A stretch of 64,000 nt of DNA from Marsupella aquatica (taxonomy: Eukaryota > Plantae > Marchantiophyta), in NCBI GenBank assembly GCA_973895155.1, contig OZ316899.1, forward strand, positions 10,691,135 to 10,755,134, written 5' to 3'. The notes beneath the pieces are model-generated. The model was given only the letters and a program-made list of their open reading frames with translations. It was not told where the DNA came from and did not search any database. The translations under genes were made by a program, and so were the position numbers. How positions within the stretch are numbered: position 1 is the first letter of the stretch; every line of letters begins with the position of its first letter. Shown in pieces: positions 1 through 64,000 of the stretch.

Positions 1-1452
1 TGCTGCTCCTCCTTTAAGATCTTCTTCAATTGGTTGAGGAGGTACCTGTTGTAGTCCCGGCTTGGGTCTGGCCTCTCTGCCAGATAGACCTGTGCTTTGC
101 CGATCTCTGCCCTCGGCAAGTTACAATGCATGGTCACCCGCAAGAAGTCGATCATCTCTCCTATGTGCAGGTTGGTGCAGGTGTTCCGGAAGAAGCCATT
201 CTTCGTTGATGGCCCGGGGAACGACCGGAACTCCTTGTCAGGCAAGGTCTTCCTGGTATCAACTTTGGTCTTATTGCCTATCGGCAAGCCAAACACTTCG
301 GCAATCACTTTGGGAGTAAGATAGAAATCCTTCCCATATATCCTCATGCAATTGGTCTCGGGTTCCCATGACCCCACGAATTCTAATAGGTCTGACTCCG
401 GTACCTCCGACTTCAGCCATGGTAATCTTACAAAGGCCTCTAAGCTGGATCCGACCATGAAGCCTTGGTACTTCTTGGTCTGCATGGCCGTAAAGCATGC
501 ATCCTCCTCCCGTGCAAAATGTAGTTGCACCTCCACCGGTAGGGTTGCCGCCCAGCCCTTCCAGGTGTCATCCCTGGTTGGAATGGCCTTGATGGGATCG
601 ACCTCCTCCTCTTTGGCTTCTCCCTGCCTCCTGCTCTGCTGCTCGGCTGGCTTCTTTGGTGCCGCCGACCTCGTTCTTTTTGCCGGGGTGGCTTCATCGT
701 TGACGGCTCCCTTCCTCTTCATCTCTGCTGCCGTGGAGGTTTCTCCTAGTACCGTTGCTTGGGTCCACCTTTCCGTGCTACCCTTTAATTCCCAGTGTAT
801 GTCGTTGCAGTTCTTGATGGCCTCTCGGATGCCGACGACGCTGTCTTTGCAAAACAGAAGATTGTCGAGTTGATTGGAAGTAGGAGTCCACAAGAACTCG
901 TCCTTGATGAGTTCGCCTCCTAAGAAAGCCGTCTTCTGCAGCTCCCACAATCGAGCGAGCTCCTGCCGTTCTCGAGCTGCCCTTTCTGATTCCTCGTCCT
1001 CGTAAGTCTTGATGTACTCAGTTGCCCGTTCGAACAGGCATCCCCAGAAATGTGCCGCTTGATTGACGTTGCTCATACCCTCCTTAGGTCAATCGTCGGT
1101 ATCTACTCTCTCCCCGAGTGCTTCCCTAAGCAGCTGACAGTAGTTGGCCTCCCGTAGTCGTCTGCCTAGTTTGTGCTCGCAAATGAGCCACCATCTCCTA
1201 CAAGCGCTCCTTACCCCTCTCCTCTTCAGGTCCTTCCTCCCGTTGATCCTTCCTAGCCGCCGATGCTTAACGCGCCCTAACCCTAATCGAGTTTTCTCCC
1301 ACAGCGTCCTTACCTCCGGCCTCGGCCCGGGTTCCATGGTCGCCCCTAATTGTTTATATTTTCCTTGTTTTGTCCCTATACTAAGGTGTTTCTAGGGTGC
1401 CTTCCTGCTTTACCCACTTAACTGGCCGAGTGATTCCTGTCTAGGCATCACA
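1..1452 (-). mobile_element. Family W giant ORF-bearing LTR-like unit, partial copy running off the window start; inserted into the gag of the AGT-LTR element
   Basis: On the minus strand it begins TGTGATGCCTAG at 1452, the same terminus as 11036 and 63014. It is near-identical (inverted) to 63014-64000 and carries the W ORF from 1337 with one stop at 1089. Confidence 0.85.
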
Positions 1453-2609
1453 CAACTACAAATCCTTTAATATATTAGTAATAATTTATGGATAAAGTTG
1501 TGAAGCTGTGTATGTAGGGTCTCTTGCCCCGCCGGGATACACGCCAACTGGTTCTGGTAATAAGTGATGAACTTTTGGATATCACCCCTGAAGCTCATCT
1601 CCGTTACACAATTTTGAGCGTGCCGCTCTGGGTACTTAGTGGTGACATGAGCACAAAGACCCTCAACCAGGTTTTCCCAAGTTAATGGCAAGGAGGAGTC
1701 TTCCCTCGACTTCTTCCATGACTTGTGCCAAGTCAAGGCATAGTCCTTCAGGTAAGGAGCAGCTGCATAGCCCAAGTGGAACGCTCAACGCACGCTTGGA
1801 GATGAATCTCCATTGTGGAGAGCCAACTCAGGAACTTTTGTCCACTTTGTTTGTAGGCCCCGTCGTAAGTTGGAGGAGTACCACTGGTTCACTTGGAACA
1901 TACTCCGTCCAACTACCATTCCCCCCTTGGGATGCATCGCACTTTGACTACCCAAACTAAGTAAGTACTTAATCTGGGCCCCCTTGTTGTGTTCCAACTG
2001 CTCATAAATGAGTCGCTGGTCTTGAGTCAATGGACCCAAACCGTTGTCCACGGTTGGGCCCTTGCGGGTTGTATGAGGACGGTCCTCCAACCATCTTTCC
2101 TTTGCAGGCTGCCTATCCTTAGGTTCTCTTGTGGATTTTGGTGACACCCCCCGCGTCCTGCGAGCACCATGACCTCCCGGGACTGAGGTATCACCCGCAT
2201 CGCCCTGGTTCTGCTTGGTCAAATTATCCACGATGACATCCGGCTTGACATCATCCTCTAGTTCCGCATCCAACCCTCTCAAGGCTGGGATCAGTTCCTC
2301 CTCTAGGTCTTGACCCTCTTCCTCCAATTCAGCTTTTGCATCATTGTTGCTTCCATCCGAGTCGGAGCCGTCATCGTCCGACCCGTTCTTTGAAGGATCA
2401 GCCACCTCCTTCCCTTTAAGTTGATGGCGCTCTGCACTTGACGTGTTTGCCAGGGCGGTCGACGGTTTGGCCGTTGCGTCTTCATCATCCTGCTTGTAAT
2501 GTTTGTCTAGGGAAGTCAACCCGTCCTCCTTCTATTTGTCTTAGACTTGGGCTCTTCCCTTGGCGGGGGGAGCTTGTTTGCCACTCTTTGATTGAGTGTT
2601 TTTAGCCAT
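1453..2609 (-). pseudogene. Ty3/gypsy gag remnant of the AGT...ACT LTR element, truncated by the family W insertion
   Basis: ATG at 2609 follows the PBS. YAAAPYLKDYALTW...LTWENL...DIQKFITYY resembles Retrotrans_gag. Contains stops and frameshifts. Confidence 0.7.
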
Positions 2610-2741
2610 TTTTCCCAACGACCAAATCTTCCCGCAGTCAACCCACCGTGCACTTTGAAGCACTAAGTCCCCGCAAACATCCGTTAAGATTTTTGGATTC
2701 CAACTTAGCACAACCCCGGCCCGGTGTCTATGCCAGCAATC

Positions 2742-2753
2742 GCTCTAATACCA
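2742..2753 (-). promoter_or_regulatory. Primer binding site (tRNA-iMet type)
   Basis: Minus strand reads TGGTATTAGAGC, 2 nt inside the LTR end. Confidence 0.8.
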
Positions 2754-2755
2754 CA

Positions 2756-4226
2756 AGTGGTGGACCTAGCCACCCAGCGCCCTCACCAATCCCAGCACTC
2801 ACGCCTTAGTGCTCCTGGTGCCCGAACACCTCCACGGAGTACCTCGAGCAAGCACCCTAGTGCCCCTTGCACCACCAGTGGCCCCTCCCATATGAAGCCG
2901 CACTTGCTCACCTACACAACCGCTACTCAACGGTCCTCACTGTTTGCACAAGCAACCAAGCACCTTGGTAAGTAACCCTTCAGGATCTAGAACTCACCAA
3001 GTCTAGCATCCTAACTCAAGCTCAACAAACATTGGTAAATAGGTTAGCAATAGGTCCTCCCAATGCCATAAGCCGGAACCAGAACCCACGCCCACTGTTT
3101 GTCTAGAACAGCTCCTTCCATGGGCGCGGCCCGGGTTCCCCCTTGTACTTATCCATCACCAACTGACCACCCTAACCTCAGGACATGTTCATGGCCCAAG
3201 TAGCGTAGCTTGTCCTAAAGCTTGTCCCAACACGTCGGGACCAGAATGGCCCCACCTCTAGCAACCAACTCCCAAATTGCCTCACTGACGGTCTAGGGAC
3301 CAAGCACTCTTGGAACTCAACCTCCACACCTACTTGGCCTTGCCTCCTCAATGCAAGCTCCCTTGGGAGACAAAATGCAACTGGGCCGCTGTTGGGCAGG
3401 ATTTGGCAAGCGGACAAGTTAACACCCGCAAACCCCAAGAACCCATGGTGCCCCAAAACCCAGCTGATCTCAAGAGGGCGTAGCCCTCCTCAAGAGATTT
3501 CCAACGCACTCAAGAAGTCCTCCAACGGACTTCCCGTTGGGAATATATTATTGTTTCCGTTTGGCAGTTTCCCTTAGTGTCGCGATCGCCGCGGCTCACG
3601 ACTTTGGCTCACCCTTAGCCCCCAGGGAGACACCACTCCCCTCATATATTCTTCTGGAGACCTGCCACCCCCGGACTAAACATTTGGCCTCCAACCCGGA
3701 ACCTATCGCGCATAACGGGCGGCCACCAACTGACAACGCCCATAACTCTCTCGTTAGGCATCCGCAAGCGGAGTGCCTTAGCCCGTTGGGATCGGGCAGA
3801 CCCAGTGCTCATGCCTAGGCCCTCAGGTCTCATCGCCGCTTGGGGCCCCGGATAGGCCCAACCCGGATCGGACCATAACTTGTGCCCCAAGCGTCCATTG
3901 CCCATGGCGTCAACTCCATTGGCCTTGGGCCCAAGAGGAGCTCACACCCAAGCCCTCAGAACTCAAAGTCCATCCGGAGGTCCGGACGGTTGTTCTTGAG
4001 CCCGGCCCATTTCCGCTTGACACAACCAGCTCTCAGCTAGCCCAAGTCCTTAATGTGTGTCACCAGCTTGGCTCCTTGCCTTCGCTAGCTCCACGTCTCG
4101 TCGCTCACAAGTCTCCCCATGCTAAGTCCTCCCCAGATGGCCTATCCGCGCCTAGACCATAAGGGAGCTTGGCATCGGAGTCAGCGACGCCGAAGCTAAG
4201 TGTTAAGGTAGTCGAGTTCCGCGACT
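2756..4226 (-). mobile_element. 5' LTR (1471 bp) with AGT...ACT termini
   Basis: Homologous (inverted) to 16009-17497, and the homology stops exactly at AGT and ACT. PBS and gag are adjacent. Confidence 0.85.
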
Positions 4227-5041
4227 CAGGGGGGACTTCAGTTGTGTGATCTCACGTAGACTGAGCAACCGGGAGGAGCTCTGTGCAAGGAAGGCTGGGC
4301 TTGGAAGCTGTGTGTTGGGAAGAACTTGGTTGTGCTATTACTCAGGGAGTGATCAGCATGCTTCACAGCAAGAGTTGGCTAGGTTTGTAAGCTGGATTGT
4401 GGCTCTTTCTAGTAGGCAACGCCACTGGGTTCTTTTCCCCCAATACAGAGCCTTGGTGACAGGTGATGTGTTGGTGATTGTAAAATGTGGGGAGGATTTC
4501 AATGTGATTTGCGGTGAGCACATTAGGAAGGCTGAGATACTGATTGAGGGGCAGCAGGAGGAGCATTTACAATTTAGTATGGCAAGGCTACGTGATCCAT
4601 GGGGAGTCTCGGCTTTGTCTGGTAGAGAGCACTAAGGGATTTATGGCCAGAGCTGAGCTTGCAGGGCAAGCGTGAGGCCGGGCCTCATTGCAGTCTGGGG
4701 TAGATTGTTGTTAGGCCTGGTACCAGCTTTGAAGTCGAGTCAACTGTGCATGCGTAATTTGCCATTCTAAAATGGAGGTTGAGATCTGTATGTGCCCCCA
4801 AGAATGAAGTGTAGTGAAGGAGGTTGAGTTCAGGATTGAGTTTGCAAGGCAATTACGGGATTGGTTCGTGTCCAATCTGCCGTTGCAATCTGGAGTGAGA
4901 CGGGCTCAAGTTCAGGATTGAGCTTGCATGGCAAGCACGTCGCAATCTGGAGTAGACAGCCTTCGGGCCTATTGTTCGGATCAAGTGTTCTCAGTGAACT
5001 ATTGTGCACATCTTTGAATCTAATTGAGTTTTCCTCTTAGG

Positions 5042-7243
5042 TGTAATAGAGGGGTTAAGCCCTTAAGGATAGAAAAGTTATCTTATGTGAAAAAAATAGT
5101 TTTCAATGACCATGTTGAGGACCTTGAATGACTATTTAAGCATCTGTGAGTATATTAAGCTTGAATCATGCCAAGGTGCATATAAAGATGTTATGGTCCC
5201 TCATCCAACTCAATAAGTGAAAGAGGAATAAAACCATAAATGGATTGGTATTGGGAAAATCTGATAGCGAGGAGAGACCTACTTCAACCCCTCAAGCAAA
5301 GGTTTAACTTTGGAATTGAGATTCAACTTTTCACAAATTTGAGTTAGACGGCTAATTCTAAGGTGAATTAATCAGTGCATTTCAGCAACAAGTAGCTCAA
5401 TCTTTTATCAAGGTTGTGTTACCCCACCTTCCAGTAGTTCATGAAAAAAATTACACCAACTAAGTGATGGAAATTGAGGAGTTATTCCATCCGGAATTTG
5501 AGCCGGTTTCCATCCGGTTTTTGAACCGGTTTTTGATCCGGTTTGGACATACCATCCGGTAGAAAAATTACTATAACTCTCAAACCATTTATCCAAATCA
5601 AGATCTGTAAAGTGTGTTGGAAAGCTCTTTCCGATGCGGTTAAGATATATATAAAGAAGTCTGAAAATGGACTCGAAATGACCCACTTAATATTATGAGA
5701 CTCCAACCGGTGCAACCAAGAGATATCCGAGATTTCCGGACAAATAATGGAATGAAGATTTTGAAGCGTTGTTTCCACACCATTTGACCTTCAAGATGTC
5801 TGACTTTGGACCAATAGGAAGCATGATCCATGGCTAAAGACCTTAACCAATCAAAATGGTTGGATAAGTATGAAAAGATATACCCATTCATTGGAAGATG
5901 GAGAGACTCGATAGTCAAATTCTTATTACTCTGGCACTCCTACATTTTACTTATACCAATGGACATTATCTCAAGACCTCATTTTTGGAAACCTTTCACT
6001 TTAAAACCAAGAAATGTACTACTTGCTTACTATTTTACTACTACCTTTGGAGGTGTCACTTTCATGCCAAACCCTCTCAACTCCATTGATCCAGTAGTAG
6101 ACTCCACATCGGTGAAGCCTGACACTTCAACTCCCGAAGAGTAAAAAGTTATTCCATCCGGAAGTTGAACCGGCTTCCCATCCGGTTTCCCACCCGGTTT
6201 TTGATCCGGTTTCGTGTTTGAAGCCCTATAAAACTTAGTATAGGAAGAATTAGACTTTGAATTTTTGCTGAGAGCTTTATCTCATAGTCTAGTTTCAGAC
6301 CTTAGCATTACTTTTTACTTTTACACTCAAGTTAGGAATTGAAGAGACATACCTCTTCAACTTTTGTTTAGAGGAGACTTGTCCCTAAGTATAAGAGGGA
6401 AAGTTTCCACCATTTTACTCAAACTTACATTGCACTTTTGAAAGTCTCCTTCTTTGAAGAGAAGTAATAGATTCATAATTTTGGTGATCTATGCTTTGTG
6501 TTTGGATATTAGTGTGTGACCATTTTTGCTAGAAAATCTATGGAAAGTGACTAGCAATGTCATAGTTAACCTTTAGTCTGACTGGAAATGCATGTCTGAG
6601 ACCATGCAAAGGTCTAAAGATTCATGTTGACTATGGAATACTTATGGCTTATTAAGTATTAGTGGAAGAAGCACCATACGAGAACTCACAAATTGCATAG
6701 TCCTAAAAGAGCAATCTGAAGGATTGAATAAAAGAATAACTTAGTTCGGAGTGATGAGTACCACCTTTGCCTTGACATAGGTCAAAAAGTTAATATGGGC
6801 TATCTTATATACATCTTTTACAAATTCTTAGATGGTTGGCTTTAAGGATTAGCTTTAGGCATCAGCCTAATTTAGTCAGACTCTCTGTTGACTCTTAATC
6901 GTGCCTAACTTAGTCATAGATTGCTAAGTGGTGAGAGGAGATGAGACATTTAAGGCTCGTCTAATCCTCTCTTTACGCCTCCCGCTTTTGGTTGTTTTGT
7001 TATAGTTTTAGAATTAATTATTGCACTGTTGATGATGCAAACATCACAATACCTGAGGATGTATTAAGAACTCCTTCCACCTGACCTAAGCATGTCGGTA
7101 AAGGCTTAAAATCTGAGATAGGTTAGCTTAACTATCTCAAAGTATATTAATACAATCTTTTAGGTCTCACAAGCTCTTAACGGGAACGAATTCAGGTTGT
7201 TTAAGAGGAAAGTAGTTCATATTTCCTTAAACCCTACTCTACA
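5042..7243. mobile_element. Solo LTR, family Y (2202 bp)
   Basis: TGTA...TACA termini with a perfect 5-bp TSD TTAGG (5037-5041 / 7244-7248). A second, inverted copy lies at 52085-54299. Confidence 0.9.
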
Positions 7244-9829
7244 TTAGGCCTCATTTCTCTCATGGATGTGTGTGAGGCAATCTGAGTGTATGATGGGACT
7301 AGCAGCGCCACTGAGAGGTGTACCAGGTGCATTGAAGTGGGTTGGGTGAGGGCTGTCATAGCTCTAATTGCTGAGAGTGGAATGGCAGAGTGGTGGGCTA
7401 TGGCACGCGTGATAGTAAACAGGAAACGGGTTTACTGGTACCAGGAAAAATTTTCTTGTTACCAGCAAAAAGTTACTGTTACCAGGAAAAATAACCATGT
7501 CAAAATATTTTCTAAAAAGTCTCATTTTCCAAAAAAATCTAAGTTACAACATTTTTTGGCTAGCTTTGGGCACTAGCAACCAAAAACAAAAAACAAAAAA
7601 AAAAATCCCAAAAAACAACGAAGAAAAAAAATTCAAAAAAAAATCAAAAAAAATTACCACTCATTTTCCTGTTACCAGTTTTTGTTTTCTGTTACTGTTT
7701 GCTATTTCTTGTCATTTGTAAATACCCCGAGTGGTGGGGCAATGGCTTAGAAGTCCCTAAGCTGGGAATCAGTCACGAGTCACTGGTTTATGGGTACATT
7801 TTGGCGGCGGAATAGAAATATACCTATGACAATAAGCATATGTATAGACATATGCACACCGTAGCGCTAGGCCTTGTGTGTACGGGCCCGATATGAAGAC
7901 CCCTTCTCACTAGAACTATCATGAGCACAGGATCTGATTCCCAACCTTGGTTCCTAGGGATTAAGCTTGGGTGATGTGTGACAGAGTCTTGCTATGATAG
8001 TTTGGTGTTAAGGGCATAAACTGGTGTTTACCGGCGTTCACAACATCCCTTCGTGATCCTCAGGTACAAGGAGATGGTTTTGGCACCCAATAGTGACGTT
8101 TTTGGTGTTAAGACCCATGTCAATCGCGTGACACTCTCAAATGCCTTAAGTGTCATTCCTGTATTATCTCCACAGTACATTGTTTGACAATACACGTCAA
8201 TGCAGGTCAGAAAAATTGTTGTGTTTGGTGCATGCTTGTTTTCTATCTGGTCGGTGTTTAATTAACATTGCTGCAACATCACTCACTTGGAACAATGATG
8301 TCGTCTATGAAATGAAACTTGCACCATTGACTAGCTAAGAAATAAAGTTGGTGATAGATTGATAGAATTGAAGAACATCAAGGGCTAACTTACTCCAAAA
8401 AAACACAGCATGGGTAATATACAAAGAGGATGCATGCATGAAAGAGAGGAGAATTGTAATGTTATTGTGAACAACATTTGCTCATAGAATTGAGACAACA
8501 ACCATTAAAACATTCAATTACGGTTCAAAAATTGAAGCAGAACAAGAGAGGAGAGTGGAGAGCACAACAAAGAATTAGGCTTGGACCAAGAAGAATGACA
8601 TTTAAAAAAACCCATCCCCGAGCACCATAGACAAACAATGATCAACTCATAGGGCCACTGAATTCCACATGCACGATTGCACTTGGACAAAAATGAAAGC
8701 AAGTACCCATGTTCACTTTCATTCAACCATACACTGAATGCGTTACCTTCAGGTCAACAATGAAATGGAGTCCTCAATGGCCACCCAACTTGATGAAAGG
8801 TGCAGAGTACAACTTGTACTCCCACATCATAGCTCCAACCTTCGTGGTCACTCCTTCCAACAAGCTCTCAACTCACTGCTTCTAAGTCGCAGCTCCAGCC
8901 ATAGCTCACAGGTCCCTGTATCGCAACGTCATCTCACATATATTGCATGTTCTTGCCCTCTAAGGACTTTTGCAAGCTCTATACCCAACCTTTGCCTCAC
9001 TCAAGAGAAAATGCAAAGGTAACAATGTGACAATTGGAAGCTAAAGACACATGTAATATACACAGTAGGCCACCAATGTCTGCAGCTCCTTCAACGATCG
9101 GAAATGATATCAGTGACAACAGTGAAGTTGTCATTTTTGTATACAAAATCCCTAAACAACCCAATAAGTAGATAGTTCATGCAAGTAGCTCCTTTGATGG
9201 TCGACAATGAATATATAAGTCACAAGCAAAGCTTGGACATGTGACTATGCTAGACGTTTACTAGGGGGAGGATCTAGTGGACTTATGAGGCCTAAAACCT
9301 GTATGGGAAACTCCCTATCAATTGTTCTCAAAAGAGGCAAATGTTTCCTTAGTCAAATGTCATGGACACTGCCTTATTCATGTGAGTTTACCTACAATTA
9401 CATTTGGTCTTCCAGGTGTGCTTAGTATGATAACAAGAATGAAAGCAAGTACAAACACTCACTTCATTGAACCTACATTGTCATGGATTGCAAGATTACT
9501 CTAGTACACTTCATGCATCACCTTCAGGTCAAGTCGTAGCTCTCACAGGTCATAGCTCCAAGTTGTAGCTGTAGCCACAACTTACAAGTCCAGCTCCCTT
9601 GTCAGCTCACATGAATTGCGCCTCCCTTGGTTGCACTCCATGCATTTGCTCCTGGTTGCAACACAAACATTAAGTAGTCAATAAGCAGGGCCACTTTCAT
9701 TGTAGACAATGTCACATACATCCTACCTGAATGGTTTACATTGGAAGCACTCTCATAATGTCCCTGGCCGTAGCCTTCACTCTCATTAGGCACTGATTGA
9801 TGTGAAGCTAGACACGTCAATGCCACCAT

Positions 9830-9972
9830 TCAGTGACCGCAACTCAAACTTTCAACTCTCAGTGACCGCAGCTAAAATAGCTCAACTCTCTATGACCGCA
9901 GCTCAAAGAGCTCAACTCTCAGTGACTGCAGGTCAAATAGCTCAAGTCTTAGTGACCGCACCTGAAACTCAA
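9830..9972. repeat. 30-bp tandem minisatellite (~5 copies)
   Basis: Unit is approximately CAGTGACCGCAGCTCAAATAGCTCAACTCT. Confidence 0.75.
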
Positions 9973-10419
9973 TTTGCTGAAACTCAGCAGGTCAAAGCCA
10001 CTGTTGCACAAGTACACCCTTTACCTCACTGACGCCGAAAGCTCTCACTACAGCTGTCACATTTTGCAAATTGTAAACCATGGGATTAGTGAGGACCTCG
10101 GTGCACCTAGGACGTAGCCTTTGTCTTACTCAGAGGAGCACCCAAAGCCAGCAATGAACCCAAGAACTTTATGCGCTCGCAGTACCCAGGCTCCTAAACC
10201 CCAAGCTCAGTCCTCCATTGACAAAATGTCAATCAATCAGCCCTGCGTTGAGCTATGACCTCCCAATAAAGAGCTTGTAGCCTTCAACTAGAAGCGCACA
10301 AACATATATGGAGACGCGGTTCACGGTCGCAGCCTGATAGGAATGATGCAATGAAAGTTGGATCTCACTAACAGATTAGTAGCGACGCAATCTGAAGCTG
10401 TGAAGCAATCCTTTGCACA

Positions 10420-10535
10420 TAGTCGATGCAGCACACAGTTGATGCAACACACAATCAATGCAACACACAGTCAATGCAGCTCACACTTGCGCTCACTTGA
10501 TGCAACACACACTTTGATTTTTGTCGATGCAACTT
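10420..10535. repeat. Degenerate ~16-bp tandem repeat
   Basis: GATGCAACACACAGTC-like units. Confidence 0.6.
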
Positions 10536-11035
10536 CAGCCTGAGTGAGAAACTGCCAAGCATTTTTCCCTCACAAAGAATGCGCAATTGGCTCCTTTGTC
10601 TGAAAACATTAAACCCTAAATCTGGTTTTATGTAGCAGAATTGCTTACAACTGTGAGATCCTCCTATCTTGAAGCTTACAACGGTCAGATTGCCACTAGA
10701 TTAAGGCAAGCACTCTTCATCAGTACGCATGCTCATTCCATCACATTCAAAGTTTGGAATACCCTTATGAGGTATGCAACATGCATGGGTCAATACTTTC
10801 TTGGATCTAGGTAATTTTGGACCTTTTAAGGTATCTCACTCTCACAATGTATATATGAAGGGGGAGTACGTACATGAAGTTTTCTGGGGTATGGCAATAA
10901 GTAAACCCAGCCTGCATATGTGAGGCTGAAATTGGGATGTAAGCATGCACTTTGGCCCGGCCAAAAGACCTCAATAGAAAAATTAGAGATAGACTAGAAA
11001 AAGCATTAAGTTAGGTTAGCAAGCTTTGACAAAGC

Positions 11036-14000
11036 TGTGATGCCTAGCCAGAAATCATTAGGCCAGTTTAATTAGTAAAATCAGGAGTGTACCCTAGGAA
11101 TCACCTTAGTATAGTAACAAAAATAGGGAAATATAAACAATTAAGGGTGACTATGGAACCCGAGTCAAGGCTGAAAGTAAGGACGCTGGGGGAAACATGA
11201 TTAGGGTTAGGGAGCGCTAAGTACCGGCGGCTACTAATGGGAAGGAAGACCAGCCAAGGGGGGGGGGTAAGGACCGAGCGCAAGGACTGGCGGCTCATTT
11301 GCAGACACAAGCCAAGCGGATGACTACGGGAGGCCAACTGCTGTCCACTGCTCAGGCAAGCACTTGGGGTGGAAGCATATACCGACGATCAACTCAAGAG
11401 GGGTATGAGCAACGTCAATCAAACTGCTCATTTTTGGGGATGTCTGTTAGAACGGGCAACTGAGTACATTGGGACCTACCAGGACAAAGAATCAGAGAGA
11501 GCGACTCGAGAACGGCAGGAGCTTGCTTGGCTGTGGGAGCTGTAGAAGTCTGCTTTCTTAGGAGGAAAACTCATTACGGCTGAATTCTTGTGGACGCCTA
11601 CTGCCGACGAACTCGACGATCTTCTGTTTTGTGAGAACAAGATAGTCGGCATCCGGGAGGCCATCAACCGCCGCAACAACATACACTGGGAGTTGAAGGG
11701 TAGCATGGAGGGGTGGACGAAGGCAACCGTGCTAGGAGAAACATCCACGGCAGCCGCTATGAAGAGGAAAGGGAACAACAACAAAGAAGCCACCCCTGCG
11801 AAAAGAACAAGGTCGGTGGCACCCAGGAAACCAGCAGAGTAGAGAAGAAGGAGGCAAGCGGAAGCCAAAGAGGAGGAGGTCAACCCCGTCAATGCCGTTC
11901 CAACAAGAGATGACACCTAGAAAGGCTGGGCGGCGACCCTCCCCAAGGAGGTGCAATTACACTTTGCGAGGGAAGAGGATGCATGCTTTACGGCTATGCA
12001 GACTCGGAAATACCAGGGCTTCATGGCGGGATCCGGCTTGGAAGCATTTGTAAAGTTACCATGGCTGAAGCCGGAGGTACTGGATTCAGACTTACTGGAA
12101 TTTGTGGGATCATGGGAGCCCGAGACCAATTCCACAAGGGTGCATGGGAAGGATTTCTATCTCACTCCCTAGGTGATTGCCGAAGTGTTTGGCTTGCCGA
12201 TGGGCAATAAGACCAAAGTAGATACCAGGAAGACCTTGCCAGGCAAGGAGTTTTGGTCGTTTCCAGGGCCATCAACAAAGAATGGCTTCTTCCGAAACAC
12301 CTGCACCAACCCGCACATAGGAGAAATGATCGATTTCTTGCGGGTGACCCTGCATTGTAACTTGCCAAGGGCAGAGATCGGCAAGGCACAGGTCTATCTG
12401 GCGGAGAGGCCAGACCCAAGCCGAGACTACAACGGGTACCTCCTCACCCAACTAAAGAAGATCTTGAAGGAGGAACAGCTGGTGATCGGCATGGGAAGCG
12501 TGTCCCGACTTGGTTATCACATGCCGTTGTTGTGCCGGTATGCCCGAAGCCAGATATTTGCCCCGGTACTGCCCCTGTAGGCAAGAGCACCAGAGGAGGT
12601 TCCGGAACCAAGGCCGACAACAGAGAAACTGACCCAGCCCGACAGTCCTACAATTGAGCAGGTGTTTAGGCCGAGGAAGGAAGACTTGCCGATGCAGAAT
12701 CTGCTGAAATTGATGGAGAAGGAAAGGAGAACGGCAACGGGGCCAGTACAGAATACTGCTTCCGAGGTCGGCCTTAGCCAACTTACCAGGGAAAACCCCT
12801 TTACCATAGCCAAGGAGAGAAGGAGGCCGGAACATGAGTCGGGAGTCCGAATGTATGTAGGAGCTTCAAGTCCCGAACCCGAGGAGAAGCAGCCCGAGGC
12901 CCCTGGTCACGACAGGGAGAAGATGAGATCAATGTGGAAGCCAGAGGAACCAGGACCCATGATCTGTGGGGTTGTGTTCACGGCAGGACCAGGACAGCAG
13001 CGGGGGGAGCCGATAGAACAAGCCGAGGAGGAGGCGGTAGAAGGCTACGACAATGATGACTCCGGCTACGGGTTGGACCATCATGTTCCAGGAATAAAGA
13101 CCTGTGGCAGGTTCATCCCCACTCTTCCAAGAGTAGTTCGAAGGGACCCGACCCAGCAGAGCAGCCTCGAGTCTCCCCCACCAGATGTCGCTCCCCCGAG
13201 TTTTGACGGCATAAAATAGATGGCATAGGAGTTTCAAGAATGACGTAGGGAGGAAGAGGAGGCAGCCCTGGCAAGGGAGAAGGATTTACCAGGAGGAGAA
13301 TGGCCAGAGGACATCCGGCGGCTTGCAGGAAAACGAAGCAGCCCGCCAGCCATGATAGAAGAAATTTGCAAGGCTGCCTGGGAACAAAGGTCGCGGTGGA
13401 TGATGCCGATGACTTCTGCTCACTCCGCCTATGCTAAAGAACGAGCCATGGAGTACGAGGAGATGTGTGGGGAACTTGCGCTCGGCATCTTTGGGGAGGG
13501 GTTGGAGCAGGGACCTTTTTTGCAGAGGGAAATGTTGGAGAAGCACCGATTAGAAGAAGCGGTGGCTTTGGAAAGAAGCAAGAAGGACGAGGTCATCCGT
13601 CGGCTTAGGGCAAAGGAATCCGAGGTAGAAGACCTGAAGGCGTCCAAGAAAGCCCAAGATGAGCTGCAGATTAAGCGGCATGAGCTCAACATCATGCAGG
13701 GGCAATTGGATACCGCGCAGTCTGATAATCAGATTATCAAGGATAAACTGACTCAGACCCAATATGATCTGGCCGATTTGATCAAGGAGAAGGAGAAGTG
13801 GAAGCAAAAGCTGAGAGACACAATGGAGGCCCACATAGTAGCCAATAATCGGGCCATGGCGGAGACTCAGAGAAGGGAAAGGGCGTTGAAGGGGGAACTC
13901 AAGGATATCCGCGGAGCCCTTGAGCAGAAGGAGGCCGAGTTAGGGAAATCCTATCAGGCGATTATCGTGCTACGGCAGGAGCTCGCATCCATGACGGCCA

Positions 14001-15709
14001 GCTTCAAGGCCGACCTCCGTGAGAAAGACGACCAGCTCGACCAGACTTATGCCAAGATGAATAAAAAGGAGTTTGAGGTCGTTACGGAGCTCGACAAGGA
14101 GCTTAGAGCAACCCAAGAGGAGAGGGCGACCTTAAAGAAGGAATTAGAGGAAGCCTAGAAGGAGCGGGAGGAGGCATGCAAGGACCTGGATGAATTACAT
14201 GAGGAGTTGGAGGAAAGCACGCGGAAGATGGAAAACTTACAGCGGCAAGCCGATAACCAAACAGAGCGGCTGAAGAAATAGGCCGCAATATTTAAGTGCT
14301 TGGCTTCCTTAGGACCAACTCCAATTGGGGCAACCAAGTTACCTGGTGTAGTACTGGCCGAAGGACAAGCCGAGACACTCGCACCGGTGCCGGAGGTAAG
14401 TGGCAAGGGGAAGGGGCCAGCTGCCGAACCAAAGAAGAAGAAGAAGTGGAAACCTTTTGGGTCAGGGAGTAATACGGCTCCTCAAGCCGTCGTGACCAAG
14501 GAGGTAAACCCAACACCAACCTCAGGCAGGGTCACGGTAGAGGATCCAACTGCCCTAGAAGGCGGGGATGATGAAGCCAGGGCCAGGATACTCGATGATG
14601 AAGCCGGGGTACCGGATCCATCACTAGAACATGTCGGGGAGGCCGTGGCCAATGCTGAGGCTGAAGCCGAGGGTGGACCCAATCAGGCCGATGGAGAGTT
14701 GACTCGGTCAGGAGTAGGTAATCTGTCAGAGGATGGACCTACGGTAGTGGCTACGGAGGAAGTGTTGGGGGCATCCATTGAGGACCAGACACCGCTGCCA
14801 TGACGGTGGTGGAGGGCCGCTCCTTTTGAGGAGGGCGGACGTGGAGGGAGGAGGCGTGAGTGGGCAGGGCGGGCTCAGATCTCCAAGTTTAGAATTAGGA
14901 TCAGGACCAAGGGGCGGCCCTGACACTTAGCTTAGTGGGATTGCGGATCCACTGGTAAGAGCAACACTTGTGTTCTTGCCTCGCTGTACATAGGTAGATT
15001 ACAGTTAGGTAGATTAGGCTTATGCTACAAGGAATTAGGCGGATCCACTACCAGGATAAGTACCTGGGCAGCGGGGAGTTCAGGGCCTTCTTCCTTAGCA
15101 AGTTTTTAGTGCACCAGCAGGGCTGGGATCAAGTAGTTAAAGAAGCTCTTGGTTAGTTATACTGTGACCCTTGTGTATATTCATGTTTCCTCATACCTAA
15201 GAAATGAATAGAGTTGGCCTCACGGCTTAGTTCGCAGATCTTGTATATGAGAAGTACTGTTTGTATGGCAAGTGCATGGTATAACTCAGTCAGAAGGAGT
15301 CATTTTGCTATTTGTGTGTCGCATTAACTTGTTTGAAGATTGCCCGCATCAACCAAGAAGGGAGTAAGCAAGGTAGTAAGAGTTGGATGTGTCGAGTTGA
15401 GAGAGGTCTTAGCGGCTTACCCAAGCCAGTTGGGGATCATCCCGGCGGCGGAATCCAAACATACCTAAAGGAAAACCGAGAGAGGAGGACAAGGGAAGGC
15501 CGAGAATAGGCCGGCTACGTATCTCATGACCCAACAAAGGATCTGTCCAGTATATGTGAGTAAAATGTTAATAGCAATAGTAGTAGAAGGAAGTTAGCAG
15601 CGTCCCATGCCGCTAAGCCGCGAAATCGGCCTCGCCAAGAGCGAAACCTGCGGGAATCGGTTTGAGCAGAGGGGTTTCTTGGGTTTAGGGAGCCATGGGA
15701 TGCACCACA
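11036..15709 (+). mobile_element. Family W giant solo LTR-like unit (4674 bp) containing a long ORF
   Basis: TGTGATGC...GCACCACA inverted termini and a perfect 5-bp TSD AAAGC (11031-11035 / 15710-15714). No gag/pol and no internal direct repeat. Confidence 0.85.
11153..14803 (+). pseudogene. Single-frame ORF of 1217 codons: plant-mobile-domain/Transposase_32-like core plus long coiled coil, disrupted by nonsense codons
   Basis: ORF pieces starting at 11588, 11951, 12173, 12662, 13352 and 14300 all share the frame of ATG 11153. Several stops are CAG/TGG->TAG relative to the open copy at 63129. Confidence 0.8.
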
Positions 15710-16008
15710 AAAGCCTTTTTGCAGTTGAATGGGGTCGGGGCTTCATTGTGTCTAAATTATGGGAGCAGGAATAATGATGGAATACTCACTAATGGTTTAA
15801 AATGGTATGACTAAACTATGATGCAATTCATGTGGAATGACATATGGTGTATCCAAAATCATTGGGTTGGATCCCATACTTTAAGGTTTAAGGGTTCAAA
15901 TGTTGTGTTCTCATAACTTGTAGTCTAATGTAGAGTCACTTGTATACTTCAACCTAATTGCCTTAACTGAGTTACAGTTGCAACTTTCCTAAAAGTTGCA
16001 AACATGAT

Positions 16009-17497
16009 AGTTGCGGAACTCGCCTACCTTAACACTTAGCTCCGGTGTCGCTGACTCCAACGCCAAGCTCCCTTATGGTCCAGGCCCGGATAGGCCATTC
16101 GGGGAGGACTTAGCATGGGGAGACTTCTGGGCAATGAGACGTGGCACTGGCAAAGGCAAAGCGCCAAGCTGGTGACACACACTAAGGACTTAGGCTAGTT
16201 GAGAGCTGGTCAGAGCAAGGGGAAAAGGGACCGGGCTCAAGGTTGACCGTCCGGACCCCCAATAGACTTTGAGTTCTGAGGGCTTGAGTATGAGCTCCTC
16301 TTGGGCCCAAGGCCAATGGAGTTGACGCCATGGGCTACGGATGCTTGGGGCGTGAGTTATGACCTATTCTGGGTTTGGCCGATCGGGCACCTTGAGCGGC
16401 TATGGGACCTGAGGGCCTAGGCATGAGCACTGGGTCGGCCCAATCACAATGGGCTAAGGCACTCCGCTTGCGGACGCCTAACGAGAAAGTTATGGGCGTT
16501 GTCAGTTGGTGGCGCGCCCAATATGCGAGATAGGGTCCGGGTTGGGGGCCAGAAGTTTAGGGACCAAAGCTGGTCCGGGGGTGGCAGGTCTCCAAAACCA
16601 TATATGAGGGGAGTGGTGTCTCCCTGGGGGCTAAAGGCGAGCCAAAGTCGTGAGCCGCGGCAGTTGCGACACTAAGGGAAAATGCCAAACGGAAACGACA
16701 ATATCTTCCCAACGGGAAGTCTGTTGGAGGACTTCTTGGGTGCGTTGGAAATCTCTCAAGGAGGGCTACGTCCTCCTGAGCTTAGCTGGGTCTGGGGGCA
16801 CCATGGGTTCTCAAGGTTTGCGGGTGTTAGCTCACCCTCTTGCCAAATTCTGCCAAAATAGCAGCCAAGCCGCGTTCAGTCTCCCAAGGGAGCTTGCGTT
16901 GGGGAGGCAAGGCCAAGTAGTCTTGGAGGGTGAGTTCCAAGGGTGCTTGGCTCCTAGATCATCAGTGGGGCAAGAACCGGGAGCTGGTTGCCTAAGTCGG
17001 GGTCATTATGGTCCAGACGTGTTGGGACAAGCTTTAGGACAAGCTACTCTTTTTGGGCCATGAGAATGTCCTAGGGGTTAGGGCGGTCAGTTGGTGAAGG
17101 ATAGGTATGAGAGGGAACCTGGGCCGCGCCCAAAGAAGGAGTTGTTTTGGACGAATAGTGGACGTGGGTTCTGGTTCCGGCTTATGGCATCAGGAGGACC
17201 TATTGCTGACGTATTTACCAATGCTTGTTGAGCTTGAGTTAGGATGCTAGACTTGGAGAGATCTAGATCCTGAAGGGGTACTTACCGAGATGCTTGGTTG
17301 CTTGTGCGGACAGCGAGGACCGTTGAGTAGCGATCGTGTTAGAGAGCAAGTGCGGCTTTGTATGGGAGGGGCCGCGGGTGGTGCAAGGGGCACTAGAGTG
17401 CTTGCTTGAGGTATTCCGTGGAGGCATTCGAGCACAAGGGGCACTTAAGCGTGGGTGTCGGGATTGGTGAGGGCGCTGGGTGGCAAGGTCCACCACT
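16009..17497 (+). mobile_element. Solo LTR (1489 bp) with AGT...ACT termini
   Basis: Homologous to 2756-4226. Flanked by ATGAT / ATGAC (5-bp TSD with one transition). Confidence 0.85.
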
Positions 17498-17929
17498 ATG
17501 ACTCCCCAAAACTTTACCAAAACTCAGTCAAGAAGGTGTGACTAGCATGACACCAACCACCTTGGAGTTGCTGTTTCATGAAGGTCTCAAAAAGGATGGA
17601 TTTCTTCTAATGGGGTAAAGTAAATTAGGCTGGTCTATATCCTTCTTCTAATTAATGTTTCCCCATAATTGTGGTCATTTGTCTATGCGAAGGGGTGATT
17701 TGTGAAAAAATAATTCTTACATTTTAGAATTGTATGGAAAGTGTCACTATCAATTATACAACTCCTTGCATCATCTAGTGATATGGGTTGGGTTTATGAT
17801 GGATCATATGGATCTCTGGGAGGGCTTCTTCTTGTGTGTACGCTTCCAAGCATTCCTCATTCTCTAGGAATGTTATGTGAGACTCTTGTTTATATCAGCC
17901 TATTCATTAAAAGTGTATTATTATTTGAT

Positions 17930-18260
17930 TTATGTACATTTTGGCAGTGAAAAGTGTACTTTTGGGCTTGGAAAAGTGTACATTTGGCCAATGAAAAGTG
18001 TACATTTGGGGATAGAAAAGTTTACAATTGGCCTAAAGAGTGTACATTTGGGCAATGAAAAGTGTAAATTTGAACATCAAAATAGATACATTTGGCTTTA
18101 AAAGTGTACATTTGAGTACATTTGGCCTAGAAAGTGTACATTTGAGTGCAAAATGCATACATTTGGCTTAACAAGTGTACATTTAAGTGCATTTGGTCTA
18201 GAAAGTGTAACTTTTAGTGCAATAAAGTGTACATTTGGCCTAAAAAGTGTACATTTGCCT
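17930..18260. repeat. Array of the AAGTGTACATTT motif (~22-bp period)
   Basis: About a dozen copies. The same motif recurs in the same orientation at 36565-36680. Confidence 0.85.
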
Positions 18261-18508
18261 ACCAACTCTTATTATAATCATTTAAAAGAAAGGAATGAAT
18301 AGAAAAACATTTTTAATTATGTAGAAAAAGCAAACATTCATATTTATAATGATCAAAAGTTTAGAAAATGAGGAGATAATATCACATTAAAACTATTAGA
18401 ATAGTAAATCACTAGTACATAAATTACTATGTTTGAATGAGTGACTATCTTAGTTACATAAAAACTAGTAACTATCTATTTAATTATTATAGCTTCTAAC
18501 AACTAAGT

Positions 18509-21500
18509 CTACTTGTCCATACTTTGAAGATAATTTTGGACAGTTTGTAGAACATTTCGAGGGATCTTCAAACCTCTGCCCGCCATGTTTTCTTATTTCA
18601 TTCCAGATTTAAAACCATACATTGCAGAATTTGCATACTGCCAATGTTGAGTATTCTCACCAAACCCTGGATCTCGTTCCCATGTCTTAGTGGACATGAA
18701 ACAATTTAGATACCGCGCACTCTCAGTCACATCAAGTTTACTAGAGTGTTTAGGCCTCCACCATTCAACTGGGAACATTGGAGCGTACTGTCGAGGCAGA
18801 GAAGGGTTTGTTGAAGATGTAGTTGGGACTTCATGCTTTGGGTCCACCAAACCCAAAGCTCTCACCAACCAGAAATGACCTCCACCATTTTTATTCTCCC
18901 AGTCATCCTCGGGTCGAAGAAATACAAAGTTTCCTTCACAAATATCTTGTAAAGGAATCCATCGTCCTTGTTCTCTCTCAGCTCGAGATCCAACAAATGG
19001 TGCTGCTTGATCTTCCATCTCTTCCAAGACCTCATTTTGAAGAGCCGTCATCTCTGCATTCTCCTCATCTTCACTTGGAGGACCACTTTGTTCCGGTTGG
19101 TTGACCTTGTAACCAGTGTCGTGGTTAGTCTTAGGCCAAAATCTGTTTTCCAAGGGAAATTGAGTACTTCCCTCCCCTTCTAGTGCGAGCCCATTTGTCA
19201 ACAACTCCACAATTCTCTCCCAATATTTCACAAGAGGAAATCTTTCCTTATATGCTATAGATGTCTCATCAGTGCAACTCCTTCTCAAAAAATCAAGGTA
19301 CTTGTTAAGAAATGGGATAATCTCTTCAGATTTTTTGTGTATCTCTCCAATGGATTTAGCTAAGGGCTCTCCACTTGGTAAAAGAAGAGAATTTGTTGTC
19401 AGATCTGTTGCCCAAATGCACCTTCCACCAACTGGAGCCCAAGCTTGCTTTACATGGGACTTATACTGAAATATTGGTACATTATCTCTCATAGAGAAAA
19501 GAAATGATACAGGTTTTGAGTGACCTTGAATATCTTTCACCTTGAAAGTTTGAAGATATTCTTTGTAAGATGCAACTTCTTGTATCAATCTGGGAACTGG
19601 ATGAATGCTCTCGCATTCCCATACCTCTGCCATAAGAGCAAGGAGGGTTGCAACTTCTTTGTGCTGAACTTGATATGATACCTTTGAAAAGAGTGCATCA
19701 ACATCTTCATGCGTATGACCAACCATTAGAAAAGACATTTGAACAGTTTCAAATACTCCTCTACTCACAAGCTCGCTACAAAATGCCATGACAGTCTGGT
19801 TTTTGTTGTCCTTTGCTGAATTATCCATCTGCAATGTTAGGTGCCTTGGCAAGGGCTTGAACGATGGACTGCCTTGCTCTCCTTGCATGTCTTCTCCATC
19901 ATCCTCATCTTGCTGGTTTGGGACGGTCTCAGTCCGACTCTCAGCTCCATCTTCAGAACCAATATACCTATTCACCGGTATATTCTTTGGTTCCAAATAA
20001 CCCGTCAAAAATGCTTCAAAGTCAAGTAGGGCTTGAAAGAAAGGTCTGTGAGGTTCCCAATGAAGGCCATCCAACATGTCACCTGTCTTGTCTCCATTGT
20101 ACTCTTCAAGGTCTCGAAGACACTTAGCCAAGGATGTCACCGTGAAATTGGCATCTCCTGGCCAAAGGCCAGTGACACTAAAGTGTGCATAAACTCTTGG
20201 ATCCCTCCCGTGGGTCAACATCCCTGTGAGAGCAATAGGTAGCGGCATTCCATGACCCGAAAGAGATTTAGGAGTACTAACCATTTTTGGAATCCATGTC
20301 TTTGCTTGATCCATCTTGTCGTGAATAATGCAAAGATATTCTCCTGGGTGTTGTTTGGCCATCACTCGCTGAGCGTAGTAAACATATCTACGTGACATTT
20401 GCTCACGAAGATGTTGCGCTCGTTTTTCTTCAATTTCAGCACGTTCTTTTTTCCTTCTTTCTCGCATCAAACTGTCTTTGTATTCACAACAAAGAGTACA
20501 CTTGGCAAATGCACCATCTTTATGAAAACTGAAGTTTGCAAATGAGTTACTCCAGATCTTGTAGAGAGTATTCTCTGTGACAGGAGGAAGCCCTTCTTCC
20601 TTCATCTTTGTTCTCACATCTTCCAGAATCTCTAGCTTTTTGTAACACGCCGGAAGACGGTACTCAATAGAGTCTGTCCCATGTGCCCCTCCATAAGGCA
20701 TATGAGGCATGGGCTCTGCATTTTGAGTCAAAAAAGCCTCCAACAGAGCTCGTGCATGCAAGGTATTTGCCCTTGTTTTCATCAAGCCCGTATTGCCATG
20801 GAACCCAATTTTGCAACCCTCCACATATCTCCTTTTGTAATCATAATATTTGGTGTGGCTAAAACTGTGGATAATTGCAAATGCATGTCTGCATACGACC
20901 ATACCCTTAAGAACATGGTGTCCCTTATCACGAACATCATCCTCTCTATAGTGAAAGAGGTTGAAAATGTGTGACGTTTTTGACTCGCTTGACATCCCAT
21001 GAAATTCCATCCTAATATCTTCGATGTTTTCCCTTGGCATAATGAGACAACATTTTTGCTTGCAACAATTTTCTCTTTTCACGTCATCAATTGACGCCTC
21101 TGTTGTTTTTGAAATTGCCTTGGTTTCCAACAACCTCCTCTTCTTTTCATTTGGATCTACTTGATTCCTCTTGTTAAAATTGTAGGGCCTTGAACGCAGT
21201 ACTCCTCTATCACTTACATCCGCATTGAGTTCATCCCTATCCATTGAGTCCATCCTTTCAGAACCTTCCACCAAAATGTCTGACAAAAATTTTCCATTTG
21301 CAACTAGTTTTGTTGAATCAATCCGCCATCGAATCAAACTCACTACTCCCTTGTGGATGTTGGGAAAGTATTGTGCTGCCACGACATCTTTCACAGCAAT
21401 CCCAACATGGTCATCACCAAGAATTTCATCATCAACTGCCGCCGTCACTTGAGGGACAGTGATCGTTCCCGTGGCAACCATTTTGGTTCGATCCAAACCA

Positions 21501-22285
21501 GTGTAGAGTTCAACCAACTCTGACATCCAGTTTGCCCGATGAAAATAGTCACACTTAGTGTCTGTGGTGTTTGCCGAACAAGACTGTGAAACAAAATCCG
21601 CCTTGTCCTTCTGCTTCTTAGAGGAAGATTTGTTGCTCCCATCGATGTCAACATTCCATACTTTATTGTGGACGTCAGCCACATCCCATAGAACCCAGGA
21701 GCCCTTTGCCTCTTCAATTGTTGCAGCTCCACCATGTGCATAAGGTAAAGTCTTACTACCATGAATCGCATCTGTGATTTTTACACTAACCCGAGACTCA
21801 CCGAGTAATATGTTATGACATCTCTCCATTGGATCAGTCTTGAAAACAACTCCAAAGGCCACACAATGGCCAGAGATAAACATTTCAACCTCATCACCTG
21901 GCCTTAGGGTGGTCGAAGCATCCTCCTGTACATTTGCAGAATTATGGATGTTGTTATCTTTTCGAGTCGAACAACTACCAATACTGATGCGTTTTTGAGT
22001 AATCTTATCCGCAGATCGATATGCACATGACATATCCCAAATGACACATGAGTCAATGGCATCATGAAGATTTTCCGCCCTAGGCATTGGAAAAGGGAGC
22101 TTCCTGGTCTCACCAAAGGCCTTCTCAATGAGAACCCCAATTCGATTCTCTCCCAGCACAATATTTTGAACACTCTCTTGCGGATCTGTCTTTTGAACTG
22201 TCCCATTTCCAACGTCGTAACCATCCATTGTCAAGGTCACATCATCGCCCCTAGAAAACCTTTGAGACATCCTTTTCCTATTATC
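18509..22285 (-). CDS. DUF7869 / Sola-like DDD transposase with three N-terminal En/Spm Tnp1 (Transposase_23)-like repeats; main exon
   Basis: 1232-aa ORF with CTLC zinc motif, IIHDKMDQ, LQMDNSAKDNKN and SFLMVGHTHEDVDALFS. Splice acceptor TTTTCAGTGTGCAG at 22286. TAA at 18593 is followed by 27 more open codons to TAG at 18509, so it may be premature. Confidence 0.75.
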
Positions 22286-22335
22286 CTGCACACTGAAAAA
22301 AATGGATTAAAACCAAAGTCATGCAAATTTTGATT

Positions 22336-23125
22336 CAGACTGCGATCCTCAAAGTCTGGATTTGGACTACGATCCTTCAATTCCGGATTTGGACCGGGAC
22401 CATCCAAGTCCGGATTTGGACTACGATCCTCTGATTCTGGATTTGGACTAGGACCATCCGAGTCCGGATTTTGACCGGGACCATCCAAGTCCGGATTTGG
22501 ACTGCAATCCTCCGAGTCTAGATTTGGACTATGATCCTCCGATTATGGATTTGGACTGGGACCATCCGAGTCCGGATTTGGACTGGAATCCTCCGAGTCT
22601 GGATTTGGAGTACGATCCTCCGATTCTGGATTTGGACTGGGACCATCCTAGTCTGGATTTGGACTGGGACCATCCTAGTCCAAAGTTGGACTAGGACCAT
22701 CCCAATCCAAACTTGGACTCGGACCATCCCAATCCAAACTAGGACTTGGACCATCCAAGTCCAAACTTGGACTCGGACCATCCCAATCCAAAGTTGGACT
22801 CGCACCATCCTAATCCAAACTTGGACTCGGACCATCCCAATCCAAAGTTGGACTTGAACCATCCTAATCCAAACTTGGACTCGGACCATCCCAATCCAAA
22901 CTAGGACTTGGACCATCCAAGTCCAAACTTGGACTCGGACCATCCCAATCCAAACTAGGACTTGGACCATCCAAGTTTAAACTTGGACTCGGACCATCCC
23001 AATCCGAACTTGGACTCAGATGATCCTAATCCAAACATGGACTCGGATGATCCCAATCCAAAGTTGGACTCGGATGATCCTAGTCCACATCCGAATCCAA
23101 ACTTGGACTAGGACCATCCTAGACC
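22336..23125. repeat. 30-bp tandem array (~26 units) of a hairpin/palindrome, upstream of (probably intronic to) the transposase exon
   Basis: Core TTGGACTnGGA-CCA-TCCnAnTCCAA, perfect in some units (TTGGACTAGGACCATCCTAG at ~23104). Confidence 0.9.
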
Positions 23126-23799
23126 AACCCATAATGTAACGGGAGATAAACTTCAAACATTTTAAGCTAAGAAAATTCCAAATTTAGGAAGACTCCGTAT
23201 TTTACGGATCTCCCTATATGGTGTAGCCTAAAGTTTGCGTGGTCTTAAGGTAGACCCTAATGTCTACATACAGTTTCATGAAATAATGAAACCTAGCCTT
23301 ATATTTGAATGCATTAACCTTATACTCACCTTAGTATTAAGATCTGGTAGAATATGAATATCACATCCAAGGGGGATACATTGTTGTCTGTAGATTGGTA
23401 AAAACTTTCCCAAAACCCTGAAATACAAGCTATATGCCACTAAATCTTGGGAGTAAAAAACAAACTGAACCCTAAACCACACATGTCTGTAAAAGATAAA
23501 CTGAGAGGACCCCAAAAGTCAAGAAGCTGGCTAAGCTGACCCATTGAAGGTAAGTGGCTCAATACATAACACTTTAAGAGAAACTCCGGATTACATGGAG
23601 CTTAGATTTGGGAAACTAGAACAAGAATGAGCTCCGAAGTGGGCGTCTCCCGAAATATACCCTTTGCTCGAGTCGGCTCAAACGGAAATCGCGTGAAGAT
23701 AAGGGTTGAGTACCCCTTCACCTTAGCTTGCGGCACACCTTATCTTCACGAGCTTAATTGCACGGGGACTACCGTGCAAGGCTGTTAGGTAGGCAGGAC

Positions 23800-24181
23800 A
23801 TCAAGGAAGGAGGCCCGTATGCAGGGTGCGGGCAACGGGCCGTACGCAGGAGCAGGCCGTACGCACTATCAGGCCGTACGTAGGAGAAGGAGGCAACCGG
23901 CCGTACGCAGGCCGGGGTGAGGCAGGAGGGGGTAAAGGGACAAAGAGGTCCAGCCAGGACCTCATTCTCATTCTCACTCTTTCGCTCCTCACTCTGCTCA
24001 CGCTCTCCACTCTCCGCCTCCGCTCTCTACTCTTTGCCTCCACTCGCTCGCTCTCCTCGCTCTTTGCTCTCCGCTCTCTCTCCGCCTCCGCCTGCTTCCG
24101 CCTCCACCTCCATTCTTTTTCATTGCCCTAAATCGGACGCCTGCTAAGAAGCCACGTGTCACTCTGCCACATGTCAGAAAG
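23800..24181. promoter_or_regulatory. Putative divergent promoter region between the transposase and the ParB-MTase-like gene
   Basis: GC-rich block with 4 copies of GGCCGTACG (23838-23907), a CT-rich Y-patch (23960-24120) and a G-box GCCACGTGTC at 24151. Confidence 0.45.
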
Positions 24182-24344
24182 ATGGAAGCGAATCGCGTCC
24201 TTGTGAAGTCCTCCGTGGAAGCAACAGAGGAGTTTGACCTCTCCTCTATGAGCGATAGTGTAGAACTGGCACTTGAAGACTCCAGACAATTTCAATCAAG
24301 AATCCCTAGTAAGTATCCATCACCTATCCTCCCTAAGTCTTAGA

Positions 24345-24685
24345 GGACTGGGACCATCCGAGTCCAAAGTTGGACTCGGATGATCCCAATCCAAACTTGG
24401 ACTCGGACCATCCCAATCCGAACTTGGACTCAGATGATCCTAATCCAAACATGGACTCGGATGATCCCAATCCAAAGTTGGACTCGGATGATCCCAGTCC
24501 AAAGTTGGACTCGGATGATCCCAATCCGAACTTGGACTCAGATGATCCTAATTCAAACGTGGACTCGGATGATCCCAATCCAAACTTGGACTCGGATGAT
24601 CCTAATCCATCCAGGAGATTGAATCTCGATTGTAGGAGCAAGTCTAAAACCATCTCAAGTTGGACTAGGACCATCCTAATCCAAC
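24345..24685. repeat. 30-bp palindrome array in intron 1 (24309-24747)
   Basis: About 10 units of TTGGACTCGGATGATCCCAATCCAAAC, the same family as 22336-23125. Confidence 0.9.
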
Positions 24686-26533
24686 AAGAGTTATTCAAAT
24701 GTTTTAAACTTAATAAGTCTAACATGGATGACGTTTTTATGATGCAGGGAGCGATCTTGTTGGTTTCAAACCCGCGATTGCACCGACCGACTGCCGGGAC
24801 GGATTCTTACTAGATGAGAGATCCCCAGGCTTCCGATGGGGGCTTGAGTTCTCAAGAACCCCGCTTAATAATGAAGTGCCATCAAGCACGATTGAACCTA
24901 TTTTGACCTTAAAGTCCAGAGCAAATGATAGCCTGACTTTGGTTTGCGGACCTGTGGTCTCTGTTGGCATTGGAGGGAGAGGGATGAATTCGGTCATTCT
25001 GGAGATGCACGATAGGCCATGCTGGGTTAAAGTTAACCTTATGTCAAAGGCATACTCCTCAGAATTCAATGTCGAATGGCACGCAAGTGGTGAATTGAGC
25101 GTTTTGTCAATGGGATTTTTTCCAAAGACATATGACACAAAGAAGTTGGTCATCGGGGTAACTGGTATGCTTCCAGTCGACATTATGTATGGGTTTCAAT
25201 ATTTGAAACTCAACATGATGAAGCACCAAGGCAATTTCTCTTTTGCAACTACTTGGACGTTAAGCAATTTACTTGAGAAAGTTGGATTGTTATCGTTGGA
25301 GTCAGAGGAGCCTGGTGTTTTAATTGATAAGGATGTTGCATTTGATCCCAACTTTGATTTAGTCAAAGCAAAGCAATGGATAGAATCTTTGTCAAAGACG
25401 AGAAACCTTCCAACGGTGAATACAAACCCTGTGCCCGAGAAGGCGCCAGAGAAAGCTCCAGAACCTACAACAGAGACCGCGGGAACTACAGCAGCAACCT
25501 CTCAAAGAGCAGTGGGAAAACAAAAACAAAGCCAAAGGAAACCTCCGGTTGAAAAGAAACTTCCAGTTGAGAAGCCGGTTGAGAAGCCGAGTACGAGAAG
25601 CCGAGTTCAGAAGCCAGTTGAGAAGCCGAGTACGAGAAGCCAAGTTGAGAAGCCAGTTGAGAAGAAACGTCCGGTTGAGAAGCCAAGTGCAAGTGAAAAG
25701 AGGCCAAGACAAAAGAAGAAACAGAAAATTGACAATGCCATCATGGATGACACTACAGAAAACCTGACAGTGCATTCACAAGATATGGACGAGCAGTTGG
25801 ACGCTCCTGAGGAGAAGAAGGTCTTAGAAGGTAATGAGGTACTGCAACAAATGGAGCAATATTATACGTTTGGGATCAATTCGATATTTTCTATTCCCGT
25901 AGAGAGTATTTTCCCTGCGTCGGCAAGACTCTGTTACAGAATGTTGAATGCAGACCATGTAAAGGAGGTGGCCAATTCCATGATAAGAAATCCGGGGCAT
26001 GAACCACACATAGCAGACTTGATTCCTTACACTACAAAACATAGAAACCTAATGCAATATGACAACACGGAATCAGATAGGAGGGACTTTGTAGCAGCCG
26101 TGAAAAAGGGGGAGGTTCAATTCCTTGCCATTAGCGGTCAACATTCGGCCAGAGCAGCCAGATGGATTCGAGAATGGGCAAACAAGGATGCCAAGCTAAC
26201 AGCATTGGCAAAAAAGCTGGAATTTCGAAAGTCAAGAATATTATCTCATCGAACACCATCGTCAATATTAGTTGAGCATTCAATGCGATCTAATGCTATC
26301 AATAGCACGATGGTGTTTCAGTCATGCTTCAAAGATACAGTCGTTCATGCTAGGCGGCAATTTGTGGAATGTGGAAAACCTAGCCGGCCAAAACATGGGG
26401 ACAACAAAACAAACGCTCAAGACAATCAAAAATTTCAGGTACGAAGTGTTACTGCTTGATTGGTACAATACCGTAGACTCTCCATGTGTGATTACAATTG
26501 AGATGGTAGTCTTTGACCACAAAGCTTCAAGTT

Positions 26534-26880
26534 TGCTTTGGATTGAGATGGTCCGAGTCCAAATGGATACATTCACATTCAGTAGAATATTTCCACTGAT
26601 ATCGTCTAGTTTTGTGTTGGACTGGGATGGTCCCAGTCTAAATGGATTCATGCACATTCAATAGACTATTTCCACTGATATTGTCTAGTTTTGTGTTGGA
26701 CTGGGATGGTCCCAGTCCAAATGGATTCATGCACATTCAGTAGAATATTTCTCCACTGATACCGTCTAGTTTTGTTTTGGATTGGGATGGTCCTAGTCCA
26801 AACTAAATCATGCACATTCAATATAATATTTCCACTGATACTGTCTAGTTCTGTGTTGGACTGGGATGGTCTGAGTCCGC
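26534..26880. repeat. ~80-bp tandem repeat (4-5 units) in intron 2, each unit carrying the same palindrome in reverse orientation
   Basis: TTGGACTGGGATGGTCCCAGTCCAA core. CCACTGAT anchors at 26593, 26672, 26753 and 26832. Confidence 0.9.
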
Positions 26881-29532
26881 ACCTGAGTGCTTTCAAACAA
26901 TTGAGTTATGGAGAACTAACAGACTTTCCTTTGCAATTGTAGGATTGGTTGGCTCTTGCAAGAATGACCATGGGAAGGAAAGATTGTCGTAATGTCTACT
27001 GGTTACTATTTGCCGACAATGCTCTTTTTGATTTATGGAGTTTGGTATGCCAATTGTGGTTGGATGGGAAACTTCCCGATGGAGCTGGTGTAGAAGGAAA
27101 TGAGAAGTCTGAAAAAGCAATTACTGTTGCCATGTTTCGTTGTTTTGATGGTGAGTTGATCTCACAACGAGACATCACAAGAATACTGACGCGGGTGAAG
27201 TCAGGAAAGGTATTGCTAAAGAAAGATGCCTCTAATAAATCAGACATGCCATCTATAGAGGAGTTGGCCAAAGATGTGAAGATCGTGCGGAAACTCAAGT
27301 CCCTTATTGAAGACTACTATTGCACCAAGGATGCGGTGAATTTCCCGACAAATACTAATTGGGGGAAAGTAGTTGAGGTTCTTCCTACGCTAGCAATTGA
27401 TTCAGAGTTCACCAGGTGTCGAAGAGCCGCTGGCGAGGTCTATCTTGCCAACCTTTTAAAGCCAAATCATACGCGGGAGAGCGCAATCTTGCCGACGGCA
27501 TTGGTATTCCGCCTAGATGATATATACTGCCAGAGATTTGGCGGAGGATCACGTTCTCGGACCCTACCATGGGTTACATTTTTTAGCGACAATCTCATGA
27601 AGACCATTGATCCAGAGTCATTGCAAGAAGCTCCTCCGACCTGCCCTCTTGCCATTGTTGATTTTAGCCGGCTTCCGCAAAAATAGTGGACTGAAGCAGA
27701 GATTCTTGTTCTCTTTGAATACATTGTGGAGCTTCCACAAAATCCCACGATTGTGGTGACGATAACAGTTCATCCTGGACAACTTGCACTGAATGTCCAT
27801 GGTGCCCTTCGTAAATTGGGACAAGAGAAAGCTTTGACCATTCACATTGAGTATGGGAGTTATTCCCGAGATGATCAACCGCACCCTCATGACTCATGTT
27901 GGGGTGGAGGGATTGAAGAAGTTATCTTTGCAGGGATTTCTCGAGATGAAGACGTCAATTGGAATGAAGTTTTCAAGCCCAACTATCCAAAGCCAAAATT
28001 CTTGTATACTTCAAAGGATGTTGATTATGAAGTATGAAAGATCGACAAGGGAAAGGGGAAAGCTAAGGAATCAGATGAGGGGACACAAAACGACGACCTA
28101 AAAGTGGTTTTGGACCCGGAAGAGGCCGTCAAGATTATGAATATGGCCCCTCGATTTGAGACAGTTGGTAGTCGCGGAGGATGGGTTAATCCTCATGCCA
28201 AACCCACGCGGATGATCCGAAGAATTATTGAATCCTTATCAGAACCGGGAGATTTGGTTCTAGATTTTTTCTCCGGTGGCCAAGTCATGAAGACATCATT
28301 TTTTTGCGATAGGGAATGCTTTGTTTATTGTGACTCTCAGTCCGAGAGGCATTTTGTGGAAGCTTTTGCTTCCTACCTTTGCGAGAGAGTTCCCTCACTT
28401 AAAGCCCATTGTGAATCACTTGCTGAAAATTCTTGACAATGGGCTACCACTATTGCGGCTGTAGCTGTCGCTGTTGAATCCGACGGTTCTGAGTCTGAAG
28501 ATGTTGCTGACAAAGTGGCTAAAGGCGTAGAGGCATCAGAGGAGGCATATGTCAAGAATTTGGATGACCGTGTTGGTCAAGGTGAGCCTTACGATGTAGA
28601 TGATGATATTGGACTTGCACCAAACCGTTCATCTGGTTTAGATGACATCCCTCCGGGGCCCAATGAAGTTCAAGTTGATGATAACTTGGACAAGGATGAT
28701 CCCAATCCAACAACGCCGGGAGGACAGATGGAGCAACTGGAAGGAGCAAGGGTTGATATGTTTGATCATCTTTCTTCAACCAATCTGATCAACGAAGGCG
28801 CAACGAGGCTTGGAGATTCAAATGAAGCTGAAACTAACGAATTGACTCGTGGGGAAGCCGGCGGATTGCCTGACATTCCCATCAATCCAGGAGGAAATGC
28901 ATCAACGGCTGCTGACAACCAGGCAGGTGCTTCAACTTGTCCTGACACACTCTTTTCAGCTTCTGATGACAAATTGGTGTTCGTTCGTTCACACTCGAGG
29001 AGTCCTGTTGTCCTTCCGTTCTCAAAAAAGAAAGGGAATAGAGTTGGATCAACTGGATGGAGGTCATTGGAACGCGACGCACGATGTTACGTGTGGAAAA
29101 GTGGGCCAAATCGAGGCCAAGAAATATCATTGGAAGCTGCTCCTTCAATTCTCAATAAGGAGGAGTATAAGAGGGGAGAATTGGGGTTCATAACTCCTGT
29201 TTGGACTTCTCCTTATTGGGTAGAACAAAGTACTTCAGATGTCAATTTTGAAATCCAACAGGAGCTTGGTGCTGACATGATTATTGATGAATACGGATCT
29301 CTTATTTCGGAATGAAATTCAGCCTTTGACTTTCTATTTATTCATATCAATCTAAAATACTTCTCGGTCTCACAGAATGGGCTCACCAATTAAAGTCTCC
29401 ATATCCGTCTACACATTGTGAGGCTTCTAAAAACGGTATGTAGGTTAATTTTCGTTTTTGTCAGCCATTGTGTTGTATTTTTGGACTGAGACAATCCTAA
29501 TCCAAAGTTCACTTTTGGTCTTTTCTCTGAGA

Positions 29533-30566
29533 ATGGTGTTTGGTGCACTTGCAGAATCGAGACCTGGTCCCGTCAAGCGGAAGTTGTTGATTTTGGACCT
29601 TAATAAAATACTTTGGGATTCTATTGAATTCCAAAGCAAGGGCACATCCAGGAATATTGTCACCTCAAGTGGAGTGCATTGGGATAGAAAAAATGGTATT
29701 AGTCGCATGTATACAGAACGACCAGGGCTCCATGAGTTTCTAAAGTTGGTTTTTGACAGATTTGACGTTGCAATTTGGACTTGTGCTGGGGTAGAACGAA
29801 CAGTGAAAATGCTGAACATGATGTTCACTGTTGAGGAGCGGTTGAAACTTAAGTTTGTATTCACACAGGTGGAAGCCTTTGACACAGGCATTCAAAGGCG
29901 TGACATTACAAACGGAAAGGCAAATGTGCTACTGAAGGATTTTCAGGTGGTATGGAATGCATTTGGAAATCTATATGATGAAACCAACACCCTCCTTGTC
30001 GATGACTCCCCCCTTAAGGCATTTGCCAACCCAGACATGACTGGATTATTTCCAGTGCCCTACACGCATGCCAATCGTGGAGATAATTTTCTTCTAGCAA
30101 TTCTTTGGCCATGTCTTGAGAAACTATCACATGCAAGTGACATTCGATGTTATCTTCTTCTCAACTCTCCAAAGTGGTCTCTTTTGCACATGAAGAGAGA
30201 CAAGGCAAAAAATGAGATTACTTATGATCAACTTAGCAAGAGATTTGCAGCAAAAATTTGGAAGTCACAGTTTACACATAGTGTGTTGGACCTCAACAGT
30301 AATGAGATCCCTTGGAACGTCCTGAGGTGGAACTTGACAATGCACTTGTCAACTCACTTGCTAAATCATTTTTAGGAAAGGACTATTCAGGTCCATATAG
30401 AGAAAATCCCAGACACTTTTTGCGGGGGATTATAGCCATTAGGAACAACACCACCAGATTTCAACTCCTTGAAAATAAAGGGAGTTGCAACCGTGACAAT
30501 AGGGTAGATAGGAAAGGAGACAGGGGCACATGCTCAAATACACATTGTAGGGAGCACTTGGTTTAG
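29533..30566 (+). CDS. FCP1/SCP (NIF) HAD phosphatase-like protein, probable frameshift near 30320
   Basis: Motifs RKLLILDLNKIL, RPGLHEFL..VFDRFDVAIWT and NTLLVDDSPLKAFANP. The C-terminus appears to continue in the 30312-30566 frame. Confidence 0.75.
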
Positions 30567-30651
30567 ATATTTAATTGACTTGTGTTAAGCCCCTTGGATA
30601 GTACTAGAAATATGTTCGTATTCAATGTAAATTTGCAGATAATTGTATAAA

Positions 30652-33600
30652 TGTTATAACCCATAATATGACTTAACCCTAGTATAGGATAGGTTAACAT
30701 TAACCCAACCATGTTAACCCTTCTGGACTATATAAGTCCTTGGCATAATGGAAGTGAGTGGGGATTATTGACTACTATCATCTTGTGTATTCATAACACG
30801 TTATCAGCGCGACTTGCTCAATTACATTTTTTTTACATGTGCTCCCTCCCCAAAATCTGACAACTCAATAGATCGAGGTCCACACAAAGAAAACAACACA
30901 ATGTTGTGTGTTTTTTGCTCCAATGGCGAGAATAACCGCCTAACTACCTCCCGAGAATAGAGAAAACAAGCTTATGATCGAAGAACAAAGAACTGGCCAT
31001 AGAGCGTCGAGCCTAATCACGAGCGAAGATTCTCAACCTTGAACGAAGGAGACAACGCGACGAGACGCAAAAAACAAAATAAAAGACATTGGCGAAAACT
31101 GAAAACTTTGAGGACCGCACACAAGGACATACGAACGAACTCCATCGGGGACAATTTGGATGCGATTCAAGGGGCAGATGAGTCCCGTGCCTTGAGCGAA
31201 AGGATCGCTATCGTTTCTCTTTCTTTTGGTTAACTTGATCCATCACAACAGCCGATCAATCGGGCGGGACAAGGCGAAAGTCATAGGCATTTGATACAAA
31301 GGAACACCATATATTTATAAGGCCCAAAATCAGGCGAAATAGACATGGCGACATTGGAGAAGTTACATTTCCCAGCCCTACTAGTAGACGGCAGCAACTA
31401 CTTGACATGGGCCGTAGATGCGGAAACATACTTCGCATCGTTGGAGCTTGAAGATACATTAATCACAGACCAAAATCTGACTCTACAACAGAAGGCCAAG
31501 GCCGTGTTCCTTTTGCGCCAGCACTTGGTTCCCTCACTAAAATCCCAATACATGAACGAAGTCAATCCACGACTCCTGTGGGACAAGTTAAAGGCCCGAT
31601 TCGACCATATGCGCGAAATATGGCTTCCTGAGGCTCGCCGCGATTGGTACAACCTACGAGTGATGGATCATACTTCCATTGCTAACTACAACAGCGCTCT
31701 ATTTAAAATTACCTCTCAACTAGAACTCTGCGGCCATCCAGTCCCAGACGCAGATAAGATCGACAAGACACTGAGTACATTCCCCGAATCAAACATTGCA
31801 CTCGGTACACAGTACCGAAATATGCAATTCACCACATATTCAGATCTTATCGCACATTTACTTGTAGAAGAGAAGCAACAGGTGGTCGCCATGCAAAACG
31901 CCCAAAAAAGACCTGCGGGAACAGAACCACCACCACACAAACCAGAGATAAATTACTATCAGCGAGATAACATGGGACGAGGCCGACCAAGAGGCAGAGG
32001 CGGATACCAAGGCAGAGGTAGAAACCAATCCTACAGAGGTCGAGGATATCGACAATCATACAACACAAGAGGCAGGGGAGTAGGCGGCAGAGGCAGGATG
32101 AGTGATAATGCATCGGACAACACCAAAGATGATAGGATGTGCTACCGATGCGGAAAAATAGGACACCTGAAGAAAAATTGTTGGGCATCGGACCAAACAG
32201 CCAGGAAACATACAGAATCAAGAGCTAGACTCAAACAAAACCCAGCAGGGAACTACATGGAGCTAGAAGAAGCAATAGCCACCTACAAAGACCCCGAACA
32301 ACCTCATGAAGTGGAGACCCACATAGTAACTCCAGCAAGAGGACCCTACACACTACAAGACCCCAATCTGGGCATAATTGACAGCGGTATGTCTCATACA
32401 ATACTAAAGGACAAGAAATATTTCCACTCAATTACCCCATCAGCCCGGCATATGACCACCATTTCAGGCACAAACCAGATTGAGGAGGGTAAAGGCACAG
32501 CCACGGTAATATTCCCAGGAGGCACTGCACTCGCCATCGAAGCAGCGATATTTGCCCCGCGAGCTACAAGGAACCTCATCAGCTTCCGAGACATAGTCGC
32601 AAATAAATATCAACTGCGCACAGTGAAAACAGACGAGGAAGATACCCTCCAAATCGTGGAGGTTACCGAACAAGGTATACATATTAAAGAAACCTTACCC
32701 CTTATACCACCAGGCCTCTACGCAACTTAAATTCAAGCTCACTATGTCACTGCAGACTTACCTGATATCACATACTTATGGCACTGTCGACTGGGACACC
32801 CCGGAGTAAATATGTACCGCAGAATTATTCATGACTCCCGTGGAATCCCCCAAGGAGTCAACCCATCAACAAAACAAAGGCAATGCCTGGCGTGCTCTCA
32901 GGGGAAGCTGATTACACGCCCACAAATACAGAAGACAATCTATGCCATCCCGAACTTCCTGGAACACCTGAACGCAGATGTATGCGGCCCGATCCACCCA
33001 CCAAGTGGACCGTTTAAGTATTTCCTGGCCATCATCGACTCTTCGACCAAATGGCTGCAAGTATCTCTACTCTCTACACGCAACTTGGTCTTCGCTAGGA
33101 TACTGGCCAACATTCTAAAGCTTAAAGCACAATTCCCAGAACATCCAATTCGGAAACTGAGAGTGGATGGTGCAGGGGAATTCACCTCAAAAGCATTCGA
33201 TGAGTTTTGCTGGGCAGCGGGCATTGACACTGAATACTCAGTCCCATATGTCCATTTCCAAAACGGAATGGCAGAATCCGTTATCAAGCGTATACAGATG
33301 ATAACCAGACCCCTGTTAATGAATTCAAAGTTACCCCTATCCACATGGGGACACGCAGTCCTCCATGCTGCCACACTGCTTCAATACAGACCATCGGCGT
33401 TCAACACAAAGACTCCACACCACTTAGCGTTCGGACTACCTCCAGACCTGTCACACCTGCGGGTATTTGGATGCAAAGTCATGGTCCCAATACTGGGACC
33501 CAAGCGTACAAAAATCGGACCTCAAAGACAAGAAGGAATCTACATCGGAAATGACTCATCCTCGATCATTCGCTACCTGGAACCGACAACAGCCGATGTG

Positions 33601-36392
33601 TTTAAGGCCAGACATACAGATTGTCATTTTTACGAAGACACTTTTCCCACCCTAAGCATAGACAAACAAATGACAGGGGACTTGCACCCACACAAGATCA
33701 ACTGGAACAGCAGAAACTTACTCAACCAGGACCCGAGGACGAAACAAACGGATGCAGAAGTTAGACGATTACTCCACCTCCACGAGATGCTGGATAAGAT
33801 CCCAGATGCATTTAATGATGCAACAAATGTTACAAAATCCCACAACGAGGCAACCAATGTACCAGCCAGAGTACAAATGAATACTCCTCCAGCAACAGTA
33901 GCTGCCCCTAAGGCGAAAAGAGGTAGGCCACCAGGATCACATGATACCCGACCCCGCCAAAGACGCCCCCATCAGGTAATTCCTGAAACTACTTTTCACT
34001 TCATTAATAATGAATCCGAGACACCAGACATATCGGGTAATGAGGAGATGTCAATTCAGTATAAGCATACAGGACAAATTTACACGAGACAAAACACTAC
34101 TGTCGACGAACAATTTGCTTACCATATAGCTCAAGAAATAACCAATGATACTTCGGACCCTTTAACAATCAAAGAAGCACAAACAAGGTCAGATTGGCCA
34201 CACTGGAAAGAGGCCATTGACACAGAAATGGATGCACTAATCCATCGACAAGTCTTCGGACCAGTCAAACAAGTTGATCCTAACAATGACTATACAGACA
34301 GCCGATTTACGTTCATTAAAAAGCGAAATGCAAAAGGTGATGTTATCAGATACAGAGCGCGGTTAGTAGCAAAAGGATACACCCAGATCCCAGGCAGGGA
34401 CTATGATCTAACATATTCACCAGTAATGGACGTGACGACATTCAGGTATTTAATTGCTTTCTCTCGCAAACACCAGTTATGCAATATCCTTATGGACGTA
34501 GTAATGGCATACCTATATGGAGTCTTAGACTCCGAAATTCATATGAAAGCACCAAAGGAATTACTCGAAAGAGTGGCAGAACACATTCAGGGGAAGCAAT
34601 ACCCGAACCTGAGCAAGGATATGAAGTCGGGAATTGACCAGATTATCCCTAATGATGATTGTAAAGGCCTTGTGTTGAGCAGTGGCAACACACAGAAAGC
34701 ACCACTCCAGTACCCCGGAAAACGAAGGACTGGACAGCAGGCATTTGCTGTGCAAGTATTGAAATCCATAAACGGCCTGAAACAAAGCGGCCGTATATGG
34801 TACCAGAAATTTAAAACCGAAATACAAGCACTCGGATTTATTACAGAAGACATAGCGCCCTGTATATTCATCAAAAGAGTAGACACAGAGTTCGTCGTGT
34901 TAGCGCTATATGTCGATGACATTAATCTCTTCGGTACACAACGACTATTACGACAAACAATCAACACAATGAAGGGCATTTTCGAGATGAAAGAACTGGG
35001 AGAACCGACTTACTGCCTCGGCCTTCAGTTCGATCACCTACAGACAGGCACATTCATTAGCCAGTCTACCTATACAAACAAAATCCTCCAACAATTCAAT
35101 ATGCAAAAGGCATACCCGGTATCAACACCAATGGAGCTGGGATCCTTAGACACTGCGAAGGACATGTTCAGGCAAAGACAGGACAACGAACCAATACTAG
35201 ATTCAGATAAGCCATACTTATCGGCTATCGGAGCCCTCCTTTACCTGGCCAACAACACCCGACAATACGCCACTGGAACGGCATAAAACGAGTATTCCGA
35301 TACCTCCAAGGAACAATTGACATGGGACTATTCTTCCCCAACGAAAGCGAGGATGAACTTACAGGATACGCGGACGCTGGATACCTCTCAGACCCCCAAG
35401 ATTCAAAGTCGCAGACAGGATACGTCTTCTTGCAGGGTAAAACCGCCATATCTTGGAGAAGCACGAAGCAGAGCCTAACCACAACGTCATCGAATCACGC
35501 CGAAGTAATTGCCCTCTATGAGGCATGCCGCGAAGCGATTTGGCTCCGTAGTATAATCACACATATACTCAAACAGACAGGAAAAACCTTACTCACAAAT
35601 CCAACCACCATCTACGAGGACAATAGGGCATGCGTCGACCAGATAGTTACAGGCTACATGAAGACCGATCGAACCAAGCACATAGACCCGAAATTTTTCT
35701 TTACGCATGAACACAGCGGAAAGCAAATACAAGTAAAGTGGATAAGCTCACAAGACAATTGCGCCGACCTCTTCACCAAGCCGCTACCAGCGACTACACA
35801 TCGAAAGCACGTCAGCGCCATTGGAATGCATCGTCTCTCCTCCCTAACCTCCTCGACTAACGACAACTCCCGACACGAACACACAGCCAACGCAAAATCG
35901 AAGTAGAACCTCGACAAACTACTAAATCATAGTATCTAACGAACAGTTTACAGAGAGACACATGTTCCCCCGTCATGAATACAATACTACCCCGACTAGA
36001 GTAACAAATAAACGCTTACTTACTCTTAGCCCACTGGCTTAGACAGTAATAGGCTACTTTTAGACTTAGAGCATACACATTAGAGACTTTCTGAATTAGG
36101 GACCACAAATTGTAATGATGGTAGTACTCTTCCTTGAGAGGAAAGCAGCAAGGTTTGATGAGGCTACATCATAAGTGACTCCCACTTTTAAACTAGGGTT
36201 AAATGTGTGGTTCCTTGACACCCCGTCCAAGTAACCAAGGGGAAGTGTTATAACCCATAATATGACTTAACCCTAGTATAGGATAGGTTAACATTAACCC
36301 AACCATGTTAACCCTTCTGGACTATATAAGTCCTTGGCATAATGGAAGTGAGTGGGGATTATTGACTACTATCATCTTGTGTATTCATAACA
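30652..36392 (+). mobile_element. Ty1/copia LTR retrotransposon, Bianca lineage, full length
   Basis: Identical 147-bp LTRs (30652-30798, 36246-36392), TSD ATAAA, Bianca-type PBS CGTTATCAGC and PPT AAGGGGAAG. Confidence 0.95.
31345..35906 (+). pseudogene. Copia gag-pol polyprotein (gag, CCHC, PR, IN, RT, RNase H), disrupted
   Basis: Motifs CYRCGKIGH, IIDSG, WHCRLGHPG, ADVCGP, YVDD and YADA. In-frame TAA at 32728 and a frameshifting deletion near 35260. Confidence 0.92.
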
Positions 36393-36564
36393 ATAAAGAT
36401 ATTTTATAATCTATTTGGAATGATGTTATTTTGTTCACAGAATATCTGGTCCTTAAATGGGGATGAAATAACTTTATAAGTTTTTATCCTCCATTTCTAT
36501 GTGAGTTATTAAATAATATAATATGTATTATTTATTAATATAATATTAATGTGATTTGGCCTAT

Positions 36565-36680
36565 AAAGTGTACATTTAGAGACACAAAAGTGTACATTTG
36601 GGTGTCTTGAAGTGTACATTTGGGGCCATGAAAGTGTACATTTCAAGACTCATTTGTGAACAAAAGAAAGTACACTTTTA
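36565..36680. repeat. Second AAGTGTACATTT array
   Basis: 4-5 copies of the motif found at 17930-18260. Confidence 0.8.
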
Positions 36681-38401
36681 ATGAATAGGTTGATTTATTT
36701 GTATTCTTAGTTCTTCTATCAAGGTCACTAAATGTGAGGATATTTTACATAACTTTTGTGGGTGACCCTTAGTGCCACACGTAAAGCATTCTATTGTATT
36801 GGAGTTCTTATCTTCTTGTTGCTTTTCTTCACTTTGTGTTTGGTTGCCCCCTTTTGTGTATATGGGTTTTCCATCTCGTCTCCGTCCTCCTCTGTTGGGC
36901 CTGAAATTGGTCCTGCCACCCGCACATCCTCTACCTCTCCCCCTGAAACCTTGGTATCTGTCTCCTCTAGAAGATGTCCCTCCTCTAGAAGATTGTCCTC
37001 CTCTGTTTTTATTAGGGCCTATGCATGGGGTCCATTTATTATTGGTAGGCATTCCAAAATTAGCCTTAGTATTGGGGACTGGGGGCAAAGTCCCTGGGGG
37101 GCGGGTTTTTGCATTCTTAGATTATGGTTGTTTATGCTTTTCAGCCAACAACATATGGGCTATCAACTCAGAATACTTTGTAAATTTCATATTTCTATAT
37201 TGGGCGGCAAGGATCATGTTAGTAGGGTGGACGGTGGATTTCAGTTTGTTCCTCATCAGCTACAGGTTGCCCGTAAAGGGCTAATTGGGATGTTATCCTA
37301 AATAGTTCACTATTATAGTTGGCAATAGATGTGTGGTTTTGCACCCTCAAGTTAATCCAATCATGCTTTGCCTTTTGGAGGTGGATTGTCTTTTTGTGGT
37401 CATATCTGTCCTTCAAGTGCTCCCAAAGGATTCTTGGGTTATATTCATTTAATCATTGAATCTTGAGGGGGCCTCCTAAGTGGTGCCTCAGTAAGACTAA
37501 GGCCTGTGCTTTTTGTTGGAGTGTTGGACCAGCGTCTGTGATAATAGTATCTTGTAGGCCTGTGGATGCCAAATGGGCCTCCGCATCTAGAGACAAGGAG
37601 AGATCATTTTCTCCATCAATGGTGAGTGCCTGGAAATTCATCCATACTATTCATTTTGTAGAGTGAGGTTAACAATTGAAGTGCAAATTTTCTTTTGTAT
37701 TTCTAAAGAATTTTTTTGACTGTGTAAGCAATTGCACTTATCGAGAAAATTCCTTGGGACTTTGGTCGATTGTCACTCCAGTGGACTTTCTCTTTTTAAT
37801 CGACTGCTTTTGCAAATTGATTTGCTTATGTCTCTTGTCCGGCCGATTCCTTCCTTCTCCTGCGGAATTTCTTATCTCATTTTTCCTTTCTCCTGTAGGA
37901 TTGATTTCTTTCCCTAAATCGTTCCTCTCTCCGATTTCCTCCGATCTCTTTGATTTCTCTTTTTGTTCTTAGCTTCGATTTTGCTTTCTTTTCTCTCTGA
38001 TTTGATAGTTAGAAAGTGCATTGTCCAATTGCCTTAGGTTTTTCTCTCTGTTTTCAGAAATTACCACATGAAGATTCATCAATTCCTGTCCAGTAATCGC
38101 CTTCTGCAATCAAGTTCTCCTCAGCTACCCCTTCTCTTTAAATTTTGTTCATCAATGTGCTACGTTTATTTGATTTTATTTTTGGTTTTGGTGAGTCAAA
38201 GTGATGATATCGTGTTGGAATTCAAGGAAGCCATAGCTAGTTAGGATACAAGAGATACAAAGTAGAATCTCCAATTGACATGGATTCAACCGCTCTCCTT
38301 GTATTATATATGTTATGGAACAAAGATAACCTGATCTTAACCAGAGTTAGACTAACCCTAGGTCAGATTCCTAACGTAGCTTTAATACTTGTATCATAAC
38401 A
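36678..38401 (-). mobile_element. Truncated Bianca-type copia remnant (5' LTR 38213-38401, PBS, degraded gag)
   Basis: The gag fragments NFQALTIDGEN..., DWINLRVQNHTSIANYNSELFRITSQL and CFTCGTKGH are homologous to the 31345 gag. The minus-strand LTR reads TGTT...AACA and is followed by CGATATCATCAC. Confidence 0.8.
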
Positions 38402-39548
38402 TATTCTAAATTATTTTGGCAACTCTATATATGTTTTTAATCTTGCTATCCCTGAACTCTCCTTTCTCTCCTTTCCCACATGATTTAAACTTCAATACAA
38501 TCCATCCAAGCACTTTAGCAAATTTTGTGGAATTCTGCCAATGAAAAAAGCACCTCGTCTTGTGAATGTAACACAAATATGAAACACTAATGATACCTTG
38601 AAATGTGTACATCTCCTATTTTAAGTTATTTTCATTCTTTTTAATCTTAGGTTCATGGTTTTAATTGTCATTACCTAAGGCAAGTGAGTATTACCTATCC
38701 CTCAAGAGGTACACAATTGTCATTACCAGAGGCAAGTGAGTATTACCTGTACAGCTTTTTACTACAGTACCCCCCAAACTGAACATTATTACAATCTTGC
38801 CCCCCAAACTAAACTATTTACTATACTGCCCCCCAAACCGTATACCGATGCTTCTAACCAGACTTCTCGACCATGGAAGCGATCCTATTGGCTATCACGT
38901 AACTGCAGTCGACCACCCTTGGTCACACTAACCCGCGAGATCAGTCATTTACGCAGCCTGCACCCAGCCGCGGCGCGCCTAAGGCGTCTGATACCTATCG
39001 GGGCCCATTTGGACCCGGCTCCCACCAAACTGGGGCCGATGCTGCCCCTTCCTCCTACCAGGCCCAAGTAAATGCCACCCATTTGGACCCGACACCCATT
39101 CAGCATCGACGCTGTATTGGGCCCCGACTCCCAGGAGTCATTTTCTTCAGAAAAAAGGGCATTGGGGCATCCTGTGCATGTGAGGCATTTTGATTGTCAA
39201 TCCTCAAAAGAGAAGGATGTGCAGGGAAGGAATCCGGGTGCAAAGCAAAGGAGCAAGGGATCGGGGCAAAAAGGTTGAAGGGCGAACGGATCTCGTGAAG
39301 TAACGCAGCCAATGGAGTCATAGTTAAGAAGTCATTTTAAGTGTGTGGTTGATACTCAATGTGATGCCCCATTTTCTGATAGGGCTGTCGATAGGAACCG
39401 GTCCGGTAAATAAAGGAAGGCAACCCTCACATTCACAGGTGTGAAGCTCAAACCACTACTCTATGCTTCTTGAAATCTGATTCTGATTGAAAGTTTTGTA
39501 TTGCTTGCAATTTGAGTCTGCAATTTTTGTGTCTGCAGGCTATTTTCA

Positions 39549-41584
39549 ATGTCACTACCAGCACATCCAGTGTTGACCTTGGGGAGAACATTTGAGAGTT
39601 GGAAAGACCTTAAGAAATTAATAGTAGATGAGGGTGTGTTGTCAGAGCGACTCCTGATCACCCACAAGAAGGACGAGTATAAGTGGAAGCTAAGATGTAA
39701 GCAGAGTAGCTGCCCATGGAGGTTGAGAGCTACGAAGAAATGCAAAATAGAGACGATTACAATCACACACACATACTTGCGGCACACTTGTGAGCGGGCT
39801 GACCATTACAAAGAGAAGAATGCACAGCAGTTCTGATAGGCTGGCTGACAAAATTATGGATCTCATTGTCAAGAACCGTCAAACTAGACCTTCGACCACA
39901 AGAGATACCGCTCAGGCCTGGGTGCACCCTGACATAAAATATCACACAGCCTATGCTGCAAAACAGAGAGCATTGAAGCGCCTAGATGGAGATGAAACAG
40001 ATTCATTTCACCTCATACCAGCACACTGTCACCATATCCTTGAGAGAGATCCCATGGCACTTGCCAAGTACAGTGCACCGGATGGCCATCTACACATGTT
40101 ATTTGTGTGTCCTTCAGCATCCAGGGATGCATTTCGCCATTGTAGACCCATGATAGCATTAGATGGGACACACACGAGATGCATGTACCCTAGCATTCTT
40201 TTGATTGCCACAACATTGGATGCTAATAACACAGTCTTATTGCTTGCATATTCTTGGGTGCCTTCAGAGAACAAGGCAAATTGGCTGGTGTTCCTCAATT
40301 TGTTAAAAGAAGCGATTCCAGATTTATCTCTTCCAGGAGTTGTTTTTATCTCGGATAGGGAAAAAGGCCTCACAGATGGGGTTCCAGAAGTATTTCCTTG
40401 TGGACATCCTGCTTACTGTACATGGCATCTTGGGGAGAACGTTCAAAAGCATTATGGCAAGGAAATGAGAAAGTTGTTTGACGCTCTGCCATATGCTGTC
40501 ACTCCAGCCAAATATCAACAGCGATTGAAGCACATTGAGGAGAAGAACAAAGCAGCCACTGAATACATTCGAAGGACAGCCAACCCAAAGTACTATTCTC
40601 GAGCATATTTCCCATCTAGAAGGTGAGTGCAATGACTTAGGGTTTGTAATTGAATTGTTGTTTGCTTAGCAATGATGTTATTTCAATTGTACATGGGATT
40701 GAACATTCCTTCAGACTGCTGCTTCAACTTGACAGATGTGAAACTAATGTTCTTGTAGATGGGGACATGAAACCTCACAGCAAGCAGAGAGCACAAATAG
40801 GGCACTAAAACCTCAACGGTAGGAGGTGACATTGAATATGTCATGCCAGATCTGGGATTACATGATGGTAAAGTTTTTTGAGAAGCGAGAGCTTGCTGAC
40901 AGTATTACAACTCCATTCCCACCTCACATTATGGAAGCACTCAATCAAGTGGAAGAGAAAGCAAGTCGTTTGATTGCACATCCTTCCCATGAAGCAGAGG
41001 TAAGAATCACTGATGATTGTAATAGGCAGTACATAGTGCATCTTCAGCCACCTTGGTCTTGCACTTGTGGTGATTTTCAGGATAAACTGTTGCCCTGTAT
41101 ACATGCCTGGTGAGCAATGACTCGACTGTGCCAACGTCACTATGATTTTGTGAGTCCCTACTATAGCACAGAGACATATAAAAAAACATACAAGTCCCAT
41201 CTGCCAGCTTTGATTAGAGTTGGGCTCCTCCCAGATCCACATTGTGGCCCTCCGCTGAAGAAAAGACGTAAAGGACGTCCGATAGAGAGAATTCGGACTC
41301 GCTTTGATGAGGAGGAGGTTTGTCGATTGCCACAAAAGTGTGGGGTTTGTGGAGTTCGAGGCCATGATCGCAGGAATTGTCCAAACCACAATGAGTTGCA
41401 AATGTCGGAAATTGGGGAAGAAGAAAGTGAATTGGAGGACATGGAGGAAGCTCATTGTGCTGCCAAAGAGGATCCTTGTCATACTGTACAAGGTTGGGGA
41501 TCACAGGAGAGCATGAGCATTGGAAGCTTTTCTCAATTGCTAGCAACCATGGATAGTGCACCATCCAGTGGTTCCCATCATTAG
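39549..41584 (+). pseudogene. MURA-like transposase (MuDR, MULE DDE, SWIM, zinc knuckle), disrupted
   Basis: Motifs CPWRLRA, RPMIALDGTH, FISDREKGL, YCTWHL, TSQQAESTN, CTCG..PCIH and CGVC..GHDRRNC. Intron 40623-40758, a frameshift near 39800, and stops. Confidence 0.9.
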
Positions 41585-41828
41585 ACAGGCTTGTGTAGAG
41601 TAATTTAGTTGTCAATGTTATTAGTTTTTTTAGTCACCTGTTGAGAATACTTTTCAAACAGATGACAAGACAATTGAATTTACACTTCGAATCAGAGAAA
41701 TAGGATGTGTGTGCATTGAATGAGAAACATTTAGTATTCCAAAATGGGCCACTTTGGGCTACAATGAGAGACGTGCACCACAAGTGCAATGCTGGCACAA
41801 TTCACAGCCTGCCTATCTAATTCTGACA

Positions 41829-42401
41829 CTAAAAATTGGATCGCCTAATACGCATCAATCCATCCTGCAAATACGCCAATGCTTCTTGCCGAGTCTTGAA
41901 ACTCTTAAATTTACATCCACTAAAGCCATGGACATGGTGCTGACAAGCCTCCCATGTATCGTAGATGCCTGGCGTGTAGCCGCAGACAACTGCATAATAA
42001 CGTCGCTTCTGCCCAAGATGCCAACTGTGCATTATTTCAGTAGTAGGCACTTGCCTCGGCCTTTGCTCCATGATCTCGCTCACAGGCTCCATCATTGGCT
42101 CTCATGTTACAGCCTGTTCTTTCCTAGGCTGCATACTTGGCTTGCCTTCATCCTCCCTGGAATCGAGCATGGTATTCAAGTGGATTGGCGGAGCAGTGGG
42201 TACGGGAGTGGGTAAGTCTAGTGTAGGGGCTGCAGGAAGCTCCCCGGCTGATTGCAGCCAGAAATCTAATTTATCCCTCCCGAACTCCATGGCACGAGAG
42301 AGCAGACGAAAAATAGACCCCATCACTCCTATAAAGGCCCAAAGGCATACAACGAGTGCCCTCAGGATGGTGCTTATTGCTCTGGCCATTGCACACCCCA
42401 C
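41829..42401 (-). pseudogene. MULE accessory gene: hydrophobic N-terminus + RNase H1 N-terminal hybrid-binding (Cauli_VI-like) domain; one in-frame TGA
   Basis: YYAVVCGYTPGIYDTWEACQHHVHGFSGCKFKSFKTRQEALAYL. ORFs 42401 and 42095 are in the same frame. Confidence 0.8.
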
Positions 42402-44468
42402 ACTTGGCCTTCGAGGTCGATCTCACCTTGCAGCACCTTAAAATAATGGCTTTCCCGAAGTGGAAATGCTGCTTCGATTTGCGCTCCCAGTAGAAACTTC
42501 AAATGTGGCGTTCCTTGTGTTTCTGCGCCTCGACCCTCCCAGTGCTGTGCTAGAGAAAATTTGGCGGCTCCCCTTCCCTTACCTGCCCTTCCCGTCCGCC
42601 CTCCTCTTGAGATCGATCATATGCCTCAATGTGCGTGTTTCCCTGAAGAAAATGACTGGTAGAAGTCGTGCCCTCAGCGTAAGTTGACTGGTAGGAGTCG
42701 GGGCCCGATAGCTCGTTGGGGCACGAGAGGAGGAATGGGAAGTATTGGGTGCAAGTGCGCCTTGGTGGGAGCCAGGCCCCGACAGGTATCGGACGCCTTA
42801 GGCGCGCCGCGGCTGGGTGCAGGCTGCGTACGTGACTGATCTCGCGGGTTAGTGTGACCAAGGGTGGTCGACTGCGATTACGTGATAGCCAATAGGATCG
42901 CTTCCGTGGTCGAGAAGTCTGGTTAGAAGCATCGGTATACGGTTTGGGGGGCAGTATAGTAATAGTTTAGTTTGGGGGGCAAGATTGTAATAATGTTCAG
43001 TTTGGGGGGTACTTTAGTAAAAAGCTGATTACCTGTACCTCTTATGTACACAATTGTCATTACCTGAGGCGAGTATTGCAATTGTCATTACCTGAGGCAA
43101 GTGAGGATAACCTGGACCTCTTATGTGCACAATGTTTGATGTGTGCTTAGGTTAGGGCAAGATTTTTGAAATTGTACTTTCCTCTTCATTATGTGAAATT
43201 TGCATTTCTTTGGCATGTGCTGCACTTTAATCTTGTATTTTATCTCACTCAACATTATCAAGTAGTATCAACTAGCCATACAAATCACTAAAAGACAACA
43301 AATGAAGTGCGTTCCCGGATGAGCATGCTGTAATGGCGTTGCAAAAAAGTGACATGATGAAATATTGACACCATAGAGAGGCGCTATCACATTCCAGGTT
43401 AGTAGCACACTCAACGAAGAGAACATAGTCAAAGCAGAAAATATCTCGCATCAAGAAGCTAACTTGAGGAGAAAAACAATGAAGTGAAGTGTCACAATAG
43501 TGCGAAGCGTCCTGTTTGGGTGGACAGATAAGCTTAATCACAGTCATGGAAATAGAAAAGATTAGATTGCAGATAAGAATGAAAGGGTTTATGGGCAGAG
43601 GTAGCAGATTGAAAAAGTCATGCACAGCACCTCCCAGCAGCAAAAATGAGTTTTACATATTTTCTCAACGAGCACCTTACTGGGTTGTACTGTAATCTAT
43701 TAAATGTACTGCACTTCTTTTGGTACCTCGGTTTCTGTCTCAATCGTTACTTGAAAGGGCTGAGTCATAATCTAGATAGTATAATGACATTCAGCACCTC
43801 TATGAAATGTATTTTGGTCAAGAGACCAGAAGGATTATTTTTCTTGGCAATTGGGCAGAATTAAAACACTGCAAGATTCTAGTGGACCAGACATAGGCTT
43901 CAACCACAGTTACATGTGTAGAGACAAACTGCATATCCGCGTGCAAATAGTGACATGAGTTTGCCATGAGCTTCCACAGAACGTACACTGCAAACAAGGG
44001 TAAGGAAAACAAGGACGATGACGAGTGTAAAATTATAGATAGTAAAACCATAGTAAAGTGTGCTGATGAGAGAACGAATGCGACATAAAAAGTATCCCTA
44101 ACAAAGGCGACCACGGATCGGAAAGAAGAAAATGCAAAAGACCACCTACGTCAATCAAAAGTCCTATCTCAGATAACCAATAAGATTAACGTGAACCAAT
44201 CCAAGCTACTGTTAGATTGTCCATCGCATGACGCAGGGTCCAGTAAGGGCCTCGTCTACGTGACTACGTTCCACTTACAAAGATACGAGCTATAAACAAA
44301 GTCCCACCGACAAGTACCTTTGCGGGTACCCCTAATAAAGTCCGACCAGACAAATCTTCACAACGTCCAGATCCATGTGAACGAGGTCGATTCTCTGTAC
44401 TGCACCGCCTCTAGTCTGGATCACGATTTTGCTTACAGAGACGTAAGCTTTAAGCTATAGTCCTTCAA

Positions 44469-45386
44469 CTACCTCAAGGTGACATAACGGTTTGTGCCAT
44501 GCTTTGCCCAGTGATCCTTCAAATCAATGGGGCATTTCACATTGACGCCTTCCGTGGTAAGCTTCTCCAGAAGCTTTTCAAAGGCACCAGCGCTCATTTT
44601 GCGTCCAGCCAGCCTTGAACTTCGCTTCTTGGGATTCATTGGAAGGGGGTACATGGAGATCATAGTGGTGCAGCAAGCAGACTGCCATCCTCCATTACCC
44701 CACTTGTAACATGGCTGGTTCACACCAGTACATGAACAGTAGGGAATGGAATTAGAGAAACTTCCGTCAACTTCCTCCGCACCAGAAATGCCGTGCTCGT
44801 CCTTCTCGAAACAGTCCAGTTGATGAACAAAAGATTTCTGCTCCGGAGATCTTTTCCTGAGGGGAAGTAGCCCATGTTTGAGGTCTTTTCCAAACTTCCT
44901 CTTCACACGCACATCTCTTTGGATATCCTTCATGTTTCCAACCACACCAGACTTCTGAAAGAGCTCGGAGCAAAGACCATTACGGCTCAACTGACCTTTC
45001 CACTGGCAGGCAGGGATGGACTGCAAGTTCACATCGAAAGAGCAACTATCCGTGACTGAAGGACCTTGCAGAGCCTTTGTGCTCCCAGCATTCGGTGGGA
45101 CGTGTCTATTCCAGTCACCGAATGTTGGAAACCTTCCTGCACGCGCACCAGCGAGAGCAGCCACAGCAGCATCGCGCTCTACCAACGCCGAGTCACGTTC
45201 AGCCAATGCAAGGTCACAACGCAGAAGCGCAGCGTCACGCTCCACACTAGCCGCTTTCCTGTCTGCTAACGCATTATTTCTCTCAAGGATGGCGGCATCG
45301 CGTTCGGCAATGGCTTTCAAGAGTTTCAGTGCCGCATGGTCACAAATAAGCCTCCGCCGGACGGCAACTCGTCCGTCCTCATCCAT
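44469..45386 (-). CDS. BPC: BASIC PENTACYSTEINE / BBR GAGA-binding transcription factor, class II (BPC6-like)
   Basis: N-terminal ERD-A coiled coil (alanine zipper). C-terminal [25 protein letters not shown]...RKMSAGAF...[19 protein letters not shown]. Confidence 0.95.
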
Positions 45387-46230
45387 GAGGTAAAACGGTT
45401 ACTTGGCGATTGACGACCTCCTGAGAATTCTCTTCAAAGCTCTAGATTGAAAGATGCTAGCTAGCACAGCAGATACATCTTTGTATCTACCAACACATCT
45501 CCCAAATATAACCCTCTCAACAGTTCTGCATACATCTCCACCAATAACTGTAAGGTCAGGTTATCACAACATAACGAATATAGCAGCCAAGTGCGATACA
45601 GGTAGAAAGCCTAAGCCCAGTTCGATGGGAAAGGAAGTATTATCACGATAAAAAAATGGCAAGATTTGATAGCAAAGACAAACATAACAGTTCCATCAAA
45701 GTTGATGACGTTCATACACTTGTGAAGTGCCTCAAAAGATGTCCTTCCGCGTTTATTACCATGACAAACCTTTCGCCATCGCAAGTTCCTCGTTCGGGAG
45801 AGCTCCGCACCAGCCTGAAGATGTCCTTACAATCTCCATGACACATGAGCCAAAGTTTCCGGACTTTGTTCCACGGTGAGAGATGCTCGTCATCGGGTCC
45901 GGAACACATACCCTAAGCATATCCTACAGTGCCACGTTTGATAACCACAATATTGGGTCCACTGACGTAGATGTGTGCTTTGCGCTCGTGCCTCGTGGTA
46001 GTCTCACCCCCGCCTCCAAGTTTTACCCAGTAAGTTGCTAAAGCTTACATCATGTATTGTTCAGGTAAATTTTGAACGGACGTTTTATTTATTTCATATT
46101 GTTTTCCATTGTAAGAAAAGTGGGACAGAACGCCAAAGAAAGTGAAATTAGTTCCCAGAGCTAGTGAAGCGTGGAGCAATACATAAATAATACAAGTATA
46201 TATTAGGTTGCCACTCTTTTGAGGCATAAT

Positions 46231-46703
46231 ACTTACATTGCCATTCTTTTTTTTCTTTCTATTTATCAGTGTCACTTTTTTTGTGGATTAAGAAACCTGA
46301 TCTAGGTTGACTCCTTCAAGTCCAATGGCTATCATCACACCCCATTTCCTAATAGAACGGCCCACAAATATAACACTTAATTTTAGGGTCAGCTGGCCTG
46401 AGTCTCCCTCAAAGTGATTTTGACCATCCTGAGGAGGATTGGGGCAAAGGCTCCGCACATGTACAGGCTGGCATTAGACAGAGGCCATGCATAGGATGGG
46501 GGGACACGACCACCCAAACCCACCCCTCGGTGAGCTGACCAAAGGCCGGGACCCAAGGGTGGTCAAGGTCACTTTGAGGGAGACCTGGGCCGTTGGATTA
46601 GGGCTTAGGGCACAAATATCACACTTAGTTTCCTAATCAAACGGCCCACAAAAAACAAAAGTGGCATAGTGATAGATAGAAAAAAATGGCAATCTAGTAA
46701 ATC
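46231..46703. mobile_element. Degenerate foldback MITE upstream of the BPC gene
   Basis: Outer imperfect IR at 46231-46286 / 46646-46703. Inner IR GTCTCCCTCAAAGTGA..TTGACCA at 46402-46426 / 46560-46584. TSD not clear. Confidence 0.6.
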
Positions 46704-48873
46704 CCAGTACATTAATATACCCTAAACCCACCCTCATCCAGTCATGGGCACTGTCTTAGTTTGGGAGTGCTAGTAAAGTGTGTGGCAATACAAAAATATA
46801 CCGTACCCCACCCTCATCCTGTTTTGGGCGGGGTCATTGAGGTGGCTATTTATTTTTAACTTAAGTTTTTATTCTATGAACCCTGTTGTGATGGCCTCTC
46901 CGGGATCACTGTATAAACAACATGGGTAAATACCCTTTTGTGTGTGCATATTAGCTTAGTTTCAACAAGTTCTAAAAGTAAATGACAATCAGGACTTAAG
47001 CTTAGGATAAGCAGGTTAGGAGTCCAGATTAATTACGGCTAGTAGAGGTAATACAATACAGTAAAACAAGAGAATTTCAACTACTTTGTGTACGCTGCCT
47101 CAGGATCTACAATAGGGGGTAAGAAGGTAAGACCAAAGAGCCACTGTTCATTCTACTATTTGCACAAGAATATTACTTACCAGGCAGAACTCTTGGGACT
47201 ATTGGCCTTTGGGTTTAGGGTTTAGGGAAGCTTATCTCTTTTTATAGATATTGACCAACCATGGCCAAGATCAATCAGGCTTGATTCTTTTGGCGGACTC
47301 TTCTCAATTCCGCCCAACACATCGTTGCTACCTACAACGAGACAGATCTGGGAAAAACAGCAAGACAGCAAGCTGACATGAATTGGCTGTGGGCAGCAAC
47401 ATTTACAACATTCATAAACGGGAGATACATCAACAATGCATTCAAGTGGGAGCCAAAAGTCCACAAATTGAATTTGTTGTTGTTTGAGGATGGAGTTCTA
47501 CAACCAATCTATCAGTTTTTCTATTGCTGTTCAATTGTGCATTGGAAGCTGCCAGGGACTACTTGGGAGTGGGAACCATAGAAGGTCTTGGGGAGGAGAG
47601 AATTCTCGGCAAACTTTGAAGCAACTTGCAGCTGAGGACGAGATGGCAAGGAAGGTGGCTGCAAAGGAAGCCTTACACAAATACTTATGACACTCCACAT
47701 GACTGCTTATCCTCACATGACTCCTTAAATGACACCCTACACGACTACTTCTATTACACCCTAAATGACACTTAGCATGACAGCCTAAATGACTGCATAA
47801 ATGACAACACGTGTTGCATGTTCATTTGCTACAAAGTTGTCATGAAAATAGTCATTTCAGACAAATGAGCACTAATAGTGACCACCTGGTGTGGTTGCAA
47901 TTGGCCACATGTCACTTTGTCAATGGTGAAAAGATATCCTGTAATTTACATGAGAAGAAATTGGCCCATTCTGAGACCTTGATATTTGACTCTTTTTGGC
48001 TTTTGTGATTGCATCGTGACTCAACTTCACGTGACCCTGGCTGTGACCTTGGAGTTGCAAAAGTTTTGACTGAAAATTGGTAGTCACTATTGCTACATTA
48101 CTTTTTGACTTAGATGATACCCATTTGTGACTGATGAATGACTCTTGGTTAGGGTCTGCCTATATCAAGACGTGACTACACTGTGACTCTCAATAGTCAC
48201 GGGAGAAGTCACTATCACAACTTTGACGATGCTAAATAGCATATGGTGACTATTTAGAGTGACTATTTAGAGTGACTATGTTGTGGCGCTATACTATCAC
48301 AATCTACGACACTTCTACAACTGCGATGAGTTGCAGATGAACTCTCTGGGTTTTGACCTAGTCATCGTGTTCATAACCAAGGTGTTCAGGGAAAAGTTCA
48401 CATATGTTAGAGCCATGACTACACAAACAGTGGGATCTAGCCAAACGTGACTTTGAATAGACTCACATTCAAAGTGTGAAATTCCAAGTGTGAGATTTGT
48501 TTTCATGAGACACATTTGGCACATACGCATTCAAATACATTATAGTGCACACTTCTTGGATGTATCACAATTGGAGAAGTACAACAGATAAACTGGTAAT
48601 AGTCACAATCTACTTTTGCCATAATGGAACTATCTAATATGAAGCTAGATTTTCTTGCTTTTGTAGTTGTGATATACACAAAGCATGAGCTAAAGAACTC
48701 AGAAAACACATAACTTTGTCACACTATTCTGGATCCTCTATATACTTGGTTGGCCATAGTACCAAAGAACCTACGGCATCTTCAAGTAACATCTGAGGAA
48801 GATCATCATTCATGTTGGGAATAGGAAGGATAGCTTTGGGTTTCACAAGTAATTCAGCTAACACTATTGAATA

Positions 48874-49192
48874 TGTCACACCAAAAGATTAGTCCTTACA
48901 CAAATTTTGGCTTTGGATGGCATAAACTTCATTAGTATTGAGGGTTCGGGCAAGGAGGGATGTGCTATATCTCTTTATTTGTACAAACTAGGGCTAACAG
49001 CGCCCAACTAGACATACACACTTATCACAGGTATCCTTTGTGTTCCACCGCCGGAATGTACCTAAAGTTGATAGCTCTGATCGACCCCAATTTAAGGAAT
49101 TTTAAGCCTTTGTGCTGTCCGCCTCCGCTCCGGATCCAATGATACGGCTTTAAACCTGGGCTCACAACCACTATCCACTGCCAGCATCCCAT
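48874..49192 (-). mobile_element. Family Z LTR terminal fragment (Z0)
   Basis: TGTCACACCAAAAGATT... is a diverged duplicate of the sequence starting at 49193. Confidence 0.7.
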
Positions 49193-49471
49193 TGTCACGC
49201 CAAAAGATTCATCCTTAATCGGATTTTGGCTTAGGCGGCCATAAACTCCGTTAATATTGAGGTTTCGGGCAAGGAGGGATGTGCGAACGGTACTGTATTC
49301 CCCTAACTTGACACTAAATGTGCCCAACCATATTCTTGCATCATAGGTATACTTTGTATTCCGCCGCCGGAATGTACCTTACGTCGATAGTTGGATCAAC
49401 CCCGGCTTAAGGACTTCTAAGCCTTTGTGTTGTTCGCCTCCGATCCGGATCCAATAATACGGGAATCTAAC

Positions 49472-49799
49472 CTCGGGGGGTCACTATATGGAGGGCCATA
49501 CATCGCGTGCGATGTTTTAGGGTTTGACCCCCTCTAACTTACAAGTGAAAAATAATTTTTTTCAAAGCCCTTTCTTTCTTTAAATATTGTCATTTTTTAT
49601 TGAAAAACCCCTAAAAACTTTAAAGAAAGTATTTTTTGCAATTAAACAGGCCTATGTGTTCTTTAAAGTCAACCAGTCAATAAAACATGCCCTATGTGTT
49701 CTTCCACCAAACTTTGGAAGTCTTCCGCCACACCCATTTAAATGGGCCTATACTTTGTCGCACGTGATGTGCCACTTCCATGGAAGTGACCCCCCCGAG
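49472..49799 (+). mobile_element. MITE (328 bp), CTCGGGGGGTCACT TIRs, 8-bp TSD
   Basis: TSD AATCTAAC / TATCTAAC. Other copies at 59832 and 61214. Confidence 0.85.
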
Positions 49800-51631
49800 T
49801 ATCTAACCCGGGCTCGCAACCGCTATCCACAGCCAACACCCCGTGCACAGCTTGTATAGCGCGTTTGGCCAAGCATTCTCTACCCGCACACAAGATTTAC
49901 AATTGCAATAGTATTCACAACATACAATCTTGATTTACACGAAGGAAATAGTGGGGAAAAGACTTTACTTCAGAATCCGTTATGCACATACACACGGTTG
50001 ACTTGACTTCTTCTGAATAACTAGGCCCAACGGTAGAGAGGCATACACTGCAATGGAGCCAGCTCCGCACTTGCCCAACGAGCTTAGTCGTACCCTCAAT
50101 CCTTGGGGTTCTCTTATTCATGAAGGCCGGGACTCCCCGCACATCTTGCGGATACCCATTTTGGAACCTAAAATCCCCCCTGCCTTTACCAGGGGTGCAC
50201 TAAATACTAACTAAGAGCGATGGCCAGGAACGGTCACGTGCTCGAATTCTAACCAATGCTAATTTTAGCTAACTGCCATGCCGCAAAATGGCTTGTATTT
50301 ACTCTAAGATGCTACGCTAAAGAAAGGTTGACAGCGCCGCTAACTAGTTTCGGCGCTTGTCGGAAGTGTCCAATTTCCGTGGCTAAACCTACGCTATTCT
50401 AAATCCATTGCGCCGCCTAATGCCTAGCACGTTTGCCAAACCCTCCCGAGTGGGACTTGGAGCGGCCATCCTGTTGCCTCCTCAGCCAATCGGCGTCTTG
50501 CTTGAGAATCTGGACTTGGTCTAGGAGAGACTCGTTCTCCCGCTTCATTGCGTCCATCTCCTTTGTTGCCTCCTAGCATGCCTCTTCCAACTATTGGGCG
50601 TCGCTCGTCAGTTGCGCCACGAGTTGGTCCTATTTAGTGGCTACTTGTTGAAACCGTGCCACCTCCGCTTTCAGGGCGTCCACTTTAGCTGTATCTCGTT
50701 GAGCCCAAGCATCAACCTCCTCTATGTCCTTCTGCCAGATGACGGCTTGCCCTTTCAAACTGTCAATCTGGGCCCGAAGCCATGAGATTTTAGCGTCCTT
50801 TCTGGCTCCGGCTTGCTCGACCAAGGTTAACTTGGCTTTGGTGTCGGCAAACTGGTGTCACGCCGTCAGCCTAGGCCTTAACCCGGGCTTCGGCTTAGAC
50901 AGGCACATCCTTTGTTAAAATGAGGGTTCGGGCAGGGAGGGAGGCACGGAATGCACTCTAAGCATTCATGTTGTCCGCCTTCAATCCGGATTTGATGGTA
51001 TGGGTACTCAACCCGGGCTTGCAACCACTCACCCGCAAGCTGCACCCCGTGCACGACTTGGGTAGTGCGTTCGGTCAAGCGTTGGCACCTATACACGAGA
51101 TTCACACATATACATACGCACAAGCATACAATCTCGATTTACACGAAGGAAATGATGGGAAAGGATTTTACTACATAGGAGACATATGCATACACTTAGT
51201 TGACCCAAAAGCTCTGGAATGAACAGGTCCGAGGCCGAGGGTGTACACTACAACGGAGCCCGTCTCTGCACTCGCCCAACGAGTTTAGTCCTACACCCTC
51301 CCCTTGGTACTCTTTCACTCCCAGAGGTCGGGACTCCCTGCACATACCGCGGATGTCCAACACTGAGACTAAAAATCGCCCCCCCTTGCCTCTACCGAGG
51401 GGTGCACTAAATACTTAGGGCCGAGGAACGGAGTGCCCTCGCGCCCAAAGATTCGCTAACTAAGGTCCTAACTAAGCTGGCTGTCAGGCCGGAAAACGGC
51501 TTGTCTTATTAGAAGATCCTAATCTATGTAGGTTGTACAGCATGCATGGCAGTGCTGCTTCAACTAGGGCAGGTGCTTGTCCCTATAGCCTAATTTAACT
51601 ACTCCTACTCTATTTTAATTGTACTCCACCG

Positions 51632-54600
51632 CTAATGCCTGGCACGCTTGCCAGAGCCGCCTAAGTGGGAGCGGCTATCCCGCTGCCTTCTGAGCCTATC
51701 GGCGTCCTGCTTGAGTAGCTGGACCTGGTCCAACAGAGATTTGTTCTCCCGCTTTGCCGCATCTGCCTCTTCCGCGGCCTCCTGGCATACCTCTTCCAGT
51801 TGCTGGGTGTCGCTCGTCAGCTTATCCACCAACTGGGCCTGTTTCGTGACTTCTCCTTGAAGCCGCGCCATCTCTACCTTCAGGGTGTCAATCTTGGTTG
51901 TGTCCCGCTGAGACCTGGAGTCAGCTTCCTCTGAGTCCTTTTGCCAACTGACGGCTTGCCCCTGCAAACCATCAATCTTGGTCCGGAGCCGCGCAATCTC
52001 GGCGTCCTTTCCGAGCCCAGCCTGGACTGCTAACGTTGCTTGGGCCCTAGCCTCGGCAACCTGGTCCTCCATGGCCGTTACTTGTGTAGAGTAGGGTTTA
52101 AGGAAATATGAACTACTTTCCTCTTAAACAACCAGAATTCGTTCCCGTTAAGAGCTTGTGAAACCTAAAAGATTGTATTAATATACTTTGAGATAGTTAA
52201 GCTAACCTATCTCAGATTTTAAGCCTTTACCGACATGCTTAGGTCAGGTGGAAGGAGTTTTTAATACATCCTCAGGTATTGTGATGTTTGCATCATCAAC
52301 AGTGCAATAATTAATTCTAAAACTATAATAAAACAACCAAAAGCCGGAGGCATAAAGAGAGGATTAGGCGAGCCTTAAATGTCTCATCTCCTCTTGCCAC
52401 TTAGCAATCTATGACTAAGTTAGGCACGATTAAGAGTCAACAGAGAGTCTGACTAAATTAGGCTAATGCCTAAAGCTCATCCTTAAAGCCAACCATCTAA
52501 GAATTTGTAAAAGATGTATATAAGATAGCCCGTATTAACTTTATGACCTATGTCAAGGCAAAGGTGGTACTGATTACTCCGAACTAACTTAATCTTCTAT
52601 TCAATCCTTCAGATTGCTCTTTTAGGACTACGCAATTTGTGAGTTCTCGTATGGTGCTTCTTCCACTAATACTTAATAAGCCATAAGTATTCCATAGTCA
52701 ACATGAATCTTTAGACCTTTGCATGATCTCAGGCATGCATTTCCAGTCAACCTAAAGGTTAACTATGACATTGCTAGTCACTTTCCATAGATTTTCTAGC
52801 AAGAATGGTCACACACTAATGTCCAAACACAAAGCATAGATCACCAAAATTATGAATCTATTACTTCTCTTCAAAGAAGGAGACTTTCACAAGTGAAATG
52901 CAAGTCTGAGTAAAATGGTGGAAACTTTCACTCTTATACTTAGGGACAAGTCTCCTCTAAACAAAAGTTGAAGAGGTATGTCTCTTCAATTCCTAACCTA
53001 AGTGTAAAAGTAAAAAGTAATGCTAAAGTCCGAAACTAGACTATGAGATAAAGTGCTCAGCAAAAATTCAAAGTCTAATTCTTCCTATACTAAGTTTTAT
53101 AGGGCTTCAAACACGAAACCGGATCAAAAACCGGGTGGGAAACCGGATGGGAAGCCGGTTCAACTTCCGGATGGAATAACTTTTTACTCTTTAGGAGTTG
53201 AAGTGTCAGGCTTCACCAATGTGGAGTCTACTACTGGATCAATGGAGTTTAGAGGGTTTGGTATGAAAGTGATACCTCCAAAGGTAGTAGTAAAATAGTA
53301 AGCAAGTAGTACATTTTTTGGTTTCAAAGTGAAAGGTTTTGCAAAAATGAGGTCTTGAGATAATGTCCATTGGTATAAGTAAAATGTAGGAGTGCCAGAG
53401 TAATAAGAATTTGACTATCGAGTCTCTTCATCTTCCAATGAATGGGTATATCTTTTCATAGTATCCTTTCATACTTATCCAACCATTTTGATTGGTTAAG
53501 GTCTTTAGCCATGGATCATGCTTCCTATTGGTCCAAAGTCAGACATCTTGAAGGTCAAATGGTGTGGAAACAACGCTTCAAAATCTTCATTCCATTATTT
53601 GTCCGGAAATCTCGGATATCTCTTGGTTGCACTGGTTGGAGTCTCATAATATTAAGTGGGTCATTTCGAGTCCATTTTCAGACTTCTTTATATATATCTT
53701 AACCGCATAGGAAAGAGCTTTCCAACACACTTTACAGATCTTGATTTGGATAAATGGTTTGAGAGTTATAGTAATTTTTTTACCGGATGGTATGTCCAAA
53801 CCGGATCAAAAACCGGCTAAAAAATCGGATGGAAACTGGTTCAAATTCCGGATGGAATAACTCCTCAATTTCCATCACTTAGTTGGTGTAATTTTTTCCA
53901 TGAACTACTGGAAGGTGGGGTAACACAACCTTGATAAAAGATTGAGCTACTTGTTGCTGAAATGCACTGATTAATTCACCTTAGAATTAGCCGTCTAACT
54001 CAAATTTGTGAAAAGTTGGACCTCAATTCCAAAGTTAAACCTTTGCTTGAGGGGTTGAAGTAGGTCTCTCCTCGCTATCAGATTTTCTCAATACCAATCC
54101 ATTTATGGTTTTATTCCTCTTTCACTATTGAGTCGGATGAGGGACCATAACATCTTTATATGCACCTTGGCATGATTCAAGCTTAATATACTCACAGATG
54201 CTTAAATAGTCATTCAAGGTCCTCAACATGGTCATTGAAAACTATTTTTTTCACATAAGATAACTTTTCTATCCTTAAGGGCTTAACCCCTCTATTACAA
54301 CTTGAGGCCGTAGTTGCTGGAGTTCAGCCTCCAGGGTTGCCACTTCGTCCTTCAAGTAGGCAGACTCAACCCGATATCGCTCTATTCTCTGCGTTGTCTC
54401 TGCCTGCGCATGTCCTGCCCTTACTGCCGCAACCAACTCCTGGTTGAAGAAGTAGGCCACCCTCCGGGCCATGTATTCCCCGGTGTCCCAAGAGATCTGT
54501 TGCGAGAAATCTCCCAACAACCCGTTCAGAAATGTGCCCGGCGCAAAGAGTTCTGGATGGTCTAGACTATGTCCCTCTGGATTCGGGCACAGGCAGACTC

Positions 54601-56446
54601 CAACCCGTGCGGGAGTAGGAGTGGACACATCCAGCCCTTGAGGTAAGTTGGTCAAAGGGGCTTGGTCCACTGGACGTGGGCGGTTCTTCTGCACCACCGC
54701 GGGGGGTGGCGGAATCCCCTTGGCTATCGTGGCATCTGCTTCGGGTGTGGCTTCATCCGGCCCAACTTTGATTGCATTGTCCCGATTGATCACGTCTAAG
54801 GTCGCGATAACGTCAATGGGTATGCCTGGCGGGGCAGCAGCGGTTGGTTGTGGGGCCGGGGTAGCAGGACTTGCAGCCGCAAGACTTCGGGCCTCAGGCT
54901 GCGGTTGCCTCACCTGGGCTGGAACACCTATTTTGGCAGGGTCAACTCGGGCTCGTTGAGATGCGGGAGGCTCTGGCGGTCAAAACGACCGTACCACTCG
55001 ACGATGATTTTGATGTGGCTAGCGAGGTACGCCCTTCCGCCAAGGTACAAAGTCTTCCTTCTCCGCTCCATCTCCTCGTGGAACTTCTTGACAAAGAAGG
55101 ACGCCCACTTCCTGGGCCGATAGTTCTCTACCTGGATGACCTGAGCGGCCGAAATTTCTCCTCTGGGTTCCATCATGTGGAGGGCATACCAATGGAACTC
55201 CAGGCGTTATGCTACCTCCAGGATGAGGCACGTCCTCATTAAGAACCCATTGTCCACTACCCCCTCGGTCGGGAAGCTAGATGACTGGTATTTAGCTCCC
55301 TTGCCCCCAGGAGCCCGCGATTCTACCCGGTTTATCCCCTCGGGTAAACCAAAAATCATCTTCAGACGTGCCTCATTGAGACATCACTCTCCCGTGCGCT
55401 CGGGTTTGTTGACGGGCCTCGTTGAAGTTTTGAATGAACTCCGTCATATCCTGCCCGTAGTACCTGCTTCCGTTCCAAGGGAGAGAGGCAAGGTGCTCAA
55501 ACCCTTGGGTCTTCAGATAGCATGCACGCTTGGGGTGGAGGATGTTCTTGTGAACGTTGTCCCCCATGCGATGCATGGTCAGCTTGGCTACCGCAACCGT
55601 GGCCAAAGGCAACCCGGATACGGTTGTGAGCTCCTTCCTCTTCCTACCCCGAGACTGATTCCCGGGGTGACTAGAAGAGGGGGACATCTCTCCATCCTCT
55701 CGGTCGGGTGGTGGTAGCGCGACTACCATGAGTATTGGTGCCGAAGCTGCTAGAGTTATCGTGTTATCCTAGAGTGGTGTTGGGTTGTTCGGCGCTTGTT
55801 GAGTCATACCCCGTGGCCATCGATTCAGAGGAGGGTGAGCCTCCTTGTCTTCGGAGCTAATATTTACCGTATTCACCACGGATCGTACTTGGAGAGGCGG
55901 TGGGACCGGTGGTGGGGACCGGCTCGGCTGGGGCCGAGGAGATATAGGCGCGGGTACGGGCACGGGTTGGCCGGCACTGGTCGTTGATGGTAGAGCTGAC
56001 ATGAAGTTTTGTAGGTGCCGATGGAGGTTCTCCGAAGCAAGTGAAGACGGCCCTATCGACCGGGCAGTGTTGAACTCGCTGTTGATGATAGTCCGGACCC
56101 AAGCGAGGATGTGGTCAAAGTGGTGCCGCTGCAAGTCGATCGTGCCCGGGATATTGAAGACCTCGTCCGGAAGCCGAAGCAATGCTTCCCAGAAGCCGAT
56201 GTATTTGCCTCCGTCAAAGAAGTACCTTGATACTTCTTCGGGTTGGTAAAGCTCGCTCTGGGATGGGTAATCAAAGTTAAGGAGATAGTGGTGTCGTCCT
56301 GCTAGGCGGATGGCTGTCTCGTATTGGCGTTCAATCTCGTATTGGCGTGGGTTGGCATGTTTCAATGAGTCGGCCAAGTGCCCTCCAATAGACAGGAACT
56401 GAGTCCAGAATGGTATGGCCAAACTGGAAAGGATCGTGTGCGACAT
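51632..56446 (-). pseudogene. LTR-encoded ORF of Z1 (~865 codons; plant-mobile-domain-like core + coiled coil), split by solo LTR Y
   Basis: Fragments start at 56446, 55729, 55176 and 54913. ...LEAELQQLRPQV resumes as TAMEDQVAEARAQ beyond the Y insertion. Confidence 0.75.
52085..54299. mobile_element. Solo LTR, family Y (2215 bp), inverted relative to 5042-7243
   Basis: TGTA...TACA termini with a perfect TSD ACTTG. Confidence 0.92.
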
Positions 56447-59400
56447 TCAGAGGAGATAGCAGGTGACTAAGGGAAGCGAGAGAGCCGGAATCAAAGCTGG
56501 CACGTGGCCAAACTGCAAAGGATCGGCCCCCTTTATACCCTGAGAGCTCGCCGACCGCCCAACGCCTCCTTGTTGCTTATAGGCCAAGCCTTTCACGCTC
56601 GTAGTGTACCAGCCCTTTCGCCGGTCCGGGTCAGCTCGTGTCAGTGGCCGCCTCCCGGAGTTTGTTATACGGACCCGAGGAAGGGGGAAAGGGGGCCCAT
56701 TACACGCTCGCAACCCGGGCGTGCGAATGGCGACCCGCCGCCAGCCCAAACATGAATTCCCCTTATTGACTAATGATTTCCTACTCATAATGGCTACCTA
56801 AATACTGTCGTTATGCTCATAATAATGGCCTAAGATACCCCTAACGCGCATGCTAAGTGCGGTTAGACCAAATCACTCATTACCGCCGTACCGGCGGCGT
56901 CACACCTGGGCAAGGGCGGTCGTAAGTTGAGGCCAAAGAAGTTGTAACTTGGTATCCCAATGTGAAGCTTCGTCTAAGAGTTGGGCTGTTTCAACCCGGT
57001 ACCGCCCAATCTTTGTTGTGGCTTTAGCCTGTGCCCGTCCTGCTTTGACCGCCGCCACCAGCTCCTGGCTGAAAGAAGTAGGCCACCTTGCGGGCCATAA
57101 ACTCCCTTATTTCCAGACTAATCTGTTGGGAGAAGTCACCCAGCAACCCATTCAAATACGTGCCCGGTGCATAGAGTTATGGGTTCACCAAGCTGTGACC
57201 ACTCGGGTTTGGGCAAGGACAGACCTCCACCCGGGCAGAGGCTGGGGTTGTTACTTCCAGCCCCGAGGTAGTAAGGGTAGATGGGGACGGGTGTCCAGCA
57301 AGGGGATCCACTTGGACAGGTGCGGAGGGTACCGTGGCTTCCTCTGGGGTTACGGTCTTGGGTTCAGGCTTGGGGCCGGACTCAACCGGGCCAACCTCAA
57401 TGATTGTGCGGGCCTGGTTGATTGCATCCAGGGTCATGATGATAGTTGCGTCTAGTACGGGGGAAGGATCTTCAATAGTGGTTTGCGGGGTCAAAGTGGA
57501 GGTGGGCACCACGGGCGCTGGGCTCCATGATTTGGGCTGCGGTCACCTTTCCTACGCCGGGAAGACCCACCGGGCCGCGGTGAGTTGAGGCTCATTGAGT
57601 TGCGGAAGGTTTCATTGATCAAAACGGGCGTACCACTCAATGATGATCTTGATGTGGCTTGCAAGGTACGCCTCCCCTTGAGGTACAAGGTCTTCCTTTG
57701 TCGCTCCATCTCCTCGTGGAACTTCTTGACGAAGAATGAAGCCCACTTTCTAGGGCGGTAGTTCTTGACCTGGATCACCTGGGAAACGGATATCTCACCC
57801 CGTGGCTCCATCATGTGGAGGGCATACCACTGAAACTCTAGCTGCTCCGCAATCTTCAAGATGAGGCATGTCCTCATCAAGAAGCCGTTGTCCATCAAAC
57901 CCTCGGCTGGGAAGCTAGAGGACGGGTACTTGGCTCCCTTGCCTTCTGGCGCCCGCAATTCTACCCGCTTGTCTCACTGGGGTAGGCCAAAGATGAGTTT
58001 AAGCCGTGCTTTGTTCAAGGACATCAGTCGTCCGTGCGCACGGGTCTGTTGATGGGTTTCATCAAAATTTTGGATGAACTCCGTCATGTCTTTCCCGTAG
58101 TACCATCAAGTGTTCCAAGGGAGGGTGGTGAGATGTTCAAACCCCTTGGTCTTGAGGTAACATGCATGCTTTGGATGGAGAATGTTTTTATGGACATTCT
58201 CCCCCATACGATGCATGGTCAGTTTGGCCACTGCCACTGTGGCCAAAGGTAGGGCAAATACTGCGACCGGTTCCTTCCTCTTCCTACCCCGAGACTGGTT
58301 CCTGGGGTGACTTGTGGAGGAGGACATCTTCCCATCTTCCCTATCCGGTGGTGGCAGGGCTACTGCCATAAGTACTGGTGCCGGGGCTGCCACCATTACC
58401 GCATCACCAAGATTGCCTCCCTAGTTTGGGTTGCTGAGGTGGTGGTGTTGTCTCGATGCGATAGGTACCCGATGCATTGTGGTTGAGGGGAGGGGCCTCA
58501 TCCTTCGAGCTGAGATTGACCGCATTTACCACGGACCGCATGCGAGCAGAGGGTGTGACTGGTGGAGGGGAATGGCTTGATGGAGGTTGAGGCGGTGTTT
58601 GTGCTGGTGCTGGCAAGTTGGTTGCAAGTGTAGCTGGCGGGGGCATCATAGGACTCTGATGGGAAGCCGAGTGATGCTAGGATTGACAACCCGCCCGAAT
58701 TCAGACTGCCAAACCGATAGTCAAGGAAGGACTGCACCTTGGCGGGTATATCGTTGAAGTGATGACGTTGCAAGTCCACCATGCCCAGAATTTTGAAGAC
58801 TTCGTCCGGAAGTCAAAGGAGCACTTCTCTAAAACCGAGGTACTTTGTTCCGTCTAAGAAGAATTTGGCAATCTCATCATTCCGGCAGTATTTGCTCTCA
58901 AAGGGAAGGTTGAGGTTGTTGTTGTAGTGAGAGCGCCCATTCAAATGGATAAGCCGTTCATATTGTCTTTTAGCTTTGTACCGGCGCGGGTTGTGCTCAA
59001 CGAGCGTTTTTGCAAGATGGTTACCAATACCCAGAAATTGGAACCAAAAGCAAATGGCAGAACTGGACATAATCATGACAGACATATGGCAAGGTGTGTT
59101 GGATCCGTAAGGAAGGAACAAAAGAGCTGGGATCAAAACTGGCGCACGGAGTGCACTAGTGACCGAAGACAGGGAAGAGTCCGCCTTTTATACCGTAGTG
59201 GCGTGTCAACCGATTGATTACTCCTGTTTGTGATAGGTCAAGCTCCTCATGCTTACAGTGTACCGGCCACTCCACAGGTCCGGGTCAGGGCGTGACAGAG
59301 GGCCACTTCCCTGATCAGTTATACGGACCCAAGTTAGATGGCCATAACGCACTCATAACCCGACGGTACGTTCGGCGCTGTGCCGCCAGCCTGAGTGTGA

Positions 59401-59552
59401 ATGCTCTTTATTGACTAAACTTGTCTTATTCATCATTACTAACTAATTTTGTGTTGCTATGCTAATAAGTATAGACTACTAAGCCTACTCTGTACGTGCT
59501 TAGCACAATTTAGGCCGGATTACTCATTACCAGCCGTGCTGGCGGCGTCACA

Positions 59553-61210
59553 TAGCTCCCTACTTAACTGTGAAGCATCCTCGCAAGCATCACTATTGGT
59601 GGTATCATCTTGATGATGGTACTTTTTCACATGATCGTATCTGACTCGCGTTGGAAGTAAATCGCCGACGTACGCTGCAAGTTTGATGGATCCGTCTGGG
59701 TATATCTGATTGACAAGGAAAGGTCCCAACCAGAGTATGCAGCTTCCCGGGAAATTGCATGTATCTGCTGTCGTACAGGAGGACCAGATCCCCTATCACG
59801 ATGTCTACTTTCCGTAGTCCTTTGTTGTGCTCTCGGGGGGTCACTTCCATGGAAGTGGCACATCACGTGCGACAAAGTATAGGCCTATTTAAACGGGTGT
59901 GGCGAAAGACTTCCAAAGTTTGGTGGAAGAACACATAGGGCATTGTTTATTGACTGGTTGACTTTAAAGAACACATAGGCCTATTTAATTGCAAAAATAC
60001 TTTCTTTAAAGTTTTTAGGGGTTTTTTAATAAAAATGACAATATTTGAAGAAAGAAAGGGCTTTGCACAAAAATATTTTTCACTTAAAAGTTAGGGGGGT
60101 CAAACCCTAATACGTCACACGTGATGTATGGCCCTCCATATAGTGGCCCCCCAAGGTTGTGTTGCTTTGCTGCATGTCGGGCAGCAAGTACCCGAGCTTC
60201 CTCCAATGCCTCAATCTGATAAGCTCTATCCAAAGAACTTTCGGCTTTGGGTAAGCGATCCCGAATACTCACCCATGGCGTGTGGATTTCAAACTCAACC
60301 GGAACTAGAGAGTGTTGCCCAAACACGAGGAAGTACGGACTATGACTAGTAGTAGTTTTGTAGGCCAAGTTGTATGAGCATACAGCAGCGTACAACTTGT
60401 CATCCTAGTCCGTCTTGTGTGCGGCTATAGTTTTGTTGAGAATCTTTGCTATGATCCCATTCGCTCTTTCCGTCAGTCCGTTGTCTTTAGGATGCTATGG
60501 GGTGGTCTTGCGGTGTTTGACCAAGTAGCGTTCAGTAAGCTGTACCACTATCTCATTGATGAAGTGCGTACCCCGGCCACTGACTATCTCCAATGGTGGC
60601 CCGAAGCAAGTAAATATTTGTTCATATAGGAACCTAGCGCTAGTGGCTACATCATATTTTACTATAGCTTGGGCTTCAACCCACTTGGTTGAATAATCAA
60701 TAGCAAGTAGGATGTACTTGCATCGACGTCGGCGAGTGACCGGTGTAAACGGCCCAATGTAATTGATGCCCCATTTCTCAAATGGTGTGAGCGGAAGTAC
60801 GGAGGTGAGAGGGTGGTTGTGTGACTTTTGTGGGGCGTCGGCCCATTGGCACAAATCACATCCCTTAATAAATTGCTAAACATCCCGGTGTAGCATGGCC
60901 CACCAATACCCCAAATCCAATATTTTTTGGGCAATGGTGATGGCCGCAAAATGGCCACCCGCATCTTCCTTGTGTAAGGCCCGCATCACGATGAGTGTCT
61001 CCTCGTATTTGAGGCAGCGTCGTAGCCTCCCGTTAACTCCCTCTTTGTGCAAGTGGCCTTGTATCATCATGTACGGCCCGACCTTGCATAAAAACACTGT
61101 TGCGGCTTCCTAATTAATCCTGTCAAGTATGCGCCCGGTCAAGAGGAAAGTAATCAGTGGTCCGTACCAGGTGGGTGTGCCCTCTCCTATGTGGAACAAC
61201 TCCTCATCCG
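59553..61210 (-). pseudogene. Ty3/gypsy integrase remnant
   Basis: Motifs H..AGGHF...GYWW, PFEKWGINYIGP, YILLAIDYSTKWVEA, GTHFIN, SPYFLVFG and GDLVLLYDSR...PGKL. Contains frameshifts and a MITE insertion. Confidence 0.9.
59832..60155 (-). mobile_element. MITE copy inserted in the integrase
   Basis: Inverted copy of 49472-49799 with TSD GTTGTGCT / GTTGTGTT. Confidence 0.85.
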
Positions 61211-61213
61211 AGA

Positions 61214-61347
61214 CTCGGGGGGGTCACTTCCATGGAAATGGCACATCACGTGCGACGAAGTATAGGCCCATTTAAACGGGTGTGGCGTAAGACTTCCAAA
61301 GTTTGGTGGAAGAACACATAGGGCATGTTTTATTGACCGGTCGACTT
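61214..61347 (-). mobile_element. Truncated third MITE copy
   Basis: One TIR plus ~130 bp matching 59832 onward. Confidence 0.75.
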
Positions 61348-62021
61348 TAAAGAACACATAGGCCTATGGAGTTTCTGATTCTCCAACTAAGTTGCTGACC
61401 CTTCCTTGACCTGCTTCATCTTGCAAAAGATTTGCTTCTAGCTCACTAATGAGGCGGTAATCGTAGTAGGCGTGACTATCGAATAATTTCAGGGCTCTAG
61501 TGAGTCACCTGTGGCAGAGAAGAATGATTTTGAACATCGTCAGAAAGTGTTTCAAGCAAGATCCTTTGGCTTTGCCTTGGGTGATAGCGAGCACATGTGT
61601 GTGTAGATGAATTCTCGATTCGTTCAACAGTGCGATGAGAAGTGGAAGGTTACTCTAGTATCTATGTGCACTACGGACCCTCCTGTCTGAATAGTTCACT
61701 ATTGAATTGGTCCTGGATAGATTCGACTATTCAGTTCCCAGTTCTAAAGATTCCGTCCACTTCCGGTAGATTTTATCCATCCGGCAGATTGTAGAGTTGC
61801 TAGCAAACATAGTCATAATGTACTAACTAGGAAGCATGTGAAGAAGTAGTGTTCACGACCTCGTACTCTTGAATTACAGCGTTGGAGGTGAATTGTAACT
61901 CTCCGTCCATCTGTACTACCGTGGAACGAGTGTTACTTCGCTGCCAGGATTGTAGGCTATGTAACCAAAATTTGCTGCCCTTGTTCTTGGGCCTCTATAA
62001 CATCCAATTACCTGTTTACAG

Positions 62022-62466
62022 ATTATCAAGGGCTTACTCGGGGATTTCGATATGGTCATATATTTTGCTCATCAATAACAGCTCGGTTGGTTAATTTAAG
62101 GATTGGTGTTTCATGGGAGAAGCTTATGATAATTCCTCTCCATGAGAAAGTGAAGATTGTTGGAGTGGATGTTACTTTCATTGATGCAAATCACTGCCCT
62201 GGCTCGGTCATGACTTTGTTTGAACCTGCAAATGGTGAGGTAATCTACACAACCACATATGATGTTCATTTCCCCTTCACTGTTCCATCCTTCAGGTATT
62301 TGTGCCGGTTGGCTGCAGCTAATATTCAATTATTGTGCCTTTGCCTCTGTAGGCTGTTTTACACACGGGCGACTTCCGGTTCTGTACTGAAATGGCTAAT
62401 AACTCTCTGCTTCAAACAACCAAACTTCACACGCTTGTTTTGGACACTACATTTTGTGATCCGTAG
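62022..62466 (+). pseudogene. SNM1/PSO2-like (DCLRE1 family, metallo-beta-lactamase) DNA cross-link repair gene fragment
   Basis: Exon 62022-62239 (YQGLTRGF...DANHCPGS...) and exon 62353-62466 (AVLHTGDFRF...LDTTFCDP*), whose last codon is TAG. No upstream HxHxD exon is visible. Confidence 0.8.
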
Positions 62467-63013
62467 GTCTGTTCATCTTTTTTGGTAGTTCGATTCCTTT
62501 GGACCTTATGTACCCAGTTGGAACCTCTCACGCTCACTTCGAAAGCCAAGTAACCTTGTGTGGAAATGTACCTGTAGTTCTTTTATTTGATTATACCCAG
62601 TCAGATGAGCATTTCACCATAATTATCTCTTCTTTGTCAAGATTTCATTTGAACCTTACTTGTTCCTAGGGAAATTGATATCTGACCACAAGTGGATCTG
62701 ATGTTTTTAGATCGTAGCAGTTGACCCCAAGGGTTTGTCCTTAACGCAGTTACCAGGCAGATGCTCTTGTGTTGGTCTGATTCAGAGTTGAGAATGCAGC
62801 AGGTCAAAACTGGTGCAAATTTATGGATCAAAGGATACCAGGTTTGGAGTCGAGGCAATTCGAGGGCTCTTACACTCCAAGGTGTTGAGGAATTACCGGA
62901 TGCTGAGAAGGTTACCATGGGCCCAAAGGTGTAGAAGACAGCTGCTTAATGTAATTATTGTCCACCCCTCATAAAATTATGTCTTGGTGTGTCGTAGGTG
63001 CGTGACATCCTTG

Positions 63014-64000
63014 TGTGATGCCTAGACAAGAATCACTCGGCCGGTTAAGTGGGTAAAGCAGGAAGGCACCCTAGGAACACCTTAGTATAGTGACAAAACA
63101 AGGAAAATATAAACAATTAGGGGCAACCATGGAACCCGGGCAGAGGCCGGAGGTAAGGCTGAGGGTGAAAACCCGATTAGGGTTAGGGCGCGTTAAGCGT
63201 CGGCGGCTAGGAAGGATCAACGGGAAGAAGGACCGGCAGAGGAGAGGGGTAAGGAGCGCTTGCAGGAGATGGTGGCTCATTTGCGAGCACGAACTAGGCA
63301 GACGACTACGGGAGGCCAACTACTGTCAGCTGCTTAGGCAAGCACTCGGGGAGAGAGTAGATACCGACGATCAACCTAAGGAGGGTATGAGCAACGTCAA
63401 TCAAGCGGCACATTTCTGGGGATGCCTGTTCGAACGGGCAACTGAGTACATCAAGACTTACGAGGACGAGGAGTCAGAAAGGGCAGCTCGAGAACGGCAG
63501 GAGCTCGCTCGATTGTGGGAGCTGCAGAAGACGGCTTTCTTAGGAGGCGAACTCATCAAGGACGAGTTCCTGTGGACGCCTACTTCCAATCAACTCGGCG
63601 ATCTTCTGTTTTGCAAGGACAGCGTCGTCGGCATCCGAGAGGCCATCAAGAACTGCAACGACATACACTGGGAATTAAAGGGTAGCACGGAAAGGTGGAC
63701 CCAGGCAACGGTGCTAGGAGAAACCTCCACGGCAGCAGAGATGAAGAGGAAGGGAGCCGTCAACGATGAAGCCACCCCGGCAAAAAGAACGAGGTCGGCG
63801 GCACCAAAGAAGCCAGCCGAGCAGCAGAGCAGGAGGCAGGGAGAAGCCGAAGAGGAGGAGGTCGATCCCATCAAGGCCATTCCAACCAGGGATGACACCT
63901 GGAAGGGCTGGGCGGCAACCCTACCGGTGGAGGTGCAACTACATTTTGCACGGGAGGAGGATGCATGCTTTACGGCCATGCAGACCAAGAAGTACCAAGG
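63014..64000 (+). mobile_element. Family W unit, partial copy running off the window end
   Basis: Starts TGTGATGCCTAG and is near-identical to 1-1452 inverted. Confidence 0.85.
63129..64000 (+). CDS. Family W LTR-encoded ORF, 5' part, uninterrupted to the window edge
   Basis: From ATG 63129, 290 codons without a stop (MEPGQRPEVR...AMQTKKYQ). Absent from the ORF track because it lacks a stop in the window. Confidence 0.75.
   Translation, partial: MEPGQRPEVRLRVKTRLGLGRVKRRRLGRINGKKDRQRRGVRSACRRWWLICEHELGRRLREANYCQLLRQALGERVDTDDQPKEGMSNVNQAAHFWGCLFERATEYIKTYEDEESERAARERQELARLWELQKTAFLGGELIKDEFLWTPTSNQLGDLLFCKDSVVGIREAIKNCNDIHWELKGSTERWTQATVLGETSTAAEMKRKGAVNDEATPAKRTRSAAPKKPAEQQSRRQGEAEEEEVDPIKAIPTRDDTWKGWAATLPVEVQLHFAREEDACFTAMQTKKYQ

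Follow-up and report, generated by a model that had tools for sequence, protein, structure and literature searches.

The 64-kb stretch of DNA analysed here (the window) contains one copy of a DNA transposon from Marsupella aquatica at positions 17894-36694. It carries a transposase gene on the minus strand, a divergent three-exon gene on the plus strand that encodes a protein with ParB-like and methylase-like domains (gene 2), and a NIF/FCP1-like open reading frame, also on the plus strand. The limits correct those of the original prediction (17930-36680), and all of the features listed there are present, far above chance. Identical 4-bp target-site duplications (TSDs) of the sequence TTAT directly adjoin both termini (17890-17893 and 36695-36698). 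The termini are formed by terminal inverted repeats (TIRs) of ~34 nt; the left TIR (17894-17927, plus strand; 5'-ATCAGCCTATTCATTAAAAGTGTA...) pairs with the right TIR (36661-36694, minus strand) and is 84% complementary over 37 nt. A different placement of the ends, 17890/36698 with a TTGT duplication, was ruled out by the related element of Calypogeia fissa, which fixes the terminus at ATCA.../...GAT and thereby the TSD as TTAT. The terminal motif TATTCA(T/G)TAAAA is common to the window, Riccia and Calypogeia elements. Further inside lie subterminal arrays of a 12-bp motif, AAGTGTACATTTGG, with ~11 copies at a ~22-bp period on the left (17933-18261, plus strand) and four copies in the same orientation on the right (36565-36645). 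A search of the window yielded 16 matches compared with 0.8 expected, 11 at 17952-18258, four at 36566-36645 and one stray, and 15 of the 16 thus bracket the block in the way that had been predicted.

A Ty1/copia LTR retrotransposon with gag, integrase, RVT_2 and RNase H domains is nested within the element (30652-36392, plus strand). It has TG..CA ends, an LTR pair identical at 149 of 150 positions and a 5-bp target duplication, ATAAA. The retrotransposon is young, was inserted into the DNA transposon and is no part of the transposon itself, which measures 13.06 kb without it. The nested element makes up 5.7 kb of the transposon span.

The transposase open reading frame (18593-22291, minus strand) comprises 1232 codons, of which the uninterrupted coding sequence from the first methionine (18593-22270) accounts for 1225 amino acids, and proteins of liverworts and mosses are homologous to it from end to end. 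As to the superfamily, PDB sequences and Pfam, both searched with profiles, were uninformative, the only Pfam match being DUF7869 (4.6e-44), a domain of which we found no mention in the literature. A 4-bp TSD is said to have been set as a criterion for Sola transposons by Bao, Jurka and Kapitonov in 2009. Duplications of this length flank the window element (TTAT) and complete elements in C. fissa (AGAG; locus L009) and Riccia sorocarpa (CTAA; L005), and the TIRs, a further Sola criterion, agree at 25 of the first 30 terminal bases in the window element and at 29 of 30 in L009. Three putative catalytic motifs can be discerned on the minus strand, IIHDKMDQ (nt 20329-20306), LQMDNSAKDNKN (nt 19834-19799) and GHTHEDVD (nt 19720-19697), and D658, D661, D823 and D863 are invariant in an alignment of 15 sequences. 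The family conserves D..DNxxxxNKN..FLxxGHTxxD, in agreement with Sola1-1_AP (supplement of PMC3985635). When compared by eye and without scoring, IIHDKMDQAKTWIP, LQMDNSAKDNKN and FLMVGHTHEDVD of the window transposase are the counterparts of the Sola1 signature FDLxxxLxTP ... SDNCxGQN(R/K)N ... FxxxGH(T/S) (E.10 Sola1 rows of the same supplement), and the Sola2 and Sola3 rows, likewise judged by eye, fit less well. Overall, the by-eye motif comparison and the TSD indicate that the transposon is probably a Sola1-like cut-and-paste element. The opposite-strand ParB and methylase gene of Sola1-1_Ec32 from the brown alga Ectocarpus (PMC12477816) agrees with this assignment. The Sola-type DDD transposase that had been proposed for the locus is borne out by the conserved aspartates, the Sola1 motifs and the 4-bp TSD, and Pfam DUF7869 gains a probable superfamily assignment, Sola1.

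The complete elements L009 and L005 repeat this gene set and its order, between perfect TSDs and in flanks that differ from those of the window. L005 initially appeared to have no TSD, an impression that was ruled out once its terminus had been corrected. The arrangement of a minus-strand transposase followed by the plus-strand ParB/methylase-like and NIF genes recurs in L001, L002, L005 and L009, all four of which have analogous terminal arrays with a 22-bp period. In Riccia, at least 76 methylase-like gene models (five of them annotated as fusions with an FCP1 domain) are dispersed over chromosome-scale contigs, and the flanking genes, where any are called, differ among the Riccia loci; two further loci, L007 and L008, are internal-deletion derivatives. 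In liverworts the unit of three genes is both conserved and present in multiple copies. The genes co-occur in the same order with different flanks in three liverwort genera, and aligning the flanks defined perfect 4-bp TSDs and matching termini in three complete elements, in keeping with the original prediction of one mobile unit. An ordinary host gene cluster, single-copy and syntenic, was one of the outcomes that the prediction had set against itself. The window does hold only one copy, but the TSDs and TIRs of the three elements, the dispersed Riccia paralogues and the internal-deletion derivatives refute such a cluster, to which we give next to no credence. Riccia L003 and the moss locus L004 have the transposase, but neither tblastn nor HMM searches found a ParB/methylase-like gene there within 10 kb, and the accessory gene is therefore not essential for the transposase lineage.

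Gene 2 begins with a putative exon 1 (24182-24308, plus strand), read from the sequence, with an ATG at 24182 and a GTAAGT donor at 24309, the phase-1 junction of which fits exon 2. Intron 1 (24309-24747; GTAAGT..CAG, phase 1 on both sides) is followed by exon 2 (24748-26438), which encodes a conserved N-terminal domain, a lysine-rich linker and a ParB/Srx-fold domain. Intron 2 (26439-26942) is a phase-0 GT..AG intron of 504 nt, and the second exon junction agrees with Calypogeia gene model P0026. Exon 3 (26943-29315) encodes a helical middle region, a beta-class amino-methylase-like domain and an acidic tail, and it is interrupted by three in-frame stops (TAG 27684, TGA 28035 and TGA 28434). 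Gene 2 of the window copy is a pseudogene, while the transposase ORF is still open. All searches with gene 2 employed single exons or stop-to-stop pieces, with no joining of exons and no read-through of stops. Exon 2 has homologues that are 45-63% identical and a profile search gathered 137 representatives; the named matches in the protein searches are bryophyte, mainly Riccia and Calypogeia, and the remainder are metagenome or Logan proteins.

The C-terminal part of exon 2 (~25779-26438) is predicted to adopt a ParB/Srx fold. Its AlphaFold model (pLDDT 92.7, pTM 0.87) matches Noc best in a Foldseek search of the PDB (E 9.9e-4, probability 1.00), and the further top matches, which include sulfiredoxin, PadC, ParB, KorB and SbnI, are nearly all ParB/Srx proteins, with TM scores of only ~0.3. 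At the sequence level, neither Pfam at E values up to 10, nor phmmer, nor a profile search against PDB sequences detected ParB, and the relation is therefore known solely from the fold search. Pfam ParBc has no match in the window, and the GERR-type arginine-rich nucleotide-binding motif is replaced by SGQHS, within the motif ISGQHSARAA (26130-26159). We take this position to be closer to the motif types GCHR of sulfiredoxin and GQHR of DndB.

The fold of the methylase-like domain was modelled on an intact Riccia homologue (ORF L001:2839-3741, minus strand), not on the window copy. In the PDB this model has 44 matches with E<=1e-3. The best is CcrM (1.4e-8), M.RsrI, PvuII N4 and rotifer N4CMT are among the others, and all those listed are beta-class or related N6/N4 DNA methylases; the accessory protein thus has a predicted beta-class amino-methylase-like fold. 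In the window itself, a piece of exon 3 (28038-28433) scores 31.1 bits with Pfam N6_N4_Mtase (PF01555; cut-off 26.7), and the exon 3 pieces are colinear with the HMM profile of the Riccia family (E 4e-15, 2e-17 and 1e-34). The catalytic motif IV, (D/N/S)PP(Y/F/W), occurs in none of the bryophyte family sequences examined. The window has AIVDFSRLP at this position (27651-27677), with a DFSR that is also present in Calypogeia; at least 30 of ~35 aligned Riccia sequences read DLTH, and other lineages DLTS or DFAR. Because motif IV is missing, the protein is not classed as an active methylase. The region of the AdoMet-binding motif I, of which the general form is FxGxG and the usual one DPFxGSGTT, reads HAKP...DFFSGG in the window (28188-28280) and is strongly conserved, with D in 39, F in 41, S in 39 and the two glycines in 38 and 36 of ~41 sequences; it is preceded by HPxxKR/HAKP and lies C-terminal to motif IV, which is the beta-class order. 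Of the ParB and methylase fusion that had been foreseen, both folds stand, the methylase also by Pfam, but ParB is detectable by fold and not by sequence, and Pfam ParBc and motif IV are missing.

These features bear on whether the element marks itself, in that the ParB-like domain would target the palindromes and the methylase would deposit N4-methylcytosine or N6-methyladenine as an epigenetic self-label or shield. The whole-domain fold, best matched by CcrM, M.RsrI, PvuII N4 and rotifer N4CMT, the above-threshold Pfam score and the conserved HxxKP...DFFSGG region all argue for such an activity, and the authors of a study on Ectocarpus predict methylation by their own Sola1 protein (PMC12477816). 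Against it stand the replaced motif IV, a motif I region without the usual proline and without the second Gly-x-Gly spacing, and a TAG in the catalytic loop of both the window and Calypogeia copies. DPPY and the DxDxT of the phosphatase-like protein (see below) are missing throughout the bryophyte family, self-methylation is therefore unlikely, and we regard self-marking as an improbable explanation. The earlier idea of a self-recognising or self-marking module divides: the element-specific non-coding arrays are consistent with recognition, while marking is doubtful with DPPY replaced. Gene 2 of the window copy is, besides, a pseudogene.

The third gene, a HAD-fold ORF at 29449-30375 (plus strand, first methionine at 29533), was confirmed by Pfam as NIF (PF03031; 1.6e-15, 57.5 bits, cut-off 21.8), with the match spanning the full profile 1-160. 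Homologues lie 3' of gene 2 in L001, L005, L007, L008 and L009. In all seven aligned NIF-like sequences the second aspartate of the phosphatase motif I, DxDx(T/V), is missing. The window has LILDLNKIL (29587-29613), and the motif reads DLNKI in the window, DIEGL or DVEGL in Riccia, ELNKT in L007 and DINDL or DIKGL in moss; the later LLVDDSP motif (29992-30012 in the window) is kept. Giant transposons often carry captured genes, according to PMC12477816, and with catalytic motifs this degenerate and many copies being pseudogenes, the ParB/methylase-like and NIF-like genes might be passengers captured from host or bacterium in the manner of Pack-type elements, with no role for the transposon. 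Order and orientation are, however, kept across three genera in which the proteins are only 25-60% identical, and the non-canonical motifs DLTHP and DFFSGG are themselves strongly conserved. The same pairing of transposase and ParB-methylase is described there from a brown alga, and a NIF-like homologue accompanies the transposase in moss too (L004). Capture without function is therefore very hard to credit.

The three genes are interleaved with a 25-bp palindrome, TTGGACTGGGATGGTCCCAGTCCAA, as had been predicted. With up to three mismatches it has 23 matches in the window versus none expected, all within 22551-26801, and with up to five mismatches 39, all within 22389-29481 and none in the flanks. 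Array A (22338-23127), with ~29 units at a 27-bp period, lies between the divergent genes, with 68 bp separating it from the start codon of the transposase downstream; array B (24343-24684) lies inside intron 1 of gene 2 and array C (26538-26878), with a 79-bp period, inside intron 2. In L001 (9667-9935) and L002 (9791-9928), too, palindrome arrays abut the 5' end of the transposase gene, and L009 has its own palindromes in the gap between transposase and gene 2 (6861-7353) and in the equivalents of intron 1 (8787-8937) and intron 2 (10661-10731). Each genus, that is the window species, Calypogeia and Riccia, has its own unrelated palindrome, restricted to the elements and located at the same non-coding positions: the intergenic region between transposase and gene 2, both introns of gene 2, and the region before the NIF gene. 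A core GGGAY..GTCCC common to the genera was considered and ruled out, as the window counts do not support it.

We infer from these sequence patterns that the palindromes are linked to the ParB-like protein. The palindromes could alternatively act as nucleic acids, either as hairpins in introns or UTRs, which would serve RNA silencing as substrates or decoys or adjust splicing, or as cruciform- or slippage-prone satellites that simply expand in non-coding DNA, while the accessory proteins act otherwise. In favour of this, arrays B and C lie in introns and array A in a transcribed or promoter zone, the palindromes differ wholly between genera whose proteins stay similar, and some Riccia lineages have non-palindromic arrays instead (the tandem arrays of L006 and L007 are without clear palindromes). 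Yet what the three genera have in common at these four positions is palindromic units and not arbitrary repeats, the units are missing from the flanks, and next to them lies the gene for a ParB-fold protein with bacterial relatives that bind palindromes; we thus view this alternative as unlikely. It does count against binding by the ParB-like protein that its ParB-like domain is ~60% identical between the window and Calypogeia while the palindromes share no sequence, which would require either fast changes in specificity or the recognition of shape rather than sequence. The SGQHS motif with no Pfam ParBc match, the lack of clear palindromes in L006 and L007, and the transposase loci L003 and L004 in which no accessory gene was found weigh against it as well.

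The interpretation that we favour, and hold to be reasonably probable, is that the element is a variant of Sola1 in which the ParB-like protein binds the rapidly evolving palindromes of its own element and so controls expression or chromatin there. The transposase would recognise the inverted and subterminal repeats and move the element, and the ParB-like protein would bind the element's own palindromes, by analogy with the binding of palindromic sites by ParB, KorB and Noc. It could then coat the divergent promoter region and the gene bodies and exert control over transcription or chromatin in its own family alone, and the outcome could be autoregulation or anti-silencing, as with VANC for VANDAL. 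Since the canonical catalytic motifs are missing throughout the family, the methylase-like and phosphatase-like domains are most likely binding modules rather than enzymes, with DNA or AdoMet as possible targets of the former and a phospho-protein, such as the RNA polymerase II CTD, of the latter. Gene 2 is dead in the window copy, and any such function would therefore have to come in trans from other copies. A more elaborate version, which we put forward only tentatively, is a eukaryotic counterpart of ParB/parS made of catalytically dead enzymes, in which the protein loads on co-evolving palindrome arrays, the pseudo-phosphatase may engage RNA polymerase II, and transcription control or protection from silencing becomes private to a lineage; owing to the TAGs in the methylase loop, a short isoform with ParB only might arise beside a long one.

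The original prediction put this gene set forward as a candidate new system, a claim that is superseded: a Sola1 element with an opposite-strand ParB and methyltransferase gene has already been published from Ectocarpus (PMC12477816, Genome Biol 2025), and the window element is a land-plant variant of a kind described in algae in 2025. According to that article, Sola1-1_Ec32 is a giant element of 21.5 kb in this brown alga and, compared by description, it encodes one opposite-strand protein with ParB-like and DNA methyltransferase domains, just as gene 2 has both folds in one reading frame. Its authors propose that this protein binds and modifies its own transposon. Its methylase is predicted there to be active (4mC or 6mA), unlike the bryophyte family without DPPY, and the accessible text reports neither a NIF-like third gene nor palindrome arrays. 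Plavaka (CACTA/CMC-type) elements of the red alga Bostrychia carry the genes PAG1-3 (bioRxiv 10.1101/2025.02.11.637652; Curr Biol 2025). They resemble the liverwort elements in a protein with an N-terminal ParB-like domain, in tandem arrays of inverted repeats that adjoin its gene, in a DNA-methylase-like domain in an accessory gene and in the authors' proposal that the element's own DNA is bound or modified. They differ in the transposase superfamily, in the fusion of ParB to a 2OG-dependent oxygenase and in the placement of the N6-adenine methylase domain in a separate protein with a SET domain.

Beyond the algae, VANC proteins of Arabidopsis VANDAL MULEs bind short motifs that form the non-coding tandem repeats of their own family and that differ sharply between related VANDAL elements (PMC5735166, PMC10398659). 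The window element may work in the same manner, although transposase superfamily and protein fold are unrelated, and the function of VANC is experimental whereas here it is deduced. Prophage fusions of ParB and a beta-class methylase (architecture in PMC4738411) join the two folds of gene 2, with an identical N-to-C order, and bacterial ParB/parS, Noc and KorB, the last a ParB-family repressor, employ multi-copy palindromic sites. Unlike its bacterial and phage counterparts, gene 2 is eukaryotic, spliced and transposon-borne, with SGQHS for the GERR-type motif, DPPY replaced and no Pfam ParBc match. The same beta-class amino-methylase fold is found in two eukaryotic N4-cytosine methylases of bacterial origin, bdelloid rotifer N4CMT and Marchantia MpDN4MT1 (bioRxiv 10.1101/2021.02.12.428880), the latter of which provides a liverwort precedent for such a fold in plants; both genes belong to the host, are active and retain their catalytic motifs, and the preprint describes no ParB domain or transposon context.

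Transposon proteins that combine ParB with DNA modification domains, first described in 2025 in brown and red algae, are now placed in liverworts. Compared with the algae, the liverwort elements add a third, always-linked NIF/FCP1-like gene and, across the whole family, the loss of the catalytic motifs of methylase and phosphatase, which favours binding over DNA marking. They also add three independent palindrome versions at the same positions, in effect swaps of specificity made by nature that could serve in tests of binding. Such tests have suitable systems in Riccia, for which there are dozens of copies and an assembly from telomere to telomere, and in its transformable relative Marchantia.

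The window contains a real, well-delimited transposon, probably of the Sola1 type. A 37-nt inverted repeat pairs 17891-17927 with 36661-36697, and the exact terminus is fixed by a complete relative in Calypogeia fissa (element L009), whose TIR is 29/30 perfect, begins with ATCACAG and is accompanied by a perfect 4-bp duplication, AGAG. Applied to the window, this terminus delimits an element at 17894-36694 with the TSD TTAT, and applied to element L005 of Riccia sorocarpa it delimits one at 334-16001 with the TSD CTAA; an alternative TSD for the window ends, TTGT, was rejected on the strength of the complete Calypogeia element. Perfect 4-bp duplications in three out of three complete elements cannot be due to chance. 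All elements found have in common the terminal motif TATTCA(T/G)TAAAA as well as the ...GAT terminus, and subterminal repeats with a 22-bp period run in the same orientation at both ends of the window element, L005 and L009. The motif AAGTGTACATTTGG has 16 matches compared with 0.8 expected, with clusters at 17952-18258 and 36566-36645. Immediately outside the termini, the adjoining 8 bp are TTGT-TTAT at the left end (17886-17893) and TTAT-TTGT at the right end (36695-36702). That the symmetry reaches further than the 4-bp duplication may point to a target preference, or it may be chance.

The transposase is encoded by an open reading frame of 1232 codons on the minus strand (18593-22291; Pfam DUF7869, 4.6e-44) that aligns end to end with its homologues (99% coverage). 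Sola elements reportedly generate 4-bp TSDs. Across 15 homologues the aspartates D658, D661, D823 and D863 are invariant, and they sit in the motifs IIHDKMDQ, LQ(L/M)DNSAKDNKN and GHTHEDVD, which match the Sola1-1_AP row of a published RNase H-core alignment (FDLEKVLTTP / YSDNCGGQNRN / FLERGHTQS; PMC3985635 supplement); by eye, the Sola2 and Sola3 rows of the same alignment fit more poorly. Sola1 appears to be the best assignment, given this comparison of motifs by eye and the 4-bp TSD, in keeping with the Sola-like transposase of the original prediction. The N-terminus (residues about 15-330; window 21900-22270) carries three copies of a repeat of ~60 residues, GDxVxL...G.V...LG...V, and three homologues have weak Pfam matches (E 0.05) to Transposase_23 (TNP1/En/Spm), which hints at a domain in common with CACTA elements.

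The nearest relatives of the window element are found in liverworts. The order transposase (-), ParB/methylase-like gene (+) and NIF gene (+) recurs at four loci, L001, L002 and L005 in Riccia sorocarpa (on CM100794, CM100795 and CM100796, respectively) and L009 in Calypogeia fissa, with proteins only 21-64% identical to those of the window. The flanking genes differ among the Riccia loci where genes have been called (diphthamide synthase, sugar transporter, RVT_1). This recurrence of three genes in order with unlike flanks, together with the TIR and 4-bp TSD of three elements, bears out the proposal of a single mobile unit. Riccia harbours at least 76 distinct methylase-like gene models with 35-95% identity, dispersed over chromosome-scale contigs; five of these have been fused to an FCP1 domain by annotators, because the methylase-like and NIF genes are constantly adjacent. 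Derivatives also occur: L007 is devoid of a transposase, and L008 (Riccia CM100796.1, 3132-7470), which adjoins a second partial element, is an internal-deletion copy in which the 3' half of the transposase gene runs straight into a NIF gene followed by a normal terminus; this attests to the turnover typical of a transposon family. In the moss Ceratodon purpureus (L004, CM026428.1, 3873-5749), two tandem NIF-like genes lie upstream of and divergent from a DUF7869 transposase, and Riccia L003 consists of the transposase alone; tblastn and HMM searches found no ParB/methylase-like gene within 10 kb at either locus. The NIF-like partner may be more widespread in bryophytes than the ParB/methylase-like gene. 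At Riccia L006 (CM100797.1, 10001-22590), the ParB/methylase-like gene is located upstream of the transposase on the same strand and no NIF gene was detected; either this lineage has been rearranged or two elements abut here.

The ParB/methylase-like gene of the window (gene 2) has a long reading frame at 24732-29312 (+) and is predicted to be spliced. A putative exon 1 extends from the ATG at 24182 to 24308, and intron 1 (24309-24747; GTAAGT...CAG) is in phase 1 at both sides, so the frame is kept into exon 2 (24748-26438). Intron 2 (26439-26942; GT..AG, 504 nt) has a junction identical to that of the Calypogeia gene model P0026. Exon 3 (26943-29315) is one frame interrupted by TAG at 27684 and TGA at 28035 and 28434. 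Searched piece by piece, the stretches that the stops separate are colinear with the Riccia protein profile (E 4e-15, 2e-17 and 1e-34), and the alignment with Riccia around the stop at 27684 has no gaps; the stops are thus nonsense mutations and, judged by its sequence, gene 2 is a pseudogene in this copy. The TAG at 27684 has a counterpart in the Calypogeia copy, an in-frame TAG at L009 11561: the two sit two codons apart within one 5-residue loop that separates the motif IV position (DFSR) from a conserved Trp (chance ~0.04). Coincidence, selection for truncation, or readthrough that yields two isoforms could account for it.

The predicted folds agree with the fusion of ParB and DNA-methyltransferase-like domains that had been proposed. 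The ParB-like domain of the window, modelled with 52 sequences (pLDDT 92.7), finds as its best PDB matches almost exclusively ParB/Srx-fold proteins, namely Noc (E 9.9e-4), sulfiredoxin, PadC, ParB, KorB and SbnI; sequence methods (Pfam, PDB sequences) found no ParB relation for this domain, and its motif reads ISGQHSARAA, not GERR. The methylase-like part, modelled on an intact Riccia ORF (pLDDT 76), has 44 PDB matches at E<=1e-3, and the matches listed all belong to the beta-class or related N6/N4 DNA methylases, with CcrM, M.RsrI and PvuII N4 first and the rotifer N4CMT included. The window piece 28038-28433 itself exceeds the Pfam N6_N4_Mtase threshold (31.1 bits). The original prediction envisaged that the accessory protein recognises or marks the element's own repeats; self-marking by methylation nevertheless appears the less likely mechanism in this family, as the catalytic loop lacks DPPY in the window and the relatives examined, and reads DFSR (window, Calypogeia), DLTH (Riccia, kept in at least 30 of about 35 sequences), or DLTS or DFAR elsewhere. 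The predicted NIF-type HAD gene is present as an open ORF at 29449-30375 (+; E 1.6e-15), and the second Asp of DxDxT is absent from all NIF-like proteins compared. On the evidence of these motifs, the ParB-like, methylase-like and NIF-like domains all look like binding modules.

A candidate target is provided by the palindromes. In the window, the 25-bp palindrome TTGGACTGGGA-TGG-TCCCAGTCCAA (about 39 copies) has 23 matches at <=3 mismatches, all in 22551-26801, versus 0 expected, and 39 at <=5 mismatches, all in 22389-29481. Its counterparts are CCTCGAGACCGTCTCGAGG in Calypogeia L009 (27 copies) and GCTTCGGGACGCGTCCCGAAGC and variants in Riccia L001, L002 and L005 (30-45 copies). In each of the three lineages the copies are confined to the element interior. 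The window element and L009 have them in equivalent positions: between the divergent genes, where an array or copies precede the 5' end of the transposase, in both introns of gene 2 and before the NIF gene; the Riccia elements carry them in intergenic and intronic stretches, with an array just upstream of the transposase gene. The arrays of the Riccia lineages L006 and L007 are not palindromic. This placement and turnover would fit a ParB-type palindrome binder, and the VANDAL/VANC system of Arabidopsis likewise combines a conserved architecture with complete sequence turnover (PMC5735166, PMC10398659). The arrays at 22338-23127 and 24343-24684 have a 27-bp period, a multiple of three, and therefore contain long spurious ORFs on both strands; array ORFs such as 22518-22970 (-, 150 aa) and 24370-24813 (+, 147 aa) were accordingly rejected as genes.

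The claim of a new system does not stand, since a Sola1 element with a ParB-like and DNA methyltransferase protein was already published in 2025. Ectocarpus Sola1-1_Ec32 (21.5 kb) encodes, like the window element on the strand opposite the transposase, such a protein (1104 aa); its authors propose a class of accessory proteins whose members bind the transposon that encodes them and modify it epigenetically (PMC12477816). In Bostrychia Plavaka elements, a ParB and 2OG-oxygenase gene adjoins tandem inverted-repeat arrays (bioRxiv 10.1101/2025.02.11.637652). A literature search found no report for land plants, of the NIF-like partner or of the loss of catalytic motifs. The window element is a land-plant variant of the published kind.

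The anatomy originally listed is present, but a Ty1/copia LTR retrotransposon nested at 30652-36392 (gag, integrase, RVT_2 and RNase H domains; TSD ATAAA) went unmentioned. Its LTRs are identical at 149/150 positions and end in TG..CA, and its gag and pol are split into three ORFs (31345-32730, 32812-35286 and 35322-35906). The insertion is very young and sits in the 3' portion of the transposon, which without it measures 13.06 kb. Downstream of the element, an apparently intact BBR/BPC (GAGA_bind) transcription factor gene (44469-45386, -; Pfam 1.6e-70) identifies the window as DNA of a land plant rather than of a human, and a MULE transposase fragment lies at 39790-40626 (+).

What the first reader, a model, noticed from the sequence alone, without database searches (positions are those of the whole stretch)
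24182..29315. Hidden 1397-codon ParB-like + N4C/N6A methyltransferase-like gene reconstructed from five ORF-track fragments and a short first exon
Seen: GT-AG introns 24309-24747 (phase 1) and 26439-26942 (phase 0), both with CTAAC branch points, join the exons exactly in frame. Exon 3 is a single frame broken only by three stops, each one C->T away from CAG/CGA. The segment NPHAKP..IRRIIESLSEPGDLVLDFFSGG matches the motif X/I SAM-binding end of N6_N4_Mtase. Caveat: the expected catalytic (D/S)PP(Y/F) position reads LAIVDFSR, and the ParB GxxR patch reads SGQHS. The protein may therefore be a catalytically altered DNA binder or reader rather than a writer.
Basis: partly seen in the sequence, partly recalled or inferred. 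Interest (0 to 1): 0.85.

Follow-up and report, generated by a model that had tools for sequence, protein, structure and literature searches.

The report
Plant transposon's disarmed methylase-like cargo gene
This is a broken copy of a spliced gene carried inside a plant jumping gene; its protein is predicted to fold like bacterial DNA methylases but lacks their usual catalytic motif, and it likely binds a palindrome repeated through its own transposon to regulate it rather than methylating DNA.

Summary
The spliced gene is real. The exons join in frame (1397 codons, three internal stops), homologs cross intron 2 at the same residue, and other copies are open at all three stops. This copy is a pseudogene. 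The element has an intact DUF7869 (Sola-like) transposase frame on the opposite strand, a NIF/FCP1-like frame and a Copia insertion. Exon 3 is predicted to fold as a beta-class amino-methyltransferase (Z 15.9 to CcrM). None of 56 family sequences covering motif IV has (D/N/S)PP(Y/F/W); 52 keep the Asp. The SAM loop is one residue short. The ParB label is plausible but my tests did not confirm it. A 25-bp palindrome occurs 35 times, only inside the element: between the two genes, in both introns, and in two candidate introns that could splice the NIF frame onto the gene. The layout is published for the brown-algal Sola1-1_Ec32. The land-plant version, the family-wide remodelled active site and the palindrome map were not found in my searches. 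Best reading: a self-binding regulator with a pseudo-methyltransferase domain. Interest 0.5.

The parts
17896..36692 (.). DNA transposon, 18,797 bp (about 13.06 kb without the Copia insertion)
   Evidence: 22-bp terminal inverted repeats with 1 mismatch; flanks ATAT | ATTT; contigs of 4 public runs cover it far deeper than a flank contig
17896..17917 (+). left terminal inverted repeat
36671..36692 (-). right terminal inverted repeat
17933..18261 (.). left subterminal repeats (AAAGTGTACATTT core, shared with the inner end of the terminal repeat); likely transposase sites
   Evidence: 12 of 20 window matches here, 5 at the right end; chance mean 2.1
36565..36643 (.). right subterminal repeats
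18593..22306 (-). uninterrupted 1237-codon transposase-like frame, DUF7869 (Sola-like)
   Evidence: Pfam PF25273 E 4.6e-44; translation; the Sola link of this domain is recalled, not tested
22338..23127 (.). 27-bp tandem array of the 25-bp palindrome between the two divergent genes
24182..24308 (+). exon 1 (inferred from frame and splice consensus only)
24309..24747 (+). intron 1, holds a palindrome array (24343-24684)
24748..26438 (+). exon 2: N-terminal beta-rich domain, lysine-rich linker, ParB/DndB-like domain (about 25860-26300)
   Evidence: DndB E 0.031 on homolog P0012 only
26133..26147 (+). SGQHS patch (position of the ParB GxxR / DndB DGQHR motif; reference motifs recalled)
   Evidence: invariant in 8 of 8 rows; ISGAH and ISRQH variants in distant relatives
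26439..26942 (+). intron 2, holds a 79-bp-period array whose 25-bp core is the same palindrome (26538-26880)
26943..29315 (+). exon 3: helical domain, methyltransferase-fold domain, acidic linker, small C-terminal domain; premature stops at 27684, 28035, 28434
27558..28409 (+). beta-class amino-methyltransferase fold (predicted)
   Evidence: VIA Z 15.9, rmsd 4.3, 209 aligned to CcrM; Foldseek E 1.1e-7 to M.MboIIA
27660..27671 (+). DFSR at the motif IV slot
   Evidence: end of predicted strand 236-240; family tally
28263..28286 (+). DFFSGGQV, motif I with a one-residue deletion
   Evidence: alignments to M.RsrI and phage methylases
28582..29375 (+). candidate alternative intron (AAG|GTGAGC donor, phase 1); contains a solitary palindrome at 28686
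   Evidence: inferred, no RNA evidence; no CTRAY found in its last 76 nt
29376..29435 (+). candidate 60-nt mini-exon
   Evidence: the only 1 of 4 AG..GT pairs in 29316-29500 that keeps the frame open into the NIF frame
29436..29554 (+). candidate intron (GTATGT..TGCAG, CTAAT at 29497); contains a solitary palindrome at 29481
29555..30375 (+). NIF/FCP1-like HAD phosphatase-fold frame (DLNKIL at the first motif)
   Evidence: Pfam NIF E 1.7e-15; fused to the methyltransferase-like domain in relatives P0064, P0121, P0143
30652..36392 (+). Copia-type LTR retrotransposon inserted into the element (147-bp identical LTRs, ATAAA duplicated); not part of the system
   Evidence: joint 30646->36393 in contigs of 3 of 4 runs shows copies without it

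Best explanation
This is a pseudogenised copy of the accessory gene of a multi-copy Sola-like plant DNA transposon; intact copies likely make a protein that binds the 25-bp palindrome of its own element and regulates the element, with a predicted methyltransferase fold that likely no longer transfers methyl groups. Shown: gene structure, element boundaries, palindrome map, open frames in other copies, family-wide motif changes. Predicted: the beta-class fold. Inferred: a dimer recognises the two-armed site through the ParB-like and helical domains; the methyltransferase-fold domain holds or flips a base, or blocks host 5mC enzymes; binding in the divergent promoter and introns keeps the transposase and the gene itself expressible, as VANC does for VANDAL elements; the NIF-fold part, co-spliced or fused, may engage the RNA polymerase II tail.
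For: Element. Palindrome: 35 matches, all in 22444-29504, chance mean 0.01; they fall in five places, and the 79-bp and 27-bp arrays share only the 25-bp core (the 54-nt spacer has no good match elsewhere in the window); 7-11 of 11 arm pairs are complementary at the 24 sites scored. Fold. Motif IV slot: Asp in 52 of 56 rows, basic residue at +3 in 50 of 56, (D/N/S)PP(Y/F/W) in 0 of 56, against D-x-P-Y in 11 of 11 phage methylases. SAM loop one residue short. Protein under constraint: 21 synonymous to 16 non-synonymous among listed variants, p about 1e-4; 248 relatives at E<=0.001. SGQH-type patch and methyltransferase motifs in one polypeptide in P0083, P0105, P0128, P0166, P0163, P0135. Precedent for layout and for inverted-repeat arrays: PMC12477816 and bioRxiv 2025.02.11.637652 (passages); for VANC tandem-repeat targets: PMC5735166 (abstract).
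Against: No binding, expression or activity data exist. The ParB assignment failed my direct tests: no Pfam ParB hit, weak DndB hit on 1 of 8 exon-2-type proteins, low-confidence model, no significant match to P1 ParB, N15 SopB or YbdM. The retained Asp and the strongly conserved DFFSGG loop fit a still-active, atypical enzyme equally well. Profile-profile alignment did not place motif IV; the placement rests on the predicted strand order, from an 8-sequence alignment. Tandem copies are not independent, so the palindrome count is really five sites; within intron 2 the core is hardly more conserved than the spacer (0.90 vs 0.86). The palindromes could be transposase sites. Family rows include near-duplicates and fragments that may themselves be pseudogenes.
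Confidence: 0.5

Rival explanations
1. Active, atypical amino-methyltransferase: the protein binds its palindromes and writes 4mC or 6mA on its own element, using Asp plus a basic residue in place of DPPY, which shields the element from host 5mC silencing.
For: Complete beta-class fold predicted; Asp kept in 52 of 56 rows; motif X/I is the best-conserved part of the protein; the first Pro of DPPY is already replaced in 6 of 11 phage enzymes; this is the role proposed for the algal proteins (PMC12477816 passage); 4mC exists in a liverwort (bioRxiv 2021.02.12.428880, passages).
Against: The Pro-aromatic pair, invariant in 11 of 11 references, is absent in 56 of 56; the SAM loop is one residue short; the acidic residue after the next strand is variable (D, E, G, C, A and others in the rows); four rows have lost the Asp too.
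Confidence: 0.25
2. Transposition accessory: the protein loads on the internal palindromes like ParB on parS and compacts or pairs the element for the transposase, with no epigenetic role.
For: Two-armed sites in tandem arrays; ParB-like motif pattern; the element is long.
Against: The palindromes cluster in the promoter region and introns, not at the ends, where a different repeat sits; the GxxR arginine is absent; the NIF-fold partner points to transcription.
Confidence: 0.17
3. Passive passenger: a captured bacterial-type gene decaying in all copies, with satellite repeats that mean nothing.
For: This copy has three stops and a Copia insertion nearby; many relatives are fragments.
Against: Other copies are open at all three stops; synonymous excess; uninterrupted homologs at 28-41% identity keep the same motifs and C-terminus; introns have been gained and intron 2 is conserved.
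Confidence: 0.08

Closest known systems
Sola1-1_Ec32 of Ectocarpus (PMC12477816; passages, outline and a term search of 5 supplementary files; two FASTA supplements and one table unreadable)
   Same: Large Sola-type element with a gene on the strand opposite the transposase that encodes ParB-like plus N4C/N6A methyltransferase domains; 4-bp target duplication
   Different: Here a land plant; 1396 rather than 1104 residues; motif IV and SAM loop remodelled across the family (the passage read does not discuss motifs); mapped palindromes; NIF-fold partner. I could not compare the two proteins.
Plavaka accessory genes PAG2 and PAG3 of red algae (bioRxiv 2025.02.11.637652; passages)
   Same: Transposon cargo with PF01555 methylase (PAG2) and ParB-like domain (PAG3); tandem inverted-repeat arrays next to the ParB-like gene, proposed as self-binding sites
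   Different: EnSpm-type transposase; domains on separate genes and fused to SET or 2OG-oxygenase domains
Beta-class DNA amino-methyltransferases (CcrM, M.MboIIA, M.RsrI, M.PvuII, rotifer N4CMT)
   Same: Predicted fold and permuted motif order, Z 13.7-15.9
   Different: No (D/N/S)PP(Y/F/W); SAM loop shorter; 10-18% identity
Marchantia DN4MT1a/b (bioRxiv 2021.02.12.428880; passages)
   Same: Bacterial-type beta-class methyltransferase in a non-seed plant
   Different: DN4MT1 has TSPPY and is a host sperm enzyme; 'ParB' does not occur in that text; this gene is transposon cargo without SPPY
VANC of Arabidopsis VANDAL transposons (PMC5735166; abstract and outline)
   Same: Works-like comparison: transposon-encoded protein whose targets form tandem repeats in non-coding parts of its own element
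   Different: No homology tested or implied; VANC activity is proven, this one is not

Membership tests
Beta-class N4C/N6A DNA methyltransferases | Permuted Rossmann-type fold with motif IV region before motifs X and I | tested here: met
   Predicted model; VIA Z 15.9 (CcrM), 15.1 (MboIIA), 14.6 (RsrI), next unrelated fold 5.5; Foldseek E 1.1e-7
Beta-class N4C/N6A DNA methyltransferases | Motif IV (D/N/S)PP(Y/F/W) | tested here: not met
   DFSR here; 0 of 56 family rows, Asp kept in 52; slot placed by predicted strand order, not by profile alignment
Beta-class N4C/N6A DNA methyltransferases | Motif I F-x-G-x-G SAM loop | tested here: not met
   DFFSGGQV, one residue shorter than M.RsrI and phage references; commonest forms among 70 rows: DFFSGGQV 19, DFFSGGVF 8, DIFSGGVV 6
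Beta-class N4C/N6A DNA methyltransferases | Motif X (P-x-x-K-P) before motif I | tested here: met
   NPHAKP; Pfam PF01555 positions 163-191, E 3e-7
Beta-class N4C/N6A DNA methyltransferases | SAM-dependent methyl transfer to DNA | not testable with these tools
   needs an assay
ParB/Srx/DndB superfamily | ParB N-terminal fold or profile match | tested here: inconclusive
   DndB E 0.031 on P0012 only; pLDDT mostly under 55 in this region; P1 ParB, N15 SopB, YbdM not significant among 94 ORFs
ParB/Srx/DndB superfamily | GxxR (GxRR / DGQHR) nucleotide-binding patch (motif recalled) | tested here: not met
   SGQHS in 8 of 8 rows; SGAHS and SRQHS in distant relatives; no arginine
ParB/Srx/DndB superfamily | CTP binding and binding to palindromic sites | not testable with these tools
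   candidate sites mapped
Sola1 DNA transposons | Terminal inverted repeats | tested here: met
   22 bp, 1 mismatch
Sola1 DNA transposons | 4-bp AWWT target duplication (PMC3845634 passage) | tested here: inconclusive
   flanks ATAT and ATTT both fit AWWT but differ at one base; a 2-bp AT duplication fits too
Sola1 DNA transposons | Transposase homologous to reference Sola1 proteins | not tested
   DUF7869 hit only; no Sola1 reference sequence was available; the link is recalled; 'DUF7869' found in 0 papers
4mC writers DN4MT1 / N4CMT | SPPY catalytic motif | tested here: not met
   TSPPY cited from bioRxiv 2021.02.12.428880 passage
FCP1/SCP HAD phosphatases | DxDx(T/V) catalytic motif (recalled) | tested here: not met
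   DLNKIL in the window, DVEGLL in fused relative P0143; Pfam NIF match holds

The most novel reading that the evidence does not exclude
Land-plant Sola-like transposons encode a self-targeting epigenetic machine: one transcript, alternatively spliced, makes a palindrome-binding protein whose methyltransferase uses a new Asp-x-x-Arg/His active site to write 4mC or 6mA on the element, plus an isoform fused to an RNA polymerase II tail phosphatase fold, together forming a second, bacterial-derived anti-silencing system in plants beside VANC.
Probability: 0.2. Interest if true: 0.85.

Novelty: new variant of a known kind. Interest (0 to 1): 0.5.

Why it matters
[quoted passage not shown] This locus supplies what a test needs: an element with defined ends, an exact candidate binding site, open-frame copies, and a family alignment showing that the active site was remodelled, not just decayed. 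Either outcome is useful. A pseudo-methylase would be a new way for a plant transposon to control its own silencing. An active enzyme would define a new amino-methyltransferase chemistry and a second source of 4mC or 6mA in plants.

Tried and rejected
No whole genome is held for this window, so intact paralogs could not be read directly. No RNA holder was listed among 6 runs, so splice junctions were not checked against transcripts. No relatives in viral contigs for either half; one partial, stop-containing relative in metagenome contigs (L001), found by the motif I pattern and so not independent for that motif. A search for fused forms of 565-2000 residues returned only P0003; fusions appeared later. 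tblastn of the ParB-like part against phages and plasmids gave nothing useful; NCBIfam and PHROGs gave no ParB family; PDB sequence searches with A2 and A5 gave no ParB hit. Fold searches of the exon-2 model tested mainly the N-terminal domain: PH-like folds at Z 6.8 or less and DNMT1 RFTS at Foldseek E 0.14, neither significant. The homodimer prediction gave no answer. The protein atlas was never reachable. Global hhalign put DPPY elsewhere at low confidence; I rejected that placement because the structure match covers 206-489 in one piece. I rejected APPT (residues 231-234 of P0001) as the motif IV remnant because no strand is predicted before it and it is less conserved than the Asp. The bacterial promoter scan is irrelevant to a plant. 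Two transposon classification papers asked for by recalled id were not held. Literature searches for a land-plant report; none listed one, but subscription journals, the Iyer 2011 review cited by the Ectocarpus paper, the published version of the Marchantia paper and Repbase were not seen, and the Ectocarpus FASTA and bioRxiv supplements could bear on novelty.
Full report
Observation. Homologs support intron 2. Two Calypogeia fissa gene models read across it at the same residues, and single-exon calls end just after the donor. Exon 1 rests on frame and consensus. Conserved sequence starts before the first internal Met of exon 2, so an upstream exon is needed, and only one donor and one acceptor fit. 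Contigs of public runs that hold the element read T>C at 27684 and 28434 and A>C at 28037. This copy is therefore a recent pseudogene of an open frame, and the middle stop came from TGC, not from CGA. Among the 40 variants listed (5 more were not shown; share filter 45%), 21 are synonymous, 16 non-synonymous and 3 open the stops. About 27% synonymous is expected, p about 1e-4. Several rows come from one divergent contig, so this is a rough sign of constraint.

Context. The host is a land plant: a GAGA-binding (BPC) gene lies at 44469-45398. The only named homologs are from the liverwort Calypogeia fissa at 45-63% identity, so a bryophyte is likely but not shown. The gene sits inside an element bounded by 22-bp inverted repeats at 17896 and 36692, flanked by ATAT and ATTT, with a 13-bp subterminal repeat at both ends. 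On the opposite strand is an uninterrupted 1237-codon DUF7869 frame (E 4.6e-44), which I take to be a Sola-type transposase; that link is recalled and was not tested against references. Downstream is a NIF/FCP1-like frame and then a Copia element with identical LTRs and a 5-bp duplication, absent from other copies. In run X1 a flank contig has depth 18 and contigs over the gene 380-455. This suggests roughly twenty copies, although the tool warns that such depths are not copy numbers.

The methyltransferase part. Sequence searches see only motifs X and I. The model built from 8 sequences matches beta-class enzymes over residues 206-489 of exon 3: CcrM Z 15.9, M.MboIIA 15.1, M.RsrI 14.6, rotifer N4CMT 13.9, M.PvuII 13.7, then MT-A70 proteins, with unrelated folds at 5.5 or less; Foldseek agrees. 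The strand LAIVD ends at the motif IV position. A profile search of 1.84 billion representatives found 248 relatives at E<=0.001, of which 150 were returned. Of 170 proteins held, 56 rows cover this slot, including the window and a few near-duplicates. Asp is present in 52, a basic residue three places later in 50 (R 38, H 8, K 4), and the canonical motif in none. Eleven phage references all have D-x-P-Y. Motif I is one residue shorter than in M.RsrI and the phage set, yet it is the best-conserved stretch. The active site was remodelled early and then held under selection. That fits a pseudo-enzyme that still binds a ligand or base; it does not exclude an unusual active enzyme.

The ParB part. 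The pattern (I-P-V-E, R, ISGQHS, R-I-L) resembles ParB/DndB motifs as I recall them, and one homolog hits DndB weakly (E 0.031). My direct tests were not significant. The label stays a working name. The same patch and the methyltransferase motifs do occur in single polypeptides among relatives, so the fusion itself is supported. The N-terminal domain folds with fair confidence but has only weak PH-like or RFTS-like matches.

The tandem repeats between the two genes, in intron 1 and in intron 2 are built on one 25-bp palindrome, TTGGAYTNGGA-NNN-TCCNARTCCAA. There are 35 matches at up to 2 mismatches, all between 22444 and 29504, against 0.01 expected. The 27-bp and 79-bp arrays share only this core. 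Two solitary copies lie at 28686 and 29481. Both fall inside candidate introns: a phase-1 donor at 28582 (or the exon 1 donor), a 60-nt mini-exon at 29376-29435 and an acceptor at 29554 give an open frame into the NIF domain. Three relatives carry the methyltransferase-like and NIF domains in one frame. The splicing is inferred; the fusion in relatives is seen in predicted proteins.

Mechanism. Most likely (0.5) the protein docks on its palindromes and regulates its own element, the methylase fold acting without catalysis, in the manner of VANC on VANDAL tandem repeats (PMC5735166, abstract). An active atypical 4mC/6mA writer (0.25), a structural role in transposition (0.17) and a passive passenger (0.08) are the rivals. 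No step beyond anatomy and conservation is shown.

Known or new. [quoted passage not shown] Red-algal Plavaka elements have inverted-repeat arrays beside a ParB-like gene. Iyer et al. (PMC4738411, passages) describe ParB-linked and transposon-borne inactive methylases in other groups. My six searches on this point listed no land-plant report and no description of the DFxR site. Earlier notes of this scan describe similar plant and animal elements; they are unchecked and not independent support, but they show the arrangement recurs. Verdict: real, a new variant of a known kind, not a member of the active beta-class methylases by the motif test, interest 0.5.

Noticed in passing
window 24783-25400 (exon 2, residues 12-218): Confidently folded N-terminal domain of no assigned family; best matches are PH/PTB-like folds (Z 6.8 or less) and DNMT1 RFTS-containing chains in 6 of the top 10 Foldseek rows (E 0.14-0.67, not significant). 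A histone-reader role would fit an anti-silencing protein.
   Followed up: partly
window 28144, run X1 (loose ends): A contig runs from the cargo gene into a sequence matching the element's left terminal repeat, suggesting that one copy of the element has inserted into another copy's gene.
   Followed up: no
window 30652-36392: Copia-type element with identical 147-bp LTRs and a short internal duplication or insertion near 35256-35263 relative to contigs; its depth in X1 is also far above the flank.
   Followed up: partly
window 38752-43027: Mutator-like element: about 270-bp inverted ends (I9 and I19) around a MULE transposase fragment at 39751-40626.
   Followed up: no
window 44469-45398 (-): Intact-looking host gene of the GAGA-binding / BASIC PENTACYSTEINE family (Pfam E 1.6e-70).
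   Followed up: no
window 5039-7243 and 52085-54302; 2-1455, 11098-12479 and 63011-64000: Long inverted copies at 96-99% and 83-98% identity, probably other repeat families in opposite orientation.
   Followed up: no
proteins P0064, P0121, P0143: A distant subfamily (DLTH at the motif IV slot, DFFSGGVF at motif I) carries a C-terminal NIF-fold domain in the same frame.
   Followed up: partly
L002-L012: Six of 11 annotated phage beta-class methylases have DLPY or DIPY instead of DPPY.
   Followed up: no
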